This document shows positions 1 through 64,000 of a stretch of DNA of 64,000 bases, piece after piece (within the stretch, counting starts at the first letter, position 1; each line of letters opens with the position of its first letter). The stretch is from Acidobacteriota bacterium (lineage in GTDB: Bacteria > Acidobacteriota > Blastocatellia > Pyrinomonadales > Pyrinomonadaceae). A program made the position numbers and the translations under genes. The notes below the pieces were generated by a model. That model had not been told where the DNA came from. It was given only the letters and a program-made list of their open reading frames with translations, and made no database searches. The stretch lies in NCBI GenBank assembly GCA_046733695.1, contig JBKPPU010000273.1, positions 2,085-66,084 on the forward strand, in the 5' to 3' direction.

Positions 1-386
1 AGTGCCTCTTCATAGAGCCGCCACTCAGCCTGGAGGTAGAAAGCGTGATGCATGAACGCGCTGAGGTTGTAGTCGTGCAATACGATCGTGCCGGGAAAGT
101 TCCACGCGAGTTTATAGATATCTTTATGAAATTGACTGTTGTTCCCGAGGTGGTAGATCGTTTCGTCGTACCACTGACGTTGTTGCTGGAAAACAGTTAG
201 CGGATAGACAGCGAAGTCTCTTTTCAAGTCGTCTTGCAGATCACGCGCGTCGCAATAGAGATCGATATCGAGGAATGGTCGAAGGCCTTTGACGAGCCAG
301 TAGCTGTAATTGGCGATGCCACTCTTCTGAGGCGGAAGAGGCGACATCCACGCTATTCGGCGTTTCTTGTGTTGCGTCACGTCCAT
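1..386 (-). CDS. GT4-like glycosyltransferase, N-terminal part (gene runs off the left edge)
   Basis: Hand translation of the minus strand from ATG at 386 gives MDVTQHKKRRIAWMSPLPPQKSGIANYSYWLV...HLGNNSQFH.... The MSPLPPxKSGIAxYS opening is typical of GT4 mannosyltransferase-like enzymes. It is absent from the ORF track because the window edge truncates it. Confidence 0.6.
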   Translation of the reverse strand, partial: MDVTQHKKRRIAWMSPLPPQKSGIANYSYWLVKGLRPFLDIDLYCDARDLQDDLKRDFAVYPLTVFQQQRQWYDETIYHLGNNSQFHKDIYKLAWNFPGTIVLHDYNLSAFMHHAFYLQAEWRLYEEA

Positions 387-419
387 CACGGGCTTATTGA
401 ATTTCTCTGTGTAACAGAG

Positions 420-2834
420 TTAGATCACCTCAACTGTTAAGGTCACAGTGCGTGATCCGTTATGCTGGAACCAACACACACCCTCGCTCACCAGATCGCA
501 CTGCAATACATGCTGGCCTGTCGACGGCAGTGGCACTGCAGCGACAAACTCAACCGTCTCGCCAGGCATGATTGGCCGGCCCTCGGAAGGAAGGCTTTGC
601 CGAAAGTAATCGAGGTCTATTAACTTCCCGTCGACATCAAATAGATGAGCACCAAAACGAACGGCACCGACGCGAGCATCGGACGGCAACCATGCTGTCG
701 TGCCGCTATTCCTGGCCTGTACATTCAAAACGACAGCGTCACCTGAGTTGACAGTCGTTGAGGCTGCTTCGATCTTCAACTCAGCAAGTAGTCCCTCACG
801 TTGCCGGCTGTCGGGCGGTGTGGAAGATTCTCCTTTGAACAGAAAGAAGAGACGTCTGTGCCGCATCTCCTCGCGCGTCTGTGCAACGTATTCTTCGCCG
901 CTATTCTCGCCATTCAGATATGCCTCAAACTGGTCCAACGGGAGGAGCGCCGGTTCCGGCTTGAACAACGCGAGGCGTAGATCCGTGAAGCCCGCGGCCT
1001 GCGCATCCTGCCAAATCTCATTCATCTCAATGTCATTTTCGATCAACCGGTTCGTTCGCATCTCGTATTGCGACTGTGGCGACTTCGAATGGTCCGGGCC
1101 AGGCTCAGAGAACCCGGCAATTCCACCGGGCTTAAGCACGCGCGCCATTTCCATCAGCACTTTGCCCGGATTGGGAACGTGATGGAATGCGTCCCAGCAG
1201 CTAATGCGATCGACCGACTCATCCGGAAGGTCCAACGTGTGCCCATCGAAATGCACAAAACGAGGTTGAGGCTGATCGCCCACGAGCGGGCTTCGCTTGT
1301 ACAACTCTTCCCCGATCTTCAGCGCGGTAGACGACACGTCAACGGCGATAACTCGTAATCCCAACTGGCTAAGAAAACGAGAAGTCCAGCAGGAACCGGC
1401 GCCGAAGTCGACAATCGTCATATCGGGAAGCAGTTTCAGTCCCCGTACAACTTGCGCGAAATTGACGAGCAGCTCCGGTGTTTCGTTTACAGCTGCGAGG
1501 GGCTTGGCGTGCAGGTAATCCCAATTCTCCACTCGGGCGAAGAACTCTTCGGCAGTTTCACACAACTCCTCAACCGACCACTCGTTCATGCGCCGGCGAA
1601 CGTCGATGAAGTCCGGGTCAACTTCATTATCTGCTGCGATGGATTCATCCAAACTGATCGGCGGCTCGGTCAGCGCAGTAAGAGTTGCGAGTGCAGTTTT
1701 CTTCCAGCTGTATTCATGCGCGTATTGATATCTTCGTCTCTTTGACTCAGGATCCGCCGGCGCCCGCAACGTTTGCTGAAGAGCGTCGGCCATTTCCTCG
1801 ACGTTGTACGGATCGAAATAGATCGTGAAGTCGCCACCCACTTCGGGAATAGACGAACTGCGGGATGCTGCAACAGGAAGCCCGCAGGCCAGCCCTTCGA
1901 GCACGGGAAGTCCAAATCCTTCGTACAGTGATGGGAAGAAAAGACAACGAGCTTTCTGATACGTTTCAACCAGGACACGTTCGTCGATAAAACCAGTCAG
2001 CCAAACTTTCCCCTCGATTCCGAGTTTGCGGGCGAGATTCAAGAGCTGGGTTTCGCCTGCTTTGTCACAGTGACAGACGATGCACAATCGGGTGGATTGA
2101 ATGCTTTCTTGGCTTCGGTATTTCTCGTGGAGTCGGGCGAAGGCTTCTATTGCACGGTCCATGTTCTTCCGAGGATCGAATCCGCCGGGATAGATCACAT
2201 AATCGCCCCCGTTGGAAGGTACGGGGAAAACGGGCGGCTGAAATAATGAATCGACCGCGAGATGTGTGACCACGTGACGCTTGTTTGCGACCGGCAACGC
2301 GTTCAGAAAATCCGACTTGGTGTGATGAGAGATGTGGAAGAAGAGATCGAAATCCTGCGCCAAACGCTTCAGCTTATTCTTGTAAGAAACAATGCTTGCC
2401 GCGGGCCAGTGTTTCGCGTACGTGTCTTCCATCACTGAAATGATGAGGTCGAAAATCGTGACCGCATAAACGCAATTGCTGCTTTGACGAAACGGCAGAA
2501 TCACGTTGTCCATTAACGCGTTGGGCGTCCAATAGGCGTCGATGCCCAATCGCTCAATGTCGTTATTCAAGGTGTCGGAATAGAGTTGTTCGTATGCTGG
2601 GCCATCACCATTTCTGGAAACGCGCGTGTCGTAAGCATCATTCTCGAGAACGTGTAGTTTTCCACGAGCCCAGGGTGACAACACTGAGAGGTTCGCTCGC
2701 CGCGACGTGTTGAGGTAGAAATCGTTGGTAAAGTCGTACTGCAGCATCGACTCGATGCTGTTTATGAAATACTTCCCTATTCCGCGATTGATATCGGGCG
2801 TCGAGAGTGTTTGTCCGTCGATCAGTATTTTCAT
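420..2834 (-). CDS. Fusion protein: GT4 glycosyltransferase + class I SAM-dependent methyltransferase + C-terminal beta-sandwich-like domain
   Basis: 804-aa ORF. The N-terminal half has GT4 motifs (PGGFDPRKN, EGFGLPVLEGLACGLPVAAS). The middle has SAM-binding motif I (IVDFGAGSCWTSRFL) and a post-I/II region (LKPGGIAGFSEP). The last ~120 aa resemble an Ig/CARDB-like module. Confidence 0.8.
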   Translation of the reverse strand: MKILIDGQTLSTPDINRGIGKYFINSIESMLQYDFTNDFYLNTSRRANLSVLSPWARGKLHVLENDAYDTRVSRNGDGPAYEQLYSDTLNNDIERLGIDAYWTPNALMDNVILPFRQSSNCVYAVTIFDLIISVMEDTYAKHWPAASIVSYKNKLKRLAQDFDLFFHISHHTKSDFLNALPVANKRHVVTHLAVDSLFQPPVFPVPSNGGDYVIYPGGFDPRKNMDRAIEAFARLHEKYRSQESIQSTRLCIVCHCDKAGETQLLNLARKLGIEGKVWLTGFIDERVLVETYQKARCLFFPSLYEGFGLPVLEGLACGLPVAASRSSSIPEVGGDFTIYFDPYNVEEMADALQQTLRAPADPESKRRRYQYAHEYSWKKTALATLTALTEPPISLDESIAADNEVDPDFIDVRRRMNEWSVEELCETAEEFFARVENWDYLHAKPLAAVNETPELLVNFAQVVRGLKLLPDMTIVDFGAGSCWTSRFLSQLGLRVIAVDVSSTALKIGEELYKRSPLVGDQPQPRFVHFDGHTLDLPDESVDRISCWDAFHHVPNPGKVLMEMARVLKPGGIAGFSEPGPDHSKSPQSQYEMRTNRLIENDIEMNEIWQDAQAAGFTDLRLALFKPEPALLPLDQFEAYLNGENSGEEYVAQTREEMRHRRLFFLFKGESSTPPDSRQREGLLAELKIEAASTTVNSGDAVVLNVQARNSGTTAWLPSDARVGAVRFGAHLFDVDGKLIDLDYFRQSLPSEGRPIMPGETVEFVAAVPLPSTGQHVLQCDLVSEGVCWFQHNGSRTVTLTVEVI

Positions 2835-2958
2835 TTAGTGCTAGCGTACCTCAGTGTTCTCGGTGACTCTGGGTTGTTGTATCTCGAGTTTCTACAAACA
2901 CAGAAACACGGAGAACACTGAGGTTGCACAGAGAAATCCAAATTAACAAACCACTCGT

Positions 2959-4143
2959 CTACGGCCTTGCGAGCACACTCAGGTAACGACCCAACACCAC
3001 GTCGAAAGAAAATTCACGTGCCAGATATTGCCGGCCGTTTGCACCCATTCGATGGCGCATCGTTTCCTGTTCCTCCAGATACTTCACAGCCTCGCAAAAC
3101 TCATGCTTTCCTGATACCGACAAACCACCGTTGCAACGGTTCACATGACTCTGCGTAACCGCGCAGTTAGCTGAAACAACACACGGTACACCAGCGAGCC
3201 AGCCTTCCATGATGACGATCGAAAAACTCTCATTGTCAGAGAGATTAATGATCCCCAACGAATCCTTTAGCACCTGGAGTTTTCGTTCCTCCGAAACAAA
3301 CCCGAGATCGATGAAACGATCATCCACGGGTACAAGCGACTTGTCGCCGCCCCCTAGAAAGACGAGTTTTGTGTTGCGCGGATATTTTGCAGCGTATTCG
3401 AGAAACCATTCCGCGAGCAGATGAACATTCTTGCCCCGTTCTTTGCGACCTGCATAAACAAAATAGCGTTCCGGCAGTGGCTCTGCTTTCTCTGTAATGT
3501 GTCCGTTACTTGAAGGTAGTTCAACTCCGACGCCAGTAACCGCGCTCTCGACGATGCTGCGCCCGATGCGCCGCCCATATTGCTTGATAGTCAGCAGTTT
3601 TTCTTCGTAGGCGTTGAAGAATACGTGTTTCGAGTTTGCAAGCAACCGTTCCGTTGCGGCCCAGTAAAACTGCGGCTCATCGTGAAAGCACGGGATCAGC
3701 GAAATCCGGTTTGGATACTGATTGATTGCTGAATGTGTGAGGCCGTAAAAATACGGCAGCACCAGTAGCTCGTATTCGTCGCCGATATATTCCCCGAGCG
3801 CGTTTACAAGATCGCTGCTGTTGAGTCCGTAATTAAAAAAGTCTTCTTCATCACTTGCCGAAAGACTCTTGCCGCGCGACAGCTTACTGATCGCGGCGTC
3901 ATATGGCTCACGCGTTTTGTTAGTCGCGAATCTGCGCGTCTGAATTCCTTCGACTTCGTAAAGCCCGGGCTCATAGTGATCCTGCCACCAACTGTCGTAA
4001 GGCGACTTTGAACATGTCGTAAACACAAAAGTCGCAATTCCCCGTTTGTTCAATTCGCCTGCCATCCCCCGGGCCAGGCGCTCCGCACCGCCCGCGAAGT
4101 GCCCGAACCATGGAGTAATGATGCCGATCTTCTTATTGAACAT
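2959..4143 (-). CDS. GT4 glycosyltransferase
   Basis: Has the ESFSIVIMEGWLAGVPCVVS (E-x7-E region) motif and a GT-B-like N-terminus (KIGIITPWFGHFAGGAERLA). The start was moved to ATG 4143 (MFNKKIGIITPW); the ORF-track start at 4170 is also possible. Confidence 0.8.
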   Translation of the reverse strand: MFNKKIGIITPWFGHFAGGAERLARGMAGELNKRGIATFVFTTCSKSPYDSWWQDHYEPGLYEVEGIQTRRFATNKTREPYDAAISKLSRGKSLSASDEEDFFNYGLNSSDLVNALGEYIGDEYELLVLPYFYGLTHSAINQYPNRISLIPCFHDEPQFYWAATERLLANSKHVFFNAYEEKLLTIKQYGRRIGRSIVESAVTGVGVELPSSNGHITEKAEPLPERYFVYAGRKERGKNVHLLAEWFLEYAAKYPRNTKLVFLGGGDKSLVPVDDRFIDLGFVSEERKLQVLKDSLGIINLSDNESFSIVIMEGWLAGVPCVVSANCAVTQSHVNRCNGGLSVSGKHEFCEAVKYLEEQETMRHRMGANGRQYLAREFSFDVVLGRYLSVLARP

Positions 4144-4153
4144 GAGGCAGAGA

Positions 4154-5875
4154 TTAAGGCTTCCGAGCAATGATTCCGTAGTCGGGCGCGCTATAGAAGT
4201 GCTCGTTGAACCTGGTGACTAATTCACTATCCTCTGCGAGCTTCACTTCATCACGCGGGCGCAATTTCAATACATCCAAAGTGCGCAGGCCCCGAGCTTC
4301 GAGTAGAAACTGCAGCGTCTGGCTTGGAATCGGGTTGCGATGTGTGGGGTCAACATAAAAAGTATGACTGCCAACAATGAGGTTCTCGGGATTTGGCGTC
4401 TCGATGATAAGAAGACCATCGCGCTTCAAAGTACGCACGATCTCGTCGACGACGTTGATCAGCGTCTCGAGCGGCAGATGCTCTACCAGGTGAAAGATCG
4501 TAACAGCATTGAGACTCTCGCCGGGTAAACTTCGGAGGTAGATCAAAGCGTCATTCTCGACGACATTCAGACCCGCCGCACGACACTGTTCAATGAAGAC
4601 TCGATTGCGGTCCACTCCCTGAGCTTCAATGCCTTCCGACTTGACGAGTTGCAGCCATTCGCCACGTCCGCAGCCAATGTCCAAAACTCCGCCAGTGATT
4701 TCTGCTTCCTTCAGGAAAGGAATGTAAACCTGCAACCGCCGGCGAACCTCGTCACGTGGTCCGCGAAACTCGTCTTCAAACGAAGCATAAAGCGAATCAT
4801 GCAGATGCTCTTCTTCATGCTTTGCGACTTCAGCAAGTGCAGGAGTGTTTCGCGCAACCTCCTGGAGCAAGACTGTTAGCCGCCGTTCTTGCATCAACAG
4901 CTCAACGTCGGTTTTTTGCTGCTGCAGGATCAGGGGTTGAAGGTCGGCACGGATTTTACTGCTTATTTGTTGCTGGTCGTTGAGACCTTTCTGAGTCTCT
5001 GCTTTTTGTTCACTCGTGATCTGCTGTAGTTGCTGAAGGTGCTCGTGTTGTTGCTGTAGAACCTGCTGTAATTGCTGAACAATCTGCTGGTAATGGAGAA
5101 GCTGCTGAGCTTGTGATGAAATCTGTTCGCTCAGTTTTTGCGACGACTCCGCGCTGCCTGCCAAACGTGCTTCGGTCGCGCTTGCAAACTCATGAAATTT
5201 GGCTAGCAACTCTTCATACTGCTGCAATGCCACTTCGTTACTCTGTCGCAATGAAAGTTCGTTTGCCTGTTGTTGCTGCGCGGCGCGCTGCATGATCTCG
5301 AGTATCTGTGCCGAGATCTGCTGAAGAGTCTCACTCAATTCCTGATGATGTTGAATTTGATCGGCAGCGATTCTTTGCTGTTGCGACCAGTTGTAAAACT
5401 CGTATCGATTCTGGTGCTGAATCAGAAGTGGCAGCCGTGCAATGGACACAAAAAGTCGAACAACGTAGCCAATGACGGGAAGGCGTCCCAACCGTCGTAC
5501 GGTAACAGGCAATGATAGACCGCTGAGTTTTACCTGGGTTTTGCTGCCTTCGGGCGATGAATGCAAGCTGGACAAGACATCGATCTTGTTGAAGCGACCA
5601 CTTGCCAGTTGGTCCATGTGATGCGCGACGCCCGCTTCATCGGGTTCGCGATCCAACAGCACTCGATACGCGTTGCGCACAAAGTCCTCGCCGTGAAACC
5701 CCAGGAGGTCGTTGACGTGGTAGTGCTTCGCCTGCCTCGCCTGTTTCGGATGTCCGTTGGCCGGAGCGGTTACTGGCGCATTCTGACTTTCAGAACTGCC
5801 GTTCTCGCTGGCAACTCTGGCGCGAATCTCGTGCATTAACCGCTGCACATCCAGATTGGGACCGTCGTTAAGCAT
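4154..5875 (-). CDS. DUF4214-like domain + long Gln-rich coiled coil + C-terminal SAM-dependent methyltransferase; candidate polysaccharide chain-terminating methyltransferase
   Basis: 573-aa ORF. The N-terminal part reads FVRNAYRVLLDREPDEAGVAHHMDQLASG (DUF4214-like). A heptad-like Q/L/E-rich stretch of about 200 aa follows (QQLLHYQQIVQQLQQVLQQQHEHLQQLQQ). The C-terminus has the methyltransferase motif VLDIGCGRGEWLQL. Confidence 0.75.
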   Translation of the reverse strand: MLNDGPNLDVQRLMHEIRARVASENGSSESQNAPVTAPANGHPKQARQAKHYHVNDLLGFHGEDFVRNAYRVLLDREPDEAGVAHHMDQLASGRFNKIDVLSSLHSSPEGSKTQVKLSGLSLPVTVRRLGRLPVIGYVVRLFVSIARLPLLIQHQNRYEFYNWSQQQRIAADQIQHHQELSETLQQISAQILEIMQRAAQQQQANELSLRQSNEVALQQYEELLAKFHEFASATEARLAGSAESSQKLSEQISSQAQQLLHYQQIVQQLQQVLQQQHEHLQQLQQITSEQKAETQKGLNDQQQISSKIRADLQPLILQQQKTDVELLMQERRLTVLLQEVARNTPALAEVAKHEEEHLHDSLYASFEDEFRGPRDEVRRRLQVYIPFLKEAEITGGVLDIGCGRGEWLQLVKSEGIEAQGVDRNRVFIEQCRAAGLNVVENDALIYLRSLPGESLNAVTIFHLVEHLPLETLINVVDEIVRTLKRDGLLIIETPNPENLIVGSHTFYVDPTHRNPIPSQTLQFLLEARGLRTLDVLKLRPRDEVKLAEDSELVTRFNEHFYSAPDYGIIARKP

Positions 5876-5900
5876 AGGTTGCTGAGATTCTAACGTCTTT

Positions 5901-5935
5901 ATCCACAGATTACACAGATTGAATACAAAATCTGT
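5901..5935. repeat. Family A repeat (atccacagattacacagatt plus a degenerate inverted partner)
   Basis: 20-mer identical to 8321-8340. It lies in the divergent promoter region between the 4154-5875 gene and wzt. Confidence 0.7.
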
Positions 5936-5946
5936 ATGATACGGCC

Positions 5947-7239
5947 ATGGAGCCAGTCCTGCGAGTAGAAGGCGTTTCCAAACAGTATCGCATCTATGAG
6001 CGGGCTGCGGATCGGCTTAAGGAGATGGCGACTCTCGGTCGCTGGAAAACTCACCGGGAATTCTGGGCACTAAGGGACGTCAGTTTCGAGGTCGAACCAG
6101 GGACGACGTTTGGGATCGTCGGTCCCAACGGTTGTGGCAAATCGACCTTGTTACAAATCGTGGCCGGTACTCTGCAACCAACCCTGGGCAGCGTTTGGAG
6201 CACGGGCCGGATAGCAGCACTGCTGGAGCTTGGCGCTGGATTCAATCCTGAGTTTACCGGCGTTGAGAACGTTTTCATGAACGCCTCCTTGACAGGCCTC
6301 TCTCACGCCGAAACGCTCGCCGCCCTCCCCTTCATCGAGCGTTTCGCCGAGATCGGTGAGTTCATACATCAACCGGTCAAGACCTATTCGAGCGGCATGT
6401 ATGTCCGGCTTGCCTTCGCGGCCGCGATCAGCGTGATGCCGCAAATCCTGATCGTCGACGAAGCGCTCGCGGTGGGTGATGCAGTCTTTCAACATCGATG
6501 CATGCGGCGCATTCGCGAGATGCAGGAAAGCGGCATGACGATCCTGCTGGTCTCACACGATCCGAGTGCGATACGCGCGCTCTGCTCGAGAGCATTGCTG
6601 CTTCACGAGGGACGTGTCGAGGCGTTGGGCAAGCCGACGGATGTTCTCAATCGCTATCAGAAGTTGATCATGGCTCGCGAATCGACTTATGAAGATACGC
6701 AACCACCTCAACTCGATGAACCCGTTGACGCAGATCTGGAGAATCCGCCGAAACTCTCGTTCACCTACCGTCACGGAGATGGTAGTGCCGCCATCACTTC
6801 GGTTGAACTTCTAAATACCACACTGCAGCCGATCGAGTTTGTTGAGACTGGGGAGGAAGTCGTGATAAGAGTTCGGGTGCAATTCCGAGAGCCACATGAA
6901 GCACCCGTCTGCGGGTTTCTGATCCGTAACCGTCACGGCATTCACATCTATGGCACTAATACGGATTTGCAGCAGGAGCACTTTGGCCCCGTTCAGCGTG
7001 GCGAAACTGTCGAGGTAAGCTTCAATCTTAATTGCTGGCTCGCGCCCGACAGTTATTCAATAACCGTTGGCGTTCATAGCCTCGATGGAGTCAGTTATGA
7101 CTGGCTTGACGGAGCGTTCTTTTTTCACGTGATGAGTACTGTCGCGATGGAAGGAGTTACGAATCTCGACGCGACGGTAAGAGTTCGGCGCAAGAGCGTT
7201 CGTGGGAGTTCTGTTACGGCAGAACCCGTTAACGCCTGA
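5947..7239 (+). CDS. wzt: Polysaccharide/O-antigen ABC exporter ATP-binding protein (Wzt/TagH type) with C-terminal carbohydrate-binding-like domain
   Basis: Walker A GPNGCGKST, signature YSSGMYVRLAFA, Walker B ILIVDEAL. The ~160-aa C-terminal extension (GDGSAAITSVELLN...IRVRVQF...) resembles the Wzt_C beta-sandwich. Confidence 0.85.
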   Translation: MEPVLRVEGVSKQYRIYERAADRLKEMATLGRWKTHREFWALRDVSFEVEPGTTFGIVGPNGCGKSTLLQIVAGTLQPTLGSVWSTGRIAALLELGAGFNPEFTGVENVFMNASLTGLSHAETLAALPFIERFAEIGEFIHQPVKTYSSGMYVRLAFAAAISVMPQILIVDEALAVGDAVFQHRCMRRIREMQESGMTILLVSHDPSAIRALCSRALLLHEGRVEALGKPTDVLNRYQKLIMARESTYEDTQPPQLDEPVDADLENPPKLSFTYRHGDGSAAITSVELLNTTLQPIEFVETGEEVVIRVRVQFREPHEAPVCGFLIRNRHGIHIYGTNTDLQQEHFGPVQRGETVEVSFNLNCWLAPDSYSITVGVHSLDGVSYDWLDGAFFFHVMSTVAMEGVTNLDATVRVRRKSVRGSSVTAEPVNA

Positions 7240-7247
7240 CCTCAGTC

Positions 7248-8318
7248 ATGGAAAGAGTATCTTCAAACACGATTGCCGGTGGCGCACTGCATGAACGGAG
7301 CAGCGGCCTTCTGCTCAGACGTTGGTTTCTCATCAGTCTATTGCTCGCTACGTGGGTGCCGATTGCCTTCTTTATCCTGATAGCGCCTTCGCTCGGTCAG
7401 ACTGGCGGCCTGGCAAATCTTAAAGCGGTTTTTCTCTTCCTCGGAACGGCTCACGTTCCAGCCACGCTCTTTTTCTACGCTGACAAGGATTTTTCCTCGA
7501 TCAGACAGAGTCATCGAGTCCGCTACATTCTTGTCCCGATTCTTTTGATCGTCGCGACAGGGCTTGTTTTCGCCTTCGCAAGCTTCACGATCCAGGCATT
7601 TGCTTTATTGATCTACTGGGCGTGGCAGGCGTTTCACTACGGTCGCCAGAATGTCGGGATATACGCATTCGCGTCGATTGCGGAAACTGGAAGAGCACCC
7701 AGGAAGGCCGAGAAGATCGCTATCGACTGCGGAACCGTGCTGGCAATTCTTGGCACTTTCAAAGTGCTCGGAGCGGCTGTCGCGCCCGCATACCTGCGCG
7801 TGAGCTTTGACTATCTTTATCAGATTGGTTTCCTGAGCTTTTTTGCCCTCGCTGCTTTTAGTGTCGCCGTCTACTTCAAATACTTTCAGGATACCTCGCT
7901 CTTCAAGACGCTCTTTTTCTTCACTTCCGTTTTCTTTTTTGCGCCCGTGTTTATTTCTACTGACAACAACATCGGATTCCTCAGCTACGCAATCGCGCAC
8001 GGTTTGCAATACATCATCTTCATGAGCGTCATCTCAGTAAATGCTGGGGACAAAGTGCGACCAGCGCTTTATAAGAACGTCGCAGTCTTTCTTGTTTTCC
8101 TGCTGCTTGTCGGTTTTGCGTTTTGGCGAGTGAACGATCTTCGTGAGATCGGATTCGTGAAAAGCACGTGGGCCTATGCGCGAATCGCTGACTTCCTCTT
8201 TGGAGCAGTTTTGGGAGCGACGATGTCCCACTTTGTAGTCGACGCCAGCGCGTGGCGATTAAGCATGGCCAAGCAGCGTTCGTACATTACCAAGCGATTC
8301 AATTTCGTTTTCGATTAG
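7248..8318 (+). CDS. Integral membrane protein (about 10 predicted TM helices), unknown function
   Basis: 356-aa hydrophobic ORF that starts 9 nt after wzt. It has recurrent His-containing motifs (GTAHVP, FHYGRQNVG, AHGLQYIIF, MSHFVVD). It does not look like a typical ~260-aa Wzm ABC-2 permease. Confidence 0.6.
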   Translation: MERVSSNTIAGGALHERSSGLLLRRWFLISLLLATWVPIAFFILIAPSLGQTGGLANLKAVFLFLGTAHVPATLFFYADKDFSSIRQSHRVRYILVPILLIVATGLVFAFASFTIQAFALLIYWAWQAFHYGRQNVGIYAFASIAETGRAPRKAEKIAIDCGTVLAILGTFKVLGAAVAPAYLRVSFDYLYQIGFLSFFALAAFSVAVYFKYFQDTSLFKTLFFFTSVFFFAPVFISTDNNIGFLSYAIAHGLQYIIFMSVISVNAGDKVRPALYKNVAVFLVFLLLVGFAFWRVNDLREIGFVKSTWAYARIADFLFGAVLGATMSHFVVDASAWRLSMAKQRSYITKRFNFVFD

Positions 8319-8320
8319 CC

Positions 8321-8369
8321 ATCCACAGATTACACAGATTAAATAAAAGAATCTGTGTAATCTGTGGAT
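8321..8369. repeat. Family A repeat: perfect 20-bp inverted repeat with 9-nt loop; likely bidirectional terminator
   Basis: atccacagattacacagatt / aaataaaag / aatctgtgtaatctgtggat, between convergent genes. The last codons of the 8339-9475 ORF are encoded by the repeat. Confidence 0.85.
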
Positions 8370-9475
8370 ACCTTTTGATAGACCTGCCACGTCGCTGTTG
8401 CTGTGCGCTCCCAGGAAAATTTGTTTGCGTGCGTGATGCCGCTGGCGGAACGATGTTCTCGCTCGCTCGCATCGTCGAGCAAAGCCGTTATGCCCCGCGC
8501 GAGATCATCAACGTCAGTCGGGGAAATCAAACGAGCAACCTCGCCGACTGTCTCAACGATGCTGGGAATTCTGCTGGTAACTACCGGCGCTCCGCAGGCC
8601 ATTGCTTCCAGCAGTGGCAAACCGAAGCCCTCGTACAACGACGGATACACAAATACTCGACATGATGAATAAAGTGCTCGTAAGTCATCATCCGGCAGAT
8701 GTCCAGTGAACAGAACTCGCTCGCCGATGGGTTTGTCGCGCAAGTAATCCATCAACTCACCCGAGAGCCACCCTTCATCACCGGCGACAACTAGCTGCAA
8801 TGTTGATGAAGTCGATCGAATGATCTGTTCAAACGCGCGCACCAGCGTCAACAGATTCTTGCGCGGCTCGATGGTACCTACGAAGAGTATGAACTCGGCT
8901 TCAACTCCAAGTCGCTCACAATCAGGCCGACTCTCGGATGCAGGCATCGGATAAAAGCAAGCACGGGCAGCTTCCGGGATTGCAAACACTTTGTCTGCGC
9001 TGACTCCTAGATGCTCACAGACTTCGCCTCTCACTGTCTCCGACGGCGTGATGATTGCGGTAGCCTTACGCGCAGCACGCGGCAGCTTCATGCGCGCTCG
9101 TCGCACCAGGTGTTTTTCATGGGTCTCGGGATAAAGAAGCAGTGACAGGTCGTGAATCGTGAGAACGGTGGGACAATTCACCCAGTAAGGGAGAGCGAAA
9201 TTGGTCCCGTGGAAAAGAGCAAACGACTCACGCCGGCAGTAGCGCGGCAAATATATGGACCACCAGCCGCGACGTCTCAGACGGTCAAGGCCGGCGTTGA
9301 CGAGCTTGAGGTTCGGCGGAAACGAATTATCTATCGATGTAAACGGCGATGGCGAGACGAGCTCGAATTGATGGTCGGAGGCGATAGCAGCGAGCGCACG
9401 CCCCAATTCAAACGTGTAATGGCCAACGCCTGTTTTTTTCCTACACAGCGGTAAGCCGTCGAGTCCAAAGCGCAT
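8339..9475 (-). CDS. GT4 glycosyltransferase (mannosyltransferase-like)
   Basis: 378-aa ORF with FVGTIEPRKN and YPSLYEGFGLPLLEAMACGAPVVTS motifs. Confidence 0.85.
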   Translation of the reverse strand: MRFGLDGLPLCRKKTGVGHYTFELGRALAAIASDHQFELVSPSPFTSIDNSFPPNLKLVNAGLDRLRRRGWWSIYLPRYCRRESFALFHGTNFALPYWVNCPTVLTIHDLSLLLYPETHEKHLVRRARMKLPRAARKATAIITPSETVRGEVCEHLGVSADKVFAIPEAARACFYPMPASESRPDCERLGVEAEFILFVGTIEPRKNLLTLVRAFEQIIRSTSSTLQLVVAGDEGWLSGELMDYLRDKPIGERVLFTGHLPDDDLRALYSSCRVFVYPSLYEGFGLPLLEAMACGAPVVTSRIPSIVETVGEVARLISPTDVDDLARGITALLDDASEREHRSASGITHANKFSWERTATATWQVYQKVSTDYTDSFI

Positions 9476-9500
9476 CTCCTCCTGAATTAACTGCTTACGC

Positions 9501-9543
9501 CAAAAAGATCAAGGCTGGCCCTTCGCAAAAAGGACCAGCCTTG
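9501..9543 (-). terminator. Putative intrinsic terminator of the 9570-10523 gene
   Basis: On the minus strand: caaggctggtcc / loop / ggccagccttg, followed by a T-run (atcttttt). Confidence 0.5.
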
Positions 9544-9569
9544 TTTTGGAGACGCTACTTTAAATCGTC

Positions 9570-10523
9570 TTAGAACCGATTGATGTATTCCGGCGACTCG
9601 ATGAAGCCGCGCACAATCGTGTTCTCGAGGAAGTCGGGATCGGCCGCCAACTTAAACCGCTCGTTGTGGAAAATGTAACCACACTGAGACGGGTTGGGAC
9701 TGCCCACGCAAATTTCCGGGTCACGTCGCAGGTAACCGAAGTATTCCATGGTTACGAACGCCGCCTTGTAGAACTTGTCATTGACCTGGGTACTCTCAGC
9801 GATATTGCGCAATACCTGAGCTCGCGTCTTGGCAGCCGTATTCAAGTCCGTAACCAGTTGAGCCTGGTTCGGAATGGTCACTCCTGCCGTGTCTACGAGT
9901 TTCTGCACGAAAGCCGTGTTCGACAGCGGATCGTAAATGGCCTTGATTTCGGGCCGCTGCATCCAGGCGTCAGTCAGCTGGACCTTCTTTTGCTCGCCTA
10001 GCACCGGATCGTCATCCGGCACTGAAATCGCCGCCAGGTCAGTCATAAATTCCGCGTAGTGAGGCCTGTCGATCTTGGTCGGATCGCCAAGCTCAGCCAC
10101 CGTTGCCGGTCGCTGTCCCAAAGACGTCATGTAAAGGTACATCACGTATGAACCTTTGCGCTGGAACTCTGGCGAACGGAAGAAATTGGCCGAGAGCGCA
10201 CCCCTCGTAAACTTGATGCACTCGATATCGGTTTGCACGCATCCGTTCAGGATATTGAGATAGAACTGCAACCCGGCCGGCTCGGGAAAGCGCCGTAAGA
10301 AATCGATGTACTGCTGAGATATGAAAAAATCATAGTCAGCAATGGTAATCACTGTATTGGTTCCGGGTCTCAGTCTCAGCGGTTTGACCTTGATATCACC
10401 ATAAAACAGCTCCGACGGGAGTCCCGGTGTTTCGGTAACGATTCTCAATGTCGGCGGTGACTGGGCAAAACCGATGGCGGAAACGACAAGCATCAGGAAT
10501 GATGCGGCTAAGAACTTTTTCAT
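9570..10523 (-). CDS. Secreted DUF4214 domain-containing protein
   Basis: Signal peptide MKKFLAASFLMLVVSAIGFAQ, preceded by GGAG. Has the DUF4214-like segment FISQQYIDFLRRFPEPAGLQFYLNIL. The start was moved from 10652 to 10523. Confidence 0.65.
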   Translation of the reverse strand: MKKFLAASFLMLVVSAIGFAQSPPTLRIVTETPGLPSELFYGDIKVKPLRLRPGTNTVITIADYDFFISQQYIDFLRRFPEPAGLQFYLNILNGCVQTDIECIKFTRGALSANFFRSPEFQRKGSYVMYLYMTSLGQRPATVAELGDPTKIDRPHYAEFMTDLAAISVPDDDPVLGEQKKVQLTDAWMQRPEIKAIYDPLSNTAFVQKLVDTAGVTIPNQAQLVTDLNTAAKTRAQVLRNIAESTQVNDKFYKAAFVTMEYFGYLRRDPEICVGSPNPSQCGYIFHNERFKLAADPDFLENTIVRGFIESPEYINRF

Positions 10524-10755
10524 ATTCAACTCCAACCCTGGGGAACCTGGGGATCGGTTCTGATTTAGGAATGAGGCTAGGCGTGCCTTCTGGCCGCTTG
10601 ACCAGAAACTATACTTGCGCCCTAACCTTCTGTCAACACTGTTTAGCTTCACCGTCTTTTAGTAACCTAACACGACTAATGACCCGGAAATTTGCCTTTT
10701 GATGCTTTATTCCGGGCCACGGCCGAAAAATATTTGCCCCGGGCTATTCGACCCG

Positions 10756-12567
10756 TCAAAGAATCCTGAACGTTGCCGTATTGCTAGTCACGCTCTGTGA
10801 AATCACCTTGACCCTGACGGTGCCCGACGACAGACCGTTCGGCAGCCGGAAAGTGACCTGACTGAACTGCAAATCAGTGAACTCGTGCACGTCAATCGGT
10901 GTCAGGTCAAACGAGTTGTTGTTACTGTCGAGCAGATTGACCGTCAACGTCTGTGATGGCAAATTCGCCACAAAAATCACCACTCTCGTGTTTGTATCAC
11001 CCGCCGGAAGAAACAGGTTGGCGCTATTGAACACGAGAAACGGATCCCTGATGTGGAGAATGGAATCGAAAATAGCTGCCTGATCCGCCACCGGCCCCGA
11101 TTGCTCGAGAAGAATCTGAGGTGGCGTCGCAGACACACTACAGTTGCTCTGGGTCCAGTTCAGCTTGATGGTGCCACTATCTCCACCATCGCCGCCGTCG
11201 AACCCGTCTACGGCGATTTGGTAAATGGTATTAGCGGTCGCATTGAACGTGACGATACTGGTCTGCACGACTCCAGGGACTACGTCATCGTGCTTCGCAA
11301 TGGCAGTCAGACTATTGACTGCTGAACCCGTGTAAACGGCGAGCGCGGTGTCGTAGTTACTTCCCGAGGTGTCGATGGTGACACTGGCGCTGACTGGTGC
11401 CTGCCATCGATACCACACCGAATGAGTGCCGCCAGTGCCGTCATCTAAATGATTCGGCTCTCCGGCTTCGTGAGTCGAGCCCACGTTAGTGCCGTTCACC
11501 GATCCCGTACAGCCTGCGATCACCTGCGCGGACGCGAAATTGTCGTTAGCTGGTGGCGAAGGCGTCGGTGTTGGTGAAGGTCCGGGGCCGGCGTTCCAGC
11601 CAAGATCGACCAACAGCGATAACGTCAGATCCTGTGGAGTCGAGACGTTGTGCGTCAGACTGTTGCTGATGTTCGGCTCCATCAATTGATTCGGTGAAAG
11701 ACTCGTATCGAAGTGAGAAACTGACGACCCCGCTTCAACGGGATTAGGTGTATAGAGTCGTGCGTGATTCTGGCCGTCAAAACCATTACTTAAAACACCG
11801 GGCACGGCAGTTGTTACCGTAGAGCCTATCCAAACCAGATTACGAAAGTTGATGGCGGAAGCTATTCGTTCACTGTTACTCATATCCGGCCAGAGTTTGC
11901 CGGTTGTGTTGTCCTTGAGGAACCGGTCGTAAATGGTGGGCGATCCGGACGGCTGCACGCCAGTCATCTCATCCGTGAATGACGAAAAGCCAAGGCCGTG
12001 TCCAAACTCGTGCAAGGCTACAGTGACGAGATCGACGCCAAAGCTACCGTGATTGTTATCAAGTCCGTAGTACCAGGATCTGCTGGATAGACAGCCCACC
12101 TCGCCGATGCGACTGTTGAACACTGCGTCTATCTCGACAGTCAGGCCATTCCGATCGGTTCCGGAAAGCGCATTCGCAAGCGCCAGTGGGTACCAGGTAT
12201 TGGGAAAAGCGCCGGGAAAGTTTCTTGTTCCGCTATGGCTACCGGCGGATGCGAGTGTGGCTCCTGTGTCCTCGCACGGCAAACTACTAGACCACGTTGC
12301 GCCAATCACGATCGTGGTATTGCTTGTCAGAACCTGGCCCCAGATATTCGCGGCCGCCTGAGCAGCAATTAGTCGCTGCTGTCCCAACGTCGTGCCGTTG
12401 TTTCCTCCAACTGGAGAAACGGCAGTCGCGTCGTTGAAACCAACGCCTGGGCCATCGTTATTTTTAACGGTGATTGTTACCGCACCAAAAGCGGAAGACG
12501 AAAAAAGAAGAATGGTCGCAAACGCGAACAGGAACACACGCCGGCTGGTAAGAAAATGCATATTCAT
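10756..12567 (-). CDS. Secreted zinc metalloprotease with C-terminal beta-rich (PPC/Ig-like) domains
   Basis: Signal peptide, zinc motif VALHEFGHGLGF, a Pro/Thr/Ser linker (GPGPSPTPTPSPP), and pre-peptidase-C-like modules. Confidence 0.7.
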   Translation of the reverse strand: MNMHFLTSRRVFLFAFATILLFSSSAFGAVTITVKNNDGPGVGFNDATAVSPVGGNNGTTLGQQRLIAAQAAANIWGQVLTSNTTIVIGATWSSSLPCEDTGATLASAGSHSGTRNFPGAFPNTWYPLALANALSGTDRNGLTVEIDAVFNSRIGEVGCLSSRSWYYGLDNNHGSFGVDLVTVALHEFGHGLGFSSFTDEMTGVQPSGSPTIYDRFLKDNTTGKLWPDMSNSERIASAINFRNLVWIGSTVTTAVPGVLSNGFDGQNHARLYTPNPVEAGSSVSHFDTSLSPNQLMEPNISNSLTHNVSTPQDLTLSLLVDLGWNAGPGPSPTPTPSPPANDNFASAQVIAGCTGSVNGTNVGSTHEAGEPNHLDDGTGGTHSVWYRWQAPVSASVTIDTSGSNYDTALAVYTGSAVNSLTAIAKHDDVVPGVVQTSIVTFNATANTIYQIAVDGFDGGDGGDSGTIKLNWTQSNCSVSATPPQILLEQSGPVADQAAIFDSILHIRDPFLVFNSANLFLPAGDTNTRVVIFVANLPSQTLTVNLLDSNNNSFDLTPIDVHEFTDLQFSQVTFRLPNGLSSGTVRVKVISQSVTSNTATFRIL

Positions 12568-12573
12568 TGGCGT

Positions 12574-13122
12574 CTAGTTCCTCTGTCGCGTTTTCTGGTT
12601 TTGTTTTGTGGCGCCGGGCGTATCGTCAATGCCGAAAAGCTTCGGATCAATTCCCATGGCCGATGCCGCCTGCCGAGGAGTGTCGACGCACGACGTTGAT
12701 AGCGAGCCATCCTCGCGCTCACGAGCGACTACGACGTGGCGAAAGCGGCCTTCGAGATCCATGGTCGTTGAACCGTCGGCGTTCTGAACTTCGGTGAGTC
12801 CTTCCGCCGATTTATTCAGCATTTTCTTGAGTCCCGCGGCTAGCGCCTGAGCTTCCTGCTGAGTGAGCGGTTTCAGCTTTCCCGTTTGGGGATCAACCTG
12901 AACGTCCTGGCCCGCGACCTTGACGGTCCTGTAACTCTTACTACTCGAATCTCTCAACGCGTTGGGACTCCCTGGCTGGCTTTGTTTCCCGGCCACTAAC
13001 TGCCTGGAGACAGCCGATATTGCTCCGATAACTACGACAACCAGAGCCAGGGCGATTAATGCGGGCATACGCCGCGCACTCGTCGCAGTATCATTCTTCT
13101 TTGTTTTCTTACGCTTTTTCAT
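12574..13122 (-). CDS. Hypothetical membrane-anchored protein
   Basis: MKKRKKTKKND... followed by one TM helix (PALIALALVVVVIGAISAV). ATG 13122 is preceded by GAGG. No recognisable domain. Confidence 0.5.
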   Translation of the reverse strand: MKKRKKTKKNDTATSARRMPALIALALVVVVIGAISAVSRQLVAGKQSQPGSPNALRDSSSKSYRTVKVAGQDVQVDPQTGKLKPLTQQEAQALAAGLKKMLNKSAEGLTEVQNADGSTTMDLEGRFRHVVVAREREDGSLSTSCVDTPRQAASAMGIDPKLFGIDDTPGATKQNQKTRQRN

Positions 13123-13283
13123 TCGTCCCTCTTCGTTGGTGATTGACCCCAATACGGGAGTCGGGAGACCAGGATTACTTCTCTTTGATGCTGGGCCTTC
13201 AGGTGAAGCCGATCTTTGAGGCAAAGGCAACCGTCTTGGTTGCCCGGTTATTATGGCGCGCGATGCGGCAATCGTTCAAGTCG

Positions 13284-13355
13284 AATCATGTAAATCCTGT
13301 ACATCCTGCAATCCTGTCTAAAATGGGGACATGATTGCAGGATTAAGGATTTACA
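13284..13355. repeat. Family C repeat (aatcctg/caggatt heptamer array, imperfect hairpin)
   Basis: aatcatgtaaatcctgtacatcctgcaatcctgtctaaaa ... attgcaggattaaggatttaca. The 17-mer aatcatgtaaatcctgt is identical to 59633-59649. Confidence 0.8.
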
Positions 13356-13362
13356 AAGATGG

Positions 13363-15855
13363 TTACCGGGCGCGTTGGCCGATCTGTTCGGTGCCGAAGC
13401 TGCCGATGCCGTTCAGTCGAAACGCAAAAACGACACGATTCTCTTTTCGCAGGCCCACGTTGAAACTCGAAAACTGCGCCGTTGCCGCACAACAATCCCA
13501 CGCATGTCCGAGCGTTATCGTCGAACTGATGAGCGAGTTGTCGCCTCTGCCCGGCCGCTTCTGAAAGTCGAAAAAGAAGGACGCTCCACCGTACCAGCCG
13601 CGATCGCGATTGCCGATAAACGCCGATGGACTCCACTGCGATCCCCGCACTGTGCCCGCCTCGAAACCACGCGGATCGGCAAACTGCGCGAGGTCAGGTG
13701 TGAGCTGGATCGCACGCGTGTAGTAGAAACTCTGGAAGATCTCGACGATCGACTTTTGTAATCCGAACGTCGTCGATAGCGAGCGCATCTCGAGACTGCG
13801 TGAATCGATGTCGGTCCGAAAATCCACGAAGAGATGTCTTCGCGGGCGATAACGCGCATCGATGTTGACGGGCGAGAAGCGTCGCGGCACGCCGCCGTAC
13901 ACAAACCCCGAAAGCGTATTGATCGGATAAAACTGATTGCGTTGATTCGTCAGCAACGCGCCGCCAAAGAACGGGTCGAAAAAGTATTTCCCGCGCAGCG
14001 TTATCGTCAACGCTTCGTACGGCTGGCTCGACAGCAACGGTTTGCCCTCGTCGTCCATTTCTTTTACAGGCACGTCACTCACGTTTTCAGTCGAGCGTCG
14101 CGTGAAGAAACGGTTGGCGATACCGAATTCGATCTCGTTTGTGTCGGCAATGGCGTCGATGTAATCAAATCGAATAATGCGATCGAAGTTGTTAATGCCC
14201 GCCAGCCTTCGATACGTCACGTACGGCTCGATCACGTGACGGAAAAGGAAATTGCCACCACGTCGAAAGTCCCTCGCAAACGCGGGCGGTCGCACGTCGA
14301 GTTCAAACTCTCCGTAAGACCGCGTCAGGTTGCGGCTCAAAACATCACGCGTGTTCGGATCGAGTGAGTTGGAATAGAAGGTTACTCGTCCCGCGCCCGA
14401 AGCCGTAATATTCCAGCCGGCAAAGCTCAGCGGTAACTCGAATCGCGGATGCAGATCGAGTCGCTGCACGATCGAGGGCGTGATAATCGCATTGCCCCCG
14501 ACGTCACTCACAAACTGCACCGCGTCTTCAACAGTCTCTTTCCGGCTCACACCGTCGGCAGAACCACTGAAAGAAAAATACAGGGGCAGCTTCTTGAAGA
14601 AACTCACAATGGCGGGACGCTTGTCGATGCTGATACTCGGCAACTGGCGGATACGAATACGTGCCGCCGCGAGCGACGTTACCTGCGTGCGTGCGAGAAA
14701 GTTAAAGCTGTACTCGTTGTAGTCCTTGTTTATGAAAACCTGTGAAGTCTCTTCCGGCGAGATGGCTTGTTGAATGTTGTCGGAGAACACCTGCCGGAAA
14801 GCGAGGTTCGAAGTGATGTTTACGTCTGCTACCGCTATGAAACCGTTTTTGAAGTAATGAACGCCGTCTACATAAAGACTCGAACCACCTTGATCCGGAT
14901 GAGCGTCATCGGCGGATGGACCAAAGATGCGATCCTTGACGGCGTAGAATCCGACGTTGAGATAGGAGCGCGAGTTGGCACGCGTGCGCAGGTCACCGCC
15001 GAAACCAAGGCCACGCTGCGTATAGATGTCGTTTCGGAAGGTGAAATCGGCCGAACGACCGAGGGTTAAATAGTAGCCGTTCGATAAACGAAGGCCCTTC
15101 GCGCCCGAACCCCCAAACGTCGGCGTCAAAAACCCCGAAGCGCGATCGCGAGTCTTAATTGAAACTGAAGCATACGGCAGGAAGAAGACGGGAACGTTTT
15201 TCAGCTTCAGCTTTGGTCCATAGACGTAAACGCGGTCTCCGGTTTTGATTCGCGTCTTGCTCGCGTGAAAACTCCACTTGGGAACGTCTTCGTCACAGGC
15301 AGTTACCTGAACGTTCGTCGCGATGATCGTGTCGAGACTGATCTTCTCGACGCGATCCGCAGTGAAATAAATGCGCGTACCGTCCTGAGTCTGATTTGTA
15401 TAACCGGTGGAGTCGACGAAGTAACCGGTCTTAGTGCGATAGTTCCACTCGCCACGCGATCCCGTGATGCGCTGCTGGTCCGCCTGATCGAAAACGACGT
15501 TACCTTCCGCGACTGCTCTGTTTTCGGCGGTGTAAACGGTGACCTTGTCTGCCTGCAAACGGTAAGTGCCGATGCGAATGTCGACGTTGCCTTCGTAGAC
15601 GACGACGCGCGCGTCCTCAGGGCCGGAACCGTTCTCCTTCGCAGCCGCAACCTTGATCTCGTCGGTAGCGACGCCCTGCACGCCACCTTGCGTCCGGCGC
15701 GGACGCTGCACGGGTTGATCCGTATTAAGAGGATTGACGTTGGGAGTATCCGTCATCGGATTCGCGACTTTGCGATCGACCGGATTGGTTTGCTGCGCGA
15801 ATACAAACTGGCAAGCAAATAGGAGAGTTATGATAGCCAGTAGATAACGGATCAT
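13363..15855 (-). CDS. lptD: LPS-assembly outer membrane protein LptD (OstA family)
   Basis: Signal peptide MIRYLLAIITLLFACQFVFAQ, an OstA-like N-terminal domain (ADKVTVYTAENRAVAEGNVVFDQ...), and a large beta-barrel-like C-terminus. The ORF-track 5' extension to 15957 is encoded by a family B repeat and was rejected. Confidence 0.8.
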   Translation of the reverse strand: MIRYLLAIITLLFACQFVFAQQTNPVDRKVANPMTDTPNVNPLNTDQPVQRPRRTQGGVQGVATDEIKVAAAKENGSGPEDARVVVYEGNVDIRIGTYRLQADKVTVYTAENRAVAEGNVVFDQADQQRITGSRGEWNYRTKTGYFVDSTGYTNQTQDGTRIYFTADRVEKISLDTIIATNVQVTACDEDVPKWSFHASKTRIKTGDRVYVYGPKLKLKNVPVFFLPYASVSIKTRDRASGFLTPTFGGSGAKGLRLSNGYYLTLGRSADFTFRNDIYTQRGLGFGGDLRTRANSRSYLNVGFYAVKDRIFGPSADDAHPDQGGSSLYVDGVHYFKNGFIAVADVNITSNLAFRQVFSDNIQQAISPEETSQVFINKDYNEYSFNFLARTQVTSLAAARIRIRQLPSISIDKRPAIVSFFKKLPLYFSFSGSADGVSRKETVEDAVQFVSDVGGNAIITPSIVQRLDLHPRFELPLSFAGWNITASGAGRVTFYSNSLDPNTRDVLSRNLTRSYGEFELDVRPPAFARDFRRGGNFLFRHVIEPYVTYRRLAGINNFDRIIRFDYIDAIADTNEIEFGIANRFFTRRSTENVSDVPVKEMDDEGKPLLSSQPYEALTITLRGKYFFDPFFGGALLTNQRNQFYPINTLSGFVYGGVPRRFSPVNIDARYRPRRHLFVDFRTDIDSRSLEMRSLSTTFGLQKSIVEIFQSFYYTRAIQLTPDLAQFADPRGFEAGTVRGSQWSPSAFIGNRDRGWYGGASFFFDFQKRPGRGDNSLISSTITLGHAWDCCAATAQFSSFNVGLRKENRVVFAFRLNGIGSFGTEQIGQRAR

Positions 15856-15892
15856 ATTTATGTGGCGCGTGGATGCTAGCACGAAAATGGAA

Positions 15893-15920
15893 TAGGTCCT
15901 ATAAGTCGTATATGACCTAT
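15893..15920. repeat. Family B repeat (taggtcctata... element)
   Basis: taggtcctataagtcgtatatgacctat. Related copies lie at 17062-17090 and 48767-48795. Confidence 0.75.
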
Positions 15921-15940
15921 GGTCTGGTATCATCCGCGCC

Positions 15941-17065
15941 GTGTGCAAGCGACACAAACTGATGATCGTTGCCGGTGAGCCGTCGGGTGATGCTCACGCT
16001 GCAGCGCTTGTCAAAGCGCTTCGTGAACGCGGCGAATTTGATCTCTTCGGCGCGACCGGGCCGTTGATGCGTGAGGCCGGTGTCGAGACAATCGTCAACT
16101 CGGACGAACTCGCGATCATGGGAATCGTCGAGGTCGGGCGCGTCTTCCAAAAATTCATCAAAGCGTTTCGCAAACTCAAAGCTGCAGCAATCGAACAATC
16201 GCCAGATGCAGTTGTCCTCGTTGACTGGCCGGAATTCAATCTTCGACTGGCGTCGAGTCTGCATCGTCGCGGCTTGAAGGTGATCTATTACATCAGTCCT
16301 CAACTTTGGGCGTGGCGCCCGCGCCGGATTCGCAACATCAAACGCGACGTAGATCTGCTGTTGTCGATCCTGCCGTTTGAAGCTGATTGGTACAAAGCGC
16401 GAGGCGTGGACCACGTCGAATTTGTCGGACATCCCTTATCAGGAGAAGTGAAAGCGCGTTTTGGACGCGAGGAGTTTTGCCGTCGCAACGATCTCGATCC
16501 GGCGCGGCCGATTGTTTCTTTCCTGCCAGGCAGCAGGATAAAGGAATTGGAGCGAATTCTGCCGCCGATGCTCGCGGCGATCGATCAACTTCGCGCGATA
16601 CGACCTGACGTCCAGCCAATTGTTGTGGTCGCTCCGAGCCGCAGCATCAGAGAGGTTCGAGAGAGTATGGCGACCAACGTCAAACTAATCGAACAACAAA
16701 CTCGCGAAGCACTCGCGGCTTGCGACGTGGCGGCAGTCGCCAGTGGCACTGCGACACTCGAAGCAGCGCTACTCGAAACGCCGATGGTGGTTGTTTACAA
16801 AGAGTCGCCAATCAACTGGCACACGCTCGGGCGTTTGATCACCGTGGAGCATTACGGCCTGGTAAACCTCGTGGCGGAACGAGAGATTGCGAAAGAACTG
16901 ATGCAGGATGAACTCACGGGTGAGAACCTGGCGAACGAACTGCTCCAGTTGCTCGAACCCAAAATTAATAAAGGAATGCGGGAGAGTTTGCGCGATGTGG
17001 CCCATCGGTTGGGTGAACCTGGCGCCTCTCAGCGAGCCGCAGCGCAGATCCTTAAGTTGGTATAG
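15941..17065 (+). CDS. lpxB: Lipid-A-disaccharide synthase
   Basis: LMIVAGEPSGDAHAAALVKAL opening and overall LpxB-like sequence. The start is either GTG 15941 or ATG 15962. Confidence 0.9.
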   Translation: MCKRHKLMIVAGEPSGDAHAAALVKALRERGEFDLFGATGPLMREAGVETIVNSDELAIMGIVEVGRVFQKFIKAFRKLKAAAIEQSPDAVVLVDWPEFNLRLASSLHRRGLKVIYYISPQLWAWRPRRIRNIKRDVDLLLSILPFEADWYKARGVDHVEFVGHPLSGEVKARFGREEFCRRNDLDPARPIVSFLPGSRIKELERILPPMLAAIDQLRAIRPDVQPIVVVAPSRSIREVRESMATNVKLIEQQTREALAACDVAAVASGTATLEAALLETPMVVVYKESPINWHTLGRLITVEHYGLVNLVAEREIAKELMQDELTGENLANELLQLLEPKINKGMRESLRDVAHRLGEPGASQRAAAQILKLV

Positions 17066-17090
17066 GTCCTATAGGACATATACGACCTAT
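17062..17090. repeat. Family B repeat containing the 12-bp palindrome gtcctataggac
   Basis: ataggtcctataggacatatacgacctat, between convergent lpxB and lpxD. Confidence 0.75.
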
Positions 17091-18109
17091 ATCTTCTTCT
17101 TCAGCTCTTCAATCTCCGCATTAAGGCGCTTGATCTCCTCGTGCATCTGCGGCAGGCGGTTCATGTGAGCGTTCATGCGTTTGTATTGATCGAGCGGCTG
17201 CACGGGAATTCCCCACCAAACGCCTGGTCGCACGATCTTGCCCGGTAAGATTCCGGCTTTCGATCCGATCACAGCGCCCTTCTGCACTCGCGTGTGATCT
17301 CCAAAACCGACCTGCCCGCCAATCACTGCATCGTCTTCAATCACCACACTGCCGCTAATCCCTGTTTGCGCCGCAATCACGACACGCTCGCCGATGTCGC
17401 AGTTGTGACCAACGTGGACCATATTGTCGAGCTTCGTGCCACGACCGATTCGCGTTCGTCCGAGCGCGGCGCGATCCACACAACTGTATGCGCCAATGTC
17501 GACGTCGTCTTCGATCACCACCGTTCCGACCTGCGGAAACTTCTGATAACCGAGTTCGTGCCGCACGTATCCAAACCCATCCGCGCCAAGACAAACTCCC
17601 GCGTGCAATATCACACGAGTTCCAATCGACACGCCGTCGTACAGAACAACGTTGGGATGCAGCACACAATCATCGCCAACCGTCACATTCGCGCCCAAAA
17701 CCACACCCGGTTCGAGCCTCGTATAACCGCCCACATGCGTGTGCTCACCGACGCAAACATTTGGACCAACATATGCGGTGAGCGCAATGTCGGCAGTTTC
17801 AGCAACAACCGCCGTCGGATGAATTGTTGGTTCGCGACGCACCGCCGGATAAAGCGCAGCGCCCACCAAAGCAAACGCAAGCTTCGGATTGGCAACGACG
17901 ATCAACGTTCGATCCGCGAACTCAACGCCATCGCGCACAATCAAGCACGACGCTTTACTCTCCGCGGCCGCGTCAAACAACTTCTCATTGTCGACGTACG
18001 CAATCTCGCCCTCACGCGCCTGGTCCAGATCGGCAATCCGTTCGATCCGCGTTCCCGCGTCGCCAACCACACGACCACTCACGACACTAGCGAGTTCCTG
18101 TACTCTCAT
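17087..18109 (-). CDS. lpxD: UDP-3-O-acylglucosamine N-acyltransferase
   Basis: 340 aa with left-handed beta-helix hexapeptide repeats and an LpxD-like N-terminal domain (LASVVSGRVVGD...IERIADLDQAREGEIAYV). Its start overlaps the lpxA stop in an ATGA. Confidence 0.9.
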   Translation of the reverse strand: MRVQELASVVSGRVVGDAGTRIERIADLDQAREGEIAYVDNEKLFDAAAESKASCLIVRDGVEFADRTLIVVANPKLAFALVGAALYPAVRREPTIHPTAVVAETADIALTAYVGPNVCVGEHTHVGGYTRLEPGVVLGANVTVGDDCVLHPNVVLYDGVSIGTRVILHAGVCLGADGFGYVRHELGYQKFPQVGTVVIEDDVDIGAYSCVDRAALGRTRIGRGTKLDNMVHVGHNCDIGERVVIAAQTGISGSVVIEDDAVIGGQVGFGDHTRVQKGAVIGSKAGILPGKIVRPGVWWGIPVQPLDQYKRMNAHMNRLPQMHEEIKRLNAEIEELKKKI

Positions 18110-18825
18110 CTTTCAGCTCTCACGAATCCGCGCTTAGAGCCACGAATGAAATTCACCAGGTGGACCACATGCTCGTCTTCAAGCTCGTCGAGCGTTTGCA
18201 AAGCATTCTGAAGCGGCAATGCCGATCGAAACAGAATGCGATACGCATCCTTCAACGCGCGTCTCTCGTCTTCATTGAAGCCACTGCGTCGCAACCCGAC
18301 ACTATTGACACCACGCACGCGCGGCGGATTACCGTCAGTGATAAAAAACGGTAACACATCCTGCACGATCTTTGACTTCCCGCCAATCATTGCATGACGG
18401 CCCATGCGCACAAATTGGTGCGCGCCAACACCGTTGGAAAGAAAAACGTGATCCTCGATCGTGATGTGACCAGCCAGCGCCACTTCGTTCGCAAAGATAT
18501 TATCGTCGCCAATGACGCAGTTGTGCGCGACGTGTACTCCCACCATGAAAAAGTTGCGCGAACCTACGCGAGTCGTCTCTCCTTCTCCATTGGCCCGGTG
18601 AAGCGTGCAAAACTCCCGAACGATATTGTCGTCCCCGATCTCGAGGTAGCTCGTCTCGCCTTTAAACTTCACATCCTGTGGCTCGCCGCCAATAACCGCG
18701 TGCTCGAAGATGCGATTCCGGGCACCGAGACGCGTAAATCGCTTGATAACGGAATAAGCCCCGATCTCGCAATTCGGGCCGATTTCGACGTGATCCTCGA
18801 TGATGGCGGTGGGGTGAATTGACAT
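18106..18825 (-). CDS. lpxA: Acyl-ACP--UDP-N-acetylglucosamine O-acyltransferase
   Basis: MSIHPTAIIEDHVEIGPNCEIG... hexapeptide repeats, plus an LpxA-type C-terminal helical domain (GLRRSGFNEDERRALKDAYRILFRS). Confidence 0.9.
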   Translation of the reverse strand: MSIHPTAIIEDHVEIGPNCEIGAYSVIKRFTRLGARNRIFEHAVIGGEPQDVKFKGETSYLEIGDDNIVREFCTLHRANGEGETTRVGSRNFFMVGVHVAHNCVIGDDNIFANEVALAGHITIEDHVFLSNGVGAHQFVRMGRHAMIGGKSKIVQDVLPFFITDGNPPRVRGVNSVGLRRSGFNEDERRALKDAYRILFRSALPLQNALQTLDELEDEHVVHLVNFIRGSKRGFVRAER

Positions 18826-18828
18826 TTC

Positions 18829-18904
18829 TTTACAGTATTTCCTGAATTTACAAGATTTTCAGGATAATCGCGTCTTGTGGATCCTGCAAATCCTGTTTAT
18901 CATG
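18829..18904. repeat. Family C repeat filling the lpxA / radical SAM divergent intergenic region
   Basis: ...caagattttcaggat...ggatcctgcaaatcctgtttatca. It shares the caagattNtNagga and aatcctgt motifs with 21627-21698 and 59587-59654. Confidence 0.75.
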
Positions 18905-20916
18905 CTCGGCTGTTTGTGGGGTTTAGTATCTGGAGGGACCAAAAGCCGTTGTTTAGTGATCAGTTTCGCCGCGGGGAATCAGATAAAAGCAAGTTATCGG
19001 GAGTAAAAAGCTCCCGGCTGATCTCCGGTCTCTCGGATGTCGCGTGGCGCGCGTTTCAGTCAGTCAACCAGCGGCTGCCGGAAGGTGAAGCGATTCGGCC
19101 CAACTGGGCTCCGGGTCCGCTTCTCAAATCCTACGAACGCACTGCTCCACCACTCGGGTTCCCACGCGAAACCGACAGTCTTTGTCCAACCTGCGTAAAA
19201 GAAGTTCGCAATGCTGTGATCACCGGCGCGGTGCCGCTCGAAACGCTGATGCACGAGCACCCCGGTGAAATCAAGGCGCAGATCGTCGAAGACAACGGAC
19301 AGGTCGTGATGAAAAAGACTTGTCCGAAGCATGGAGAATTCGAAGACGTGATGTCGACCGATCCCGCTTTTCTGGAAAGGATCGAATCACTCTTCTTTGG
19401 ACGTGACTTCCGTGCCGCCGAAGACAAAGACGTCCACAAGCATGGAACGTCGAACATAAAGTTTGGACGTGGCGCTGTTTTGACTGTCGACCTGACGAAC
19501 CGCTGCAACATGATGTGCAATCCGTGCTTCATGGATGCGAATCAGGTTGGCTATGTTCACGAGCCCACGTTTGAAGACACCAAAGCGATTCTCGATCGTG
19601 CTGTCTCCTTTAAACCACGACGTCAGGTAATCATTCTCTTCTCCGGCGGCGAGCCAACACTTTCGCCTTACTACCTTGACGCAGTCGCATACGCGAAGAA
19701 GATCGGTTTCTATCGAATTCTCGCAGCGACCAACGGCATTCGTTTCGCCGAAGATCTCGAATTCTGCAAAGCGGCCAAAGCTGCTGGACAACACGGCGTC
19801 TATTTACAGTTCGACGGAGTCAGCGAAGAGAAGAACAAGCATCGTGGTGTCGGCAACTTGTTCGACGTCAAATTGCGTGCGATTGAGAATCTCGCTGAAG
19901 CTGGTATCAAAGTCACACTCGTCGTCACCATCGTCAACAATCTCAACAACGACGGCATCGGACAAATCGTTGAGTTTGCAGCGAAGAACATCGACAAGGT
20001 GCAGACGATCGCATTCCAGCCGGTTTCCTTCACCGGACGCGACGAAGACATTTCTGACGAGCTGCGCAAGAAGTGGCGCTACACGCTCGCGGGCATGACA
20101 CACGATCTGAAGAATCAGCTCGGTGGTCACATTCAACCGCTGCGCGACTGGTTCCCGCTCTCGTCCTACTCGGCTTTCACGAGCGTGATGGACATGTTGC
20201 AGGGCGCTGATGCCCCGTGGGGCTGGTCGTCGTGCAATTGTCACCCGAACTGCGGCATCTTCACGCTTCTGGTCGTAAACAAGAACACCGGTGAATTCAA
20301 ATCGTTGTTTGAATTCTTCAACTACGAACAGTTTATGAAAGACGTGGCGGTGATCACCGACACGGCACGCGGTCGCAAACTCTCTTACGCGCAACTCGGC
20401 ATGGCGATCATGCGAAACTTCAGCGCTGAGCGAGCGCCGGAGGGATTTCCGATCTCGCAGATCATCAACCTGTTCAAGCCGTCGTCAACCAATTCCAATT
20501 CCGATCGTAACGACCGCATGGCCCAGAAGACTGCTGATGCAAACGATAACTGGCGCGTGCTCTGCGTCGAGGGAATGTGGTTTCAGGATCTCTTTAATTA
20601 CGATTTTCGTCGTACTGAGATGTGCGTAATTCCCTACGGCACTCAGGAAGGCGAGATCTCCTTCTGCGCATACAACACGGGCGTTGGCTGGCGCCAGATC
20701 ATCGAGAACATGCACAAGACCGCGGGCCTGGCCGAGTGGTATGAAGAGCATGGCCGGCACAAGGTCTATGCCGCGGGCAAGCCGGTGCCGTTAACAACAA
20801 CCAAACATTCCTTGAGTCTGCCGGTTATTCAGGCTGTATTGGCGGAGGACGCCGAAGACAAGCCGGTTCATGTAAGTCCTTATCTTCTGGAAGACGAAGA
20901 GACGGTTTCTGTTTAG
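18877..20916 (+). CDS. Radical SAM protein resembling tetraether/membrane-spanning lipid synthase (Tes / GDGT-MAS family)
   Basis: N-terminal Cys pairs (SLCPTC ... KKTCPKHGEFED), radical SAM motif CNMMCNPCF, and further Cys clusters (SSCNCHPNCG; MCVIPYG...ISFCAYN). The true start is uncertain because the first codons of the ORF lie inside the family C repeat. Confidence 0.55.
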   Translation: MDPANPVYHARLFVGFSIWRDQKPLFSDQFRRGESDKSKLSGVKSSRLISGLSDVAWRAFQSVNQRLPEGEAIRPNWAPGPLLKSYERTAPPLGFPRETDSLCPTCVKEVRNAVITGAVPLETLMHEHPGEIKAQIVEDNGQVVMKKTCPKHGEFEDVMSTDPAFLERIESLFFGRDFRAAEDKDVHKHGTSNIKFGRGAVLTVDLTNRCNMMCNPCFMDANQVGYVHEPTFEDTKAILDRAVSFKPRRQVIILFSGGEPTLSPYYLDAVAYAKKIGFYRILAATNGIRFAEDLEFCKAAKAAGQHGVYLQFDGVSEEKNKHRGVGNLFDVKLRAIENLAEAGIKVTLVVTIVNNLNNDGIGQIVEFAAKNIDKVQTIAFQPVSFTGRDEDISDELRKKWRYTLAGMTHDLKNQLGGHIQPLRDWFPLSSYSAFTSVMDMLQGADAPWGWSSCNCHPNCGIFTLLVVNKNTGEFKSLFEFFNYEQFMKDVAVITDTARGRKLSYAQLGMAIMRNFSAERAPEGFPISQIINLFKPSSTNSNSDRNDRMAQKTADANDNWRVLCVEGMWFQDLFNYDFRRTEMCVIPYGTQEGEISFCAYNTGVGWRQIIENMHKTAGLAEWYEEHGRHKVYAAGKPVPLTTTKHSLSLPVIQAVLAEDAEDKPVHVSPYLLEDEETVSV

Positions 20917-21044
20917 CGTAGCCCACTTACGATTGTTCTAGTTTGGAATCTGTCCTATCCCTGGCTCCACTCTCCCCTTTTCTGGTTTAAAAATTTAGAG
21001 CGCCCGTAGGTTTGTCTATTTGACTTTTTGACGGAGATAACCCC

Positions 21045-21635
21045 ATGACCAAACTCTTGTCTATTGTTCTCATGCTGACGATCAGCATGGGTGTAGTTGC
21101 CTTTCCAACCTTTCAGGATCCTAAACCCGAAACAGTTCGGGCGACTCCGCCAGCCGACGGTATGGTAACTGTCCCGGACGGAACGGAGATCGAGATTCAG
21201 TTGAAAACAAACGCGTCTGGAGAAGAGCTCAAGATCGGCGACATTGTCGACTTTGTCGTAGTGAGGCCGGTCCAGGTAAACGGACTGACGATCTTTGAAA
21301 AGGAAGCAGCAGGCAGAGCACGTATCACCACGGCGAAGCGAGCTGGTCACTGGGGCCATGCAGGAAAACTGGAGTGGGCCATGCAGGATGTTATGGCTGC
21401 TGACGGTAACCGCATTCCGGCGAGATTTACGAAACGGAAGGTTGGCGACAGTAAAGGCGGGACTGTTGCAGTGGCGGCAGTCGCGACGACCGTTTTCCTT
21501 GGACCAGTTGGTCTATTGTGGGGTCTGAAGAAAGGCAAGCCGGCGATCATCCCCGCGGGCAATCGCTACAGCGTGTTCGTCGCCGGCGATACGAAGATTA
21601 AAGGAAAGCCGGTTGAAGTCAGTTCACAGGATTAA
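21045..21635 (+). CDS. Secreted/membrane-associated hypothetical protein
   Basis: GGAG-N8-ATG, signal-like N-terminus MTKLLSIVLMLTISMGVVAF, and a hydrophobic segment near the C-terminus (VAVAAVATTVFLGPVGLLWG). Confidence 0.5.
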   Translation: MTKLLSIVLMLTISMGVVAFPTFQDPKPETVRATPPADGMVTVPDGTEIEIQLKTNASGEELKIGDIVDFVVVRPVQVNGLTIFEKEAAGRARITTAKRAGHWGHAGKLEWAMQDVMAADGNRIPARFTKRKVGDSKGGTVAVAAVATTVFLGPVGLLWGLKKGKPAIIPAGNRYSVFVAGDTKIKGKPVEVSSQD

Positions 21636-21698
21636 CAAGATTCTCAGGATTAACAAGACTTCCTGTAAATCCTGTTAATCCTGACATCCTGTCTAAAA
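21627..21698. repeat. Family C repeat (hairpin-forming heptamer array) between convergent genes
   Basis: caggattaacaagattctcaggattaacaagacttcctgtaaatcctgttaatcctgacatcctgtctaaaa. caggattaaca pairs with tgttaatcctg. Confidence 0.8.
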
Positions 21699-21704
21699 CT
21701 GTCT

Positions 21705-21962
21705 TCATCCCTCGCCGTCGCCGCTGGGTCTTTGCACCTCGCGCAGCTGGGCCACAATGTCGCGTAAGCGTAACGCGAGATCCTCGATCGTTTGCACTCG
21801 CTTTCGCGATCGCTCACTCAACTCTTCGCGCAACAGGAGTTGGGCCTGGCCCAACACGCCGGTCAGTGGATTATTGATTTCATGGCGAATACGCGCCACG
21901 AGAGCGGCAGTCTCCTCGAGCTTCAGACGATATTGTGCAATCTGGTCTTCGTGTTCAGTCAT
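21705..21962 (-). CDS. Stand-alone HisKA (DHp) domain protein without catalytic ATPase domain
   Basis: 85 aa containing the H-box RIRHEINNPLTGVLGQAQLL. The ORF ends about 50 aa later with no HATPase_c region. Confidence 0.6.
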   Translation of the reverse strand: MTEHEDQIAQYRLKLEETAALVARIRHEINNPLTGVLGQAQLLLREELSERSRKRVQTIEDLALRLRDIVAQLREVQRPSGDGEG

Positions 21963-22113
21963 CGACTCTCCGTCGCGTCTTCCGGGAATCTGAAAATAAA
22001 AGCAGTTGTCTTTGTTTTTCGATAGGTGTGCCGCAAAATGTTGCTACAAACGTGCACATTGTGCCTCTGTGAGCACAAGAGTTCAAGCATTTAATTTTTG
22101 GAGGGTTGTTGTC

Positions 22114-23178
22114 GTGAACTTCAGAAGCTATCCAGGGAAAGTATTTGTAGTGGAGTCGAGCAAGGCAATTATTCGTGATGAGAAGTTGAAAGAACTGAAA
22201 TACAAGTCGGGTGAGGATCGTCCTCCTGGCAAGCGCGTTGGTGATGTGAAAATAATTCCGCAGCGCACAGAGATCAAAGTGACAGATGTAAAGAGTGATA
22301 CCGGCAGGCACACTTTTGTGTTCGCCCTCTCGGCGAGTGGCGATCAGTCTTATGGTTGGACCTCAGCGATGAACCTCGAAGGCGGATTCAAGAATGAAAC
22401 CGCAGGCCTCGCGCCAACGAAGTGGGATCTCGAACCATTAGGCACAAACATGACCTGCATCGACGCGAACGCGTTGATTCGTGATGGCGCACCAGATTTC
22501 GCTTCCAAAGGGACGTCGATCCCGGTGCGATCGTTTGTCGCCGTAACCGAGACTTCACCTGACGGTAAGTTTGTCAAAGTCAACAAGCTCGAGATCGTGC
22601 AGGGCCAGATGCAGCCGGGCGAGGAGCTCGGCTGGACCAAAGCCACGAATCTGAAAGAGGGCTGCTCTGATCTTTACTTCTCCGATGAATGGAACGATCA
22701 GAAGGGACCGAATGCGTGCTGGCGTTTGGGCAAATACCTTGGACCAAAGCTACTCGTGAATATCGTGGGCTTTGGCGCCGAGATGGAACAGATCACGCTC
22801 GACAGTCTCGCGCCTTACCTCAAATTGAAGGATGCTGCGGAAGCTGAAAACATCTCGATCTCAATCAACAGCGCCTTTCGCACGTTTCAACGACAGGCTG
22901 CATTACGAAAGCTGTTTGAAAAAGGTCAGGGCAATCTTGCTGCAAAGGCTGGGCACTCGAATCATCAACACGGCCAGGCATTCGATCTCAACACTCGTCA
23001 TAACGTGTTTGACGGATCAGACAAAGTGTACGAATGGCTGAAAGCGAATGCTCCAAAGCACGGCTTCGTTCGCACCGTCTCGAACGAATCATGGCACTGG
23101 GAATATCGCCCTGAGGACGCTGCCGAATTAGCCGCAGCAGGTAAGTTCAAAATGGCCGGTGTTGAGGACAGTGCCTAA
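22114..23178 (+). CDS. Peptidase M15B/VanY-like D-alanyl-D-alanine carboxypeptidase domain protein
   Basis: C-terminal motifs SAFRTFQRQAAL, GHSNHQHGQAFDL and SWHWEY. The start was set at GTG 22114, which is preceded by GGAGGG. No signal peptide is seen. Confidence 0.7.
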   Translation: MNFRSYPGKVFVVESSKAIIRDEKLKELKYKSGEDRPPGKRVGDVKIIPQRTEIKVTDVKSDTGRHTFVFALSASGDQSYGWTSAMNLEGGFKNETAGLAPTKWDLEPLGTNMTCIDANALIRDGAPDFASKGTSIPVRSFVAVTETSPDGKFVKVNKLEIVQGQMQPGEELGWTKATNLKEGCSDLYFSDEWNDQKGPNACWRLGKYLGPKLLVNIVGFGAEMEQITLDSLAPYLKLKDAAEAENISISINSAFRTFQRQAALRKLFEKGQGNLAAKAGHSNHQHGQAFDLNTRHNVFDGSDKVYEWLKANAPKHGFVRTVSNESWHWEYRPEDAAELAAAGKFKMAGVEDSA

Positions 23179-23769
23179 AATTTTCTCGGCAACCATCAAA
23201 TGTATCGGCCACAGTCGCCAGAGTCTACCCACTAAATCGAAAAACCAACCATAGAGTGCGGCGCCTGAGGAGGGCCAGATAGTAAACGTGACGAAACTGA
23301 CAACTGCGACAGCCAGGTTTACCATGCGATAAAGACCGCCGACGTAAAACGCACCTACTATGACGGCGGCAACATAACAGGAAACAACAGCGATCGCGTA
23401 CACAACGATTGCTTTCCAGATGGACGCATCTGTAAGTGAGTTTCGTATTACAAGGGCCACAAAGGCGGACCAACCAGCCTGTAAAAAGCCGCTTAATGCC
23501 AGGCCGGAAATCACATAAGCGTCGAAACGTGAATAGAGATCCAGCCGGAAGAGCCGTTGCACCAGGACCATCAGAACGCTGGTCATGATCACGACCGTCC
23601 AAAAGATCCAGTAACCCTTCGCTAAGCGCAACGCGAATGTTGCCCTTCCCAGTGGCCACAGCAACAGGGTCGTCAGGGCGAGGAAAAAGATGTTCAGAAC
23701 GATCGCGAAGAGATAGTCAAACAGCTCCTTCTGATCATCCTGAAGTAGCCATTTGGAAAACTCACCCAT
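23128..23769 (-). CDS. Integral membrane protein, unknown function
   Basis: 213-aa ORF with about 6 hydrophobic helices. Its 3' end overlaps the convergent M15 gene by about 50 nt. Confidence 0.5.
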   Translation of the reverse strand: MGEFSKWLLQDDQKELFDYLFAIVLNIFFLALTTLLLWPLGRATFALRLAKGYWIFWTVVIMTSVLMVLVQRLFRLDLYSRFDAYVISGLALSGFLQAGWSAFVALVIRNSLTDASIWKAIVVYAIAVVSCYVAAVIVGAFYVGGLYRMVNLAVAVVSFVTFTIWPSSGAALYGWFFDLVGRLWRLWPIHLMVAEKILGTVLNTGHFELTCCG

Positions 23770-23779
23770 ACATCATCCC

Positions 23780-24463
23780 TCAACACTTACGCGCCAGATC
23801 ACTGACAAGCGAAGCCTGTACAGCACCGTCAACCTGGAAATTCAGACGCGCCGCACGCCCAACATGAAACTCTCGAATCCGCGTCGCGCGTTTGATCTCC
23901 TCGATTGCCTTGGCGTCGATGCCGCCACCGGCAAGGATCGTTAACTGCGGAGCAGCGGCGTGTTCGTACTCTGCGAGTCGTTGGACTCTCGACGTCAGTT
24001 GGTCTCTTCCGCCGTGACTAAGAATGCGATCGACTTGCGGCAGTCGTTTGATATCGGTTAACGCGCGTAGTTTGTCGTTTGCATCTTCAAACGCATGGTG
24101 GAAGGTTGCTCGTGTATGCGGAGCGCACGCAAGCACGCGTTGCGTCAGTTCAATATCCACTTCACCATCTTTCAAAAAACCGAGCACAAAACCATCGACA
24201 TCAAGCGACGCAAAAGCTTCTGCGGCTCGACACAGGCGATCGACTTCATCGGTGCCATTCGTGCGATAACTCGGACTCTCGCGCAGCATGACACGAACCG
24301 GCAGTTCCGTGGCGTGTTTAATAGCGCGAACGAGTTCGAGCGAGGGAGTTAAACCGCCCTGATGCAAATCCCTGACTATCTCGAGCCGACCCGCACCGCC
24401 CCTTTCGGCCTCAACTGCATCTGCAACCGAACACACGATCACTTCTAACAATGGCATCAGCAC
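23780..24463 (-). CDS. cutC: Copper homeostasis protein CutC family
   Basis: LLEVIVCSVADAVEAERGGAGRLEIV opening and TIM-barrel-like CutC pattern over 227 aa. Confidence 0.85.
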   Translation of the reverse strand: MLMPLLEVIVCSVADAVEAERGGAGRLEIVRDLHQGGLTPSLELVRAIKHATELPVRVMLRESPSYRTNGTDEVDRLCRAAEAFASLDVDGFVLGFLKDGEVDIELTQRVLACAPHTRATFHHAFEDANDKLRALTDIKRLPQVDRILSHGGRDQLTSRVQRLAEYEHAAAPQLTILAGGGIDAKAIEEIKRATRIREFHVGRAARLNFQVDGAVQASLVSDLARKC

Positions 24464-24501
24464 TCAGTTTATCCATTTGTCACAAGAATTGGCTTCGACC
24501 T

Positions 24502-25585
24502 GTTGCCTCAATTCAAAATCTTCTCGAAATCTGATTCGTTGCCTCAACTCGAAATCTTCTCCAAATCGCTGGGCCGGCTGACCAAAAACAAAGTTGTTAT
24601 TGGTCCAGGTACTCTCCGGTCGCCTATACAATCGCTAGCGGCTTGTTGTCAGCCGCCAACTGTAATAGTTGCTCTTGTAGTCGCTCTATTTGTCGCTTCA
24701 GTTCGGCCGGGTTCAAACCAGCGTATTCCGCCTTCAGGCGACGCTTGCTGGCGGCTGACAAATACGGTGACTGTTGTAGCCTTTGATAACGCGTTTGCGC
24801 TACCTCATACGTCGTCTTTACCTGACTGCAATGCTGTTCTTTGGACTTAAGCTTCATCAGCGGTTGAAAGTAATTCGTATAGAGACGCAGATACTCAAAT
24901 AGTTTATTGACCAAGGTCAGTTGTTCCTGGCCAGCCAGACGCTGATAGCCGACATGCCGCCGCACCATGGTGTAGTTCTTCTGCTCCACATAGCAGTTTT
25001 CTTGCGGTAGGGCCGCGACCTGGTAAAGATAAGCCGCTCCTGTTGGCAGTACTGCAACCGGTCCGCATTGATAAACTCCGAACCGTTGTCCGAGTCAATC
25101 CCGCGCAAAGGAAACGGCAAACGCGCCCGCAGCTCTTTAAGGGCCGCAAAGACCCACACCTGAGCTTTGTTCTGCACCGCTTGCACCTCGGTCCAACCAC
25201 TGTAAATATCAGTCATATCAAGCGTCTGCAGATACTCTCCTTGCACGAGACCGCCGTTATGTCCAACCAGATCGATCTCCACAAACCCCGGTCGTTGCTC
25301 ATTCCACTCCCTGAAACTGCGCAGCGGAATCTGCTTCTTCAACAGTGTTTCCGGCTTAGTTCCACCACGCCCGCGCAACTCATGCTCGCGGCGCTCGCTA
25401 CGCAACAGCCGGTCGACCGTTGATAGCGACTTCTTGTTGCGGCCGTCACCGCTTTGCGTTCCGCCATCTTTAGCCTCAACCTTTTCTCCTCCTTCGCTGC
25501 TGAAGGAGGTCATTGTGAAACTTATTTCGAGAAGATTTTTCAGTCGAGGCACCGAATGCCTTTGGAGAAGATTTTAGTGAGTCAA
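24502..25585. mobile_element. Degenerate IS-like element: frameshifted DDE transposase flanked by doubled ~30-bp inverted repeats
   Basis: The left end has two tandem copies, gttgcctcaattcaaaatcttctcgaaatc (24502-24531) and gttgcctcaactcgaaatcttctccaaatc (24538-24567). The right end has two inverted copies, atttcgagaagatttttcagtcgaggca (25524-25551) and tttggagaagattttagtgagtcaa (25561-25585). Confidence 0.65.
24624..25513 (-). pseudogene. DDE (rve/integrase-core) transposase, disrupted by a frameshift near 24990-25000
   Basis: Two overlapping ORFs (24917-25552 and 24624-24989) join as ...TRSRPYRKK / NCYVEQKNYTMVRRHVGYQRL.... The upstream part carries the rve-like core (FVEIDLVGHNGG...DMTDIYSGWTE...GIDSDNGSEFIN). 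Confidence 0.7.
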
Positions 25586-25594
25586 TTCGTTCGG

Positions 25595-25623
25595 TTGACA
25601 AGTATAACGGCGATACGTAAATT
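25595..25623 (+). promoter_or_regulatory. Sigma70-type promoter of tRNA-Gln
   Basis: TTGACA (25595-25600), 17 nt, TAAATT (25618-25623). The tRNA starts 13 nt downstream. Confidence 0.6.
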
Positions 25624-25636
25624 CAAAACCTCATGC

Positions 25637-25710
25637 TGGGAGGTCGTCCAATGGTAGGACTCCAGACTCTGGATCTGGCTATCGGGGTTCGAGTCCCTGC
25701 CTCCCAGCCA
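25637..25710 (+). tRNA. tRNA-Gln (anticodon CTG)
   Basis: Cloverleaf folded by hand. Acceptor tgggagg/cctccca; D arm gtcc-aatggta-ggac; anticodon arm ccaga-CTCTGGA-tctgg; T arm cgggg-ttcgagt-ccctg; discriminator G; encoded CCA. Confidence 0.85.
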
Positions 25711-25802
25711 AAAAGATCACGCAGGTACGCGGTTATATCACGACGCTAGCAGCACGCTTTTTCGTTGTCCGCAGTGGGTTCGGTTGTATTGTTGTCGCCA
25801 TA

Positions 25803-25831
25803 TTGATGTTGACTGCCTGGTGATTTACAAT
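25803..25831 (+). promoter_or_regulatory. Candidate sigma70-type promoter far upstream of the TIR gene
   Basis: TTGATG (25803-25808), 17 nt, TACAAT (25826-25831). It points toward the TIR gene, about 430 nt upstream of its ATG. Confidence 0.35.
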
Positions 25832-26270
25832 GCCGCGGAATTGAACTTCGCAAATAATTGAAAAGCTGATCCTCAGCAAGTCACTGAGCCCGGCAAGCCA
25901 CCAGTGACTTCGATTGCATTCTAATCATAGACACAATCGTAGGCTCTTTTTTAAGCCATCCTACATGTTGCTTTTACTTTCCGAACTTCTGCCTTTGGCG
26001 ACGGGATGAGAGTCGAAAGAATTTCAGTTCAACTAGTTTTGACGTCAAGTGCGGTTCCACCTCACCACGTCAAGATTAAGAACGAAATTTTTTCACCGAA
26101 TTGAGCATAACAAGAGGGGGCAACTGCCTTGAGGCGCGGGCGGTAAATCTCGTGACGCCACGGCGTGTTGTTAGCTCTTGGGTCGCATTCATGGGTTCGA
26201 ATGCCTTGAGAATCCCGATCTATTTCACCAGCGCAAGAAAAGATCCCCCTTGACGCAGGAGGTTGTCGTA

Positions 26271-27662
26271 ATGGCTGACAGTGTCAAACTCTTCTATTCA
26301 TACTCCCATAAGGACGTCGAGCTTCGTAATGAACTGGACAAGTACCTGATGATTCTGAAGAGAACCGGAATCATCGATTGCTGGCATGACCGGCAGATCA
26401 CGGCTGGAGCGGAATGGAAAGGCAACATCGATGCTGAGCTCAATTCCGCTGACGTCATCCTGCTTCTCATCAGCGCGGACTTTTTCTACTCCGATTACTG
26501 TTATGACGTCGAACTCTCCCGGGCCATGCAGAGACATGAACGAGGCGAAGCAGTTGTCATTCCCGTGATTCTGCGTCCCTTCCCCTGGAAAAAAGCCTCC
26601 TTCAGTAAACTGCAAGCACTACCTACGGACGGAGCACCGGTAACAACCTGGCCCCAAGGAAAGGACGCCGCTTTTACAGACATTTCAGAAGGCATAGAGA
26701 AGGTTGTGAATGAGATTCTCAGAAAGCGAAAGTCTCCATTGCGCACAACCAAGCCCGCGGTTTATCTGGCCGAGACGACTAATGAGCGTCGCATGCAAGA
26801 CTATCGGGACGGAATTGCGGCTGAACTGAAAGCATATGGTTACCCAGTTGTTCCTGTTCCAAATGTCGACCTACCTGATGAATCACCCCAGTATGAAGAA
26901 GAGATCCGGCGTTATCTAAAAGGTGTAAAAGTCTCGGTCCATCCAATTGGAAATAAGTACGGCAGAATCATTGCGGGAACAAACGACACGTCGGCTGTGA
27001 AGCTGCAAAACATGATTGCAGAGGAACTTCGCAGGCAAGGACGGCTAGAGAGTCTTATATGGATTCCGCCAGAGGTGGCAGCAGAAGGCGATCGGCAAAT
27101 TGCTTTTCAGAGATATCTCGAGACTGATCCGCAAGCACAACTGAATGCTGAGTTATCACGCAAGCCGTTTGAATCCGTCAAAGATCGCATCATTGATAAG
27201 TTGAAGAAATACGATCGGCTGCCATTCCAGCACAGCTCCGCAGCAACGAAGAGCGTCTATCTGATGTGTGAGCAAAGGGACAAGCAGTTGGTGGCCGCAG
27301 TCAAAGACATTATTTACCGTAATGGCTTTGAAGTATTTTTGCCGCCCAGCGTGACTGACCAGGGACCCGCCGCTACCTTTCATGAGCGATGCCTGACATC
27401 GTGTGACGCAACCTTGATTTATTACGGAGCGCCCAACGATGACTGGGTGAGTCTCATGATCCTGGATATACGAGATGCGCCCACCCGACGTGTGCGTGGT
27501 GACTTCGTTTGCAAAGCTCTCTTTCTTGCCGAACCCCACGTTAATTATCAAACCCACACCGCCGAAATATTGAAGTATGACGGAAAGTCTCTTGAGAACT
27601 CGTTGATGCCGTTTATTGAATGCCTTCAAGGAAAGAGCCCGAATGGAGGCGCGTTGCAATGA
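26271..27662 (+). CDS. TIR domain protein with two additional tandem alpha/beta (TIR-like/flavodoxin-like) modules
   Basis: AGGAGG-N8-ATG at 26271. The N-terminal TIR_2-type pattern is KLFYSYSHKDVELRNEL...ADVILLLISADFFYSDYCYDVEL...VVIPVILRP. The C-terminal ~300 aa has two segments, each opening with VYL (AVYLAETTNERR..., SVYLMCEQRDKQ...). Confidence 0.8.
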   Translation: MADSVKLFYSYSHKDVELRNELDKYLMILKRTGIIDCWHDRQITAGAEWKGNIDAELNSADVILLLISADFFYSDYCYDVELSRAMQRHERGEAVVIPVILRPFPWKKASFSKLQALPTDGAPVTTWPQGKDAAFTDISEGIEKVVNEILRKRKSPLRTTKPAVYLAETTNERRMQDYRDGIAAELKAYGYPVVPVPNVDLPDESPQYEEEIRRYLKGVKVSVHPIGNKYGRIIAGTNDTSAVKLQNMIAEELRRQGRLESLIWIPPEVAAEGDRQIAFQRYLETDPQAQLNAELSRKPFESVKDRIIDKLKKYDRLPFQHSSAATKSVYLMCEQRDKQLVAAVKDIIYRNGFEVFLPPSVTDQGPAATFHERCLTSCDATLIYYGAPNDDWVSLMILDIRDAPTRRVRGDFVCKALFLAEPHVNYQTHTAEILKYDGKSLENSLMPFIECLQGKSPNGGALQ

Positions 27663-30600
27663 AACAAGATCGTACCAATCCCTTTCCGGGATTACGCCCT
27701 TTTGACGTTGATGAAGATGAGCTGTTCTTCGGCCGGTCTCATCAAACTGATGAGCTTCTGTCTCGGTTAAGGCAATCGCGCTTCACAGCAGTAATTGGCA
27801 CTTCCGGCAGTGGCAAGTCGTCGTTGGTACGTGCCGGATTGCTACCGGCTTTGAAACGTGGACTGATGGCGGCAGCCGGTTCGCGTTGGCGCGTCGCACT
27901 CTTTCGACCGATCAACGATCCGATTGGAAACTTGACTCGGGCACTCAAGAGAGAAGGAGTGTTTGTCGATGCAATAGCCGACGACCAGCAGCTTTCGTTC
28001 ATTGATAGCACCCTGCGTAGCAGTTCGTTGGGATTAGTTGAACTGCTACGACAGTCACGGATGAAAGCAGACGAGAATCTGCTGATAGTGGTCGATCAGT
28101 TTGAAGAACTGTTTCGCTTTGAGGAGACCTTTACTTGCGAGAACCCGGCCGACGAAGCCCTGGCGTTCGTCAAGTTATTATTGGCAGCTACCACGCGGCA
28201 GCGTGAAGTGCCAATTTATCTTGTACTGACGATGCGTTCGGATTATCTGGGAGAAAGTGCGAGGTTTCGTGGGTTGCCGGAAGCAATCAATGAGGGGCAA
28301 TACCTGGTCCCGCGGATGAACGATGACGAACGGCGCCAGGCTATTACCGCTCCGGTTGCGGTCGCCAAAGGCCAAATTAGCGAACCGCTGGTTAACCGGC
28401 TGCTCAATGATGTAGGCGATGATCCAGGCAAGTTGCCATTACTGCAACATGCTCTGATGCGAACCTGGGAAAACTGGGAGAACGACGGGAGAGCCGGCGG
28501 TGCCCCGCTGAGTATCTCAAATTACGCGGCAATCGGTGGTCTTTCGGGCTCTCTCTCCAAACACGCCAACGATATTTATGACGAATTGTCTGAAGGACAG
28601 CAATTAGTTGCCGAAAGAGTTTTCAAAGCCTTGACCGCGAAAGGACCGGATGGACGAGGCGTTCGTACACCGCGCACCTTTGGGGAACTCTGCGCTATCG
28701 CCACCGTCGCTGGATCAAGTGCCAAAACAATCGAGCCTGACGTTCGAGCCGTTATTGATTCCTTTCGCGGCGAGGGGCGCTCGTTCCTGATGCCGCCGCC
28801 CAGGGATGTGGAAAATCCCGACCGGATAATCCCGCTGACCGCAGACACTCTGATCGACATCTCGCATGAGAGTTTGATCCTGGGTTGGGATAGGTTGCAG
28901 CAGTGGGTTGAAGATGAAGCAGACGCGGCACGCATGTATCAGCGTTTGTCAGAGCACGCCGTGCTTTTTGACAAGGGCATTGAAAAGCGTTTGAGTCCAC
29001 CGGCATTGCCTGTTTTTCTGAGATGGCGTGACGAGACTCACCCGAATACCGCTTGGGGTCGTCGTTACTTTAATCCAGCCTGGAGTTCGCTTTTCAAGGA
29101 GGGGGGATCGAAAACCAGCGAATATGATACGGAATTTGATCGTGCAGATGCTTTCCTCGATGAGAGTAACGATGCATATGAGGCTGAGTTGGCCGTAAAA
29201 GAAAAGGCCGCAAAGCAACGCGTAAGAAGACTGGTCTATATCGCAGTGTCATTCGCATTGCTTTTCCTCTTGGCTACGGTTTTTGCTGGTGTGGCCGTCG
29301 CGCAGTGGAGAAAGGCTCAATCCGCTCTGCAACGAGCTGAAGCCGCGGAAGCTGTGACGAAACAGCAGAAGGAGGAGGCTGAGAGACAAAGGGCATTGGC
29401 TGTAGAAGGAAGATTAGAGGCCGAAAAACAAAGTGCGCTGGCTGAAGCACAAGCAAACGAGGCTGTGAGACAAAAAGCAGACGCTGTGACTCAAAGAGAA
29501 CTGGCGCGGAGAGCAGAGAGTCAGGCCGTTGCAGCTAAAGCGGAAGCCGTGAAGGATCGCAACGCTGCGGAAATGTCAGCGCAGGTAGCATCGGTGGCCC
29601 AGAAGAAGGCCCAAGACGCGCTCGCGGAGGCTCAAACGAGCAAAGAGGAAGCTTTGACACAAAAAGAGGAAGCAGAAACGCTCCGGGACCTAGCTGAATC
29701 CGCTACTGCTACAGCCAACGAACAAAAGCAGCGGGCTACCGAACAGCGCATCCGTGCCAACTCGGAGTTCCAAAAAGCAGACGAAACGTTGATTACGTTG
29801 CGAAACATAGATAATCAGACTCGACACCTCAATGCTATCAATCGCAAGAACGACCCTATCAGCACAGCTGTTTTCGCGGACAGTGAACATGCATTTATCA
29901 GCAGTGGAAATGATGCAGCTCTATTTGAGCGGCGCTCGGGCTCGTGGGAATTCAAAGAGTCCGATTTTCGTGATGTTCCTCGCCTCGTCTACAAACTCCA
30001 GACTGAGTCTAATCTCGCGGCTCATATGCAAGACGTGCTTCCTTCCGAAACCGAAGACCGAATAGGAAAATTCGGAGGTGCTGAAAAACCCGATCAGTCG
30101 CTTATTACTTCACTCGTCAGCGGTTTTAATACTGCGCTGAAGAATTCGACTCTGTATAAGAAGTCCGCCTTTCGCTACGTTAAGCTACGACCAGAAACAC
30201 AAGCTCTTCTCGATAAATTCAATCAAGATCAAGGCTCGGTAAACCTGGCCCAGCTCAATCGTATGTTACTTGAGGATGCTTATCCATTAGAGATTGCGCA
30301 GGTGAACCACTTTAATGAGGCCCAGAAGTTTCCGAGTCACTATGTTTTTGCCCTCGACACTAACTTTAAGCGGGTTGCGGCGAAATCTCAGGACAGGGAG
30401 ATCGATATTTTCGATTCAGCGGGAAAACAGATCGGAACGAAGACGAATGACTATCTATTCATTGACTCTGTCGATTTTAGCCCGCAAGGCAATTACATCT
30501 GGTCGCTAGCCCGCGAAGACGTTGAGAAGCGTGAGAATTATCAAATTCTGATCTGGAAAAACGATGAAAAAGACGATGAGCCAAGACGTTTGGACTTTAC

Positions 30601-31459
30601 CAAACCGATTAACCGCGCAGTCATGAACCATAACGAAACACAGATTGCGATAAACTTTTCCTCATCCACTGAGATTCAGTTGTGGGATATCAAAAACAAA
30701 ACAAAGATTCGTTCTCTGACAGGAACAGAAAAATTATCGGCTGGCGATTTCCTACCGACTAACGATTCCGGCAACGCTGAGAAAACCGATCTGATTACGC
30801 ACATCGCTTACAGCAACGACGGAAAATATATCGTCGCAACTTTCAAAAACCACAGAAACCTGCGTCTGTGGGATGCAACGACGGGAGAACTGCTCCACGA
30901 CATGGACGGGCACCATTGTCAGGTTAACAGTGCAGAGTTCAGCAACGACGACACTCTGATTGTCAGCGCGGGCGAAGACGGCGCGGCCTTTGTTTGGGAC
31001 CGAAAAAGCGGGCGCGTTAAGCACGAATTACGTGGCCACCTAGGATTGATGATTAGGCACGTGCGAAAGGGATTCCGAGCCTGGTTCCCGCCGATACCGT
31101 TCCCGCTAGATCTCGATCTACAAAGTCGAGAGGGCGCGTTCGTGCCTCTGAATAGCGCAAAGTTTAACCACGACGGTACCAAAGTGGTAACGGCTAGCGT
31201 CGATGGTCGCATTGCGCTGTGGACATGGAAGAAGAATGACCCCTTCGCGGTGAAATCTCTTGAGCTGAAGGGTTACACGGGAAGCGTGCTCAATGCAGAG
31301 TTCAGTCCGGACGATGAATTTGTGATTGCCGGTGGTCAGGATGGAGCTGCTCGAATCTGGCGTGTCCCAAAGCCTCTTTCTGACAAGAGCCCGGCGGCTA
31401 AATCGTGCAAGGATGCGAGCGAAATCCGATCAGCTAAACACGACAGTGATATGCAATAA
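27659..31459 (+). CDS. STAND-class P-loop NTPase (nSTAND-like) + single TM helix + long coiled coil + WD40 beta-propeller
   Basis: The start overlaps the TIR gene stop in an ATGA, preceded by GGAGG. Motifs include NPFPGLRPFDVDEDELFFGR, Walker A GTSGSGKSSLVRAGLLPAL, Walker B LLIVVDQFEELF, MRSDYLG and LPLLQHAL. The TM helix is LVYIAVSFALLFLLATVFAGVAVA. An A/E/Q/K-rich coiled coil of about 160 aa follows. C-terminal WD40 signatures are LRLWDATTGELLHDMDGH, SAGEDGAAFVWD, SVDGRIALW and GGQDGAARIWRV. Confidence 0.85.
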   Translation: MKQDRTNPFPGLRPFDVDEDELFFGRSHQTDELLSRLRQSRFTAVIGTSGSGKSSLVRAGLLPALKRGLMAAAGSRWRVALFRPINDPIGNLTRALKREGVFVDAIADDQQLSFIDSTLRSSSLGLVELLRQSRMKADENLLIVVDQFEELFRFEETFTCENPADEALAFVKLLLAATTRQREVPIYLVLTMRSDYLGESARFRGLPEAINEGQYLVPRMNDDERRQAITAPVAVAKGQISEPLVNRLLNDVGDDPGKLPLLQHALMRTWENWENDGRAGGAPLSISNYAAIGGLSGSLSKHANDIYDELSEGQQLVAERVFKALTAKGPDGRGVRTPRTFGELCAIATVAGSSAKTIEPDVRAVIDSFRGEGRSFLMPPPRDVENPDRIIPLTADTLIDISHESLILGWDRLQQWVEDEADAARMYQRLSEHAVLFDKGIEKRLSPPALPVFLRWRDETHPNTAWGRRYFNPAWSSLFKEGGSKTSEYDTEFDRADAFLDESNDAYEAELAVKEKAAKQRVRRLVYIAVSFALLFLLATVFAGVAVAQWRKAQSALQRAEAAEAVTKQQKEEAERQRALAVEGRLEAEKQSALAEAQANEAVRQKADAVTQRELARRAESQAVAAKAEAVKDRNAAEMSAQVASVAQKKAQDALAEAQTSKEEALTQKEEAETLRDLAESATATANEQKQRATEQRIRANSEFQKADETLITLRNIDNQTRHLNAINRKNDPISTAVFADSEHAFISSGNDAALFERRSGSWEFKESDFRDVPRLVYKLQTESNLAAHMQDVLPSETEDRIGKFGGAEKPDQSLITSLVSGFNTALKNSTLYKKSAFRYVKLRPETQALLDKFNQDQGSVNLAQLNRMLLEDAYPLEIAQVNHFNEAQKFPSHYVFALDTNFKRVAAKSQDREIDIFDSAGKQIGTKTNDYLFIDSVDFSPQGNYIWSLAREDVEKRENYQILIWKNDEKDDEPRRLDFTKPINRAVMNHNETQIAINFSSSTEIQLWDIKNKTKIRSLTGTEKLSAGDFLPTNDSGNAEKTDLITHIAYSNDGKYIVATFKNHRNLRLWDATTGELLHDMDGHHCQVNSAEFSNDDTLIVSAGEDGAAFVWDRKSGRVKHELRGHLGLMIRHVRKGFRAWFPPIPFPLDLDLQSREGAFVPLNSAKFNHDGTKVVTASVDGRIALWTWKKNDPFAVKSLELKGYTGSVLNAEFSPDDEFVIAGGQDGAARIWRVPKPLSDKSPAAKSCKDASEIRSAKHDSDMQ

Positions 31460-31544
31460 CGTCTCGTTAATGACTGCGCACTCTGAATTACATTGGTAGT
31501 CGTGGAGGGGAGCTCAGGTCGAAGACCCTCAGGTCTTAAAAACC

Positions 31545-32309
31545 TCAAGCGCTTGCAGACTGCGCATATCGCAAGCGACGTTGTCGAAGAATTTCAACGA
31601 TCGCGAACGCGGTCTCTTCCATCCGTTCGTGGCATATTGTGTCCAACCTCTCAGCCTCATCTTCCCATGCAGGCGACACGGATCCATGACGATACAAATG
31701 ATTATTGACTCGCTCCGAGGCATGAAACGCACTCCCACAAGGTCTCCAGTCAAATAACGGTGTCGGTGGTGATCGCTGCATTTCCAGTGGAACAGTCATC
31801 TCGCCCTTCAAAACAATTGGCACAATCGCGCCACCCGGTTCCCGAGGGGGCGGGTTGGTTCTACGCCAGTGCCGCATTTGAGATTTGAAGTCAAGACACC
31901 TCCACCAACCAGGACGCTGAGGACGTTGGTCTCGGAGTTCGGGAATCGGGGCCTCGCGACATAAGTCGAACCATGGTCGAAACTCTTTGGAAAGCATCGT
32001 ACTGAACTCGAATTTGCACCAACGTGACCCAAAATATTCAGGTGATAGAAACGCCAGTAGGACTTCACTCTCTTCGATCGCGAACGTGAGGGATCTTATA
32101 AGTTCAAAATCAGAGAACCAAGGTCTACTCAAATAATGAAGCGTATACCCGTCATAGAATATCGGTGGCTCTCCGATCGTTTGTGCTATGACAGGACGAA
32201 GAACTGTTTGCAAAAAGTGGTCAACCAGCGGTTTGATTATCTGTACCTCGTTTTCGCGGGTGGTGTAGCTCACGAATACGTGGAACCGTTCAGGTGGATG
32301 AGTAGTCAT
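31545..32309 (-). CDS. TIR domain protein (second, divergent copy with inserted segments)
   Basis: FHVFVSYTTRENE..., EVLLAFLSPEYFGSRWCKFEF (TIR WCxxE-type motif) and IVPIVLKG. 254 aa, convergent with the STAND gene. Confidence 0.7.
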   Translation of the reverse strand: MTTHPPERFHVFVSYTTRENEVQIIKPLVDHFLQTVLRPVIAQTIGEPPIFYDGYTLHYLSRPWFSDFELIRSLTFAIEESEVLLAFLSPEYFGSRWCKFEFSTMLSKEFRPWFDLCREAPIPELRDQRPQRPGWWRCLDFKSQMRHWRRTNPPPREPGGAIVPIVLKGEMTVPLEMQRSPPTPLFDWRPCGSAFHASERVNNHLYRHGSVSPAWEDEAERLDTICHERMEETAFAIVEILRQRRLRYAQSASA

Positions 32310-32336
32310 TCTACGAGAGTACGCAGCATCGGGGAC

Positions 32337-32904
32337 TCAAGGTGAGACATTGAAGGAGATCGTCGCCGTAGTCTTGCCGCCGAAATAGTTGCTTGCTTGT
32401 CCTGTCAACGTCCCGCTGCCTGAAGTGAAGATCCAGCCGGCCTGACATTCCATCTTAAAATCCACATCGTAGAGCAGGAAGATGCTCGTCAATACATTTC
32501 CATTGGAATCAGGCGCGAGGTTCTGAGTCATTGGAGCAAGCGTCGCATTTTTGTTCTGTGCGATGTTCTCACCGCCCGGCGGCGCCTTGCAGGTCCAGAC
32601 CAGCTCGCCGCTGCCGGCGGATGGATTAATCTGGATTTGCTTCACACCTTCAGGATCGTTGGCTTTCAACGTAATCCGATATTTTTCACCGCGCTTGACG
32701 TTGATCGTCGGATTACCGTTATGGTCGGACTGCGCGTTGGTGGCGTAGTTAAAAACGTTCCAGATAAGTGAAGGTGGCGTGGAATCCGATTTGGGCAATC
32801 TTCACACCTTTCTGGCAGCTCGCAATGACCAGACAGATCACAACCATGAAGAAGCAACCTAATCGCCATCTCGGCGCCAGTCTCATGTAAGCCTTAGTTG
32901 ACAT
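32337..32904 (-). pseudogene. Putative lipoprotein whose signal peptide and mature part are in different frames (or a TTG-initiated 153-aa ORF)
   Basis: Frame A (from ATG 32904 or 32886) encodes M..RLAPRWRLGCFFMVVICLVIASC with lipobox IASC, and stops at 32749. Frame B (32798-32337) encodes a 153-aa beta-rich protein. Frame B is closed by TGA just upstream of 32798, so a 1-nt shift near 32791-32803 would be required. Confidence 0.4.
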
Positions 32905-32924
32905 TGCCTGACCTCTATTTTGCG

Positions 32925-33257
32925 TTACTTCAATTCGCCTGGCCGATAGCCACAATGAACGCACCTCATTGCGAATGCGTTCTGGTACCACCACTTCCGA
33001 TAGAAATTCTTATTGCAACGCGGGCACTTCCAATTTAGTCGCCAGATGCCTGTTGCGACGATGCCCAGGAACCAGGCTGTGCTCAAAATCTGAGCCACAC
33101 CCTCAGAATTCAACCACCGGCCGAGGGGAACAGCAACATACAAGATCGCAAAAAACCCGCTGAGGGCGAGACTCCAAAACACAAGGTTTCGCTTGCGATA
33201 TTCCCAAAGCGCCTCCTGCCTCGCAATCATTGAGTCCATATCTCCTTTAAATCTCAT
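32925..33257 (-). CDS. Small membrane protein with two TM helices and a C-terminal CxxC...CxxC zinc ribbon
   Basis: LVFWSLALSGFFAILYVAV and TAWFLGIVATGIW hydrophobic segments, then KCPRCNKNFYRKWWYQNAFAMRCVHCGY. The start is ambiguous (33257, 33239 or 33230); the ORF-track start at 33341 is unlikely. Confidence 0.55.
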   Translation of the reverse strand: MRFKGDMDSMIARQEALWEYRKRNLVFWSLALSGFFAILYVAVPLGRWLNSEGVAQILSTAWFLGIVATGIWRLNWKCPRCNKNFYRKWWYQNAFAMRCVHCGYRPGELK

Positions 33258-33404
33258 GTGCGAAAATTGAAGCACACCTGCCTTCCGTGGACCAAGCCCA
33301 TATATGCCACGAATGAACAAAGTCAGCGTGACACCACACACTACGTTCGAAATGATGTTACACTGTGCGCTAAATTGAATGCGGATTTAGCAACGGAGCA
33401 CGTT

Positions 33405-33698
33405 ATGAAACTTACGCGCGACATTCAGAGCCTTAGTACTTTCAAACGCGATACCGCGAAGATCGTTCGCCAGCTAAAGAAGACCGGGCAGCCAGTTGTT
33501 CTGACCGTTAATGGCAAAGCTGAACTTGTTGTACAGGACGCGGAAAGCTACCAAAAGCTCCTTGAAGCGCAGGATCGGATGGAAGCAATCGAGGGTATAA
33601 GGCGTGGATTGGAGAGCATGAAGCGGAATGCAGGGAAACCGGCAGAAAAATTCTTCCGGGAGTTTTTTGCTGAGAAAGGCATTTCGGAGCGGGAATGA
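33405..33698 (+). CDS. Type II antitoxin, Phd/YefM family
   Basis: GGAG-N6-ATG. The sequence MKLTRDIQSLSTFKRDTAKIVRQLKKTGQPVVLTVNGKAELVVQDAESYQKLLE is a classic Phd/YefM N-terminus. Confidence 0.8.
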   Translation: MKLTRDIQSLSTFKRDTAKIVRQLKKTGQPVVLTVNGKAELVVQDAESYQKLLEAQDRMEAIEGIRRGLESMKRNAGKPAEKFFREFFAEKGISERE

Positions 33699-33985
33699 AG
33701 CGTTACGCAGTTATCTTCGAGCTCTCTGCTCAGGCAGACGTCCGTGGATCTTATGAGTGGGGTTGCCGGGTTTGGGGAAAGAGAGAAGCGCAACGATGGG
33801 TCCGCGAATTACGGATAGCAATTTTCAGCCAGCTCAGCCTCGTGCCCAAGGGGTTTCCGATCGCGCCTGAGGACGACGAGTTCTCTGAACAGATTCGCCA
33901 GATGATTGTGGGCCGCTATCGTGTATTGTTCACAATCAGAAAGCACAAGGTTCACGTTCTTCACGTTAGAGGCGCTCACGTCTAA
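33695..33985 (+). CDS. Type II toxin, ParE/RelE superfamily
   Basis: ATGA overlap with the antitoxin. 96 aa ending ...IVGRYRVLFTIRKHKVHVLHVRGAH, typical of ParE/RelE-fold toxins. Confidence 0.75.
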   Translation: MKRYAVIFELSAQADVRGSYEWGCRVWGKREAQRWVRELRIAIFSQLSLVPKGFPIAPEDDEFSEQIRQMIVGRYRVLFTIRKHKVHVLHVRGAHV

Positions 33986-34020
33986 CGTAATTCATTCTGC
34001 AAAATTCGCTCACGTTTCCC

Positions 34021-34070
34021 TTGACAGTCTAGGGGAATACGGCTAGTCTTCTGCCCTAGATAATCTAGGG
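34021..34070 (+). promoter_or_regulatory. Promoter with overlapping palindromic operator upstream of padR
   Basis: TTGACA (34021-34026), 17 nt, TAGTCT (34044-34049). tctagggg (34028-34035) is inverted relative to ccctaga (34054-34060), and a further direct copy tctaggg lies at 34064-34070. Confidence 0.45.
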
Positions 34071-34082
34071 AAGGAACTCGAG

Positions 34083-34415
34083 GTGGCGAAGGACCGCACA
34101 GATCTGATGCAGGGCACGCTGGAGTTGTTGATTCTGAAAACTCTGGAGCGTGAATCGTTGCACGGGTATGGGATAGTGCAGAGAATTCACGAATCTGCCG
34201 AAGACTTACTCAAGGTTGAAGATGGATCGCTGTATCCGGCGCTCTACCGCATGCAGGAACGCGGTTGGATCAAGTCAGAGTGGGGAGTTTCAGAAAACAA
34301 CCGTCGCGCCAGATTTTACAAACTGACCAGAGCCGGACAAAAACAACTCGAACGTGAGCGCGCCAACTGGGAACGCGTGTCAAAAGCGATTTCCAGAATC
34401 TTACAAACTGCCTGA
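34083..34415 (+). CDS. PadR family transcriptional regulator
   Basis: GTLELLILKTLERESLHGYGIVQRI...GSLYPALYRMQERGWIKSEW...RFYKLTRAGQKQL. Confidence 0.9.
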   Translation: MAKDRTDLMQGTLELLILKTLERESLHGYGIVQRIHESAEDLLKVEDGSLYPALYRMQERGWIKSEWGVSENNRRARFYKLTRAGQKQLERERANWERVSKAISRILQTA

Positions 34416-34423
34416 ACGCATCG

Positions 34424-34846
34424 ATGAACTACTTACTAACACGCTTACAAAAGCCCACGGAGCTCGAGCTGGATGTTGAAGAGGAGTTGCGTCTTCATAT
34501 TGATTTGCTTCTGCGTGACAACATTCGACGAGGCATGTCTCCCGAAGAAGCTCGGACCGCAACGCTGAAACGGTTCGGAAATCTCGACAGAGTCAAGAAC
34601 GAGTGTGTGGAGATATGCAGACGAAGCCGCCCGCTTCAACGCGCGGTTAAGTTAGGTGTGATTCTTCTTATTCTGACCGGACTTATCGTGCGTATTACCA
34701 GCACAGATTTTCATGTAGGCCGTATCGGTAACACACTGATTATGATCGCTATCACAGGCCGTTTATTACTTTATGTCCGCAGTCTGACTCCGTCACGTTT
34801 TCTCCCAAGAAACAAAACGACTTCGTTCTCACTCTTCAATAACTGA
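34424..34846 (+). CDS. 'Permease prefix' domain protein with TM segments (stand-alone)
   Basis: ELDVEEELRLHIDLLLRDNIRRGMSPEEARTATLKRFGNLDRVKNE is the N-terminal prefix normally fused to acidobacterial MacB-like duplicated permeases. Here it is followed only by two hydrophobic helices. Confidence 0.6.
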   Translation: MNYLLTRLQKPTELELDVEEELRLHIDLLLRDNIRRGMSPEEARTATLKRFGNLDRVKNECVEICRRSRPLQRAVKLGVILLILTGLIVRITSTDFHVGRIGNTLIMIAITGRLLLYVRSLTPSRFLPRNKTTSFSLFNN

Positions 34847-34854
34847 GAATCCGA

Positions 34855-35727
34855 ATGCTCGCCATCGAAGGCTTGAATAAGACCTACCAGAGCGGCGTTC
34901 ACGCACTGAAAAGCATTAATCTCGAAGTACCCCCGGGGATGTTCGGACTGCTGGGGCCGAATGGCGCCGGCAAGACGACGCTCATGAAAATTCTGGCAAC
35001 GCTGCTGGAGCCTGATTCGGGCACGGTGCGGATGCGCGACACCGACCTCATCTCGAACAAGCATCGAGCGCGAATGCTGCTTGGTTATCTGCCACAGGAT
35101 TTCGGATTTTATCCCAGTCTAACAGCCGAACAGACGCTCCATTACTTCGCGAGACTGAAAGGTGTTCACGACAGAAAGGAGCGTCACTCCCTGGTCAACG
35201 CTTTACTGGAAAGAGTAAACCTCGAAAGCGCGCGCAAACAGAAAGTGGGCGGATTCTCGGGTGGCATGCGGCAACGCCTGGGGATCGCGCAAGCGCTGAT
35301 CGGAAAGCCCGCTCTGCTGATCGTCGATGAGCCGACTGCAGGTCTCGATCCCGAAGAGCGAGCGCGTTTTCACAACCTGCTCGCGGAAACGTTTGCCGAA
35401 GAGAGTGTAGTGCTTCTTTCGACACATATCGTCTCCGACGTTTCAAACCTCTGCTCAAACATGGCCATCATCCGGCAGGGCCAGATCATCGCCTCGTGCG
35501 TTCCATCTCAAGCCATCAAGGAGTTGACCGACTCAGTTTGGGAAGCAACGTTAACTCGAGAACAGGTCGATCGAGTGAAGCCTCGTTGCAAACTACTTTC
35601 CTCACACATGTATAACGGCATGATGCGCATCCGAGTCGTCTCGCCGAGTGAACGACCTGGGGAAGAATTCAATCAGGTCACGCCGACAATAGAAGACTAC
35701 TACTTCAGCCTGGTCTCTCAGTCGTGA
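34855..35727 (+). CDS. ABC transporter ATP-binding protein (ABC-2 type exporter)
   Basis: Walker A GLLGPNGAGKTT, signature FSGGMRQRLGIAQAL, Walker B LLIVDEPTAGLD. Confidence 0.9.
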   Translation: MLAIEGLNKTYQSGVHALKSINLEVPPGMFGLLGPNGAGKTTLMKILATLLEPDSGTVRMRDTDLISNKHRARMLLGYLPQDFGFYPSLTAEQTLHYFARLKGVHDRKERHSLVNALLERVNLESARKQKVGGFSGGMRQRLGIAQALIGKPALLIVDEPTAGLDPEERARFHNLLAETFAEESVVLLSTHIVSDVSNLCSNMAIIRQGQIIASCVPSQAIKELTDSVWEATLTREQVDRVKPRCKLLSSHMYNGMMRIRVVSPSERPGEEFNQVTPTIEDYYFSLVSQS

Positions 35728-37466
35728 TGGCCCATCCATTTCACACCGCCTTCTTTACCGTATTTCGCACTGAGGTTCTGCTTAACTCGAGGCGGGTGGC
35801 CCCATATCTTATGGCCTTGCTTTGTAGTGGTAATGCACTTCTTTGGTGGGCGCGGGGCCCGGCCCACGGAAGGGGCCTGGCGACAAACAGCGAGGCGTTC
35901 ATTGCCGGCGTTTTGCCGATCTATTCGTTCATGACGCTGCCGTTGTTTACAGCCGTGATCATGGCAGATCCGGTTATCCGAGATTACCGCGCAGAGATCG
36001 GGCCATTAATTTTTTCAAAGCCTGTGGGCCGCGCGATCTATCTTCTGGGAAAATTCTTCGGCAGCTTCTTTGTGCTCGTCTGCGGTCAGGCGGCTTTCGT
36101 AATAACGTTGTTCGTGCTGCAGTGGTTCAGCGGGCCAGGCGTGACGCAGTTGCCGGAGGTGAAAGTCTTCCCTTACCTCAAACACTTCCTGGTCTTTGTC
36201 GTTATTTCTCACCTGGTTTTGGCTGCGATCTACTTTGCCGTCGGAACGCTGACGCGGAATGCCAAAATCGTATATGCACTCGGGGTTTGTTTTTATCCGC
36301 TCATCATCTGCTACAACCTTTTCTTCCTGAATGGCCTGCCGTCGCTTTGGCAACGGACGCTCGATCCTCTGCTCATGAGGTGGGGCCAAAGAAGAGGCAG
36401 CAACGTTCACACGCTCAGTGCTGAGAGGTTCAATTCGTTGGTTGTTACCTATAACTGGGAGCTGATTACCAACCGCGCGGTGATGTTGTTGATTGCCGCG
36501 GGAATACTCACACTGGTTTATCGTCGCTTCATCATTGGCGAGCCGCCGCAAAAGGTTCATTTCTCGTTTCTCAACCTTTCGACAGCAAGCGAGAGGATTT
36601 CGTTCGAATCCGAAATCACCTGGGACGAGATCGATCGCGAAGCTCGTCGAACACCCGTTACTATTCCAAGCGTCAACAGCGACAACAGCGGTATTCGCGC
36701 GGGCTTTAGAAAACTCGGCGCGGCCCTCGCCACTGAATTTCGTTTGCTTCTTGCTGAACGCAGCCTTGTGGCGATCATTCCCATTGCGGTGTTGCTCTCG
36801 ACGATGGAAGTTATTTTTTGGCCTGCGCGAGGCGAAGGGTCCTACACAGCAGCATACGTCGCCAACATTGCCGGGAATTCGCTGCTCTTCATGATCGGCA
36901 TCAGCATCTTCTACATCGGAGAGGCTCTGCAACGCGATCGGGATTTGAACGTTGAGTCACTAGTTTGGAGTCAGCCGATTTCAAACTTCGTGCTGCTGTT
37001 TTCTAAATTCCTTGCGACGCTCTCGCTGGTATGCATTCTCCTGGTTTCGGTGGGTTTGATCGCGGTGATGACGCAAACATTGAAGGGGAACTGGCCAGTT
37101 GAGTTGACGACGTACTTACGAGTTTACTTCTGGATCCTGATTCCGAATGCGATCTTCCTCAGCGCGATAGCAACGTTCCTCAAAGTTCTCCTGCACGATC
37201 GCTATCTTGCTTACACGGCGGCGATTGGGATCGGCATCGGGCTCTTCTACCTGTACAGCCAGGGCTACAACGGCTGGCTCTACAATCCGCTGCTGTTTAG
37301 AGTTTGGAAGTGTGAAGATTTACTGGGTGGTAATAATCTCTCTCAAATCGCGCAACACAGGATGTATGTTCTGATCGTCGCGCTCGTTTGTCTTGGCCTC
37401 GCACATCTCTTCTATCAACGCCGCTCCACCGGGGTCACATCACGGCAACGTTCTAACATCAATTAA
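35724..37466 (+). CDS. ABC-2 family exporter permease, large multi-TM protein
   Basis: 580-aa hydrophobic ORF. Its start (GTGATG) overlaps the ATPase gene stop. Confidence 0.7.
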   Translation: MMAHPFHTAFFTVFRTEVLLNSRRVAPYLMALLCSGNALLWWARGPAHGRGLATNSEAFIAGVLPIYSFMTLPLFTAVIMADPVIRDYRAEIGPLIFSKPVGRAIYLLGKFFGSFFVLVCGQAAFVITLFVLQWFSGPGVTQLPEVKVFPYLKHFLVFVVISHLVLAAIYFAVGTLTRNAKIVYALGVCFYPLIICYNLFFLNGLPSLWQRTLDPLLMRWGQRRGSNVHTLSAERFNSLVVTYNWELITNRAVMLLIAAGILTLVYRRFIIGEPPQKVHFSFLNLSTASERISFESEITWDEIDREARRTPVTIPSVNSDNSGIRAGFRKLGAALATEFRLLLAERSLVAIIPIAVLLSTMEVIFWPARGEGSYTAAYVANIAGNSLLFMIGISIFYIGEALQRDRDLNVESLVWSQPISNFVLLFSKFLATLSLVCILLVSVGLIAVMTQTLKGNWPVELTTYLRVYFWILIPNAIFLSAIATFLKVLLHDRYLAYTAAIGIGIGLFYLYSQGYNGWLYNPLLFRVWKCEDLLGGNNLSQIAQHRMYVLIVALVCLGLAHLFYQRRSTGVTSRQRSNIN

Positions 37467-37468
37467 CG

Positions 37469-38191
37469 CTATTGCAACGTCACTCGACCGCGTGGACAGT
37501 CGATGGTCGCGGTTAGCGCGACGTTCGGAGCAGCCTTCACCTCCACGTCGAGCGCTAAGGCACGTAACATCTTGCGAATGGGTTCCGGGTTGGGATGCTC
37601 TGCTTGGAGTGCGACCAGAGTGGCTCCTTTCGCGGCGGTGCTGGCGGGATGTGGTGACTGGCCCCAGTCGATGAGAAAAGGAATGAGACCGTCACCAAGC
37701 TGCAAGCCGGGATCTGTGAATTGCCAGGACAACTCAATGCCGTCGGGACGGCGGCGGCTTCCGGACAATACGTCACCGTATGGCACGCCTGAACGAACGG
37801 CTTCATTTCTGTATTGGCTGATATCGTTTGCTTTGATGGCCCAGGCGACGAGCCCTGGCTGCTCCAGTTTGTCGAGGTGAAATGATCGTGGCTGCTTCGG
37901 TGTTGGCTGCTGTGGATCGGGCGCGATGATTTCGAGATAAGAAGTTGGCCCAAGAGCTATTAAGGCGTTACGCGTGCCGCGACCGGGATGCTGCCCGCCC
38001 GGTGTTGCGCGAACACCAAGCAATTGTTCGATCTCGTTGATGCCACGATCCAAATCAGTCGTGGCGTATACGAGATGATCGACTCTGGACAACATGTTCT
38101 GTGGTTTCCGATTTTGACTGTGTGAACCAAAAGGCAACACCATCAACAACAGCAAAAGACTACAACAAATGTAGTTTAGTTTATGTCTCAA
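37469..38191 (-). CDS. VOC/glyoxalase-like domain protein with signal peptide
   Basis: VDHLVYATTDLDRGINEIEQLLGVRATPGGQHPGRGTRNALIALG pattern (Glyoxalase-like domain). Confidence 0.65.
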   Translation of the reverse strand: MRHKLNYICCSLLLLLMVLPFGSHSQNRKPQNMLSRVDHLVYATTDLDRGINEIEQLLGVRATPGGQHPGRGTRNALIALGPTSYLEIIAPDPQQPTPKQPRSFHLDKLEQPGLVAWAIKANDISQYRNEAVRSGVPYGDVLSGSRRRPDGIELSWQFTDPGLQLGDGLIPFLIDWGQSPHPASTAAKGATLVALQAEHPNPEPIRKMLRALALDVEVKAAPNVALTATIDCPRGRVTLQ

Positions 38192-38194
38192 CTC

Positions 38195-38722
38195 TCAGTC
38201 CTTGTACCGCTTCACCGGTTCGAGCCAGACGATAAAGCTCAACTTCTGGTCTCGGTACTCGCCCGTGATCTCCCAGCAGCCGGGAGTGGGGACATACACG
38301 CCGACCAGCATCGCGGCTGCCGGGCCGGGAAATGCGTTCGTCGTCGGCAGCGTCAGAAGTGGTGGCGCTGGTCCATCGAGTCGTCTGCCCGTGACTTTTA
38401 GTTTCGGGCGCCATTCTTTGTCCCACTTAAAATCTACGCTCGCCCAAAAAAGCTTTTCGGTTAAAGGCTGGACCTCGTTTTCGTGTCCTCGTTTGTGCGG
38501 CGCCCAGTACCAGACGCCTGATTTCCGAAGACCGACCCACAGCTTTTCCGTCCCCAGCAGAAAGCTCCTCTCGCCCTCACCTGCGTCAAAGGGACTGGGA
38601 GGTACGAATCGCGGCTCCGGTGGACCTGTAACCGGGCATGAGGCTGGTGGTGTAAAAGGCTGCTGAGCACTTGCAGTCAAAGCAAGCAAGGAAGTCAAAA
38701 AGACTAGTCGCAAAACCGTCAT
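38195..38722 (-). CDS. Secreted hypothetical protein
   Basis: 175-aa ORF with signal peptide MTVLRLVFLTSLLALTASAQ. No recognised domain. Confidence 0.5.
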   Translation of the reverse strand: MTVLRLVFLTSLLALTASAQQPFTPPASCPVTGPPEPRFVPPSPFDAGEGERSFLLGTEKLWVGLRKSGVWYWAPHKRGHENEVQPLTEKLFWASVDFKWDKEWRPKLKVTGRRLDGPAPPLLTLPTTNAFPGPAAAMLVGVYVPTPGCWEITGEYRDQKLSFIVWLEPVKRYKD

Positions 38723-38909
38723 TGCCTGATCCTCCTTATCAAATCTGTGAAGATGGCATCTTGAAGCTTCTACGCTTTGCGGTGACGGCTAGTCTATTCC
38801 TCACCAACCGGCAAGGCAATAAGAATTCCACTGGTGTCTTATTTGGATTTCTACCAGAATTTCCTTTCAAAGATTGCCATCGCCCAGACCGTGTACTACC
38901 ATCAACCGC

Positions 38910-39569
38910 ATGAAACTTTCATCTCTGGTACTTACAGTTCTCCTGCTGCTATGTTTCTCCACTCAGCCGCAAACAACGGTTCCTGATGACGCAGAAATCA
39001 AAAACGGTGTGTACTACAACGCGTTCTTTAATTTTTCTTTCGCTTACCCGAAAGACTGGGTTGTTCCCGACGAAGCACTCAAGAAACGTCTACAAGACCG
39101 CGCTAATGAATCGGCGGTGAAGTCGGGCAATTCGGCCTACATGAAGGATGCATATTTACTTCTTACAGTTTCTCGGCAGCCACTCGGGACACCAAGCAAC
39201 CGACTCAACCCCAGCATTCTTGTGGCTACAGAAAAAATAAGTCATGTACCCGGTAACCCTAGCGCGAAAGATTTTCTGCTCGGATACCGGTCCGTGAAAT
39301 TGCAGATGGGTTTACAGTCTACGCTGGCTGAACCGGTGCCCTTCCGCGTACCAGGGTTTCAGTTTTTTCGCGACGATTATGCCGGCACCGTCAATGGTGT
39401 CTCGATAAGACAATCCACTTTCGTCCATTTCAGAAAAGGCTATGCGATTGTATTTACCTTCACCGGTGAAGACGAGAAAGCCGTCGTGGAAATGGCAAAG
39501 ACCATGCAGACCATCGCTCCTTTCGGGAGCGTCCCCCGAGTTACGATAAGCGATAATCCGCCAAAATAA
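38910..39569 (+). CDS. Secreted hypothetical protein
   Basis: Signal peptide MKLSSLVLTVLLLLCFSTQ from ATG 38910. No recognised domain. Confidence 0.5.
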   Translation: MKLSSLVLTVLLLLCFSTQPQTTVPDDAEIKNGVYYNAFFNFSFAYPKDWVVPDEALKKRLQDRANESAVKSGNSAYMKDAYLLLTVSRQPLGTPSNRLNPSILVATEKISHVPGNPSAKDFLLGYRSVKLQMGLQSTLAEPVPFRVPGFQFFRDDYAGTVNGVSIRQSTFVHFRKGYAIVFTFTGEDEKAVVEMAKTMQTIAPFGSVPRVTISDNPPK

Positions 39570-39720
39570 TGGTCCAATTCCAAGATTTTGCACGCACAAA
39601 CTCACAGAACATTTACATCGTTTTTTAAGTATTAGACAGACAGTCTTCCCGGACTATCCAAGCACACCTTTATTCCGAAATTTTCGGAATACCTGCCAGA
39701 TTTTGGAGAGGAGCACCGCG

Positions 39721-41274
39721 ATGAAGCTCAAACTGTTTGTCGTTGCCACACTACTAACTCTGCTAGCGTTCGCTGCTGCGAGTGCACAGCAACTCGACGC
39801 TTCACAACGTTCATACCAGCAAGCTCGCCGCGTACTCGACGATGCAATCACGGCGCACGGCGGAGTCGAAGCGTTACGCGAAGTAAAAGATTTCACTCTC
39901 AAAGAGAAAGGCAAACTCCACGCTCGCTATCAAAGCCCGGCGGCGGAACCTCCGTTTGTCGTCGGCGCCTCGGAAGAAACTCTGATCGTCGATACTGACC
40001 GTGGATTTGTCTACGATGATTTGAAGACGTCCAATGCAGGATTCAACAACTGGAACCGCACCGTCATTAAAGGTACGGAAGGTCAGAACTATGACATGTG
40101 GTCCAGGACGGAGACGCCAATCGCAAATGCTAATGCGAACAACTTCCGGCCACAGATGCGTCGCCTGCCTGTGTACGTTTTACTCGAGGCATTGGACCGC
40201 GCCGCAACTCTGCGGTACCTCGGTGAAGAGGAATTTGCAGGCAGGAAACAAAAAGTTATCAGCGTCATCCGGCCGGATAATCAACAGCTCGCGCTTTCGT
40301 TTGACGCGCAAACCAACCTGTTGACCAAGTATGGTTATCTTTACGCCGATCCAATCACGGGCGACTCGGAGATCGCGCAGAGTTATTCAAACTATCGCAC
40401 GGTCGGAAAGTTGAAACTGCCGGGCGCGCGGGTTCTCTACAACTCTGGTGGAGTTGTTCAGGAAGCTGAATACGTCGATATCCAGATCAACACGAAGCCG
40501 GCAGACAGCGTATTCAAAGGTCCCGACGGATTTGAGAAGCTGGAAGCGGGACCGGCAAATCCACCGCCGCCAGCTGTGGCCAAGATCGCTGACGATGTTT
40601 ACATGCTGAATGGATTAGCTGGCGGCACACATAACATCATGTTCGTTGCCTTCAACGACTACATTCTTGTGCTCGAAGCTCCGGAACAGATTCTCTACAA
40701 CAGCAATTCGGTGCAGGCATTGGCTAAGATCAAGGAGACGGTGCCTGGAAAGCCGATCAAGTATCTGGTCCTGACTCATCACCATTCAGATCACGCGGGT
40801 GGATTTCGCGAGTATGTTGCCGAAGGGGCGACGATTGTAACCACCGCCGGGAACAAGAGTTTTCTTGAAAAAGCGGTCGCGCTGCAGTCGACGTTACTGC
40901 CGAAGTTTTCGCTGCAAAACAAGTTGAAGATCGAGATCGTCGAGAACAAGAAGCGTGTGTTTCAGGACGACAAGCATATCGTGGAGTTGTACGACGTCGG
41001 CCCGAACCCGCACGCGAATGAGATGCTCGTCGCATATTTGCCGAAAGAGAAGATCTTGTTTCAGGCAGATATGCTGAACCCGAACGCGAATGGATCTATC
41101 CCGATCGCTCAGGACACGACAGTCAGTTTCAGCGAGAAGCTGCAACAGTTAGGATTGCAGATCGACAAGATCTACGGCGTACACGGTCGCCCCGCGACAC
41201 CGGAAGAGTTACGAACGTCTATTGAAAAACGACGCTCGTCAGAACTGAAATCCGAGACCTCCGGTCCGAAGTAA
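39721..41274 (+). CDS. MBL-fold metallo-hydrolase with N-terminal secreted domain
   Basis: GGAGAGGAG upstream of ATG 39721, signal peptide MKLKLFVVATLLTLLAFAAASAQ, and metallo-beta-lactamase motif LVLTHHHSDHAGG. Confidence 0.8.
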   Translation: MKLKLFVVATLLTLLAFAAASAQQLDASQRSYQQARRVLDDAITAHGGVEALREVKDFTLKEKGKLHARYQSPAAEPPFVVGASEETLIVDTDRGFVYDDLKTSNAGFNNWNRTVIKGTEGQNYDMWSRTETPIANANANNFRPQMRRLPVYVLLEALDRAATLRYLGEEEFAGRKQKVISVIRPDNQQLALSFDAQTNLLTKYGYLYADPITGDSEIAQSYSNYRTVGKLKLPGARVLYNSGGVVQEAEYVDIQINTKPADSVFKGPDGFEKLEAGPANPPPPAVAKIADDVYMLNGLAGGTHNIMFVAFNDYILVLEAPEQILYNSNSVQALAKIKETVPGKPIKYLVLTHHHSDHAGGFREYVAEGATIVTTAGNKSFLEKAVALQSTLLPKFSLQNKLKIEIVENKKRVFQDDKHIVELYDVGPNPHANEMLVAYLPKEKILFQADMLNPNANGSIPIAQDTTVSFSEKLQQLGLQIDKIYGVHGRPATPEELRTSIEKRRSSELKSETSGPK

Positions 41275-41373
41275 GTTTCGCGCAAAGACGCAAAGAGGAC
41301 GCGAAGGCGCAAAAGACAGAATGGATATTCTTTGCGCCTTTGCGTCCTCTTTGCGTCTTTGCGTGAAACTTAC
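41271..41373. repeat. Family D: 43-bp imperfect inverted repeat built from cgcaaaga units (strong hairpin/terminator)
   Basis: gtaagtttcgcgcaaagacgcaaagaggacgcgaaggcgcaaa / 17-nt loop / tttgcgcctttgcgtcctctttgcgtctttgcgtgaaacttac, with 2 mismatches. The stop codon of the MBL gene lies in the left arm. Confidence 0.85.
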
Positions 41374-41478
41374 TTCCAAAAAACTTTGATCATTCCCAAC
41401 CAATGGTCTAAGATTCGGCCTACCTGCAACACCCCCTTCAATCAATCGATCTCAAAACTTCGTGGGAGGAAGACTGAG

Positions 41479-42570
41479 ATGAATAAAAAGATGCTTGCAC
41501 TGAGTTTACTTGTATTCGCCGCACTCTTCGGCGGGTTCTCTTCACAGCCGAGGGCAGTTTCTGCCGCTAACCCCGTCTCCGTTTACGGAGCGTGGCATTG
41601 CGGAAATGACTTCTGCACGTGGTCCACAGTTCGCAACATGACCGACTTCAACACTCGGAATCAGTGGTTGATTAATCGTGGGGATGGCACGCCATCCGTG
41701 AACCTCGTAGTTTTGAGTTTTGTTCATCCAATGCGACTGCTGAACAAAACAAACGATGCCAGCACTTCGCTAGGCATCCCTATCGGAATGAATCAGGCTG
41801 TGGTTGACTACTTCAAGAGCCGCGGCGTCCGGGTGATGTTGTCAATCGGTGGGATCACGTACACCGACGCATGGAACCAGGCGCTCGCAACCAACCCGGT
41901 TCAGTTCGGCTTGAATGCGGCGGAAGCGGCGCAACGCTTGGGTGTCGGGATCGAGATCGACTACGAAGAAAATACGAACGCAAACCTTACGGGGCTACAG
42001 GCGTTCATCAATGCCTATCGCTCGGTTCTGCCTTACGATGCAACCGGAAACAATCATGCCGCGCGTTTGACGATCGATCTCGCTGCCGGCGACCGCTGGT
42101 TAATTGATATCACACGCAAAGCAACTGGTGATTGGCTGAACACGACAACGCCTGTGTTGGACTACGCGAATGCGATGGTTCCGAGCAGACAACCTAACAG
42201 TGCGGCAACAGCGACGGCTGACTGGCAGGAACACGTTGATGGCAAGCCGCAGTTTGCGCCTCCAATACTGCCGCTCGCGCCCGCGAAGTTTACCGGAGCG
42301 CTGTATATCGTTACGGGCAGTAAACCCGCGCCGGAGTGCGTCAGCTTTACGAGTTCGCTGATCAACTCAACGGGAGCATTCGTGCAAACCGTGTCGCCAA
42401 ACGGTGCGGGCACGACCGGCGGTATGCTCGGCTACATGTTCTGGGCCGCGGAATGTCCGGCGACGAGGCGCATTTGTACAGTGCCACCTAATTCGTGCGA
42501 AGGTGGTGTGGGAGTCGGCGCCACGACTTACGGCATTCCGATTCCGATGCCAGCCCTCAGGCAGAATTGA
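41479..42570 (+). CDS. Secreted GH18-like (chitinase-fold) protein
   Basis: GGGAGGA-N8-ATG, signal peptide MNKKMLALSLLVFAALFGG, VMLSIGG, and a GIEIDYEE motif resembling the GH18 DxxDxDxE catalytic motif. Confidence 0.6.
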   Translation: MNKKMLALSLLVFAALFGGFSSQPRAVSAANPVSVYGAWHCGNDFCTWSTVRNMTDFNTRNQWLINRGDGTPSVNLVVLSFVHPMRLLNKTNDASTSLGIPIGMNQAVVDYFKSRGVRVMLSIGGITYTDAWNQALATNPVQFGLNAAEAAQRLGVGIEIDYEENTNANLTGLQAFINAYRSVLPYDATGNNHAARLTIDLAAGDRWLIDITRKATGDWLNTTTPVLDYANAMVPSRQPNSAATATADWQEHVDGKPQFAPPILPLAPAKFTGALYIVTGSKPAPECVSFTSSLINSTGAFVQTVSPNGAGTTGGMLGYMFWAAECPATRRICTVPPNSCEGGVGVGATTYGIPIPMPALRQN

Positions 42571-42584
42571 GCCACTGATTAAAC

Positions 42585-42616
42585 CGGATCTGTGTAAATC
42601 GATTTACACAGATCCG
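42585..42616. repeat. Perfect 32-bp palindrome related to family A; bidirectional terminator candidate
   Basis: cggatctgtgtaaatc|gatttacacagatccg, between convergent genes. Confidence 0.8.
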
Positions 42617-42619
42617 CGT

Positions 42620-43591
42620 TTATCTGTGTACCTTGTTTTCGCTGATGTACTGCTCCAGCTTTTTTCGATCGGCGTAGTCAGGTTTTTTCTTGAGGAGTTC
42701 TTCGTATTCAACAACGGCCTTGTCTTTTAGTCCAGCCGCGTTGTAGAGCCAACCGAGATCGAGATGGGCTTCTATCTTGCCGAGCTTCCCTGCCTCGTTT
42801 AAATACGGAATCGCTTTGGATCCTTTTTTCAAACGGAGGTAAGCCTCACCCAAAAGCAAATTCGCATCCGGCGACTGCGGTTGCAACTCCACAGCACGCG
42901 TTAACAGCTCGACCGCTTCTTCGAATTTCTTTTGTGTTAGCCGAAACCTGCCGAGGTTGATTAAAGGAAGAGCATACGTGGGCTTGAGGTCGATTGCAGT
43001 CAGATACGCCTGCTCAGCATCCTCAGGTTTTTCCTGTACCAGGTAGAGGGTTCCCAGCAGAGTCCAACACTGAAAATCGTTCTTGTCTTTCTCAACAACT
43101 TGAGTAAGCAGCCTGACCGCGTTCGCGTAATCCTTCTTCTCTACCGCTGCGTGTGCCTTTTCAAACAACGTCTTGTTCGCTGGAGACCGATCATAAAAAT
43201 CCGTTGCCGAAACGACACCGGCATTAATTGTCCGCGCTGCAGGTTTTTCTTTCCATTCAAATTCAAAGTCCTGGCGAATGTCGGACGTCGTGCTGCCGGT
43301 CAGCGTCATCCGCATGCGCGTAATCTCGCCACCGTTAGCTTCGATCGCGAGGTCGTAGTCTCCGGCACGTAGATTCGTGAATCGATAACGTCCTCGACTG
43401 CCAATCGTTTGACGCCCAACGATCTTCGTCGACTGATCGTACAAGACGACGGTGACACTCGAAGGTCCTGCGTGTTCCGCTTTACTGTCATCGATCTTCA
43501 CGTCGCCCCAAAGCGTGTAGCCGCTCTGACTCATTGCCGGCAACGCGGTCAGCAATACTATTAGCACCAGCAGCTTCGGTCGCAGTCTCAT
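42620..43591 (-). CDS. Secreted protein with N-terminal CarboxypepD_reg-like beta-sandwich and C-terminal TPR repeats
   Basis: Signal peptide MRLRPKLLVLIVLLTALPAMSQ, GRYRFTNLRAGDYDL, and several TPR-like repeats (YANAVRLLTQVVEKDKNDFQCWTLLG...). Confidence 0.7.
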   Translation of the reverse strand: MRLRPKLLVLIVLLTALPAMSQSGYTLWGDVKIDDSKAEHAGPSSVTVVLYDQSTKIVGRQTIGSRGRYRFTNLRAGDYDLAIEANGGEITRMRMTLTGSTTSDIRQDFEFEWKEKPAARTINAGVVSATDFYDRSPANKTLFEKAHAAVEKKDYANAVRLLTQVVEKDKNDFQCWTLLGTLYLVQEKPEDAEQAYLTAIDLKPTYALPLINLGRFRLTQKKFEEAVELLTRAVELQPQSPDANLLLGEAYLRLKKGSKAIPYLNEAGKLGKIEAHLDLGWLYNAAGLKDKAVVEYEELLKKKPDYADRKKLEQYISENKVHR

Positions 43592-43638
43592 GTGCGTATT
43601 TTCCATCAAACCGCGGACATTGCAATAGTTTTACGAAC

Positions 43639-43670
43639 AAAAAAAGGGGCTCCCAAACTTCGGGAGCCCC
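43639..43670 (-). terminator. Rho-independent terminator downstream of the TonB-dependent receptor gene
   Basis: The minus strand reads ggggctccc gaagttt gggagcccc followed by ttttttt. Confidence 0.8.
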
Positions 43671-43697
43671 ACAAACATATTGAAGAGTGAAGTTGAG

Positions 43698-46600
43698 CTA
43701 AAACTCCCAACGCAAACCGAACTGCATTACACGAGCAGTGCTTTGACTTGTCGTGATGCTGCCGAGCGTTGTTGAGCCAATGTCGATGTCAGGAATGCCA
43801 AAGACATTGTGGTTGAACAGATTGTACGCCTCAGCGCGAAGCTGTATGCGTTGACTCTCACTCCACGGCAAGCGGAAATTCTTCAGCAGAGCCGCATCAA
43901 CGTTCCAGTAAGGCTGCGATCGAAGAATGTTTCGACTGCCGGCATTGCCGTGACGCGGATACTGTCCAACACCCGTTCCAGTGTCGAGATTGTGAACCGC
44001 GTTCGGGTCCGCAAAGAACTGGATCTGGCCATTGGCCGTATCGTGAATCGAAGCGCGCAGAACACTCAGGTCTCCGGTGAGCATCGCGGGAACTCCGTTC
44101 GCTCCGTCGAAGATGAATGTTCTTGGCCACGAAGCGCTAGCCAAACTGAATGGCAATCCGCTACGTGCGGTCACGATGCCGGAAAGTTCCCAGCCACCGA
44201 TCACGCTGTTCACCCAGCCCGGCGCATCACCGCCAATCATGCGTCCACGACCGAAAGGCAGTTCCCAGATTCCGTTTACATTCAACAGGTGACGAATGTC
44301 GAAATCCGAATTTCCGCGGCAGACGCGAAGGTCGGTCGCATCGCAAATGAGACCACCGGCCGTCGTCGTGTTGGCAACGGTCGACTGGTTATCGATTGAG
44401 TGTGACCACGTGTAGTTCACGTCAAACTGGAAGCCCTTCGAGAACCGCTTACGCAAACTCAGCAACATGCCGTCGTAACTTGACGAGCCTTTGTTGGTGA
44501 CGAAAGCGTTGACGGCAAACTGCGAGCTGAGTCCAACGTTGGGACCAAGCAGACCATTGCGACGAAGAGCCTCGATGGTATCTGCGGTGTCGCCGATTGA
44601 CACTTCAAAGCCAGTGAAGTTACCCACTACCGACGTGCAGTTTGGACCAAGCCCGAGACCCGAGCAAGGCACGCCAAACCTACTGATCGATGCTGCGTTC
44701 ATCTGGTTTTCGAACCACGCGATGGGCGCGAAATTTCCAGTAACACCAGCATTGACCTGATCCTGAAGCTGGTTCAAAGCCTGGATCATGAACTGGCCGG
44801 ACGCGGCATCTTTGAAATCTACGATCTGAGCTGCGTCTGCGAGCGTGAATAGCTTTCTCGCCTGACGGCCCACATACGATGCTTCAAAGATAAAGCTGCC
44901 GGGCAATTCACGCTGGAAGCCAAACGTATACTGAATCGAGTACGGGATCTTGAAGTTGGGATCCACGGCATAATTCGTAGCTCGGTTCTGACTTCCAATT
45001 CCCACGCCGTTGCTGTTTACGTTTGGTGTGAAAGGAACCGTCACAGGAGGTGCGACGTTCTGAACGGGCACCGTATTGACGCTCGTGAACCGTGGGAAGT
45101 TCTGAAGCGCGAGTGCTCCATTCGTTGCGGGGAAATTGTTAGTTACGAACGCGTCCAGAATGTACGTGTTTTGATCCTGAAGGAACGTTATCGCACCACC
45201 GGGACGATCGTAGGTTACAGTGCCGCCGCCACGAATCACTGTCTTCCGGTCGCCGAACAGTTTGCCTAACAAACCACTCGTGACGGAAGGATTCCAGGCA
45301 AACGCCAAACGCGGCCCGAAGTTGTTGAGGTCAGTCGGATAAAAGTCGCGGGCATTGTTTCCCTTACCGCCGCGGTCGTATACGAGAAACGGTTCTGACG
45401 ACGGATTTGCGATGCCCGCAAGACCATTAGCGATGCGGGTCTGGAATAAAGTCTCAAAATCGAGATTCTGAATTGACTGGCGTCCTTGTGTTTCATACGG
45501 CGCGGGATAGATGTGCCAACGAACTCCGTATGTCAGGGAGAGATCGTTGCGAATCTTCCAATTATCCTGACCATAGAACTCGTATTCGACATAACGCCAA
45601 TCGCGAATCCTTCCTGTGTTCAATGGCAACGCGTTTCCAGCAGCGTCGTAATTGAATCTGGTACCCACCGTTGGGATCGTGCCCAACAGGAAAGTCAATG
45701 CAGAGTCATAATTATTACGCGCGGTCGTGCTGGAGAGCAGGGTGCCCGGACGAAGCGCATTCGCAGCGTTACTGGTTCCAAGGCTGGTCGGGAAACCGCC
45801 ACCGAGACCCACCACTGGAAAGTTGTAATCGCTCGTCAGAACCGTCTGCTGATTGATGGTCTTGAGAGAACCGCCAAATGAAAATCCGTGACTACCTTTG
45901 TTCCACGTCACGTCGTCGCGATAGGTCCAGACAGGAACGTCGCGAGCTTGAGTCCGGAAATCGGCAAAGGGCGCCGAAAGCGGTGTGAATGTGTACGACT
46001 GAGGCAGAGTCGGGTGGAAGAAATTTGGGAAACCCAAAACGGATTTGGTGATACCCACGGTTGCTGAGTTCACAAAATTCGGAGTCAGGGTCCAGTTGTG
46101 ACCGACAGCAACGGCCCAGTCGCCGGTAATAATCTGAGATGTTTCCGGATCGCCGGGGAACTGCGCCGCTACGGAGTTAACCGTGTCCGTTTGATTAGCG
46201 CTGATTTTGTTTGCTCTAACAAACAGTCTTTGCACGTTTGAGATATTGAAGTCGACGCGACCTGTGTAGGTGTTGTCGGCACGGTGCGAAGGCACATTGA
46301 ATCGAAAACCAGCGGTGTTGATGCCATCGCCGACTGAGAAATCGTTTGGCAGCGGATAGCGCTGGTTAACAAAATCCAAAAGCGCCTGGTTTGGTCCGAC
46401 ATGCAGCGGATCGAGTGCGGCCACTTGCTGCGGCGTCAAGATCGTGATGCACTGCGGATCACTTGCAAGCCGAGCTTGCGACGTGCAGCCTGGATTCCGA
46501 TTGACGAACGCGAGTCCGCCGTTGCGAAGATGTGGCAGCGGAACGATGCGCGTGTAACTCTGGCCCTGCGCATCGCGCCGAGCTTCATAATCGAAGAAGA

Positions 46601-47552
46601 AGAACATCCTGTCCTTCCCACTCCAGTAGCCTGGACCACCCTCACCAAAGTGCGGCAGGTAAACTGGTCCACCAATGCTGCCGCCAAACTGGTTACGCGT
46701 GAGCTGCGGTCTCTCCACTCCATTTTTGTTGTTGAAGAAACTATTCGCAGCGGTGGCTGCAGTGCGGTTGTACTCACGAAGCGAGCCGTGAAAGTCGTTC
46801 GTACCGCTCTTGGTGATGAGCTCGATCTGTCCACCACTGCTCCGACCTTCTGACGCGGCTGGATTCGCCGTTACTGTGCGAAATTCCTGAATCGCGTCGA
46901 TCGGTGCATTGCCGGTAGTCGCAAACGCCTGGCCCGTGGCCTGATCGTTCGCGTCGATTCCGTCAACGGTGATGTTGCCCTGGTCTGCACGCGAGCCGGT
47001 CACTGAGCCGACGCGATTGGTCGCTGCAGTTCCGACGTTATTACCGACAACACCGGGTTGAAGACCGATCAGCGAAGCCGGCGAGCTGCGAATTTGGATC
47101 GGAAGCTCCTTCAGACGTCGCTCGTCGATCACGTTACCGATGCTCGCATCAGTTGTATTCAATGTGGCGCCCGCTTCGGCGGTCACCACCACGTTTGCGG
47201 ATACCTGACCCGCCGTTAGTTGTGCGTTGTGAGTTTCGGTGTTTCCTACACCGAGTGCGATTCCTGACAGGTCCAGGCTTTCAAAGCCGGTAGCCGAGAA
47301 CTTGAGAATGTAACCCTGTCCCGGCGGCACCTGTGCAAACAAATATACGCCCCGATCGTTCGTGGTCGTCGTTCTTTCTTGAGAAGTTTTTGGGTCGACT
47401 AGTTTCACTGTCGCTCCTGCGATCACAGCGCCCTGAGCATCTGTTACCGTGCCCGTGACTGCTGAGGTCGAGGAGGTCGCCTGGGCGAAACATACGACTG
47501 GCAAAAGGAGTAAGAATACGCCGACGATCAGTGACGATGTTAATTTCGTCAT
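43698..47552 (-). CDS. TonB-dependent outer membrane receptor with N-terminal CarboxypepD_reg domain
   Basis: AGGAG-N7-ATG at 47552, signal peptide, GTVTDAQGAVIAGATVKLVD...TTNDRGVYLF, a plug-like region, a very long barrel, and a C-terminal ...FGLRWEF. Confidence 0.85.
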   Translation of the reverse strand: MTKLTSSLIVGVFLLLLPVVCFAQATSSTSAVTGTVTDAQGAVIAGATVKLVDPKTSQERTTTTNDRGVYLFAQVPPGQGYILKFSATGFESLDLSGIALGVGNTETHNAQLTAGQVSANVVVTAEAGATLNTTDASIGNVIDERRLKELPIQIRSSPASLIGLQPGVVGNNVGTAATNRVGSVTGSRADQGNITVDGIDANDQATGQAFATTGNAPIDAIQEFRTVTANPAASEGRSSGGQIELITKSGTNDFHGSLREYNRTAATAANSFFNNKNGVERPQLTRNQFGGSIGGPVYLPHFGEGGPGYWSGKDRMFFFFDYEARRDAQGQSYTRIVPLPHLRNGGLAFVNRNPGCTSQARLASDPQCITILTPQQVAALDPLHVGPNQALLDFVNQRYPLPNDFSVGDGINTAGFRFNVPSHRADNTYTGRVDFNISNVQRLFVRANKISANQTDTVNSVAAQFPGDPETSQIITGDWAVAVGHNWTLTPNFVNSATVGITKSVLGFPNFFHPTLPQSYTFTPLSAPFADFRTQARDVPVWTYRDDVTWNKGSHGFSFGGSLKTINQQTVLTSDYNFPVVGLGGGFPTSLGTSNAANALRPGTLLSSTTARNNYDSALTFLLGTIPTVGTRFNYDAAGNALPLNTGRIRDWRYVEYEFYGQDNWKIRNDLSLTYGVRWHIYPAPYETQGRQSIQNLDFETLFQTRIANGLAGIANPSSEPFLVYDRGGKGNNARDFYPTDLNNFGPRLAFAWNPSVTSGLLGKLFGDRKTVIRGGGTVTYDRPGGAITFLQDQNTYILDAFVTNNFPATNGALALQNFPRFTSVNTVPVQNVAPPVTVPFTPNVNSNGVGIGSQNRATNYAVDPNFKIPYSIQYTFGFQRELPGSFIFEASYVGRQARKLFTLADAAQIVDFKDAASGQFMIQALNQLQDQVNAGVTGNFAPIAWFENQMNAASISRFGVPCSGLGLGPNCTSVVGNFTGFEVSIGDTADTIEALRRNGLLGPNVGLSSQFAVNAFVTNKGSSSYDGMLLSLRKRFSKGFQFDVNYTWSHSIDNQSTVANTTTAGGLICDATDLRVCRGNSDFDIRHLLNVNGIWELPFGRGRMIGGDAPGWVNSVIGGWELSGIVTARSGLPFSLASASWPRTFIFDGANGVPAMLTGDLSVLRASIHDTANGQIQFFADPNAVHNLDTGTGVGQYPRHGNAGSRNILRSQPYWNVDAALLKNFRLPWSESQRIQLRAEAYNLFNHNVFGIPDIDIGSTTLGSITTSQSTARVMQFGLRWEF

Positions 47553-47942
47553 GTTTGTAAATCTCCTAATGTTGCGTCCTCTTAATGACAACGAATCGAC
47601 ACAAGTCGGGAGTGTGTGATTCGTTCAGTTGAATGATTGATGAAGCCACTGATTAAAGAGTTACTAGTCGGGAGTGAGGACGTCTGCCCTTACATCGATC
47701 TATTTTTTCGTATTAACCTCGGCTTCCTTTCTTGTCCGTTCAGTCGAGACTGATCAAGACGAAGTGGAAGGTGCAAAGAGTGTGCCCACTCCATGCTTTT
47801 GTAATTTCCAAACTCGAGGTTCGAGCGCGTGTTGAGAAATTCGGATTCTTTACGAGTTGATGAATTTGATTCACGCGTTAGTGCGAGCAACGCAAAAAAA
47901 TGAATGCATTGCTCTCTACGAAAGAATGTATAGTGCGAAGCA

Positions 47943-48770
47943 ATGAGTGACTTAGAAGAAGATGCTAAGAACAAAGCAGCTTCTACTTACAACGCTGCTT
48001 CTGATTACTACGATCATCCTGCCAACACATTTTGGTCACACTTCGGGCGACGAACTGTCACGAGATTAGGACTCGCAACAGGAGAACGTGTGCTTGATGT
48101 GTGTTGCGGAAGCGGCGCATCGGCGATTCCGGCTGCAGAGATTGTTGGTGCGAATGGCGCAGTCGCAGGTGTCGATCTGGCGGAGAACTTACTCGAGCTC
48201 GCACGCGCAAAAGCAAAACAACTCGGTCTCACGAACATTCGTTTCCAATCCGGAGATCTGATGCACCTGGCATTTGATAATGAGCGTTTCGATACGGTGG
48301 TGTGTGTCTTCGGAATATTCTTTGTGCCTGACATGGAAGCCGCGTTACGTGAGCTCCGGCGTGTCGTGCGGAGCGGAGGCCGGGTTGCAATCACGACGTG
48401 GGGACCGAGGTTTTTCGAACCGGCAAGCACTTTTTTCTGGGACTCGATTCGTGATGTCAGGCCCGATCTATATAAAGGCTTCAACCCGTGGGATCGTATT
48501 TCCGAAGTTGACGCTGTGCTCCGGCTGCTTGCCGGTGCGGGTTTGACGGAGACAGAAGCGGTTGCTGAATCTGACTCTCAGAGGGTCAATGAACCAGAAG
48601 ACTGGTGGGCCATGATTATGGGTTCAGGCTATCGCGGCACAGTCGAGCAACTCTCGCTTGAAGATCGCGAGCGTGTGCGCCGCGCAAACCTCGATTTCAT
48701 CGAGCGCACGTCGCTCCGCGCCCTCGAGGCCAACGTGATCTATGGCTCGGCGCTTCGAAGCCGCAAATAG
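47943..48770 (+). CDS. Class I SAM-dependent methyltransferase
   Basis: Motif I VLDVCCGSGASAIPAAE, then FDTVVCVFGIFFVPD and VRSGGRVAITTW. Confidence 0.85.
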   Translation: MSDLEEDAKNKAASTYNAASDYYDHPANTFWSHFGRRTVTRLGLATGERVLDVCCGSGASAIPAAEIVGANGAVAGVDLAENLLELARAKAKQLGLTNIRFQSGDLMHLAFDNERFDTVVCVFGIFFVPDMEAALRELRRVVRSGGRVAITTWGPRFFEPASTFFWDSIRDVRPDLYKGFNPWDRISEVDAVLRLLAGAGLTETEAVAESDSQRVNEPEDWWAMIMGSGYRGTVEQLSLEDRERVRRANLDFIERTSLRALEANVIYGSALRSRK

Positions 48771-48795
48771 GTCCTATTCGTCCTATAGGACCTAT
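48767..48795. repeat. Family B repeat
   Basis: ataggtcctattcgtcctataggacctat. It contains the palindrome gtcctataggac, also present at 17062-17090. Confidence 0.75.
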
Positions 48796-48940
48796 ATTAA
48801 TCGTCCGCCACTCGCCCGCAACCTTTTCCAATTCATCACGCATCCGACACCCGGCTATTCCCTGTCCTCTCCCGCTTGCAAAAGCACCAGAGTCTTGCTA
48901 AACCTCCGTATCGGAATGCCCCTTTGTCAGGAGAAGTATC

Positions 48941-49699
48941 ATGAAGAAAACATTTCACCTTCTGCTCTCCACATTATTGCTGGTTTCCCTATCAACTCCA
49001 CTGCTCGCCGACACGATTCGTCTCAAGGATGGAAGTGTGATTCGCGGTCAGGTGATCGGGTTTAAGGACCAGCAATTCACGATTTTGATTGGCGGGAGCG
49101 CGAGAGGAAGACGCGGGCAGACCACCGTCTATGTTGAGGACGTTGAATCGATCGAGTTTGACTCCAATTCCGGTAACACAAGCACCACGGACGACACTAG
49201 CAGCGCGCGCAACAATGTCCCCAATGTCCCTATGGCACGGCCATCAAATCCAAGTACAAAGCCCGACAGCAACCCGGTCGATCGGACAGTCGACACCGTG
49301 CCGGCGTCATCATCAACTCCGACCTTCTTTACGATCAAAGTAGGCGTGAGAGCTGACAACTCAAACAACGGCTGGACAAACAGCGGTCTCGTCGTGCGTA
49401 AAGGACAGCGGCTACGGATTAGCGCTTCGGGACGCGTTTCACTCGGCAAAGGACGCTTTTCAACGCCGGGTGGCTTGACGAGCATCCTCGATCAGGACAA
49501 GTTGATGCGCAACGAAGCGACGGGCGCCCTGATCGCCGTCATTGGCGACGACAACGACGACTTTATCCTGATCGGTCCACGCCGGGAGTTTGTCGCGCAG
49601 CGCGATGGAGTGCTGTTTCTGGGTGTCAACGAGGGCGATTTGACGGATAATACCGGAAGTTACGATATCGTAATCGAGGCGGAGGCCAGCGGCCGCTAG
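48941..49699 (+). CDS. Secreted hypothetical protein with low-complexity linker and C-terminal beta-rich domain
   Basis: Signal peptide MKKTFHLLLSTLLLVSLSTPLLA, an S/T/N/P-rich linker, and a C-terminal ~130-aa domain (GWTNSGLVVRKGQRLRISASGRVSLG...). Confidence 0.55.
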   Translation: MKKTFHLLLSTLLLVSLSTPLLADTIRLKDGSVIRGQVIGFKDQQFTILIGGSARGRRGQTTVYVEDVESIEFDSNSGNTSTTDDTSSARNNVPNVPMARPSNPSTKPDSNPVDRTVDTVPASSSTPTFFTIKVGVRADNSNNGWTNSGLVVRKGQRLRISASGRVSLGKGRFSTPGGLTSILDQDKLMRNEATGALIAVIGDDNDDFILIGPRREFVAQRDGVLFLGVNEGDLTDNTGSYDIVIEAEASGR

Positions 49700-49740
49700 C
49701 TGGTAAACTCAGGCTAACGCCCGCGCATCAGACGCTGAGT

Positions 49741-49824
49741 ATTGCCAATTTCCGATTGCCAATTGCCGATTTGCTGGGTGGACCAGGATTTGAAATCGGC
49801 AATTGAAAATTGGCAATCGGCAAT
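49741..49824. repeat. Family E repeat: imperfect hairpin made of attgcc(a/g)att units
   Basis: attgccaatttccgattgccaattgccgattt ... aaatcggcaattgaaaattggcaatcggcaat. It lies upstream of the VWA gene. Confidence 0.75.
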
Positions 49825-49866
49825 AAGCGTCCTTCCTCGCTTTATGACCTTCGGGAGTCGAAATTT

Positions 49867-51102
49867 ATGAGATCTACACGTACTTATCGATTGTTTGCTG
49901 TTGCGCTCTCGTTAATGCTGCTCGGCGCAAGTGTTAATACCGGGTGGTCGCAGTCCAGACGCCAGCCGCCGACCTCCAACGAAAAGAAGAACAAACGGCC
50001 CGACGAAACGAAGAAACCAGACGATCCGAGCCAGGAGCCTCTTCCCAAGGATATCGAGCCACCAAACAAGGCTCAGGATCTCGAAAAGGTCAGTATCTCG
50101 ACTCAGATCGTCAACGTCGATGCGGTTGTCTATCACAAGAAGAGCGGCCAGATCGTCGCCGATCTTAAAAAGGCAAATTTCGCCCTCTTCGCCGACGGCG
50201 TTCAGCAGACGATTACGAACTTCTCCACACCGGAAGCGCCAATCACGGTCGCGATGGTGGTTGAATACAGCAAGTGGTCGGAGCTCTTCGGACTTTACGG
50301 AAGCGGAGGTTATGAGCCTGGAGTTTACGAAGTGATTCGACCCACGGCTATGTTTCTCTCACAGTTCATCCACCCCCCCGATGATTATGTTTCCGTAGTG
50401 GCGTTTGATATTCGACCGACTCCTTTAACTGACTTCACAAACGATCCAGCTCGCTTGAACGCAGTGATTACTCTGTTGCTGAGGAACACGCCGGCGTTTC
50501 GCGAGACGAACTTGTTCGACGCGTTGAAGTTTGTGCTCGTTGGTGGCCGAGGCGATTCGGTCGTGCTGGAAGACTCGAAGTCTGAGAAATCAGATTACTC
50601 CGGTCTCGTTTCGGTTCAGGGACGACGACGCGCAGTGATCCTCGTCGCCTCCGGTATCGATACCTTCAGCAAGATCAACTACGGCGACGCGCGCAAGGTG
50701 CTCCAGAACTCGGGCGTTCCGGTTTACATCATCGGCACCGCAAACCTGTTCAAGAAAAAATACGGCGATTCGTTGCCGGCAACAGACTCGCTCGGCGGAA
50801 TGCCGGGCAGAATGAGCTGGCTACAGGCTGACAACACGTTGCAGACGTTTGCGAAGGAAACTGGCGGTGCCTATTTTCCGGTAACGTTTGAAGGTGAGCT
50901 GCCGAAAGTGCTGGCAAACATTAACAACCTGTTACGCGCTCAGTACAGTCTGGCTTTCAATCCAGGCGACGTGCGCGACGGCAAACAGCACAAGCTGCAG
51001 GTAAGAGTGGATATCGACGGCGATGGCACCTACGACGACAAGGAATACGTGATCCAGGCCCGGCAGTACTACAACTCACCCAAGCCTGACGGAAAGAAAT
51101 AA
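49867..51102 (+). CDS. VWFA-related (acidobacterial-type) secreted VWA domain protein
   Basis: GGGAG-N9-ATG, signal peptide, ISTQIVNVDAVVYHKKSGQIVADLKKANFALFADGVQQTITNF (typical opening of the VWFA-related family), then a VWA-like fold. Confidence 0.7.
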   Translation: MRSTRTYRLFAVALSLMLLGASVNTGWSQSRRQPPTSNEKKNKRPDETKKPDDPSQEPLPKDIEPPNKAQDLEKVSISTQIVNVDAVVYHKKSGQIVADLKKANFALFADGVQQTITNFSTPEAPITVAMVVEYSKWSELFGLYGSGGYEPGVYEVIRPTAMFLSQFIHPPDDYVSVVAFDIRPTPLTDFTNDPARLNAVITLLLRNTPAFRETNLFDALKFVLVGGRGDSVVLEDSKSEKSDYSGLVSVQGRRRAVILVASGIDTFSKINYGDARKVLQNSGVPVYIIGTANLFKKKYGDSLPATDSLGGMPGRMSWLQADNTLQTFAKETGGAYFPVTFEGELPKVLANINNLLRAQYSLAFNPGDVRDGKQHKLQVRVDIDGDGTYDDKEYVIQARQYYNSPKPDGKK

Positions 51103-51104
51103 TA

Positions 51105-51130
51105 TTTAGCCGCGGATTTACGCGGCTAAA
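51105..51130. terminator. Hairpin between convergent genes (tttagccgcg / gattta / cgcggctaaa)
   Basis: 10-bp perfect stem. It shares the 12-mer ggatttacgcgg with 61878-61889. Confidence 0.6.
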
Positions 51131-52424
51131 AACTTCCGTAAATCCTCAACCGAAACTCATCATTAAAGGAAACGATCTCGGCCTTTCGGTTTGCAAATCG
51201 CTTCGCCTCCCGCAAGAGCGCCGGTAATCCCTGTAGATTGAGTTTCAGGCCATACGCCGGATTGGTTAATACCGACTGCAACCGCGGGTTCAAACGCTCC
51301 GGCATTCCATACCGAATCGCCTTTTGAGCCACGGGCGAGAACCCAACACTCCGACGTGAATTCACAAACTCGAGCGAGTGATCGAAAACGTGCAGCCTGC
51401 TCGGCAGATCCCGGAGCGCGAGATCTCTGTGCGCAAGCATGTTTGTAATCGCCTCTGCAACCACGGCACGGTGATAACTCGAACGCGCTTGCACCGGCGA
51501 TTCTTCTGAAAAACTCTTCGGCCGTACTTCCGCGAGATCGCAGTAGCGACGCAGAAAGCTCGTGAGCCCTTCGTAAAGCGTGAGCAGATTGCCGGCTAAC
51601 TTCACGCGTTCAATGATCGGCGACTGCAAAGAGTCGCCTGAAAACCGTGTCGCCGTGACCGCAGCGCGCGGCTGCAATTCCGCTACACGCTCATCACGAC
51701 CAAATAAAAGTAAACCCGCAACTGTCGGAACAATCTCGTGCCCGTCGTTTGTCGCCAACAAAAGATCTCGCTCGAGCACTTCCGGAGTCGGATAACCAAC
51801 GACGGTCGCTTCTTCAAATGCACCGCCTTCAAACTCGCGCAGGTAGCTCCACAAATGTGCCTCGTCGATGTCGTCGATCGTGGCGCCGAGTGCGGGAACG
51901 TCTTCGTAACGTAGCGGTCGAGATTCCTCCAGGAGTGTTGAGATCTCTTCGCGCGAGGCTTCACGCTTCTCTGCTCCTATGCGCAGGTAAAAACGTCCAT
52001 CGCGTGTTCGATAGGGGCGTCTCTTGCTCTCGATATCAAGTGCGACTATGCGGCGGCCGTTGTCGAGTGCGATGCGATCGATGAAGGGAACGAGTGGCGG
52101 CTGGACTTCTTCACGACAGATGCGCACGAGGTCGTCCTGAACTCTTTCCGGATCGTCAACGCCTTCAACACGCAATTGGTCGTTAACTCCAAAAACAATC
52201 ACGCCGCCGCCGGTATTGGCGAGGGCGACGATTTCCTGCGCGATCTTTTCCGTGTTGGAGAGTTTTACCTTGAGTTCGAGAAACGTGTCTTCGCCGCCGC
52301 GGATGAGACGCAGTAGCTCAGTTCTGGATGTTTGCGGTGCAGGGGTCGAAAGGATGTATTCCTGAAAGGAACGCTCCGTGTTTGGTTCGTGCCGCTGGTT
52401 GCTGCGAAATCTTCTACGAGCCAT
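51126..52424 (-). CDS. AlbA_2 (Schlafen-like 'divergent AAA') + HATPase_c_4-like putative DNA-binding/ATP-binding protein
   Basis: RGGEDTFLELKVKLS...IAQEIVALANTGGGVIVFGV is the AlbA_2 signature. The C-terminal half (EAITNMLAHRDL...) resembles the associated ATPase-like/wHTH region. The start was set at ATG 52424. Confidence 0.6.
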   Translation of the reverse strand: MARRRFRSNQRHEPNTERSFQEYILSTPAPQTSRTELLRLIRGGEDTFLELKVKLSNTEKIAQEIVALANTGGGVIVFGVNDQLRVEGVDDPERVQDDLVRICREEVQPPLVPFIDRIALDNGRRIVALDIESKRRPYRTRDGRFYLRIGAEKREASREEISTLLEESRPLRYEDVPALGATIDDIDEAHLWSYLREFEGGAFEEATVVGYPTPEVLERDLLLATNDGHEIVPTVAGLLLFGRDERVAELQPRAAVTATRFSGDSLQSPIIERVKLAGNLLTLYEGLTSFLRRYCDLAEVRPKSFSEESPVQARSSYHRAVVAEAITNMLAHRDLALRDLPSRLHVFDHSLEFVNSRRSVGFSPVAQKAIRYGMPERLNPRLQSVLTNPAYGLKLNLQGLPALLREAKRFANRKAEIVSFNDEFRLRIYGSF

Positions 52425-52460
52425 TTGTGTATTGACGGGCTGCGGTAGTTTAGCAAAAAC

Positions 52461-52506
52461 CATCCACAGATTACACAGAGAGAGCTATCTGTGTAATCTG
52501 TGGATG
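52461..52506. repeat. Family A repeat: 19-bp perfect inverted repeat
   Basis: catccacagattacacaga / gagagcta / tctgtgtaatctgtggatg. Confidence 0.85.
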
Positions 52507-52510
52507 GGTT

Positions 52511-54187
52511 TTATTCGTCCGCCGGTTCGCGAACAGCATCGAGTATCTCGATCTCGCGTCTGGCCAGCATTTTTCCCTGCCGGTTGAGCGCCATCGAGTA
52601 GAAACTCACTGCAAACATTGCGAACGCTACGAGCGCCATGTATTCATTGCTCAGACTACTGGTCGAATAGCCGATCAGAGTAGCGGCTACCGGCGGAAGC
52701 ATCAGCAACCCAACCTGAGGAATAAGAAAGAGTCCCGCGACACCCGACACATTCAAACGCTTTCCATACTTCATGCGCTTCGGAAAACGAATTGAGAGCC
52801 AGTTGCCAATCATCGAACTAATCGATGCAAAGATAATGAACGTTAACGAGAGGAACAGCAGGTTGCCCGGTGTGGTATCTCGAAAGATGGCGACGTTGAG
52901 AATCAATAGCGCTGAAGCAAATACGAGGGCGATGAACGTGACCACGAGATTTTTTCCCAGAAGAACCTTGCGTCTATCGATGGGCGAAAGTATCAAAGTA
53001 CGCATTCCGCCTTCCTCGAAAGCAAACAGGTTCGACGACATTCCTGCCAGGATCAGAAAGACGTAGACCAACCCGCCGATCAGAAGTAAACCTGAACCAT
53101 AGGTCAAAAAGCCGTTGGAAACACCTGGCCGCACCGTGCCAAACCTTTGCCGGTTCACCATGCGAATGAGGATTATTATCAACGGCATCAACGCCATCAT
53201 TCTCACTTGCGCATTTCGCAACGCGTAGCGGAGTTCTTTTTCAATTATCGCGGAGAGATCACTTGGCAAGAACGGCACTTGCCAGCCTGAGTAACCTTTG
53301 TTGCCGCTAATTGGCGCCGCAGTCTTTTGCTTTTGCCGTCGTTCAAGACCGAGCGCCGCACGACGTGCGATCCAGTAAGTTGCGAGGAGCAGCGCAATCG
53401 CGTAAGCACTGAGTGTTACAAAAGCGACGGCGTAAGGAAGCGGATCGTTTGCGACGTCAGCCATCAAAAGAAACGCCGCTGCTCCCGGCGGAGTCCAACG
53501 CAACGAGCGGAAAGATTCCGCGTGCTTGAAAAGTAATGGCGCAACCTGACTTATCGCAGCTGTTCCGAGACCCGCAATGGCGCCAATCAGAGCAATGATG
53601 GTTTCGCCGCGCGAACGTTTGCGTCGAAGTATCGAACCGATAGTTGTTGAAAGCCATTTCGACAACGCGACACCAAAGAGCACTCCAGGAACGGCAGCGA
53701 TCAGCGAGGTCGAAAGATTGCCTGAACCTAGTCCTGAACCGATGCACATCGCCAGCACAGCCGGTACAAGGAAGACCGAGTGCAACGTCGTGAATTCACT
53801 AATGAAGTCGACTACGAAGAGTTTGCGGAGCGTGATCGGATACATCAGCAGTTTGCCGGCGTCAAACTGCTTGCTGCCGCCGAGACTCAATGGGACGGTG
53901 GCCCACATCAGATAAATGATTCCGAAAATGGAAAAGAAGATGAACTCGGTTGAGGCGCCGGCCGGAAGATCGCGCGCGGCGGTACGTTGTAATGCGCTGC
54001 CCAGTCCTCCAGGTTGAGCAAGCGAGTACGCGACAAATCCGAGAATCAATGCAAACATGGCAGCAAAGATAAACGCCAAAAGCATTCCCAGAATCGACGC
54101 CACCTTGCTTACGATTGCTTTGGACGAGCGAAGCGAGTTGCGCAACAATCGCCACTTGAGCCAGATTAAGGTGAGAAGTTGAGACAT
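52511..54187 (-). CDS. Large polytopic membrane protein (putative ABC-2-like permease), unknown function
   Basis: Strongly hydrophobic ORF. The start was moved to ATG 54187 (MSQLLTLIWLKW...) to avoid overlap with folK. Confidence 0.5.
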   Translation of the reverse strand: MSQLLTLIWLKWRLLRNSLRSSKAIVSKVASILGMLLAFIFAAMFALILGFVAYSLAQPGGLGSALQRTAARDLPAGASTEFIFFSIFGIIYLMWATVPLSLGGSKQFDAGKLLMYPITLRKLFVVDFISEFTTLHSVFLVPAVLAMCIGSGLGSGNLSTSLIAAVPGVLFGVALSKWLSTTIGSILRRKRSRGETIIALIGAIAGLGTAAISQVAPLLFKHAESFRSLRWTPPGAAAFLLMADVANDPLPYAVAFVTLSAYAIALLLATYWIARRAALGLERRQKQKTAAPISGNKGYSGWQVPFLPSDLSAIIEKELRYALRNAQVRMMALMPLIIILIRMVNRQRFGTVRPGVSNGFLTYGSGLLLIGGLVYVFLILAGMSSNLFAFEEGGMRTLILSPIDRRKVLLGKNLVVTFIALVFASALLILNVAIFRDTTPGNLLFLSLTFIIFASISSMIGNWLSIRFPKRMKYGKRLNVSGVAGLFLIPQVGLLMLPPVAATLIGYSTSSLSNEYMALVAFAMFAVSFYSMALNRQGKMLARREIEILDAVREPADE

Positions 54188-54190
54188 TGA

Positions 54191-54694
54191 TTGATGATCC
54201 AAAACGCCTACATCGGACTCGGTTCGAATCTCGGTGATCGCGCCGGGTATTTGCTGCTCGCGGTTCGCGGCATGCTCGACGCTGGTTTGGATGTTATTCG
54301 ACTCTCGAGCATTTACGAAACTGAAGCGGTCGATCACACAGATCAGCCACCGTTTCTGAACCTCGTCGCGGAATTGCGCGGTTCCACCTTGCCCGCTCCC
54401 GAACAGGTGATGGCGCGGCTGTTGCGAATCGAGTACGCGTTGGGCCGCACTCGAGATGTCCCCAAGGGACCACGCACGATCGATCTCGATTTACTTCTCT
54501 TCAAGGATCACTTGTCAGACACGGAATTTCTAACCCTTCCTCATCCGCGACTGCCTGCTCGCTGCTTCGTCCTTATTCCACTTACAGAGCTGGTCCCGAA
54601 TCTTATTCACCCCGTCCTCGGCAAATCGCTCAGCGAACTGTTGTCACAGACTAAAGACCGTTCAACAGTGGTCCGCTGGATGCCGCACAATTGA
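54191..54694 (+). CDS. folK: 2-amino-4-hydroxy-6-hydroxymethyldihydropteridine diphosphokinase
   Basis: AYIGLGSNLGDR, LLRIEYALGRTR and GPRTIDLDLL motifs. Confidence 0.9.
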   Translation: MMIQNAYIGLGSNLGDRAGYLLLAVRGMLDAGLDVIRLSSIYETEAVDHTDQPPFLNLVAELRGSTLPAPEQVMARLLRIEYALGRTRDVPKGPRTIDLDLLLFKDHLSDTEFLTLPHPRLPARCFVLIPLTELVPNLIHPVLGKSLSELLSQTKDRSTVVRWMPHN

Positions 54695-54712
54695 TCTGTG
54701 TAATCTGTGGAT
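54694..54712. repeat. Family A repeat, single arm
   Basis: atctgtgtaatctgtggat, identical to the right arm at 8351-8369. Confidence 0.7.
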
Positions 54713-54812
54713 ACTATAATGCCCCCACTTGTTAGCACGCCCGAAAATCCAGACTCCTCGTTTCACTGGCAATCCAATTGTCCACACATCGTGGTGTAAA
54801 GAGAGCTGAAAA

Positions 54813-55706
54813 ATGCCGTATCTGAAACCAGAAAGGCCGGAAAAGGTCAGTGCACCGTCTTTGCGATCAAGCAAACAACGCGGCGAACGCCTCGTTTGTC
54901 TGACAGCGTACGATTACCCGACTGCGCGCATCGTCGACGAAGCGGGCATCGATATCATCCTTGTCGGCGACAGCCTCGGCAATGTCGTGCTGGGATACGG
55001 CAACACTGTTCCCGTGACGCTCGAGGAAATTCTGATTCATTTGAAGGCGGTGCGACGCGCCGTACAACGCGCTTTGCTGGTCGCGGACATGCCGTATGGA
55101 ACTTTCCACACCGGCGACGACGACGCGGTGAGAAATGCGTTGCGTCTGGTGAAAGAAGGTGGCGCCGAGGCCATCAAGCTCGAGGGTGGTCACAAACGTG
55201 TGCATCTCGTGAAGCGCCTGGTGGACGAAGAGATCAGCGTGATGGGCCATATCGGTCTGACGCCGCAGTCGATCAACCAACTCGGTGCTTATCGCGTCCA
55301 GGGTAAGACTGCGAAAGCGGCGCAGCAGTTGATTGACGATGCGAAGGCAATGGAAGATGCCGGCGCGTTCGCCGTCGTGCTGGAAGTCGTGCCGCGCGAG
55401 ATAGCGCAAATGATCACCGAGAGTATCAGCATTCCGACGATCGGGATCGGCGCGGGTGTTCATTGCGACATTCAGGTATTGGTCATCCACGACATGCTTG
55501 GCCTGTCGTTTGGCAAACAGGCTCGCTTCGTTCGACCCTACGCAAATCTGCGCGAGGTCATGACGGATGCGGTGACTCGATATGCGGACGACGTGAGAAA
55601 TGGCACCTATCCGTCCGAAGCAGAGTCGTATGCTCTGCCCGCAGAAACTGCCGAACAACTGGATATAGAGTTCCCATCGAGAGACTTAAAGGCCGAGAAG
55701 TCCTAA
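54813..55706 (+). CDS. panB: 3-methyl-2-oxobutanoate hydroxymethyltransferase
   Basis: LVCLTAYDYPTARIVDEAGIDIILVGDSLGNVVLGY and GHIGLTPQS motifs. Confidence 0.92.
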   Translation: MPYLKPERPEKVSAPSLRSSKQRGERLVCLTAYDYPTARIVDEAGIDIILVGDSLGNVVLGYGNTVPVTLEEILIHLKAVRRAVQRALLVADMPYGTFHTGDDDAVRNALRLVKEGGAEAIKLEGGHKRVHLVKRLVDEEISVMGHIGLTPQSINQLGAYRVQGKTAKAAQQLIDDAKAMEDAGAFAVVLEVVPREIAQMITESISIPTIGIGAGVHCDIQVLVIHDMLGLSFGKQARFVRPYANLREVMTDAVTRYADDVRNGTYPSEAESYALPAETAEQLDIEFPSRDLKAEKS

Positions 55707-55719
55707 TCCAACCTCAACT

Positions 55720-56601
55720 ATGGAGATCATCAATCGCCGTCAGCGCATGAGTTCAGTTGCGCGCAAGATCCGTCGTGAACAGGATCGAACTGTAGGTTTG
55801 GTTGCGACGATGGGCGCTCTGCACGAAGGCCATCTGAGTCTCGTGCGCGAAGCGAGGCGGATGTGCGATGTAGTGGTCGTCACGGTTTTCGTGAATCCGA
55901 CACAGTTTGGACCAGGCGAAGACTTCGAGCACTATCCACGCGACTTAACAAAAGACACCGCGTTGTTGACTGACTACAACGTCGATTACATCTTTGCGCC
56001 TACGGTCGAAGAGATTTATCCAAAAGGCTTTTCGACTTACGTGAATGTTGAAGGTCTTTCAGAGCAGCTCGAGGGTGCATCGCGTCCTGGTCATTTTCGT
56101 GGCGTGGCGACAGTGGTGACGATTTTGCTCAACACGATCAGACCTGACTTTGCTTTCTTCGGACAGAAGGACGCGCAACAGGCGCTCGTCATTCGTCGCC
56201 TCGTTAAGGATCTGGCTTTCGATACGGAGATAGTGATACTGCCGATCGTTCGCGAGGATTCAGGACTGGCAATCTCGTCGCGCAATCTTTATCTGACGCC
56301 TGACGAGCAGAAGTCGGCGACGGTCCTTCATAAAGCGTTGAAGCAGGCAAAGCAGGCTTTCAAAGAGGGAGAACGAAATGCGAGCCGGATCACCGATCTG
56401 ATCCGGCAAACTATCGAATCGGAACCACGTGCACGGCTCGATTATGTAACCATTGCTGATGCTGAGACACTTGAAAAACTCGACCGGGTCGACGATCGTC
56501 CGACGCTGATTGCCCTCGCCGCATACGTCGGCAAAACGCGACTGATCGACAACACGATTTTGAATAAGGTAAAGAAGAAAGACGTTGCCGCTCCACAGTA
56601 A
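55720..56601 (+). CDS. panC: Pantoate--beta-alanine ligase
   Basis: VATMGALHEGHLSLV, FVNPTQFGPGEDF and GHFRGVATVV motifs. Confidence 0.92.
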   Translation: MEIINRRQRMSSVARKIRREQDRTVGLVATMGALHEGHLSLVREARRMCDVVVVTVFVNPTQFGPGEDFEHYPRDLTKDTALLTDYNVDYIFAPTVEEIYPKGFSTYVNVEGLSEQLEGASRPGHFRGVATVVTILLNTIRPDFAFFGQKDAQQALVIRRLVKDLAFDTEIVILPIVREDSGLAISSRNLYLTPDEQKSATVLHKALKQAKQAFKEGERNASRITDLIRQTIESEPRARLDYVTIADAETLEKLDRVDDRPTLIALAAYVGKTRLIDNTILNKVKKKDVAAPQ

Positions 56602-57109
56602 GAAGCACATCCGTTTCATACTCAACGGCGAACAAACAGAGGTCGCCTTCGCACCGCACAAGACGCTGCTCGAAGTTTTGCGTGAGGACCTGAATCTCAC
56701 CGGTACAAAACACGGCTGCGAGCTCGGTGAGTGTGGCACGTGTGCGGTGCTGGTCGATGGTCGCTCGATTCTTTCGTGTCTGATGCTCGGTCTCGATGCT
56801 GAAGATCGAGAAGTGAAGACGATCGAGGGAATGGCTGACGGCGCCGAGTTACATCCGTTACAACAAACATTCGCGGATCTTGGCGCGGCGCAGTGTGGAT
56901 ACTGTTCGCCTGGTTTCTTGCTCGTGGCTGAGGAGTTGTTGAAGAAGTCGCCAAACCCGTCGCGTACTGAGATTCAGGAAGCGTTGTCCGGCAATCTGTG
57001 TCGCTGTACCGGGTATATTAAAATCTACGAGGCAGTTGAGCTCGCCGCTGCTCGCATGCGTGGCGAAGAGATGGAATTACCGAAAGAGAGTGTTTACGGC
57101 CTGGACTAA
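56585..57109 (+). CDS. (2Fe-2S)-binding small subunit of a xanthine-dehydrogenase-family molybdenum hydroxylase (HcrC/CoxS-like)
   Basis: GCELGECGTCAVLVDG and QCGYCSPGF...LCRCTGY motifs. TTG start overlapping panC. Confidence 0.85.
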   Translation: MPLHSKKHIRFILNGEQTEVAFAPHKTLLEVLREDLNLTGTKHGCELGECGTCAVLVDGRSILSCLMLGLDAEDREVKTIEGMADGAELHPLQQTFADLGAAQCGYCSPGFLLVAEELLKKSPNPSRTEIQEALSGNLCRCTGYIKIYEAVELAAARMRGEEMELPKESVYGLD

Positions 57110-57136
57110 AAATCCGTTCTTTTATCCGTTTAATCT

Positions 57137-59569
57137 GTGGCTAAGAAACTGAACATTGTCGGTAAGCCTTTCCGCAAAGTCGATGCGCGCGCGAAGTGCG
57201 TCGGCCAAACGAAGTTTGCGGACGACATCGTTCTGCCGCGGATGTTGTTCTGCAAGATGCTTCGCTCGCATCTGCCTCACGCCTTGATCAAAAGCATCGA
57301 TGTTTCAAAAGCTCTCGCGCTTCCGGGCGTTTTTGCTGTAGTAACCGGGAAAGACTTTCCCATTCCGTACGGCATCCTGCCCGTGAGTCAGGACGAGCAC
57401 GCTCTCTGCGTCGACAAGGTCCGTTTCATCGGCGATCCGGTCGCGGCTGTTGCGGCCATCGACGAAGACGTCGCGTTCGATGCGATGAATCTGATCGAAG
57501 TCGAATACGAGCCGCTCAATACGATCTCGACCATTGAAGAAGCGGTGCTCATTGAAGAGCCACGCATTCATGATTATGGCGACGTGGGCAACATTCATAA
57601 GAAGGTGTCGCTCGAGTTCGGCAATGTTGAAGAAGGATTTGCTGAAGCCGACCTCGTTCGTGAAGACATATTTTTTTACGAAGGCAACACGCACCTGCCG
57701 ATGGAGCAACACGCTGCCGTTGCTCACTTCGACTCGGATGGAAAGATAACGCTCTGGAGTTCCACGCAGACTCCGCACTACGTTCATCGTGCCCTGGCGA
57801 AAGTTCTGGGATTGCCTGCCAGTCACATTCGCGTTATTGCAACGCCGAATGGCGGTGGCTTTGGTGGCAAGAGCGATCCGTTCAATCACGAAGTCGTGGT
57901 TTGTAAGCTGTCGATGATGACCGGGCGTCCGGTTAAGGTTACGCTGACGCGCGAGGAAGTTTTCTATTGTCATCGTGGCCGGCATCCGGTGTTGATGAAA
58001 GTCAAAACCGGCGTGAAGAACGATGGCGCGATCACCGCGATGCATTTTCAAAACTATCTCGATGGCGGGGCCTACGGGAGTTATGGTGTCGCGAGCACGT
58101 TCTACACGGGCGCGTTGCAGACGGTCACTTACGATGTGCCGCGCTATAAGTTCCAGGGCGTGCGCACGTTTACGAATAAACCACCGTGTGGTCCAAAACG
58201 CGGTCACGGCACGCCGCAGCCGCGATACGCGCTGGAAGTCCAACTAGACAAAATTGCCGAACAACTACAACTCGATCCGGTCGAGATTCGCCGCAAACAT
58301 CTCGTCGCGCCCAACACAGTAACCGCAAACTACCTGCGCATCGGCAGCATGGGTTTGGGCGCCTGCATAGATAAAGTGGCAGATGGTTCTCGCTGGAGCG
58401 AACGCTTTTCGTGGGATCCCCAACAACGCAAGCTGCCGTATGGCAAAGGCATCGGCATCGCGTGCAGCTCGTATATCTGCGGCGCCGGACTGCCAATCTA
58501 CTGGAACAACATGCCGCAATCGGGTGTGCAGCTTCGTCTCGATCGACAGGGCGGCGTCTGCGTGATGTGCGGCTCGACCGACATTGGACAAGGATCGGAT
58601 TCGATCCTTGCTTACATTGTCGCGGAAGTTTTGGGAATCGATCCTTTTGACATTCGCGTTATTACGGCCGATACCGATCTAACTCCGGTCGATCTTGGTA
58701 GTTATTCGAGTCGGGTCACGTTGATGACCGGTAACGCCGCGATTCAGGCGGCTGAGCGCGCGCGTGAGCTGCTTGTGATGGCCGTTGCAGAGAAGCTCGG
58801 CGTGCCGATCGAGAATCTTTCACTCGCCGAGCGCCGCGTGTTTGATGTCGAGAATCCTGAGGTTGGTATTTCGTTTGCGGAAGCGATTGTGCTTGCTGAA
58901 TCAAAGTTTGGGACGATCGGGACTGTTGGGTCTTACACGCCGCCCCGTTCGCCGGGCAAGTTCAAAGGATCGGGAGTTGGACCGTCGCCGGCTTACAGCT
59001 ACTCAGCAGCAGTTGCTGAAGTTGATGTGAATCCTGACACGGGTATTGTCGTTGTCGAACGTGTTTGGATAGCGCACGACATTGGTCGCTCGATCAACCC
59101 GATGCTTGTGATGGGCCAGGTCGAGGGCAGTGTTTACATGGGTCTCGGCGAGATCCTGATGGAAGAGATGGTCTATCGCGACAATCGCAACGTCGTGCAC
59201 AAGTTTCCGTCGATGCTCGAATACAAGAGTCCGACCACGATGGAAATGTGCGACGTGAAGACGTATCTCATCGAAGATCCGGATCCAAATGGGCCATACG
59301 GCGCGAAAGAAGTCGGGCAAGGGCCGCTACTGCCCGTGCCGCCGGCAGTCGCGAATGCGGTTTACAACGCAGTGGGCGTACGCATTGACGAAGTACCAAT
59401 CACACCGGAGAAAGTCCTGCGCGCCCTGAAAGACAAAGCCCGCGGGCGCGACGGTCGCTACGGTCCCGACTCGGTCCCACCCGTCGCCTGGCCCGAACCG
59501 TTGAAAGTACTAACGCCCGCTGAAGGTGGAGACGGCAGCGAGATGCCGAGAGTTGCGGTGCATTCGTGA
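57137..59569 (+). CDS. Molybdopterin-binding large subunit of a xanthine-dehydrogenase-family enzyme (HcrA/CoxL-like)
   Basis: 810 aa with GKPFRKVDARAKCVGQTKFADD, GGGFGGK and AHDIGRSINP...GQVEGS motifs. Confidence 0.85.
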   Translation: MAKKLNIVGKPFRKVDARAKCVGQTKFADDIVLPRMLFCKMLRSHLPHALIKSIDVSKALALPGVFAVVTGKDFPIPYGILPVSQDEHALCVDKVRFIGDPVAAVAAIDEDVAFDAMNLIEVEYEPLNTISTIEEAVLIEEPRIHDYGDVGNIHKKVSLEFGNVEEGFAEADLVREDIFFYEGNTHLPMEQHAAVAHFDSDGKITLWSSTQTPHYVHRALAKVLGLPASHIRVIATPNGGGFGGKSDPFNHEVVVCKLSMMTGRPVKVTLTREEVFYCHRGRHPVLMKVKTGVKNDGAITAMHFQNYLDGGAYGSYGVASTFYTGALQTVTYDVPRYKFQGVRTFTNKPPCGPKRGHGTPQPRYALEVQLDKIAEQLQLDPVEIRRKHLVAPNTVTANYLRIGSMGLGACIDKVADGSRWSERFSWDPQQRKLPYGKGIGIACSSYICGAGLPIYWNNMPQSGVQLRLDRQGGVCVMCGSTDIGQGSDSILAYIVAEVLGIDPFDIRVITADTDLTPVDLGSYSSRVTLMTGNAAIQAAERARELLVMAVAEKLGVPIENLSLAERRVFDVENPEVGISFAEAIVLAESKFGTIGTVGSYTPPRSPGKFKGSGVGPSPAYSYSAAVAEVDVNPDTGIVVVERVWIAHDIGRSINPMLVMGQVEGSVYMGLGEILMEEMVYRDNRNVVHKFPSMLEYKSPTTMEMCDVKTYLIEDPDPNGPYGAKEVGQGPLLPVPPAVANAVYNAVGVRIDEVPITPEKVLRALKDKARGRDGRYGPDSVPPVAWPEPLKVLTPAEGGDGSEMPRVAVHS

Positions 59570-59586
59570 TGCTAGAGGTATGTTGG

Positions 59587-59654
59587 ACAGGATTTTCAGG
59601 ATTGATCAAGATTTATAGGATGCATCCTGAACAATCATGTAAATCCTGTCTAAA
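59587..59654. repeat. Family C repeat inside the hcr-like operon
   Basis: acaggattttcaggattgatcaagatttataggatgcatcctgaacaatcatgtaaatcctgtctaaat. Confidence 0.8.
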
Positions 59655-59671
59655 TAGCGCGTAGAAATCTT

Positions 59672-60649
59672 ATGATGCGGTTGCCGAAATTTGACTATCA
59701 CGTTCCGCAGAACATCGCGGAGGCGGTGAGGATTATGGGCGATGCCGGGCCTGCGGGTCAGTTCGTTGCGGGCGGAACGGATTTATATCCGAATATGAAG
59801 CGCCGCCAGCAGATGCCGAAGACGGTGATCTCGGTGATGCGGCTTGCTGAGCTCAATCAGATCACGGGGGATGGAGAGAGTGGGTTGCGTATTGGCGCTT
59901 CCGTGACACTCACCGATATCTGTGAAAACCCGATCATCAATCGCGACTATCCGGTAGTTGTAAAAGCCGCTCGCACCATCTCGACTCCGATTCTGCGCAA
60001 CATGGGAACCATCGGCGGCAACCTGCTGCTCGATACGCGCTGCAACTACTACGATCAGAATTACGAGTGGCGCAAGGGCATCAACTTCTGTCTCAAGAAA
60101 GACGGCGACGTTTGCTGGGTGGCGCCGGGAAGCTCGAAATGCTGGGCGGTTCAGTCGTCGGATCTGGTTCCGGTGATGGTGGCGATTGGCGCGAAATTGC
60201 GTTTCGCTTCAACACTGGGTGAGCGAGTGATAGACGCTGCTGGTTTGTACAATGACGACGGTATTGAGTATCTCCGCAAGCGTCCTGACGAACTCCTCGT
60301 CAACATTCAACTGCCGCCGACGAACGGCTGGCGTGCTTCATATCAAAAGCTACGCCGCCGCGGTGCTTTCGACTTCCCAGTCCTTGGCGTGGCCTCATGG
60401 ATCTCAACCGAAAGCGACGCCGTGACGGACGCTCGCATCGTGCTCGGCGGCATCGCACCTTCTCCAGTCGAGATCAAGGAAGCAGCAACCGCATTGATCG
60501 GTAAGCCGCTGTCAGACGAGCCAATCCAGGCCGCTGCCGAAGCCGCATACGTAAAAGCACGGCCACTCGACAACACTGATTTCGTCTACCAGTGGCGCAA
60601 GCAAATGGCGCGTCAGTACACGTTGCGCGCACTGCGCGACCTGTTGTGA
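59672..60649 (+). CDS. FAD-binding medium subunit with an inserted four-Cys loop (HcrB-like)
   Basis: FAD-binding PCMH-type opening (FVAGGTDLYPNMK, GTIGGNL), plus the insertion CNYYDQNYEWRKGINFCLKKDGDVCWVAPGSSKC. Confidence 0.8.
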   Translation: MMRLPKFDYHVPQNIAEAVRIMGDAGPAGQFVAGGTDLYPNMKRRQQMPKTVISVMRLAELNQITGDGESGLRIGASVTLTDICENPIINRDYPVVVKAARTISTPILRNMGTIGGNLLLDTRCNYYDQNYEWRKGINFCLKKDGDVCWVAPGSSKCWAVQSSDLVPVMVAIGAKLRFASTLGERVIDAAGLYNDDGIEYLRKRPDELLVNIQLPPTNGWRASYQKLRRRGAFDFPVLGVASWISTESDAVTDARIVLGGIAPSPVEIKEAATALIGKPLSDEPIQAAAEAAYVKARPLDNTDFVYQWRKQMARQYTLRALRDLL

Positions 60650-61260
60650 ACTTCTGTTCAGCAATCCTCCTGGCCGCTGGACGCTCCAGCCGCATGGGCG
60701 CGTTCAAGCCACTTCTTCCCTTCGGAAACAAAACCGTCATCGAGTGCTGTATCGACTCACTCCGCGAGGCCGGCGTGCAAACAATTGTCGTGGTGCTCGG
60801 CCATCGTGCAGACGACCTCCGCGCCAAACTGACCGGAGTGAGTTTCGCCGTCAATCCCGATCCCGACAGCGAGATGGGAGCCTCTATCGCGCTGGGCGTG
60901 CGCGAACTTCCTGACGACGCGCAGGCAACCTTAATTGCCCTCGCCGACTACCCCGGTGTTCCCGCGGCGGTCGTGTCAACCATCATCGAAGAATGGACTC
61001 GGGGCGCTCGCATCGTGATCCCGACGTGGCAGGGTCGTGGCGGCCACCCTGTGCTCATCGACCTCAGCCTCAAGCCTGAACTGTTGACCCTGCCTGCGAG
61101 CGGCGGCCTCAGAGCGCTGTTCGATTCCCACCGGCAGGCAGTCCGGCGTCTGCCCGTCAACTCGCCGTTCATTGCTCGCGACATGGATACGTGGGATGAT
61201 TACAGGACCCTACATTTGGAGGCCACGGGCAAACCGGCGCCCGAACCTCCGCGCAGCTAG
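60646..61260 (+). CDS. mocA: MobA-like NTP transferase (molybdenum cofactor cytidylyltransferase MocA-like)
   Basis: AILLAAGRSSRMGAFKPLLPF opening. GTG 60646 overlaps the stop of the upstream gene (GTGA). Confidence 0.75.
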   Translation: MNFCSAILLAAGRSSRMGAFKPLLPFGNKTVIECCIDSLREAGVQTIVVVLGHRADDLRAKLTGVSFAVNPDPDSEMGASIALGVRELPDDAQATLIALADYPGVPAAVVSTIIEEWTRGARIVIPTWQGRGGHPVLIDLSLKPELLTLPASGGLRALFDSHRQAVRRLPVNSPFIARDMDTWDDYRTLHLEATGKPAPEPPRS

Positions 61261-61335
61261 ACCAACGCAACTCTGGAAGCCCTCATCTAACGCACCAAGT
61301 CGGACGTAAACAGGAACGTTCGGCGAAGGAGAGAG

Positions 61336-61866
61336 ATGGTTCGAAATAGTCGAAAACGAGTTCTGGCCGGATTAATGATCTTGCTGACTGCCTGCTTGGC
61401 GTTAGCGCAGAACCCGACCAACCAAAAGGTGGACTTTTCACTGCGCTCTATCGATGGACAGACCGTTACCAGCGAAAGTCTTCGCGGCGAAATCGTGGTG
61501 CTGGCGTTTGGCGCCTCGTGGTTGCCATTGTCTAAAACACAGCTTCAGGGAGTCAGAAAACTGGCCGACGATTACAGCAATCGCGGCGTAGTGGTTTACT
61601 GGGTAAGCACCGAGTCAGACGATCCCAAGTCGAAGAATTTTGCCAGCGACGAGCAACTCCGCGGATTCTCGCAGAAGTACGGTCTGAAAGTGACTGTGCT
61701 GCGAGATCATGATGGAGTAGTTTCAAAAAAGTTCGGCGTGGACCAACTGCCGTCCATCGTGATTCTCGATAAAGAAGGGAATATGTCCGGTGGACCAATC
61801 GGTGGTCTCGATCCCAGCGGGAATCTCGCCGGGCAACTTGCTTCGAGGCTCGATAAGCTTCTTTAA
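61336..61866 (+). CDS. Secreted thioredoxin-fold (TlpA/ResA-like) protein lacking the CxxC motif
   Basis: Signal peptide. VVLAFGASWLPLSKTQ occupies the position of the canonical FWATWCxPC motif. Also has the DQLPSIVILDKEG beta-strand typical of the fold. Confidence 0.6.
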   Translation: MVRNSRKRVLAGLMILLTACLALAQNPTNQKVDFSLRSIDGQTVTSESLRGEIVVLAFGASWLPLSKTQLQGVRKLADDYSNRGVVVYWVSTESDDPKSKNFASDEQLRGFSQKYGLKVTVLRDHDGVVSKKFGVDQLPSIVILDKEGNMSGGPIGGLDPSGNLAGQLASRLDKLL

Positions 61867-61877
61867 ACCTGAGCCAT

Positions 61878-61908
61878 GGATTTACGCGGATGAACGCGGA
61901 TCTGATAA
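61878..61908. repeat. Family F repeat (ggatttacgcggatgaacgcggatctgataa)
   Basis: Tandem acgcgga units. The 12-mer ggatttacgcgg is also at 51114-51125. Confidence 0.6.
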
Positions 61909-61920
61909 CCTCTCCTCACA

Positions 61921-62325
61921 ATGGCTTTCACTTTTATCAACCCCGATTCTCTCGGCGCGCCGAGTGGTTACTCGAATGGCGTCGTTGCTGATGCACACGG
62001 CAAACTGCTCTTCATCGCCGGACAAATCGCGTGGGACGAAAAGCAGAAGATAGTCAGCGCCGACTTCGTCGAACAATTCGATCGGGCGTTGGCAAACGTC
62101 GTCACAGTTTTGAGTGCTGCTGGTGGAAAACCGGAGCACATCGTGCGACTCGTCATCTACGTTACTGACAAAATCGAATATCGCGAACGAACGAGAGAAG
62201 TTGGCGAGCGTTACCGGAAGCACCTCGGCAAGCATTTCCCTGCGATGGTGCTGGTCCAGGTAGCGGGTTTACTGGACGACGCTGCCACCGTTGAAATCGA
62301 AGGCATGGCGGTGCTTCCGGCATGA
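61921..62325 (+). CDS. RidA/YjgF family protein
   Basis: GYSNGVVADAHGKLLFIAGQIAWD and VEIEGMAV motifs. 134 aa. Confidence 0.85.
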   Translation: MAFTFINPDSLGAPSGYSNGVVADAHGKLLFIAGQIAWDEKQKIVSADFVEQFDRALANVVTVLSAAGGKPEHIVRLVIYVTDKIEYRERTREVGERYRKHLGKHFPAMVLVQVAGLLDDAATVEIEGMAVLPA

Positions 62326-63116
62326 AGCAGCCAACAACTTTTCTTTACGAACAGGATGAACAAGGCATCGCGACGATCACATTGAACCGCCCTGAGCGAC
62401 TCAATGCGTTGACTTTTGAGGTCTATCGCGAGTTGACGGATCTGTTTGCGGCGTTGCGCGATGAGCGCGAAGTACGAGTCGTGATAATCACAGGCGCCGG
62501 CCGAGCGTTCTGTTCAGGCGGCGACGTTCACGACATCATCGGCGAATTGTTTAGCAGGAACATGGAAGGGCTGCTCGAGTTTACGCGCATGACGTGTGAG
62601 CTCATTCAAAACATTCGCGCGCTGCCTAAACCTGTGATTGCGAGTTTGAATGGCACTACCGCCGGCGCCGGCGCCTGCATCGCTCTGGCTTGCGACATTC
62701 GTTTCGCAAGTGAAAGTGCAAAGATAGCTTTCCTGTTTGTGAAGGTGGGCCTTGCCGGCACCGACATGGCCGCGTCGTATCTGCTGCCGCGAGTAGTTGG
62801 ACTTTCAAAAGCCACGGAGATGCTCTTCACTGGAGATTTTGTCAGCGCGACGGAAGCGGAAAGAATCGGTTTATACAATCGCGTCGTGCCTGGTGGTGAA
62901 CTCGCCGCAGCCACGCGAGCGTTTGCGGAAAAGTTGGCTCGTGGACCAGCATTCGCACTCGGCAAGACAAAAGAGATGCTCAATCGCGAACTCGACATGA
63001 ATTTGCAAACTGCGCTCGAGAGCGAAGCGCAGGCACAAGCTATCTGCATGCAGCACCCCGATTACCGTGAGGCTTACGAGGCCTTTGTAGCGAAGCGCGA
63101 AGCAAAGTTTAAATGA
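62322..63116 (+). CDS. Enoyl-CoA hydratase/isomerase (crotonase) family protein
   Basis: ITLNRPERLNALT, VIITGAGRAFCSGGDV and LNGTTAGAGACIALACD motifs. Confidence 0.88.
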   Translation: MKQPTTFLYEQDEQGIATITLNRPERLNALTFEVYRELTDLFAALRDEREVRVVIITGAGRAFCSGGDVHDIIGELFSRNMEGLLEFTRMTCELIQNIRALPKPVIASLNGTTAGAGACIALACDIRFASESAKIAFLFVKVGLAGTDMAASYLLPRVVGLSKATEMLFTGDFVSATEAERIGLYNRVVPGGELAAATRAFAEKLARGPAFALGKTKEMLNRELDMNLQTALESEAQAQAICMQHPDYREAYEAFVAKREAKFK

Positions 63117-64000
63117 TGGATCGCCTGATCACAGAACTTCCCTTCTTTACCCCCGAACACCGCGATCTCGTGCAGACTGTGACGCAGTTTGTGACCCAGG
63201 AGATCGAGCCGCGTGCTTCGGACGAAGACGATGTTGAAAGTCTGGCTCGGGAGTTCGTCCAACTCTTAGCGCAAGCCGGCATTTTGAACTACGCGGTTGC
63301 CGAGTCGAAGCTCGACGTTCGGTCCGTTTGTTTGATCCGCGAAGCACTATCGTATTCTTCTTCACTCGCCGATCTCGCTTTCGTTATGCAGGGACTTGGC
63401 ACCTACGCGATTGCGCGCGCAGCGCCCGATCACGTCCGCGAGTTCTGGCTCACGCGTGCAGCAAATGGAAAAGCAATTGCCGCGTTCGCGCTCACCGAAC
63501 CGAACGCCGGTTCAGATGTCTCGGCGATTCAAACCACCGCACGCCGTGACGGCGAAACGTATGTAATAGATGGTCGTAAGCGTTTCATTTCCAACGCCGG
63601 CATCGCAGACTTCTATACCGTGTTCGCTAAAACAGGAACACGCGAAGATGGGCGGCCCGTGCTTTCGGCTTTTGTAGTCGGCTCGAAGATGCAGGGATTT
63701 CGCGTCGTTGAACGCACGTCGATGATAGCCCCGCATCCGATCGGACAAATCGCTTTCGACGCGTGCCGCGTGCCTGCAGAGGACATGATCGGAAACGAAG
63801 GTGACGGTTTCAAGCTGGCAATGGAAACGCTCGACACGTTTCGCGCCAGCGTCGGAGCAGCAGCCTGCGGCATGGCTCGTCGCGCACTCGATCACTCCGT
63901 CCGCTATGCACAGGCGCGCAGACAATTCGGACGTTTACTTGCGGAGCATCAACTGGTCCAGGCCAAACTCGCCGACATGATCACCGAACTCGACGCCGCA
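63113..64000 (+). CDS. Acyl-CoA dehydrogenase (3' end beyond the window)
   Basis: Hand translation from ATG 63113 gives MMDRLITELPFFTPEHRDLV...AFALTEPNAGSDVSAIQTTARRDGETYVIDGRKRFISNAGIADFYTVFAKT...GDGFKLAMETLD.... The frame is open to the window edge, so the ORF track does not list it. Confidence 0.85.
   Translation, partial: MMDRLITELPFFTPEHRDLVQTVTQFVTQEIEPRASDEDDVESLAREFVQLLAQAGILNYAVAESKLDVRSVCLIREALSYSSSLADLAFVMQGLGTYAIARAAPDHVREFWLTRAANGKAIAAFALTEPNAGSDVSAIQTTARRDGETYVIDGRKRFISNAGIADFYTVFAKTGTREDGRPVLSAFVVGSKMQGFRVVERTSMIAPHPIGQIAFDACRVPAEDMIGNEGDGFKLAMETLDTFRASVGAAACGMARRALDHSVRYAQARRQFGRLLAEHQLVQAKLADMITELDAA

Follow-up and report, generated by a model that had tools for sequence, protein, structure and literature searches.

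To judge from its sequence and its modelled structure, the protein encoded on the forward strand at 18949..20916 is a divergent relative, and not an equivalog, within the Tes/GDGT-MAS superfamily of radical SAM enzymes. The gene lies in a stretch of 64,000 nucleotides from the genome of a soil bacterium (Acidobacteriota, family Pyrinomonadaceae), and the whole of this stretch is here called the window. On balance, we are inclined to believe that the gene (hereafter, the tes-like gene) encodes a functional lipid-tail coupling enzyme, which most likely would join iso-branched lipid chains tail to tail by radical chemistry. The gene is a candidate, of a kind already published, for the synthesis of iso-diabolic acid lipids, and not a new proposal: as the original prediction correctly stated, bacterial Tes homologues were proposed in 2022 for membrane-spanning lipid synthesis in Acidobacteria (PMC8941075, PMC10087280).

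Branched GDGTs and iso-diabolic acid lipids are the basis of palaeotemperature and pH proxies in wide use. The branch of Tes-like proteins described below, termed here the long form, is the most conserved candidate for chain joining in aerobic Acidobacteria.

Gene product and family assignment

The interval 18877-20916 of the forward strand contains a single long open reading frame (ORF), open over 679 codons from a GTG. The original prediction of a protein of ~680 aa was therefore right as to the reading frame, but the start has been moved. Since orthologues of 655-658 aa begin with M/L-FSDQFRRGES, the most likely start is the TTG at position 18949 (codon 25 of the ORF), preceded by a GGAGG at a distance of 11 nt, which gives a predicted product of 655 aa; the in-frame stretch 18877-18948 is probably untranslated. 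An intergenic region of 123 nt (18826..18948) separates this start from that of the divergent lpxA2 gene. A scan for consensus promoters and terminators around the tes-like gene gave nothing above shuffled expectation, and the divergent intergenic region was empty.

Regarding the family, the Tes model (NF045702) is the best NCBIfam match (E 1.1e-93) and, in a phmmer comparison, archaeal GDGT-MAS (PDB 7TOL) is matched at E 5.7e-64 over residues 132-625, the next match being SkfB at 3e-08; that is, the best hits do not fall in another radical SAM subfamily. The Pfam domains found are PF04055 and PF23545. An AlphaFold model (pTM 0.84, mean pLDDT 75) was matched by Foldseek to 7TOM/7TOL at E 4.6e-31, with a target TM of 0.83 over 544 columns; the remaining matches cover the radical SAM core only, and the C-terminal lipid-pocket domain of the model is matched by GDGT-MAS alone. 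The sequence and the model show homology, a common overall fold and, of the four metal sites of GDGT-MAS, the conservation of three. The family named in the original prediction thus stands in the sense that GDGT-MAS/Tes is the best and sole full-length relative in both sequence and structure, but the protein scores 314.5 bits against a curated NF045702 cut-off of 450 and has no N-terminal [4Fe-4S] motif. These two facts, together with its position in a separate long-form clade, are the reasons for not considering it an equivalog. All four paralogues of the genome fall under the same cut-off; in the same search, three of the 14 named control genomes rise above it.

The cysteine motifs on which that prediction was based were all found in the ORF: CPTC (residues 103-106, in ORF numbering) and CPKH (149-152); CNMMCNPC (210-217); CNCHPNC (453-459); and C583 followed by SFCAYN (595-600). 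Their named residues are invariant in alignments of 12 and of 36 diverse homologues, down to 51% identity, and hence they are not there by chance. The first pair of motifs, C103-x2-C106 ... C149-x2-H152 (19183..19332, forward strand), corresponds to a predicted rubredoxin-like mononuclear iron site and is matched by PF23545 (Zn_ribbon_HMPTM, E 2.9e-15). In the 7TOL alignment, C149 and H152 pair with the ligands C33 and H36 of GDGT-MAS (PMC9433317); the alignment begins after C103 and C106, which were assigned to the C9x2C12 pair via the PF23545 match. The radical SAM cluster motif, C210-x3-C214-x2-C217 (19504..19527, forward strand), is invariant and matched by PF04055 (E 2.4e-22), and the modelled core matches radical SAM structures with their partial TIM barrel.

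The C-terminal auxiliary-cluster and lipid-pocket domain (20233..20676, forward strand) was delimited by the 7TOL alignment and its invariant columns and lies inside the fold match. Here, C459, C583, C597 and M567, all of them invariant, correspond in 7TOL to the positions HQHCG, RCC, FCTYN and SCMHF, and are the predicted ligands of the C-terminal [4Fe-4S] cluster (three cysteines plus the labile methionine position). In consequence, the middle CxCxxxC and the C-terminal cysteine motif are present as originally described, but by alignment they belong to one auxiliary cluster instead of separate ones. The domain contains two extra conserved cysteines, C453 and C455.

The fourth metal site of GDGT-MAS is an N-terminal auxiliary [4Fe-4S] cluster bound by C73-x3-C77-x2-C80 and a histidine (PMC9433317). 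The segment aligned to it (19423..19473, forward strand; DKDVHKHGTSNIKFGRG) contains no cysteine. Instead, it carries a conserved D-x3-H-x-H-G-[ST]-S, with D183, H187, H189 and G190 invariant, in a part of the model where pLDDT is low. According to the 7TOL alignment and to the representatives compared, this cluster motif is absent from both the window protein and the entire long-form clade. At the other side of the iron site, residues 46-64 (19012..19068, forward strand) form an amphipathic helix, modelled at pLDDT 78-94, with the highest hydrophobic moment of the protein. It sits in an N-terminal extension of ~70 aa which is absent from GDGT-MAS, and the W and N residues of this region are conserved in the family. 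No transmembrane segment was found in the protein, and the helix is a candidate in-plane membrane anchor.

The long-form branch and its proposed reaction

The comparison of the protein with GDGT-MAS/Tes was completed with a phylogeny, as the original prediction had advised. A search of 50% identity cluster representatives gave mostly fragments, and of its 150 representatives the 39 with at least 480 aa were used. The tree places the protein in a bacterial long-form clade, split by a branch with 100% support from the canonical representatives that have the N-terminal cluster, short forms included. The N-cluster motif is kept in most of the representatives at or below 38% identity, and in paralogue D of the host genome. 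As read from these sequences, the long-form branch has lost the surface N-terminal [4Fe-4S] cluster and has gained the amphipathic helix and a C-terminal tail, so that electrons must enter these proteins by another route than in the archaeal enzyme.

Both long and short forms occur in Acidobacteriota. The long-form clade is present in ~65 of the 151 high-quality Acidobacteriota genomes sampled (~43%), including genomes of Blastocatellia, Acidobacteriaceae, Bryobacterales and Vicinamibacterales. It is kept in 31 of 31 sampled relatives of the host, and identity stays above 50% across the phylum. Among the best 80 loci of a contig scan, all from MAGs, it was also found in Holophagales and Thermoanaerobaculia and in several other phyla. 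The long form may be under-counted by searches with archaeal queries; a published screen with stringent criteria reported homologues in only three of 14 iso-diabolic acid producers.

The substrate, the product and the division of roles among the paralogues are inferred, and the mechanism is proposed by analogy with the archaeal enzyme. SAM would be cleaved at the CX3CX2C cluster, and the resulting 5'-deoxyadenosyl radical would take a hydrogen from a lipid chain in the hydrophobic pocket, at its terminal methyl. The substrate radical would then be stored by the C-terminal auxiliary [4Fe-4S] cluster, bound to one of its sulfides, until another chain, activated at its terminal carbon by a second SAM, attacks the sulfur-bound carbon to form a Csp3-Csp3 bond. 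In a Pyrinomonadaceae host, the chains would be of the iso-C15 type (acyl or alkyl), whose terminus is identical to that of a phytanyl chain.

Several observations favour this reaction: (i) in the type genus of the family, membrane-spanning iso-diabolic acid and ether lipids exceed 40% (PMC4644332); (ii) iso-diabolic acid occurs in Acidobacteria of subdivisions 1, 3, 4 and 6 (PMC13159169); and (iii) the host genome carries an elbB/elbD/elbE-like ether-lipid cluster. Against it, a Thermoanaerobacter ethanolicus homologue (24% identical to archaeal Tes) yielded no membrane-spanning lipid in E. coli (preprint 10.1101/2022.04.21.487849), and no bacterial Tes homologue shown to make such a lipid was found in the literature up to 2026. 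The score under the Tes equivalog cut-off and the missing cluster also count against it, as does the fact that carriers of the long form include Holophagales, Thermoanaerobaculia and other phyla without documented iso-diabolic acid. Moreover, a radical SAM enzyme is oxygen-labile, which fits poorly with hosts that are mostly aerobes. Iso-diabolic acid of subdivisions 1 and 3 is not known to be released other than by acid hydrolysis.

Paralogues and the lpx neighbourhood

The host genome contains three long-form paralogues (A, the window copy; B; and C) with 50-54% identity, and the window copy is not the most widely conserved of them. Clade A is monophyletic and occurs mainly in Pyrinomonadaceae and relatives; members of clades B and C are found across the phylum. 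A lineage-restricted copy among three paralogues need not be the main synthase, a point against the preferred reading. The maintenance of the three in one genome, together with the restricted range of clade A, also argues for a division of work in which the window copy carries out a different radical modification: action on another substrate class (ether- versus ester-bound chains), formation of a second C-C bond (trialkyl to dialkyl), or a mid-chain cross-link. [quoted passage not shown] Nevertheless, we regard it as rather unlikely: the catalytic and cluster residues are identical in clades A, B and C, with no sequence sign of different chemistry, and none of the other Blastocatellia families sampled (f3-f7) yielded a clade-A member.

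Non-A long-form genes are essentially stand-alone. In the host genome, paralogue B lies beside genes for a CTP_transf_3 cytidylyltransferase, a 2-hydroxyacid dehydrogenase, a B12-radical SAM protein and a fatty acid desaturase; none of these recurs at B-clade loci elsewhere, and so they were rejected as conserved operon partners. Similarly, the surE gene downstream of C is kept only within the genus. Among 58 neighbours of non-A long-form loci, only B12-binding radical SAM genes were seen more than twice (three to four of ~22 loci).

In the window, as originally predicted and as the coordinates confirm, the tes-like gene is divergent from an lpxA and close to lpxD, lpxB and lptD. Upstream of it lie (i) lpxA2 (18106..18825, reverse strand; TIGR01852, 286.6 bits, cut-off 231), a second and more divergent UDP-GlcNAc acyltransferase paralogue; (ii) lpxD2 (17087..18109, reverse strand; TIGR01853, 312.1 bits, cut-off 242.5), a second LpxD paralogue of the clade linked to clade-A tes; (iii) lpxB (15941..17065, forward strand; PF02684, E 1.8e-89; TIGR00215, 285.7 bits), encoding lipid-A-disaccharide synthase; and (iv) a gene for an LptD-like outer-membrane LPS assembly protein (13363..15957, reverse strand; PF19838 and PF03968). 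The lpxA/lpxD pair of the window is the second, more divergent one of the genome. The canonical genes are on other contigs: lpxA within skp-fabZ-lpxA-lpxI (contig C71; TIGR01852, 327.9 bits; 36% identity to lpxA2), and lpxD on contig C294 (TIGR01853, 381.3 bits; 34% identity to lpxD2). Downstream, a gene at 21045..21635 (forward strand) encodes a small protein that has a signal peptide and, towards its C-terminus, a hydrophobic segment; the gene recurs 3' of clade-A tes in ~15 related loci (tblastn) and has no Pfam or NCBIfam matches.

The linkage of clade-A tes and lpxD2 was an unexpected observation. The two genes adjoin each other, with or without lpxA2, in 33 of ~48 informative loci, and in two arrangements: in the family clade, tes is divergent from lpxA2-lpxD2, and in a distant subclade (65-72% identity) lpxD2 lies 51-256 nt downstream of tes on the same strand. 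No neighbour other than lpxD2 is common to both arrangements. In the LpxD tree, the LpxD proteins encoded next to tes all group in a single paralogue clade, LpxD2, apart from LpxD1; furthermore, no neighbour family other than the lpx genes recurs when all long-form loci are taken together. At one locus (L114), tes and lpxD seemed to overlap by 44 nt, but the ORF had been called too long: the match to the LpxD model begins ~85 nt past the tes stop. LpxD2 turned out not to be exclusive to genomes with clade-A tes.

That the sole conserved neighbour is lpxD2 and not a glycerolipid gene is a further point against the preferred reading, and the linkage raises the question of whether radical tail coupling takes place at the outer membrane too. 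In such a case, the clade-A enzyme could act on lipid A or its precursors, joining the ends of iso-branched 3-hydroxyacyl chains supplied by LpxA2 and LpxD2, within one molecule or between two, to give a cross-linked or macrocyclic outer-membrane lipid A. The GDGT-MAS pocket accepts ester phospholipids (PMC13274423), which is compatible with this substrate. For the intramolecular mode, GDGT-MAS making macrocyclic archaeol is a precedent. We consider this role improbable, and slightly more so the stronger version in which the enzyme is dedicated to the outer membrane and makes, with LpxA2 and LpxD2, an end-to-end C-C-joined iso-acyl lipid A that is macrocyclic or bridges the leaflets. The coupling to lipid A genes suggested by the original prediction gains from the recurrence in two arrangements, but it is drawn from gene order only, and one ancestral adjacency may underlie both. 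Moreover, the linkage is missing in a subclade of 77-81% identity, in several other clade-A loci and throughout clades B and C; there are Blastocatellia genomes that have LpxD2-type genes but no clade-A tes; and a literature search gave no account of lipid A with cross-linked acyl chains. If true, end-joined lipid A would represent a novel type of modification of this molecule and could be a hidden source of iso-diabolic-type diacids in Acidobacteria, released by acid hydrolysis only.

Finally, it is very improbable that the protein shares ancestry with Tes but modifies no lipid, serving instead as a radical SAM maturase of a cofactor or peptide. This reading is favoured by the score under the Tes cut-off, the weaker similarity to TrsS (208.6 bits, cut-off 490) and to NirJ/AhbC-type enzymes, and the former annotation of MJ0619 as a pterin methylase. 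Against it, the full C-terminal lipid-pocket domain is matched by GDGT-MAS only (TM 0.83); the matches to TrsS, NirJ and others either cover just the radical SAM half, to residue ~420, or are far weaker than the Tes match; and the neighbourhood has no precursor peptide or cofactor gene.

Three features offer targets for expression and knockout experiments: the distinction of long and short forms, the lack of the N-terminal cluster in the long form, and the three paralogues present in some lineages.

Comparison with known systems

Archaeal GDGT-MAS/Tes (MJ0619 of M. jannaschii, 7TOL/7TOM; MA_1486 of M. acetivorans; NF045702), which joins a pair of lipid tails to give a single membrane-spanning lipid, shares with the window protein its fold (TM 0.83), the CX2C...CX2H iron site, the radical SAM CX3CX2C motif and the C-terminal cluster ligands, at ~30% identity over ~490 residues. 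But while GDGT-MAS has the N-terminal auxiliary [4Fe-4S] motif (C73, C77, C80 and His), the window protein has D-x3-H-x-H-G instead, as well as an extra N-terminal region of ~70 aa, a C-terminal tail of ~50 aa and two additional conserved cysteines in CxCHPxCG. Besides, its host is a bacterium with fatty-acid lipids and not an archaeon, and hence its substrate cannot be archaeol.

The top hits in Koribacter and Solibacter are 40-42% identical to archaeal Tes (Zeng et al. 2022, PMC8941075). Short-form bacterial homologues (490-590 aa) belong to the same superfamily and are likewise unproven candidates for brGDGT synthesis; they differ from the window protein, to which they are 31-39% identical, in keeping the CPxxCGxC...H N-cluster motif. 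The published Koribacter and Solibacter hits are presumably of this short type.

Among bacterial enzymes, the synthesis of diabolic acids has been shown only for Mss, the membrane-spanning lipid synthase of Thermotoga and Thermoanaerobacter, whose homologue is reported to be absent from Acidobacteria (Sahonero-Canavesi et al. 2022, PMC13159169). Mss belongs to a different radical SAM family and operates in anaerobes; nonetheless, it is a radical SAM enzyme for which a cluster-assisted tail-to-tail coupling has been proposed, as it is proposed here for the window protein.

A full-length Tes/GDGT-MAS homologue

The gene at 18877-20916 (+) is real and intact, and its product is a divergent representative of an already known enzyme superfamily. 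The uninterrupted open reading frame of 679 codons encodes CPTC (residues 103-106), CPKH (149-152), CNMMCNPC (210-217), CNCHPNC (453-459), C583 and SFCAYN (595-600), i.e., all the motifs listed in the original prediction were found in the translated sequence. Pfam recognizes Radical_SAM and the HMPTM/MJ0619 zinc-ribbon domain, and the top NCBIfam model is that of the tetraether synthase Tes (NF045702; E 1.1e-93), with a score of 314.5 bits that lies under the curated cut-off of 450. The only strong PDB match is archaeal GDGT-MAS (7TOL; E 5.7e-64, residues 132-625). An AlphaFold model computed from 36 sequences (pTM 0.84, mean pLDDT 75) matches 7TOM/7TOL (E 4.6e-31, target-normalised TM 0.83), other structure matches being restricted to the radical SAM core. 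Together, these HMM, PDB sequence and fold matches uphold the family originally assigned and, hence, the protein is a full-length Tes/GDGT-MAS homologue, including the C-terminal lipid-pocket domain.

Since close orthologues of 655-658 aa begin with M/L-FSDQFRRGES, the true start is most likely TTG 18949, which is preceded by GGAGG and would give a protein of 655 aa. Downstream (21045-21635, +) lies a gene whose 196-aa product has a signal peptide and, towards its C terminus, a hydrophobic segment. This protein matches no family and recurs directly downstream of tes in about 15 loci of the same clade (clade A).

Long-form phylogeny and paralogues

Among representatives of at least 480 aa from a 1.84-billion-protein library, those with at least 40% identity to the window protein lack the N-cluster motif CPxxCGxC...H, whereas most of those with at most 38% identity retain it. 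The former constitute the long form, which in both trees (FastTree, 163 rows; IQ-TREE with a mixture model, 48 rows) forms a single clade (100% support) that a long branch sets apart from the canonical forms. Tes-like homologues occur in 92 of the 151 sampled high-quality Acidobacteriota genomes: about 64-66 contain the long form (51-100% identity) and about 26 the short, canonical form alone (33-39% identity). Outside the phylum, the best 80 loci listed include long-form genes from MAGs with the labels Latescibacterota, Gemmatimonadales and Polyangia, and from a few labelled as Proteobacteria. B12-binding radical SAM genes, which could encode lipid methylases or ring synthases, adjoin long-form tes at four loci (L122, L128, L138 and L144; MAGs labelled Gemmatimonadales, Latescibacterota and Bryobacterales).

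The host genome, a 7.2-Mb Pyrinomonadaceae assembly (G000), has three long-form genes: (i) A, in the window; (ii) B (contig C104:70429-72441), 52% identical to A; and (iii) C, split between the ends of two contigs with a 227-nt overlap (C193 and C261). Clade A is monophyletic and consists of sequences from Pyrinomonadaceae, their relatives and a few further acidobacterial MAGs, whereas clades B and C are sister groups spread across the phylum; the window gene is thus a lineage-restricted copy. Gene B is oriented divergently from three genes (CTP_transf_3 cytidylyltransferase, 2-hydroxyacid dehydrogenase, GT-like protein; C104:67292-79405), and 4.5 kb away a B12-binding radical SAM gene precedes a fatty acid desaturase gene; none of these neighbours is conserved next to B-clade genes elsewhere. 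Contig ends interrupt gene C in each of two independent assemblies (C193/C261 in G000; C625/C208 in G015), probably through assembly collapse among three similar paralogues, and frameshifted copies in several long-read relatives (G003, G007, G010) look like sequencing errors.

A distant fourth gene, D (516 aa; C122:32000-42181 region, loci L005 and L040), keeps the N-cluster motif. It belongs to a type II FAS/PKS-like cluster comprising a B12-binding radical SAM gene, two or three ketosynthases, two ketoreductases, a FabA-like dehydratase and an ACP. The cluster seems to be a distinct lipid-tailoring pathway, as yet undescribed.

Linkage with a second LpxA/LpxD set

The window gene is flanked, as originally described, by lptD, lpxB, lpxD and a divergent lpxA. 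The called 5' ends of lpxB (+) and lptD (-) share 17 nt (15941-15957), so one start codon was probably set too far upstream. LpxA and LpxD are each encoded twice in the genome, with the canonical copies lying outside the window in a skp-skp-fabZ-lpxA-lpxI cluster (C71:235-3746) and as a stand-alone lpxD (C294:15478-16509). The window products, LpxA2 and LpxD2, are 34-36% identical to them, with equivalog scores below those of the canonical pair yet over the cut-offs. Relative to the LpxA models, the LpxA2 frame starts at position 18-23, its N terminus being about 20 residues shorter than that of the canonical LpxA.

Two LpxD paralogues occur in about 25 of the 31 sampled Blastocatellia genomes, those with a single match being mostly incomplete assemblies. 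In most clade-A loci of at least 83% identity, lpxD2 (with or without lpxA2) is divergently upstream of tes, while in a subclade of 65-72% identity (L054, L109, L111, L113, L114, L121) tes is followed on its own strand, after 51-256 nt, by an LpxD gene; the two arrangements share no neighbour besides lpxD. All tes-adjacent LpxD proteins fall within a single paralogue clade, distinct from the canonical one, and lpx is the sole recurrent neighbour family among the flanking ORFs of 80 related loci; no conserved partner was found beside non-A long-form loci. The functional reading of this linkage is nevertheless weakened because (i) a subclade of 77-81% identity and several other loci lack it; (ii) LpxD2-type genes are also present in relatives without clade A; and (iii) related genomes are not independent samples. 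The linkage is a specific lead that merits one experiment.

Proposed function and comparison with GDGT-MAS

An elbB/elbD/elbE-like ether-lipid cluster is present in the genome (C421:675-7903). It encodes, in order, a Lar_N-domain protein, a 1467-aa multidomain protein (reductase, AMP-ligase, ACP and acyltransferase domains) and an SDR epimerase; the architecture of the second is ElbD-like. Membrane-spanning and ether lipids exceed 40% in Pyrinomonas, the type genus of the family to which the host belongs (PMC4644332). The role suggested for the window gene is already published, unproven: bacterial Tes homologues have indeed been put forward, as the original prediction stated, as synthases of brGDGTs or membrane-spanning lipids (PMC8941075; PMC10087280), and no experimental demonstration was found in the literature up to 2026. 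The proven bacterial synthase, Mss, was not found in Acidobacteria, and under stringent criteria Tes homologues were detected in only 3 of 14 iso-diabolic-acid producers (PMC13159169). In a preprint (10.1101/2022.04.21.487849), a Tes homologue from Thermoanaerobacter showed no activity in E. coli. From these published results, the Pyrinomonas lipids and the elb-like cluster, tail-to-tail coupling of iso-branched chains is the best-supported function, and we attribute it to the window enzyme with moderate confidence. The remaining probability is shared between specialisation among the three paralogues, of which A is the lineage-restricted one, and action on lipid A acyl chains, to which the lpxD2 linkage would point with the weaknesses listed; there is a small chance that the substrate is not a lipid.

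The highest hydrophobic moment within the protein falls in an N-terminal helix (residues 46-64) and no transmembrane segment was found, which agree in fitting a peripheral membrane enzyme. When the GDGT-MAS ligands (PMC9433317) are transferred via a HMMER alignment, the archaeal N-terminal auxiliary cluster (C73-x3-C77-x2-C80 plus His) is missing, its aligned stretch having no cysteine and being occupied by a family-invariant D-x3-H-x-H-G in a region of low model confidence. In contrast, three sites are retained: (i) the rubredoxin-like site (C103, C106, C149, H152); (ii) the radical SAM cluster ligands (C210, C214, C217); and (iii) the C-terminal auxiliary cluster, with C459, C583 and C597 conserved and M567 at the labile-Met position. 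To these, the window protein adds two invariant cysteines, C453 and C455.

Follow-up and report, generated by a model that had tools for sequence, protein, structure and literature searches.

The TIR gene

The locus consists of two adjacent genes, A and B, on the forward (+) strand of the window, i.e., the whole 64,000 nt stretch of DNA that was analyzed. Gene A is at positions 26271–27662, from an ATG at 26271 to a TGA at 27660–27662, and its translation is 463 aa. A Shine-Dalgarno-like AGGAGG, seen on sequence inspection, is 8 nt 5' of the ATG (positions 26257–26262, +). Gene B (positions 27659–31459, +) starts with an ATG at 27659 and encodes a predicted single-pass membrane protein of the nSTAND1 class, 1266 aa in length. 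A single NCBI contig of 74,560 bp carries called genes whose products are identical to A (463 aa) and B (1266 aa). Protein A has neither a signal peptide nor a TM helix. It is predicted to be cytoplasmic and comprises a TIR domain and two domains of the TIR/NDT fold.

The TIR domain is at residues 5–155 (positions 26283–26735, +) and is recognized by Pfam, PADLOC and Foldseek. It matches Pfam TIR_2 (E value 1.2e-15, residues 8–115, 58.5 bits with a cut-off of 28) and Pfam TIR (3e-07, 30.8 bits with a cut-off of 21.3). The match to the PADLOC ThsB1 model PDLC00420 has an E value of 9.3e-56 and spans only the TIR half of this 319-position model. The AF2 model of full-length A (pLDDT 82.7) displays a flavodoxin-like TIR fold, with Foldseek TM values of 0.78 to AbTir (7uxu), 0.70 to the MAL TIR and 0.67 to MyD88. 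The putative catalytic residue, Glu81, is encoded by GAA at positions 26511–26513 (+) and is found in the sequence SDYCYDVEL, inside an SxxCxxE motif. This Glu is invariant across 16 aligned TIRs, and the corresponding column is kept in 51 of 62 family partners. The TIR fits the NADase subclass in having a Glu at the catalytic position, where helix alpha-C begins. An earlier note on this DNA had proposed an N-terminal TIR domain with a putative catalytic Glu81, and the profile, fold and alignment results agree on both points. The note treated A as a TIR domain with an unspecified remainder, and missed that two thirds of A is a conserved double TIR/NDT-fold module.

The last 300 residues of A form the two domains of this module, and the AF2 model of residues 159–463 has a pLDDT of 93.4. 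Domain 2 (residues 160–316, positions 26748–27218, +) is a DUF4062/NIR-like TIR-fold domain as determined by AF2, Foldseek and the Pfam matches of relatives. Its Foldseek matches are MilB (4ohb), nucleoside deoxyribosyltransferases (NDT 7o62), BcmB (4jen) and the SARM1 TIR, the same classes as the published structural matches of NIR. The DUF4062 assignment comes from the relatives and the fold: Pfam DUF4062 (PF13271) matches are present in 58 of 73 relatives and map onto the domain homologous to residues 164–250 of A, while A itself has no match to PF13271 even at E <= 10.

The catalytic Glu of NIR/DUF4062 enzymes is E87 in Eva01, E97 in KpSwz, E98 in Vulcan, E103 in VstA and E108 in PsAvs2. 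Domain 2 has Gln246 at this position (CAA, positions 27006–27008, +), and Gln is found there in 139 of 143 family sequences; the equivalence is alignment-based and relies on the Pfam register, the aromatic+76 spacing and the published F11/E87 of Eva01. E-to-Q mutants of PsAvs2, Vulcan and VstA lose both NADase activity and defence. Together, the near-constant Gln and the effect of these mutations point to domain 2 as a probable pseudo-enzyme, i.e., an NADase fold turned adaptor. The replaced Glu speaks against an assignment of domain 2 as a catalytic DUF4062/NIR NADase. Gln246, His224, Trp264 and Gln276 are invariant.

Domain 3 (residues 326–455, positions 27246–27635, +) is a second and more degenerate copy of the same fold, as seen by hhalign, the model and conservation. 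The hhalign probability relative to domain 2 is 86%. Domain 3 has a CDATLIYYG motif and an invariant Trp392, and is without an acidic catalytic residue. The double module is the constant part of the family and the type of N-terminal TIR is the variable part. The TIR in the window is ThsB1-like, with 55–65% identity to TIRs from many other architectures; most family partners have a TIR-like type that differs from it, and some add a kinase.

The nSTAND1-WD40 gene

The nSTAND1 NTPase module of B is at residues 8–439 (positions 27680–28975, +) and is defined by Pfam and by motifs. The match to Pfam nSTAND1 (PF20703) has an E value of 3.2e-97 and 327 bits (cut-off 27.1) and covers model positions 1–373 of 379; AAA_16 is matched at 7.5e-08. 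The motifs are NPFPGLRPF, a Walker A sequence GTSGSGKSS at residue 47 (by motif reading, the Lys53 codon is at positions 27815–27817, +), a Walker B sequence LLIVVDQFEE at residue 141, TMRSD and LLQHAL. These motifs, including Walker A and Walker B, are invariant in seven orthologues, and the NTPase is the most conserved part of B (70–79% identity among orthologues). The nSTAND NTPase N-terminus read in the earlier note is thus confirmed. A sequence search for a solved relative of nSTAND1 detected nothing beyond the P-loop. B was also considered as an Avs or NACHT protein and this was rejected, as no Avs or NACHT model and no NACHT Pfam family matches it and only weak mad8 and mad3 P-loop matches are seen.

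Downstream of the NTPase is a TM helix at residues 525–549 (positions 29231–29305, +; hydropathy score 2.57), which is preceded by the K/R-rich segment KEKAAKQRVRR. This is followed by a predicted helical stalk of 175 residues (551–725, positions 29309–29833, +), rich in Ala, Glu, Gln, Arg and Lys. The stalk is poorly conserved (33–46% identity to orthologues) and its composition suggests a coiled coil. Residues 726–1252 (positions 29834–31414, +) represent a WD40 beta-propeller with an insert, predicted by topology to be extracytoplasmic. The Pfam WD40 match has an E value of 3.1e-22, and WD40 and many propeller families match at approximately residues 936–1252. A C-terminal repeat region of this kind is as expected for a STAND NTPase, but its separation from the NTPase by a TM helix is atypical. 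The order of TM helix, stalk and WD40 given in the earlier note is therefore upheld. Identity of the propeller to orthologues is 36–58%, compared with 70–79% for the NTPase; B evolves as a receptor would, with the propeller changing fastest and the NTPase conserved.

Sister proteins of the same clade carry other domains after the TM helix, namely Peptidase_M74/MepA (approximately 38 of the 120 best matches), Amidase_2, VanY, GH19 and SH3. Domains of these types act on or bind peptidoglycan. The sister proteins with such wall domains keep a TIR-DUF4062 gene upstream. Their peptidoglycan-hydrolase domains resemble effectors more than sensors, which favours inside-out signalling for those variants.

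All orthologues and 91 of 94 clade members have a single TM helix. The 15 residues N-terminal to the helix have a K/R count of 5.5, compared with 2.8 for the 15 residues after it, and this positive-inside bias holds in 60 of 63 proteins. In one protein, P0317, an extra TIR precedes the TM helix, i.e., it is on the NTPase side. The clade-wide helix, its K/R-rich N-terminal side and the peptidoglycan domains that follow it in sister proteins indicate that the post-TM part of B, here the WD40 propeller, is most likely periplasmic. A chain that crosses the membrane once would have its WD40 "sensor" on one side and its NTPase on the other, so that the usual Avs/Apaf-1 type of autoinhibition by sensor-NOD contact could not apply. 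This topological consequence was missed in the earlier note.

Linkage of the two genes

At the A-B junction (positions 27645–27662, +), the stop codon of A and the start codon of B overlap in an ATGA (positions 27659–27662) and a GGAGG (positions 27645–27649) is 9 nt upstream. The same 4 nt overlap is found in four related loci (L001, L002, L003 and L009). Across the family the junction varies from small overlaps to approximately 250 nt, with a median of approximately 13 nt. The two elements from which co-translation was proposed are present in the window, but the overlap is confined to close relatives and coupled translation applies to this subclade alone.

The adjacency itself is much more widely conserved. 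It is kept at 7 of 7 loci collected from the A side, and an A-like gene is directly followed by an nSTAND1 gene in L001–L004, L006–L009 and L011, even where the identity to A is only 26–34%. From the B side, 80 metagenome loci were fetched with the B NTPase; the A module is immediately upstream on the same strand in 69, and 600 nt away in one more. Three of the 80 loci are without upstream DNA and two have less than 900 nt, giving 70 of approximately 75 loci that have enough upstream DNA. Only A and B are common to the compared loci, with zero flanking genes shared, and one locus (L103) has two tandem A-B pairs. The A module and the B NTPase diverge in parallel: their pairwise identities are correlated (r = 0.87, a value reached by 0 of 999 permutations). 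A and B are one co-inherited two-gene module of a large family. There are approximately 1,450 clusters of the A module at 50% identity and 6826 clusters of the B-type clade at E <= 1e-30, many of the latter from Pyrinomonadaceae and with diverse wall-binding domains. The family is almost wholly from uncultured soil and water bacteria.

Genomic context

An IS remnant, a tRNA-Gln, a probable Phd/ParE pair and an orphan TIR-like gene neighbour the pair in the window, which otherwise consists of housekeeping genes. Among relatives, defence-like surroundings are seen only in L002 (an integrase and an MmeI/Eco57I-type restriction-modification system) and L010 (SLATT). The context as a defence island, which the earlier note had put forward as a check, is weak in the window and mixed elsewhere. 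A search of viral contigs found no relatives, a result that is neutral for an immune function.

PADLOC gives a ThsB-like TIR match for A and only the weak P-loop matches for B, and assigns the pair to no system. The 53 ORFs of the window have zero matches to ThsA models. SLOG, SAVED, caspase-like or other reader/effector domains are absent from the window and none is conserved beside the pair. A literature search found no paper that describes the A-B pair. These results bear out the view of the pair as uncharacterized and uncatalogued. The pair as such is indeed undescribed, but the comparative-genomic prediction of nSTAND1 conflict systems (PMC8195603) had already covered its components and logic.

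Proposed function and alternatives

On balance, the A-B pair is probably an NLR-like (STAND) immune or cell-death module, with B as a transmembrane switch and A as an effector that targets NAD+. The layout suggests a Toll-like arrangement of "sense outside, kill inside". In the proposed mechanism, the nSTAND1 NTPase of B would be cytoplasmic, and the TM helix and long helical stalk would place the WD40 propeller outside the inner membrane. The propeller would bind or feel an event in the envelope, where candidates are a phage component, wall damage or the product of a foreign cell. Such an event would cluster B and lead to ATP-dependent oligomerization of the NTPase. A would then be recruited or released, allowing its TIR domains to assemble into an active NADase in the cytoplasm, where Glu81 would serve to cleave NAD+ or to make an NAD+-derived signal. 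The two pseudo-NADase domains of A may be a constant adaptor or regulator, either tethering A to B or restraining the TIR until activation. The outcome would be growth arrest or death.

A more specific version is offered tentatively. It describes a bacterial receptor of innate immunity with both Toll-like and NOD-like logic, in which a periplasmic propeller on a stalk of approximately 175 residues senses an envelope event (phage adsorption or injection, wall damage or a competitor's product), oligomerizes a STAND NTPase across the membrane and activates a separate TIR NADase via a naturally "E-to-Q-dead" NIR adaptor pair. Sister systems would read peptidoglycan via MepA-, PGRP/amidase-, VanY- and lysozyme-like domains.

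The direction of signalling could be the reverse, although this is considered unlikely. Sensing would then be cytoplasmic, by the NTPase itself or by pseudo-NADase domains of A that bind a nucleotide or phage protein, and B would relay the signal outward to a periplasmic domain that executes or anchors the response. In sister proteins this domain would be a wall hydrolase, and here a WD40 scaffold that recruits or perturbs envelope machinery; the TIR would be a parallel second output. The domains that sister proteins carry beyond the TM helix (murein endopeptidase, amidase, VanY and GH19) are typical lytic effectors, the invariant Gln246, His224, Trp264 and Gln276 of A suggest a retained ligand pocket, and VstA and MisA are precedents for ligand-binding domains linked to effectors. 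However, C-terminal WD40 or TPR repeats are sensors in STAND proteins generally, a WD40 domain has no enzymatic activity, and the propeller is the fastest-evolving, receptor-like part of B. The sister hydrolase domains may themselves be dead binding modules, by analogy with animal PGRPs.

A non-immune role is quite improbable. The pair would then serve soil Acidobacteria and other environmental bacteria in envelope surveillance, development or cell-cell recognition, with the STAND switch and the TIR chemistry employed to bring about dormancy or programmed death. This alternative shares part of its mechanism with the preferred explanation. The mostly housekeeping neighbours, the great abundance of the clade with its many Pyrinomonadaceae members and diverse wall-binding domains, and the lack of phage-borne copies in the viral contig search are in its favour. 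It is opposed by the strong ties of bacterial TIR and DUF4062/NIR domains to immunity, and by the movement of the pair as a unit between unrelated contexts, the tandem paralogue arrays, the domain swapping and the fast-evolving sensor, which are features of conflict systems.

About as improbable is a Thoeris-type signalling TIR, in which A, activated by B, makes an NAD-derived messenger, to be read either by the pseudo-NIR domains of A or by an effector whose gene is elsewhere; the ThsB1 match and the two NADase-fold domains with a replaced catalytic residue and invariant pocket residues, which could read nucleotides, are outweighed by the absence of ThsA, SLOG, SAVED, caspase-like or other readers and effectors from the window and from conserved positions beside the pair, by the different TIR-like type in most family members and by the restriction of the PADLOC match to the TIR half of the model.

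To our knowledge, the bacterial STAND/NLR-like defences characterized so far all recognize phage proteins within the cell. If the sensor of B is outside the inner membrane, pattern recognition would be extended to the envelope, before or during genome entry, and a STAND switch could be driven without direct sensor-NOD autoinhibition. If the propeller is a periplasmic receptor, this would be the first NLR-like system with extracytoplasmic sensing and a new role for pseudo-NADase domains. Domain 2 of A is a natural example of the newly recognized DUF4062/NIR NADase fold as a probable pseudo-enzyme adaptor, which bears on TEP1, NWD1 and NWD2. The size of the family and its uncultured soil and water hosts imply a sizeable blind spot in current defence catalogues.

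Comparison with known systems

The module is widely conserved and unstudied, and represents a variant of the nSTAND1 conflict logic in which the pair itself is undescribed. nSTAND1-centred conflict systems were predicted by comparative genomics (Kaur, Iyer, Burroughs, Aravind 2021, PMC8195603). They share with B the NTPase clade (PF20703, 3e-97) and with the pair a layout in which an NTPase is combined with a variable effector (TIR, for example) and with a sensor at the C-terminus. Their sensors are FGS or CLec domains, whereas B has WD40, and their effectors are fused or are joined by EAD/Death-like adaptor pairs. The A-B pair is without EAD; its effector protein bears the DUF4062-like double module, and a clade-wide TM helix divides the NTPase from the WD40 domain. 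Dore et al. 2024 (PMC10907252), in a study of DGR targets, predicted a periplasmic sensor for one TM-containing NACHT-CLec protein. The A-B pair as such is not described in PMC8195603 or PMC10907252.

Avs and bNACHT proteins (Gao et al.; Kibby et al.; Lee et al. 2026, PMC13581612) also consist of an effector, a STAND NTPase and a repeat sensor, which is WD40 in some clades, and oligomerization activates the effector, as is proposed for A-B. However, each of these is one soluble polypeptide, in which the effector is fused at the N-terminus and the sensor is cytosolic; A-B has its effector on a polypeptide of its own, and its sensor is predicted to be across the membrane.

The NIR/DUF4062 NADase systems (PsAvs2-NIR, Vulcan, Vesta, Swarozyc and Evangelion; 2026 preprints) have the family and fold of domain 2 of A. 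They differ in that the catalytic Glu is Gln in 139 of 143 A-B sequences, the change that kills PsAvs2, Vulcan and VstA, and in that the domain of A is duplicated with a canonical TIR in front. The eukaryotic proteins TEP1, NWD1 and NWD2 are DUF4062-NACHT-WD40 proteins, and the A-then-B order of DUF4062-like domain, STAND NTPase and WD40 resembles that of TEP1/NWD1. Compared with both groups, B is nSTAND1 and not NACHT, and the module is encoded by two genes and is membrane-anchored.

The TIR of A is like Thoeris ThsB in that it matches the ThsB1 profile (9e-56), but ThsB proteins have no double DUF4062-like module and no STAND NTPase partner. Canonical Thoeris was rejected as an assignment for the pair, since ThsA (SIR2, TM or Macro with SLOG) is absent from the window and related loci.

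The similarity to Toll-like receptors is a functional analogy only: the proposed layout likewise has a repeat sensor on the outside, one TM helix and TIR output in the cytoplasm. The sensors are not homologous and Toll-like receptors have no NTPase. In contrast to these receptors, the A-B module has its TIR on a protein of its own, where it probably acts as an enzyme and not as a scaffold.

Gene pair and its conservation

Gene A is on the plus strand from the ATG at 26271 to the TGA at 27660–27662, with an AGGAGG 8 nt before the ATG, and encodes a TIR protein of 463 aa. Gene B follows on the same strand, from the ATG at 27659 to 31459, and encodes a protein of 1266 aa. Both open reading frames, first described in an earlier note on the sequence, are confirmed as called genes, in that products with identical boundaries are recorded on one NCBI contig. 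The start of gene B lies within an ATGA, and a GGAGG is found 9 nt upstream of it. This overlap had been read as a sign of co-translation; the overlap and the GGAGG are present here, but the ATGA is typical only of the subclade to which the window belongs, and family-wide the A-B junction has a median of about 13 nt.

The pairing of the two genes is conserved when approached from either side. Close homologues of A (59–76% identity; loci L001, L002, L003 and L011) and distant ones (L004, L006–L008 and L009) all have an nSTAND1 gene directly after A. The distant homologues show 26–34% identity in the module formed by domains 2 and 3 of A (residues 160–316 and 326–455) and carry a different TIR-like N-domain. 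A scan of metagenomes with an alignment of the B NTPase gave 80 loci of 36–84% identity. The A module was detected by HMM immediately upstream of B and on the same strand in 69 of the 80, and in one more at 600 nt. Two further loci have an upstream TIR-like open reading frame without a recognisable A module, and four have unrelated neighbours; upstream DNA was absent in three loci and shorter than 900 nt in two. Flanking genes differ at every locus, and only A and B are held in common. Conserved adjacency across genomes, which the earlier note had proposed as a check, is therefore seen from both sides. A comparison of pairwise identities between A modules and B NTPases at 49 loci gives r = 0.87, a value reached by none of 999 permutations. 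The A-B pair is real, and the association is better than chance. A narrower genome scan with an A alignment also gave 80 loci, where the TIR domain alone was matched in 79, and what it adds on the pair is limited to L011 and a likely origin in Pyrinomonadaceae, as the nearest genome match is to a MAG of this family (Acidobacteriota).

At E ≤ 1e-3 the A module, taken singly, is found in 1,447 representative clusters. Of the candidates scored for the B-type NTPase with its TM region, 6,826 clusters pass E ≤ 1e-30, many of them from Pyrinomonadaceae and Blastocatellia. One metagenome contig (L103, positions 57–10801) has two complete A-B pairs in tandem, a sign that the system forms paralogue arrays. 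Four loci (L122, L137, L139 and L140) have B relatives of about 1015–1035 aa without an A gene. The upstream neighbour in L122 and L137 is on the minus strand and, from its sequence endings only, appears to be a cyclase-type signalling protein; that in L139 and L140 is on the plus strand, is about 1030–1050 aa long and appears to have a domain that binds cyclic nucleotides. These neighbours could be alternative partners of B.

Gene A

The gene A product matches TIR_2 (1.2e-15) and TIR (3e-07) in a Pfam search and the ThsB1 TIR model of PADLOC (9e-56). The putative catalytic residue, Glu81, sits within an SxxCxxE motif, and the proposal of an N-terminal TIR domain with this residue is borne out by the Pfam matches and the motif. 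The TIR Glu is kept in 51 of 62 family partners.

Residues 160–455 had no prior annotation. Since a Foldseek search with full-length A was dominated by the TIR domain, residues 159–463 were modeled separately with AF2. The model (143 homologues, pLDDT 93.4) displays two consecutive alpha/beta domains, which Foldseek matches to the MilB CMP hydrolase, nucleoside 2'-deoxyribosyltransferases, BcmB, DNPH1 and the TIR domains of SARM1 and STING. These are the structural classes reported for the DUF4062 domain. DUF4062 itself (PF13271) matches 58 of 73 relatives of A, where it corresponds to domain 2, and domain 3 is a diverged copy of domain 2 (hhalign probability 86%). Comparison of domains 2 and 3 with a TIR profile by hhalign is insignificant (probability about 1%), though in register through beta-C, so that the fold relation to TIR rests on structure and not on sequence.

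Three 2026 preprints rename DUF4062 as NIR and show it to be an NADase effector of TIR-like type, for which one Glu is essential (E108 in PsAvs2, E98 in Vulcan, E103 in VstA, E97 in KpSwz and E87 in Eva01); E-to-Q mutants of these enzymes are dead. A Gln is present at this position in 139 of 143 A-family sequences, and in the window it is Gln246. The alignment, made without superposition, puts Gln246 at the position of the catalytic Glu on two grounds, both by way of the related protein P0135, whose Q280 is equivalent to Q246. First, P0135 residues 203–284 align to positions 2–82 of the Pfam model; second, the spacing from the beta-A aromatic to the catalytic residue is 76 in both Eva01 (F11–E87) and P0135 (Y204–Q280). 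Probably, then, domain 2 of A is a pseudo-NADase in which a pocket of His224, Gln246, Trp264 and Gln276 remains conserved.

The double module is constant in relatives of A, and the N-terminal part varies. Most partner proteins have a family-specific TIR-like N-domain, and a protein kinase is added in 4 of 62 (13 of 73 in a wider sample). The window's subclade, which includes L091, L001–L003 and L011, has another type of TIR, which shares 55–65% identity with the TIRs of hundreds of other architectures. Three relatives (P0012, P0013 and P0015) carry both types in one chain, with the family-type domain, the double DUF4062-like module and a window-type TIR at the C-terminus. This type of pattern would be expected if the module were an adaptor or regulator and the N-terminal domain an exchangeable effector.

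Gene B and its predicted topology

Residues 8–439 of the gene B product match nSTAND1 (Pfam, 3.2e-97), with Walker A and B intact. A single hydrophobic helix at residues 525–549 is followed by an Ala/Glu/Gln-rich segment, the stalk, to about residue 725, and then by a WD40 propeller. An nSTAND NTPase, TM helix and propeller in this order had been recognised in the earlier note, and the Pfam matches and the helix agree with it. In PDB sequence searches, B had no match beyond the P-loops of UvrA and ABC ATPases. Conservation is highest in the NTPase (70–79% identity among orthologues); the stalk (33–46%) and propeller (36–58%) diverge faster. WD40 follows the TM helix in about 37 of 61 B relatives, and the others have different domains there.

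One strongly hydrophobic helix is present at residues of about 480–610 in every orthologue and, among the 94 clade members with 620 aa or more, in 91. On average, Lys and Arg number 5.5 in the 15 residues that precede it and 2.8 in the 15 that follow, an asymmetry shared by 60 of 63 proteins. The positive-inside rule then predicts a cytoplasmic NTPase, with the C-terminal part on the outer side.

Sister proteins of the B clade are 47–57% identical over residues 1–560. After the TM helix, about 38 of the 120 best matches have Peptidase_M74 (MepA-type murein endopeptidase), and other sister proteins have Amidase_2 (PGRP fold), VanY/M15, GH19 or SH3, which gives the topology independent support. 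Peptidoglycan is the common substrate or ligand of these domains. Three loci of these sister proteins (P0288–P0395) were inspected, and in all of them a TIR-DUF4062 gene is directly upstream, next to the M74 genes (L171/L172, 6001–8925), the Amidase_2 gene (L173, 1658–4276) and the gene for P0317 (L174, 6001–8415). P0317 has an extra TIR on the cytoplasmic side, inserted after the NTPase and before the TM helix, with only a short tail outside. From the charge asymmetry, the peptidoglycan domains of sister proteins and the TIR of P0317, a periplasmic location is predicted, and considered likely, for the stalk and WD40 propeller of the window's B.

Surroundings in the window

The pair is 560 nt downstream of a tRNA-Gln(CTG) gene (25637–25710). 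Directly upstream of the tRNA is an IS-like remnant of about 1 kb (24515–25539) with fragments of an rve-integrase open reading frame on the minus strand, bounded by 23-nt inverted repeats (at 24515 and 25517) that are 87% complementary. No direct, att-like copy of the 3' end of tRNA-Gln was found around the pair, only these IS-type inverted repeats, which leaves an integrative-island origin unproven. Between tRNA-Gln and gene A, the spacer sequence at 26180–26205 (GGGTTCGAATGCC) resembles a tRNA T-arm; ARAGORN calls no gene at this site, which may be the scar that a tRNA fragment left in an old integration. A promoter and terminator scan of 25500–32400 gave no more sites than shuffled sequence.

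Convergent with gene B is an orphan TIR-like gene of 254 aa (31545–32309, minus strand), which matches TIR_2 (Pfam, 2.7e-6) and the family-type TIR HMM (1.6e-7), keeps the Glu in SRWCKFEF and is not conserved beside the pair at other loci. Two unannotated open reading frames follow on the minus strand (32337–32798 and 32925–33341). On the plus strand, 33258–33985 encodes a Phd/YefM antitoxin domain protein (1.7e-11) and an overlapping 96-aa open reading frame with weak resemblance to the ParE-type toxin PfiT (PDB 9w3a, E = 0.05), probably a type II toxin-antitoxin pair of Phd/ParE type. The remaining window is housekeeping in nature (Lpt/Lpx genes, transporters, glycosyltransferases and an outer-membrane barrel). 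The pair occupies a small variable patch that does not amount to a clear defence island, the setting that the earlier note suggested looking for.

Weak PADLOC matches elsewhere in the window to pVip, AriA, GajA, SIR2 and pAgo (1e-6 to 1e-14) lie in generic families such as radical-SAM and ABC ATPase and are not counted as systems. The pVip (viperin) matches, at 1e-13 to 1e-14, belong to the plus-strand gene at 18877–20916, whose radical-SAM product has an HMPTM zinc ribbon; the similarity is probably that of radical-SAM proteins in general rather than of viperin.

Possible mechanism

In classical STAND proteins the off state has the C-terminal sensor in contact with the NOD. The membrane and the 175-residue stalk rule out this sensor-NOD autoinhibition for B. 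A receptor-like model is the most economical for the pair: an envelope-level ligand or perturbation would cluster the extracytoplasmic domains of B, and the cytoplasmic NTPases would then oligomerise with ATP. Gene A protein, bound or released via its pseudo-NIR module, would assemble active TIR sites, which may consume NAD+ or make an NAD-derived signal. Evidence for domain assignments, gene linkage and predicted topology underlies the model, and from it we infer the later steps. The main rival has signalling in the reverse direction across the membrane, for which the lytic-looking domains of the sister proteins speak. A less likely rival gives the pair a non-immune role, in the envelope or in development. 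Signalling of a Thoeris-like kind is a third rival, also less likely; membership in Thoeris proper was rejected, as PADLOC models detect no ThsA in the window.

The earlier proposal of an NTPase-controlled TIR immune system is reasonable as a candidate reading, and the TIR/nSTAND1 pair behind it is real and conserved, but it was incomplete in that the consequence of the membrane-spanning topology was not drawn and the NIR-like module was missed.

Comparison with known systems

PADLOC v2 models call no system in the window; A matches ThsB1 only, and B has only weak P-loop matches. Membership tests also rejected Avs and bNACHT, since B has no NACHT match in Pfam and carries a TM helix, and the effector is encoded by a separate gene. 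No relative of B was found in viral contigs. The pair was not found described in the literature on nSTAND1, STAND+TIR+TM+WD40, DUF4062 and TM NLR-like systems. The view that the pair is not a known characterised system is thus upheld by PADLOC v2 and by this literature. Lee et al. 2026 (PMC13581612) classify 589 STAND clades, nSTAND included, note WD40 sensors and count 198 clades as associated with defence; the A-B clade may be listed in their tables without a mechanism.

When A and then B are read, the order DUF4062-like, STAND, WD40 is that of TEP1, NWD1 and NWD2. The pair differs from these in being split over two genes and membrane-anchored, and in the Gln of its DUF4062-like domain. Kaur et al. 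2021 (PMC8195603) predicted the nearest precedent, conflict systems centred on nSTAND1; these are DGR targets in Dore et al. 2024 (PMC10907252), where a periplasmic sensor is predicted for one TM-containing NACHT-CLec protein. In those systems the sensors are FGS/CLec and the effectors EAD or fused, and none has the TIR and double DUF4062-like partner or the clade-wide TM helix of the A-B family. Three features of the pair are unusual: its STAND protein spans the membrane and probably has a periplasmic sensor, a double NIR-like module with a natural Glu-to-Gln change lies on the candidate effector protein A, and the B clade shows a large radiation with peptidoglycan-related outer domains.

Follow-up and report, generated by a model that had tools for sequence, protein, structure and literature searches.

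Members of the nSTAND1 clade of NTPases (PF20703; Kaur, Burroughs, Iyer & Aravind, eLife 2021) typically combine C-terminal repeats with TIR-type effectors, and the versions covered by the searched text of that paper carry N-terminal effector-associated or Death-like domains; no membrane span separating NTPase and repeats is mentioned in that same text. Avs and bacterial NACHT (bNACHT) proteins are built from an effector, a STAND NTPase and a repeat sensor, with a TIR or DUF4062 NADase output in some of them, and each of these proteins is one soluble chain, with a sensor that recognises phage proteins 'inside cells'. In those bNACHT proteins that bear transmembrane (TM) regions, these regions are multiple and some lie within the NACHT module. 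Periplasmic sensing by TM-bearing bacterial STAND/NACHT proteins is an idea already put forward broadly (Kibby et al. preprint; Dore et al. 2024), and for the STAND targets of diversity-generating retroelements (DGRs), which have a NACHT or nSTAND1 NTPase, TM segments and periplasmic sensors were predicted in silico, these sensors being of the C-type-lectin/FGE type and diversified by a retroelement (Dore et al., PNAS 2024). Preprints of 2026 report that DUF4062 acts as a TIR-like NADase effector in STAND (Avs2) proteins.

The DNA analysed here (the window, 64,000 nucleotides from an Acidobacteriota bacterium) contains a two-gene module in which a TIR-domain partner gene precedes a STAND gene whose product is composed of an nSTAND1 NTPase, a basic cluster, a 26-residue hydrophobic helix, a stalk and a WD40 propeller, in this order (Table 1). 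It is alike to the nSTAND1 clade in its NTPase (327 bits), with intact Walker A/B motifs, in its repeats and in its TIR-type effector, but here the effector is encoded by a separate upstream gene. Compared with the soluble Avs and bNACHT proteins, the effector is supplied in trans and the predicted position of the sensor is on the far side of the membrane; compared with the TM-bearing bNACHT proteins, a single span is followed by a propeller. The sensor also differs from those of the DGR targets in being a WD40 domain, and no reverse-transcriptase ORF was found among the ORFs scanned between positions 22006 and 37466. We consider it rather probable that the two genes encode a transmembrane NLR-like receptor with a periplasmic propeller, coupled to a cytoplasmic TIR NADase partner and triggered from the envelope. 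The module belongs to a very large, uncharacterised family.

Table 1. Features of the two-gene module, in coordinates of the window.
Feature	Position	Strand	Evidence
Partner gene, 463 aa, TIR plus two further alpha/beta TIR/DUF4062-like domains	26271..27662	+	Pfam, PADLOC, AF2
TIR domain of partner	26292..26735	+	Pfam TIR_2 and TIR
C-terminal two-domain region of partner (DUF4062-like)	26748..27635	+	phmmer matches from other loci
Translational coupling signal: GGAGG 27646-27650, STAND ATG 27659-27661 over partner TGA 27660-27662	27646..27662	+	sequence read
nSTAND1 NTPase (NOD) module, predicted cytoplasmic	27680..28975	+	Pfam PF20703 match and motifs
Post-NOD region, conserved, leading as a long helix into the membrane (predicted)	28976..29197	+	A1 invariant columns, AF2
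Basic cluster KEKAAKQRVRR, cytoplasmic face (predicted)	29198..29230	+	flank charge count
Transmembrane helix, single, signal-anchor (predicted)	29231..29308	+	Kyte-Doolittle, Eisenberg, conservation in relatives
Helical stalk, ~184 aa, proline-free, Ala/Glu/Gln-rich, predicted periplasmic	29309..29854	+	composition, AF2, periodicity
WD40 beta-propeller, ~8 blades, predicted periplasmic, presumed ligand-binding end	29855..31363	+	Pfam, AF2, Foldseek
Helical insertion, ~100 aa, between propeller blades 1 and 2	29975..30280	+	AF2 model residues 334-435, pLDDT 82-94

The STAND gene corresponds to ORF 27620/27659..31459(+), with 1279 aa from the longest start. The ATG at 27659 (M14) is most likely the true start, correcting the ORF start at 27620, because GGAGG lies 9-13 nt upstream of it and it forms an ATGA overlap with the stop codon of the partner; an identical 4-nt overlap is seen in loci L001, L002 and L084. 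In the NCBI-derived model (P0001, 1266 aa), the hydrophobic helix covers residues 525-550. The PF20703 match reaches 326.9 bits (cut-off 27.1, E=3e-97) over aa 21-452, aligned to positions 1-373 of the 379 in the profile. Both Walker motifs are intact (A, GTSGSGKSS; B, LLIVVDQFEE), and G47, G50, G52, K53, S54 and D146-E150 are invariant in the family alignment A1. As nSTAND1 begins at ORF aa 21, which is aa 8 of the likely protein, an effector domain N-terminal to the NTPase is absent; the N-terminus, MKQDRTNPFPGLRPF, is polar and no cleavable signal peptide was seen there. W456, P462, W466 and Y470 are invariant in the post-NOD region, from which a helix (AF2 model residues 53-103) runs unbroken into the hydrophobic segment.

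An earlier sequence-only reading had proposed that a single strongly hydrophobic segment, preceded by a basic cluster, separates a cytoplasmic NTPase from a periplasmic sensor. The segment, LVYIAVSFALLFLLATVFAGVAVAQW, occupies residues 538-563 of the 1279-aa ORF, exactly where that reading had placed it, and is the only such stretch of the protein, with a Kyte-Doolittle 19-residue mean of 2.57 against 1.12 for the next highest peak. It comprises 24-26 uncharged residues and its Eisenberg <H> is 0.84 over 21 residues, and since its hydrophobic moment is 0.02, it is not amphipathic. The value of 2.57 was reached by 22 of 5000 shuffles of the whole protein (p about 0.004), which alone is modest evidence; the stronger evidence is conservation. 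In the survey of homologues that had been suggested, one hydrophobic segment just after the NTPase was found in 117/120 close homologues, in 138/141 cluster representatives (50% identity) and in 77/78 loci taken from the genomes of GTDB species; these genomes belong to Acidobacteriota, Bacteroidota, Cyanobacteria, Verrucomicrobiota, Planctomycetota and Proteobacteria. Of the 138 span-bearing representatives, only 3 show a further hydrophobic peak. Across these relatives the hydrophobicity of the helix is conserved and its sequence is not. This pattern bears on the possibility that the helix lies outside any membrane, buried in the centre of a soluble, oligomeric bundle of helices that it would form together with the neighbouring coiled coil. 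The continuity of the segment with long helices on either side and the heptad periodicity of the stalk would fit such a bundle, but a specific packing interface would conserve residues, whereas here hydrophobicity alone is kept, at a Kyte-Doolittle mean of 2.0-3.7 over 19 residues across relatives, and a lone span with Arg residues clustered at its flank is what textbooks describe for a signal anchor, so that we regard a soluble bundle as very improbable.

The distribution of charges on both sides of the helix is in agreement with its insertion as a signal anchor. Within 15 residues of the helix, this protein has six K/R on the N side, where the basic cluster lies, and three on the C side; the corresponding means are 5.8 and 3.2 in the close homologues and 5.9 and 3.4 in the cluster representatives (Wilcoxon p=5e-19). 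The N flank is the richer one in 98/117 close homologues (the poorer in 6) and in 113 cluster representatives (the poorer in 7). Arg occupies position -1 of the helix in 212/255 relatives (83%) and an RR pair is found within 8 residues in 185/255. The STAND protein thus presents the features of a type II bitopic protein, namely one bilayer-length segment, an N-flank K/R excess and no signal peptide, and the N-in/C-out orientation predicted beforehand from the positive-inside rule agrees with every in-silico test carried out, with a charge bias that holds at the scale of the family. The NTPase most likely faces the cytoplasm, while the stalk and the propeller, the presumed sensor, would be periplasmic, since one conserved membrane-crossing helix lies between the ATPase and the propeller. 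The N-terminal side is placed in the cytoplasm because this is the compartment required by an ATP-dependent NTPase and by its putatively NAD-cleaving TIR partner.

Domain fusions in the relatives point in the same direction for the other end of the protein. A GH19 endolysin-type domain is present at the extreme C-terminus of 13/346 relatives (full-length match to PDB 9ms7, E=1e-42), preceded by a beta domain of ~100 aa with a conserved Cys pair; a Ser/Thr/Pro-rich linker is also found in relatives, and two of them (P0365 and P0263) have a NOD-TM-stalk-GH19 organisation from which the propeller is absent. As a peptidoglycan hydrolase at the far C-terminus makes sense only outside the cytoplasm, the C-terminus would lie there. 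Arguments from domain fusion, like those from the positive-inside rule, are indirect with respect to topology. The helix could otherwise be a monotopic, re-entrant or in-plane anchor on the inner face of the membrane, with stalk and propeller in the cytoplasm sensing, like other STANDs, phage proteins located in the cytoplasm or close to the membrane. The cytoplasm is indeed where canonical WD40 propellers and every characterised STAND sensor reside, the AF2 model has a low-confidence break at model residues 104-109, within the last third of the helix, and rare relatives (P0027, P0093 and P0115) have the same NTPase and WD40 domains in a NOD-linker-WD40 arrangement without a span, so this NTPase is also able to function when its propeller is cytoplasmic. 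Such an anchor nevertheless appears unlikely: an in-plane helix would be shorter and less uniformly apolar than these 24-26 uncharged residues with their moment of ~0.02, a hairpin would be longer, no central turn-former is conserved, the charge asymmetry is strong and conserved, and the GH19 C-termini and Ser/Thr/Pro-rich linker would be useless in the cytoplasm.

Beyond the helix, the acidic and Ala-rich helical stretch noted earlier was recovered as a stalk of 184 residues with 23% Ala, 14% Glu, 11% Gln and no proline. It shows a periodicity of 3.5 residues (heptad, p=0.003 against shuffles), has no Pfam match and is modelled by AF2 as long helices (model residues 110-185 and 196-281) at low to medium confidence (pLDDT 41-59 in part); either a coiled coil or a helical hairpin would agree with the model. 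The propeller is better defined, with Pfam WD40-type matches at aa ~948-1265, about eight blades spanning aa ~737 to ~1248 in the AF2 model (pLDDT mostly 80-95) and Foldseek matches to ODA16, the PkwA WD40 domain and G-beta at E=1e-19 to 1e-22. No Pfam family was found for the helical insertion between its first blades. The canonical G-beta/PkwA-type WD40 fold is best known from cytoplasmic proteins, an observation that runs against an N-in/C-out topology. By analogy with other STAND proteins the propeller may act as the sensor, and residues are less conserved in the C-terminal part than in the NTPase (majority-residue frequency of 0.51 and 0.43 versus 0.71), as expected of a recognition module.

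Apaf-1/TEP1-type NOD-WD40 proteins resemble the STAND protein in having a NOD followed by one or more WD40 propellers, with a DUF4062 or recruitment domain upstream of the NOD. In Apaf-1, the propellers fold back and inhibit the NOD, which is topologically impossible here if the membrane lies between them; with this layout, the propeller could not fold back on the NTPase as in Apaf-1-type STANDs. Bitopic N-in/C-out receptors are known among PknB/PknD-type Ser/Thr kinases, ToxR/CadC regulators and the ExeA/GspA ATPases; the sensor of PknD is a beta-propeller, and ExeA is a P-loop ATPase coupled to a periplasmic peptidoglycan-binding domain. All of them share with the STAND protein a cytoplasmic N-terminal output, one signal-anchor helix and a large outside sensor, but the output would here come from a STAND oligomerisation NTPase and its TIR partner, and the likeness is one of architecture, with no relationship claimed. 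Toll-like receptors offer an analogy only, having an outside repeat sensor, a single span, a cytoplasmic TIR output and ligand-induced clustering; they are type I proteins with an LRR sensor, whereas the present protein would be type II, with WD40 repeats, a NOD NTPase is interposed and the TIR is on a separate protein, homology between the two being limited to the TIR. Exporting ~716 residues behind a folded N-terminal domain of 524 residues is demanding and counts against the N-in/C-out topology; bitopic Ser/Thr kinases and ToxR-type regulators manage an equivalent export. The layout had been called mechanistically unusual, and this holds for the literature but not for nature: helix plus propeller is the norm in every sample examined, among hundreds of relatives in six phyla, and is unstudied.

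In most of 84 loci, the gene directly upstream of the STAND gene is a homologue encoding a TIR and DUF4062-like protein, and the two genes often overlap by 4 nt. In the window, the longest ORF of this partner starts at 26178. Pfam TIR_2 (E=1.6e-15) and TIR match at aa 39-186 and the PADLOC ThsB1 model, a ThsB-type TIR, at aa 37-189 (E=1.1e-55), while AF2 shows three beta-alpha-beta domains, with Foldseek matches to the TIR domains of SARM1 and RPP1. As the partner has no hydrophobic segment (highest 19-residue mean 1.19), it is predicted to be cytoplasmic. Its TIR motif, SADFFYSDYCYDVEL, read from the translation, retains a Glu at what is presumably the catalytic Glu site of TIR NADases. The part common to all sampled phyla is the C-terminal two-domain region, to which the upstream ORFs of other loci match by phmmer (query aa ~190-485); it is probably a docking/adaptor module or a second NADase module. 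Pfam DUF4062 (PF13271) gave no match at E<=0.05 in the window copy, and the partner homologues score 20.5-32.1 bits, around the cut-off of 24.7. The middle domain has an alpha/beta, TIR-like fold at modest confidence (AF2, Foldseek), and a motif, S..LQN..A, is invariant in alignment A3 at the expected catalytic position; because this motif looks different there, the domain may be a non-catalytic adaptor.

With this layout, the most likely mode of action would run in four steps. An envelope ligand or disturbance (phage, other attacker or damage) would bind or cluster the propellers, and the cytoplasmic NTPase modules would be drawn together by the stalk and TM helices. NTP-dependent oligomerisation of the STAND protein could follow, and the TIR/DUF4062-like partner would then be recruited or activated, consuming NAD+ or making a signal, with growth arrest or cell death as the outcome. 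PADLOC has no model for the whole system, giving matches only to the generic ThsB-type TIR and, for the STAND protein, weakly to mad8 and mad3 of the 'mads' (E=7e-5 and 1e-4), with no Avs or bNACHT model; the putative defence role is accordingly drawn from the domains and the context. Thoeris (ThsA + ThsB) was considered and set aside: a ThsB-type TIR is present, but it is flanked by the gene for the nSTAND1 protein and by an IS remnant, and as no SIR2, Macro or SLOG family (ThsA) was found among the neighbour genes scanned, the system lacks an adjacent ThsA-type effector and is not Thoeris.

The outside part could instead be a structural or housekeeping envelope module, such as a periplasm-spanning tether, a peptidoglycan-associated scaffold or a sensor of envelope stress or cell-cell contact, with the NTPase and TIR regulating physiology or programmed death in communities and not phage defence. 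The Ala/Glu/Gln-rich, proline-free stalk resembles periplasm-spanning helical domains such as domain II of TolA, a peptidoglycan hydrolase ends some relatives, two of them without any propeller, no validated defence system was matched in PADLOC, and in locus L084 the gene pair sits amid ordinary metabolic genes. Such STAND systems have also been linked to a multicellular habit (Kaur et al.). On the other hand, where tested, STAND-coupled TIR and DUF4062 domains are abortive-infection effectors, and the patchy distribution over six phyla with a highly variable C-terminal part is typical of conflict systems. The context of the gene pair is moreover island-like in the window (an IS remnant, a Phd/ParE pair and another TIR-like gene), in L002 (an integrase and type IIG restriction-modification) and in L083 (patatin-TIR genes). 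We therefore hold a housekeeping role to be a minority possibility, roughly one chance in a handful, beside the envelope-triggered receptor.

The operon convergent to the module had also been noted to encode envelope proteins, a point of little weight. A lipoprotein whose gene is probably frameshifted and a zinc-ribbon protein with 2 TM segments are encoded there, the third product is a cytoplasmic TIR-like protein, and these neighbours are absent beside the homologues in L001, L002, L083 and L084. The likely host belongs to the Pyrinomonadaceae, the name borne by proteins in clusters at >=90% identity, and is diderm, in line with a window ORF (17087..18109) that has cluster members named LpxD, a lipid A biosynthesis enzyme.

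The most likely true start of the STAND gene is the ATG at 27659, given the GGAGG at 27646-27650 and the ATGA overlap with the TGA of the upstream gene; the database model of the protein (P0001) has 1266 aa. An nSTAND1 STAND NTPase occupies aa 21-452 (Pfam, E=3e-97) and WD40/propeller families match aa ~948-1265. The Walker A (GTSGSGKSS) and Walker B (LLIVVDQFEE) motifs are both intact and are invariant across relatives; all testable defining features of the nSTAND1 clade are found in the protein, which is a member of this clade. NCBIfam returned only noise for this protein. Between NTPase and propeller, the sequence-only reading had described a hydrophobic segment preceded by a basic cluster and followed by an Ala-rich, acidic coiled coil, and the segment and the basic cluster were recovered. 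The proposed coiled coil corresponds to a predicted helical stalk, coiled coil or hairpin, of 184 proline-free residues (Ala 23%, Glu 14%, Gln 11%), with heptad periodicity (p=0.003) and long helices in the AlphaFold2 model, where the confidence is partly low. Since Pfam gave zero matches on the stalk and the proximal ectodomain (nt 29309-30500), we make no claim of homology to TolA or to any named coiled-coil family. Family-wide (190 proteins), the length of the helical, proline-free run that follows the span has two modes, ~35-60 and ~125-200 residues, with few values between, and the window protein belongs to the long class. The remainder of the protein is modelled by AlphaFold2 as a propeller of about eight blades, resembling ODA16, the PkwA WD40 domain and G-beta (Foldseek E=1e-19 to 1e-22). 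Two propeller elements, a helical insert of ~100 residues that is confident in the model and follows blade 1, and, in a late blade, an aromatic and proline-rich loop of low confidence (FRAWFPPIPFPLDL), matched no known family.

The hydrophobic segment was located exactly at aa 538-563 of the STAND ORF, with the basic cluster KEKAAKQRVRR directly N-terminal to it. It is the single strong hydrophobic stretch of the protein (Kyte-Doolittle 19-residue mean of 2.57, versus 1.12 for the second best) and is non-amphipathic (Eisenberg <H> 0.84, moment 0.02). The value of 2.57 was reached in 22 of 5000 whole-protein shuffles, so that it is by itself only moderately unlikely and the evidential weight lies in conservation. 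A survey of homologues, which the sequence-only reading had called for, was performed on three independent samples of relatives, which agree. One hydrophobic segment at residues ~490-590, straight after the NTPase, is present in 117 of the 120 best homologues. In a profile-free search of 1.84 billion cluster representatives, for which only the NTPase part served as query, 10,809 clusters at 50% identity matched the NTPase (E<=1e-30); among these, the segment was found in 138 of the best 141 sufficiently long representatives, and only 3 of the 138 had a second hydrophobic peak of any kind. It was also found in 77 of 78 loci from GTDB species genomes of Acidobacteriota, Bacteroidota, Cyanobacteria, Verrucomicrobiota, Planctomycetota and Proteobacteria. 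The span is nearly universal among the closest relatives, in which it was checked (346 proteins and loci, representing six phyla or more). Its residues vary freely while the hydrophobicity is retained, as expected of an anchor that faces lipid and not of a protein-protein interface; that the helix would instead be buried within a soluble bundle is accordingly highly improbable. The rare close relatives without the span are of two kinds: in P0027, P0093 and P0115 the NTPase is joined by a short helical linker directly to WD40, and in P0369 and P0370 a TIR domain is fused after the NTPase instead. These proteins, which have the same NTPase, show that the module can work wholly within the cytoplasm too.

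The positive-inside rule had suggested an N-in/C-out topology, with the NTPase in the cytoplasm and the stalk and propeller in the periplasm, and every computational line that we followed agrees with this prediction, which we consider likely. Lys and Arg residues average 5.8-5.9 in the 15 residues before the span versus 3.2-3.4 after it, the N-terminal side being the richer in 98/117 and 113/138 proteins and the poorer in 6 and 7 (Wilcoxon p=5e-19), and Arg occupies position -1 of the span in 212 of 255 relatives. No N-terminal signal peptide was found in the STAND protein. ATP, needed by the NTPase, and NAD+, needed by the partner, are cytoplasmic metabolites. At the other end of the chain, 13 of the 346 relatives carry a complete C-terminal GH19 endolysin-type domain (E=1e-42 against PDB 9ms7 across the whole length), preceded by a beta domain of ~100 residues with a conserved Cys pair. 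Two relatives, P0365 and P0263, lack the propeller and are built as NOD-TM-stalk-GH19; in one of the two a linker rich in Ser, Thr and Pro is present. As the terminal domain, a peptidoglycan hydrolase would meet its substrate only outside the cytoplasm; beside this observation, it appears improbable that the helix merely tethers the protein to the cytoplasmic face. In some members the outside end may combine the roles of sensor and effector. The Cys-pair beta domain and GH19 follow the propeller in a subclade comprising P0028, P0044, P0095, P0104, P0010 and others. A Tat-type export signal, which would pass a folded propeller, was also considered, since RR occurs within 8 residues before the span in 73% of cases; it was rejected as the main reading because the segment lies within the chain, after 524 residues, and its hydrophobicity is far above that of Tat h-regions. 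The host is probably a diderm acidobacterium, as two window ORFs group with proteins annotated as the lipid A enzyme LpxD and as an ABC-type polysaccharide/LPS transport ATPase, and the clusters (>=90% identity) of other ORFs contain proteins labelled Pyrinomonadaceae bacterium.

The TIR domain of the partner was detected by Pfam (E=1.6e-15) and by the ThsB-type model of PADLOC (E=1e-55); its motif is SADFFYSDYCYDVEL, in which we take the Glu to be the catalytic position. Two further alpha/beta domains follow in the AF2 model (mean pLDDT 67, pTM 0.37), with which only the TIR-domain matches of Foldseek (SARM1, RPP1) are credible. A homologous gene of ~460-530 aa lies directly upstream of the STAND gene in most of 84 loci, often with a 4-nt overlap. 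The common part of these homologues is the C-terminal two-domain region, which scores about the Pfam DUF4062 threshold in the partners of relatives and below it in the window copy. According to 2026 preprints, DUF4062 is a TIR-like NADase and an effector domain of Avs2 STAND proteins; a membrane-spanning STAND is not mentioned in them. All FxsC-type TIR matches of NCBIfam on the partner were sub-threshold, and the FxSxx-COOH system was therefore rejected as a class. In a Planctomycetaceae MAG (L082), the partner (2-2359) has an extra N-terminal Ser/Thr protein kinase before the TIR-like and DUF4062 domains, and the STAND ORF (2407-10569) reaches 2720 aa.

PADLOC gave no system-level match for the locus. 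Thoeris was rejected as no ThsA is present, and an Avs or bNACHT identity because neither model match nor architecture fits. A possible role of TM-bearing bacterial STAND proteins in sensing signals from the membrane or periplasm has been raised in general form, for NACHT proteins with multiple TM regions by Kibby et al. and for DGR targets by Dore et al. In the literature searched, which covers few subscription journals, we found no description of the single-span NOD-TM-stalk-WD40 layout, and none of the conserved TIR/DUF4062-like partner that goes with it. Within its family, which is large and unstudied, the window locus is ordinary and not a singular oddity. The layout occurs mostly in soil and aquatic bacteria, which are rarely used for defence-system screens, and this may be why it is unstudied.

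With the membrane between NTPase and propeller, the fold-back autoinhibition of Apaf-1 and Avs-type proteins cannot operate; signalling through the membrane by clustering, as in animal Toll-like receptors and receptor kinases, would be required instead. In the most economical model, all steps of which we infer, the outside domains would be clustered by a ligand or by damage, the stalk and span would relay the clustering inward, the cytoplasmic NTPase would assemble in an NTP-dependent manner, and the TIR/DUF4062-like partner would be activated last. Tentatively, the system could be a bacterial transmembrane NLR, a Toll-like set-up made from STAND parts, in which the stalk-borne periplasmic propeller would sense an envelope attacker (phage tail or ejection proteins, a breached peptidoglycan layer or a weapon that acts by contact) ahead of or during genome entry, and the partner would fire as a NADase. 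The distance of the sensor from the inner membrane would then follow from the stalk-length class, one class placing it close to this membrane and the other close to the peptidoglycan and outer membrane. No contig record was found for the window protein itself, and gene context, drawn from homologues and a GTDB genome scan (best match 52% identical), varies: one homologue adjoins an integrase and a type IIG restriction-modification system (L002), another patatin-TIR genes (L083), and a third ordinary metabolic genes (L084). That the outside part serves a non-immune envelope role is a rather unlikely alternative. To our knowledge, trigger recognition takes place within the cell in every prokaryotic STAND/NLR-like immune protein that has been characterised by experiment. 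If both the topology and the defence role are true, envelope-level surveillance would join the known repertoire of bacterial NLR-like immunity, and the two genes would offer a tractable system for studying the activation of a STAND NTPase from the cell exterior.

Flanked in the window by the IS remnant and the toxin-antitoxin pair, the two-gene system takes the form of a small mobile islet that is bounded by cutC and padR. The convergent downstream genes were rejected as part of the system, being absent beside the homologues, and the point made in the sequence-only reading about envelope proteins of a neighbouring operon does not bear on it.

Features of the STAND locus and of the surrounding window
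Feature	Position	Strand	Remark
ORF, polysaccharide/LPS transport	5947..7239	+	name from cluster mates
ORF, LpxD	17087..18109	-	name from cluster mates
cutC	23780..24463		bounds islet
IS element remnant	24624..25552	-	rve integrase core, 211-aa ORF; upstream of two-gene system
TIR/DUF4062-like partner	26271..27662	+	463 aa
STAND ORF	27620..31459	+	1279 aa
Hydrophobic span	29231..29308	+
Helical insert	29975..30280	+	after propeller blade 1
Aromatic, proline-rich loop	~31040..31135	+	late propeller blade
Borderline TIR-like ORF	31545..32309	-	254 aa, convergent; TIR_2 28.3 bits vs cut-off 28
81-aa and 153-aa ORFs	32337..32994	-	probably one lipoprotein gene
Phd/YefM-ParE toxin-antitoxin pair	33387..33985	+	downstream of two-gene system
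padR	34083..34415		bounds islet

With the borderline TIR-like ORF, on which PADLOC gave no match, the islet may contain a second TIR-like gene that is independent of the first. Next to this ORF, the 81-aa ORF, with a lipoprotein-type signal peptide (MRLAPRWRLGCFFMVVICLVIASC, followed by QKG), continues in another frame into the 153-aa ORF starting PKSDSTPPS; the two are probably one lipoprotein gene with a frameshift or sequencing error near 32749-32798.
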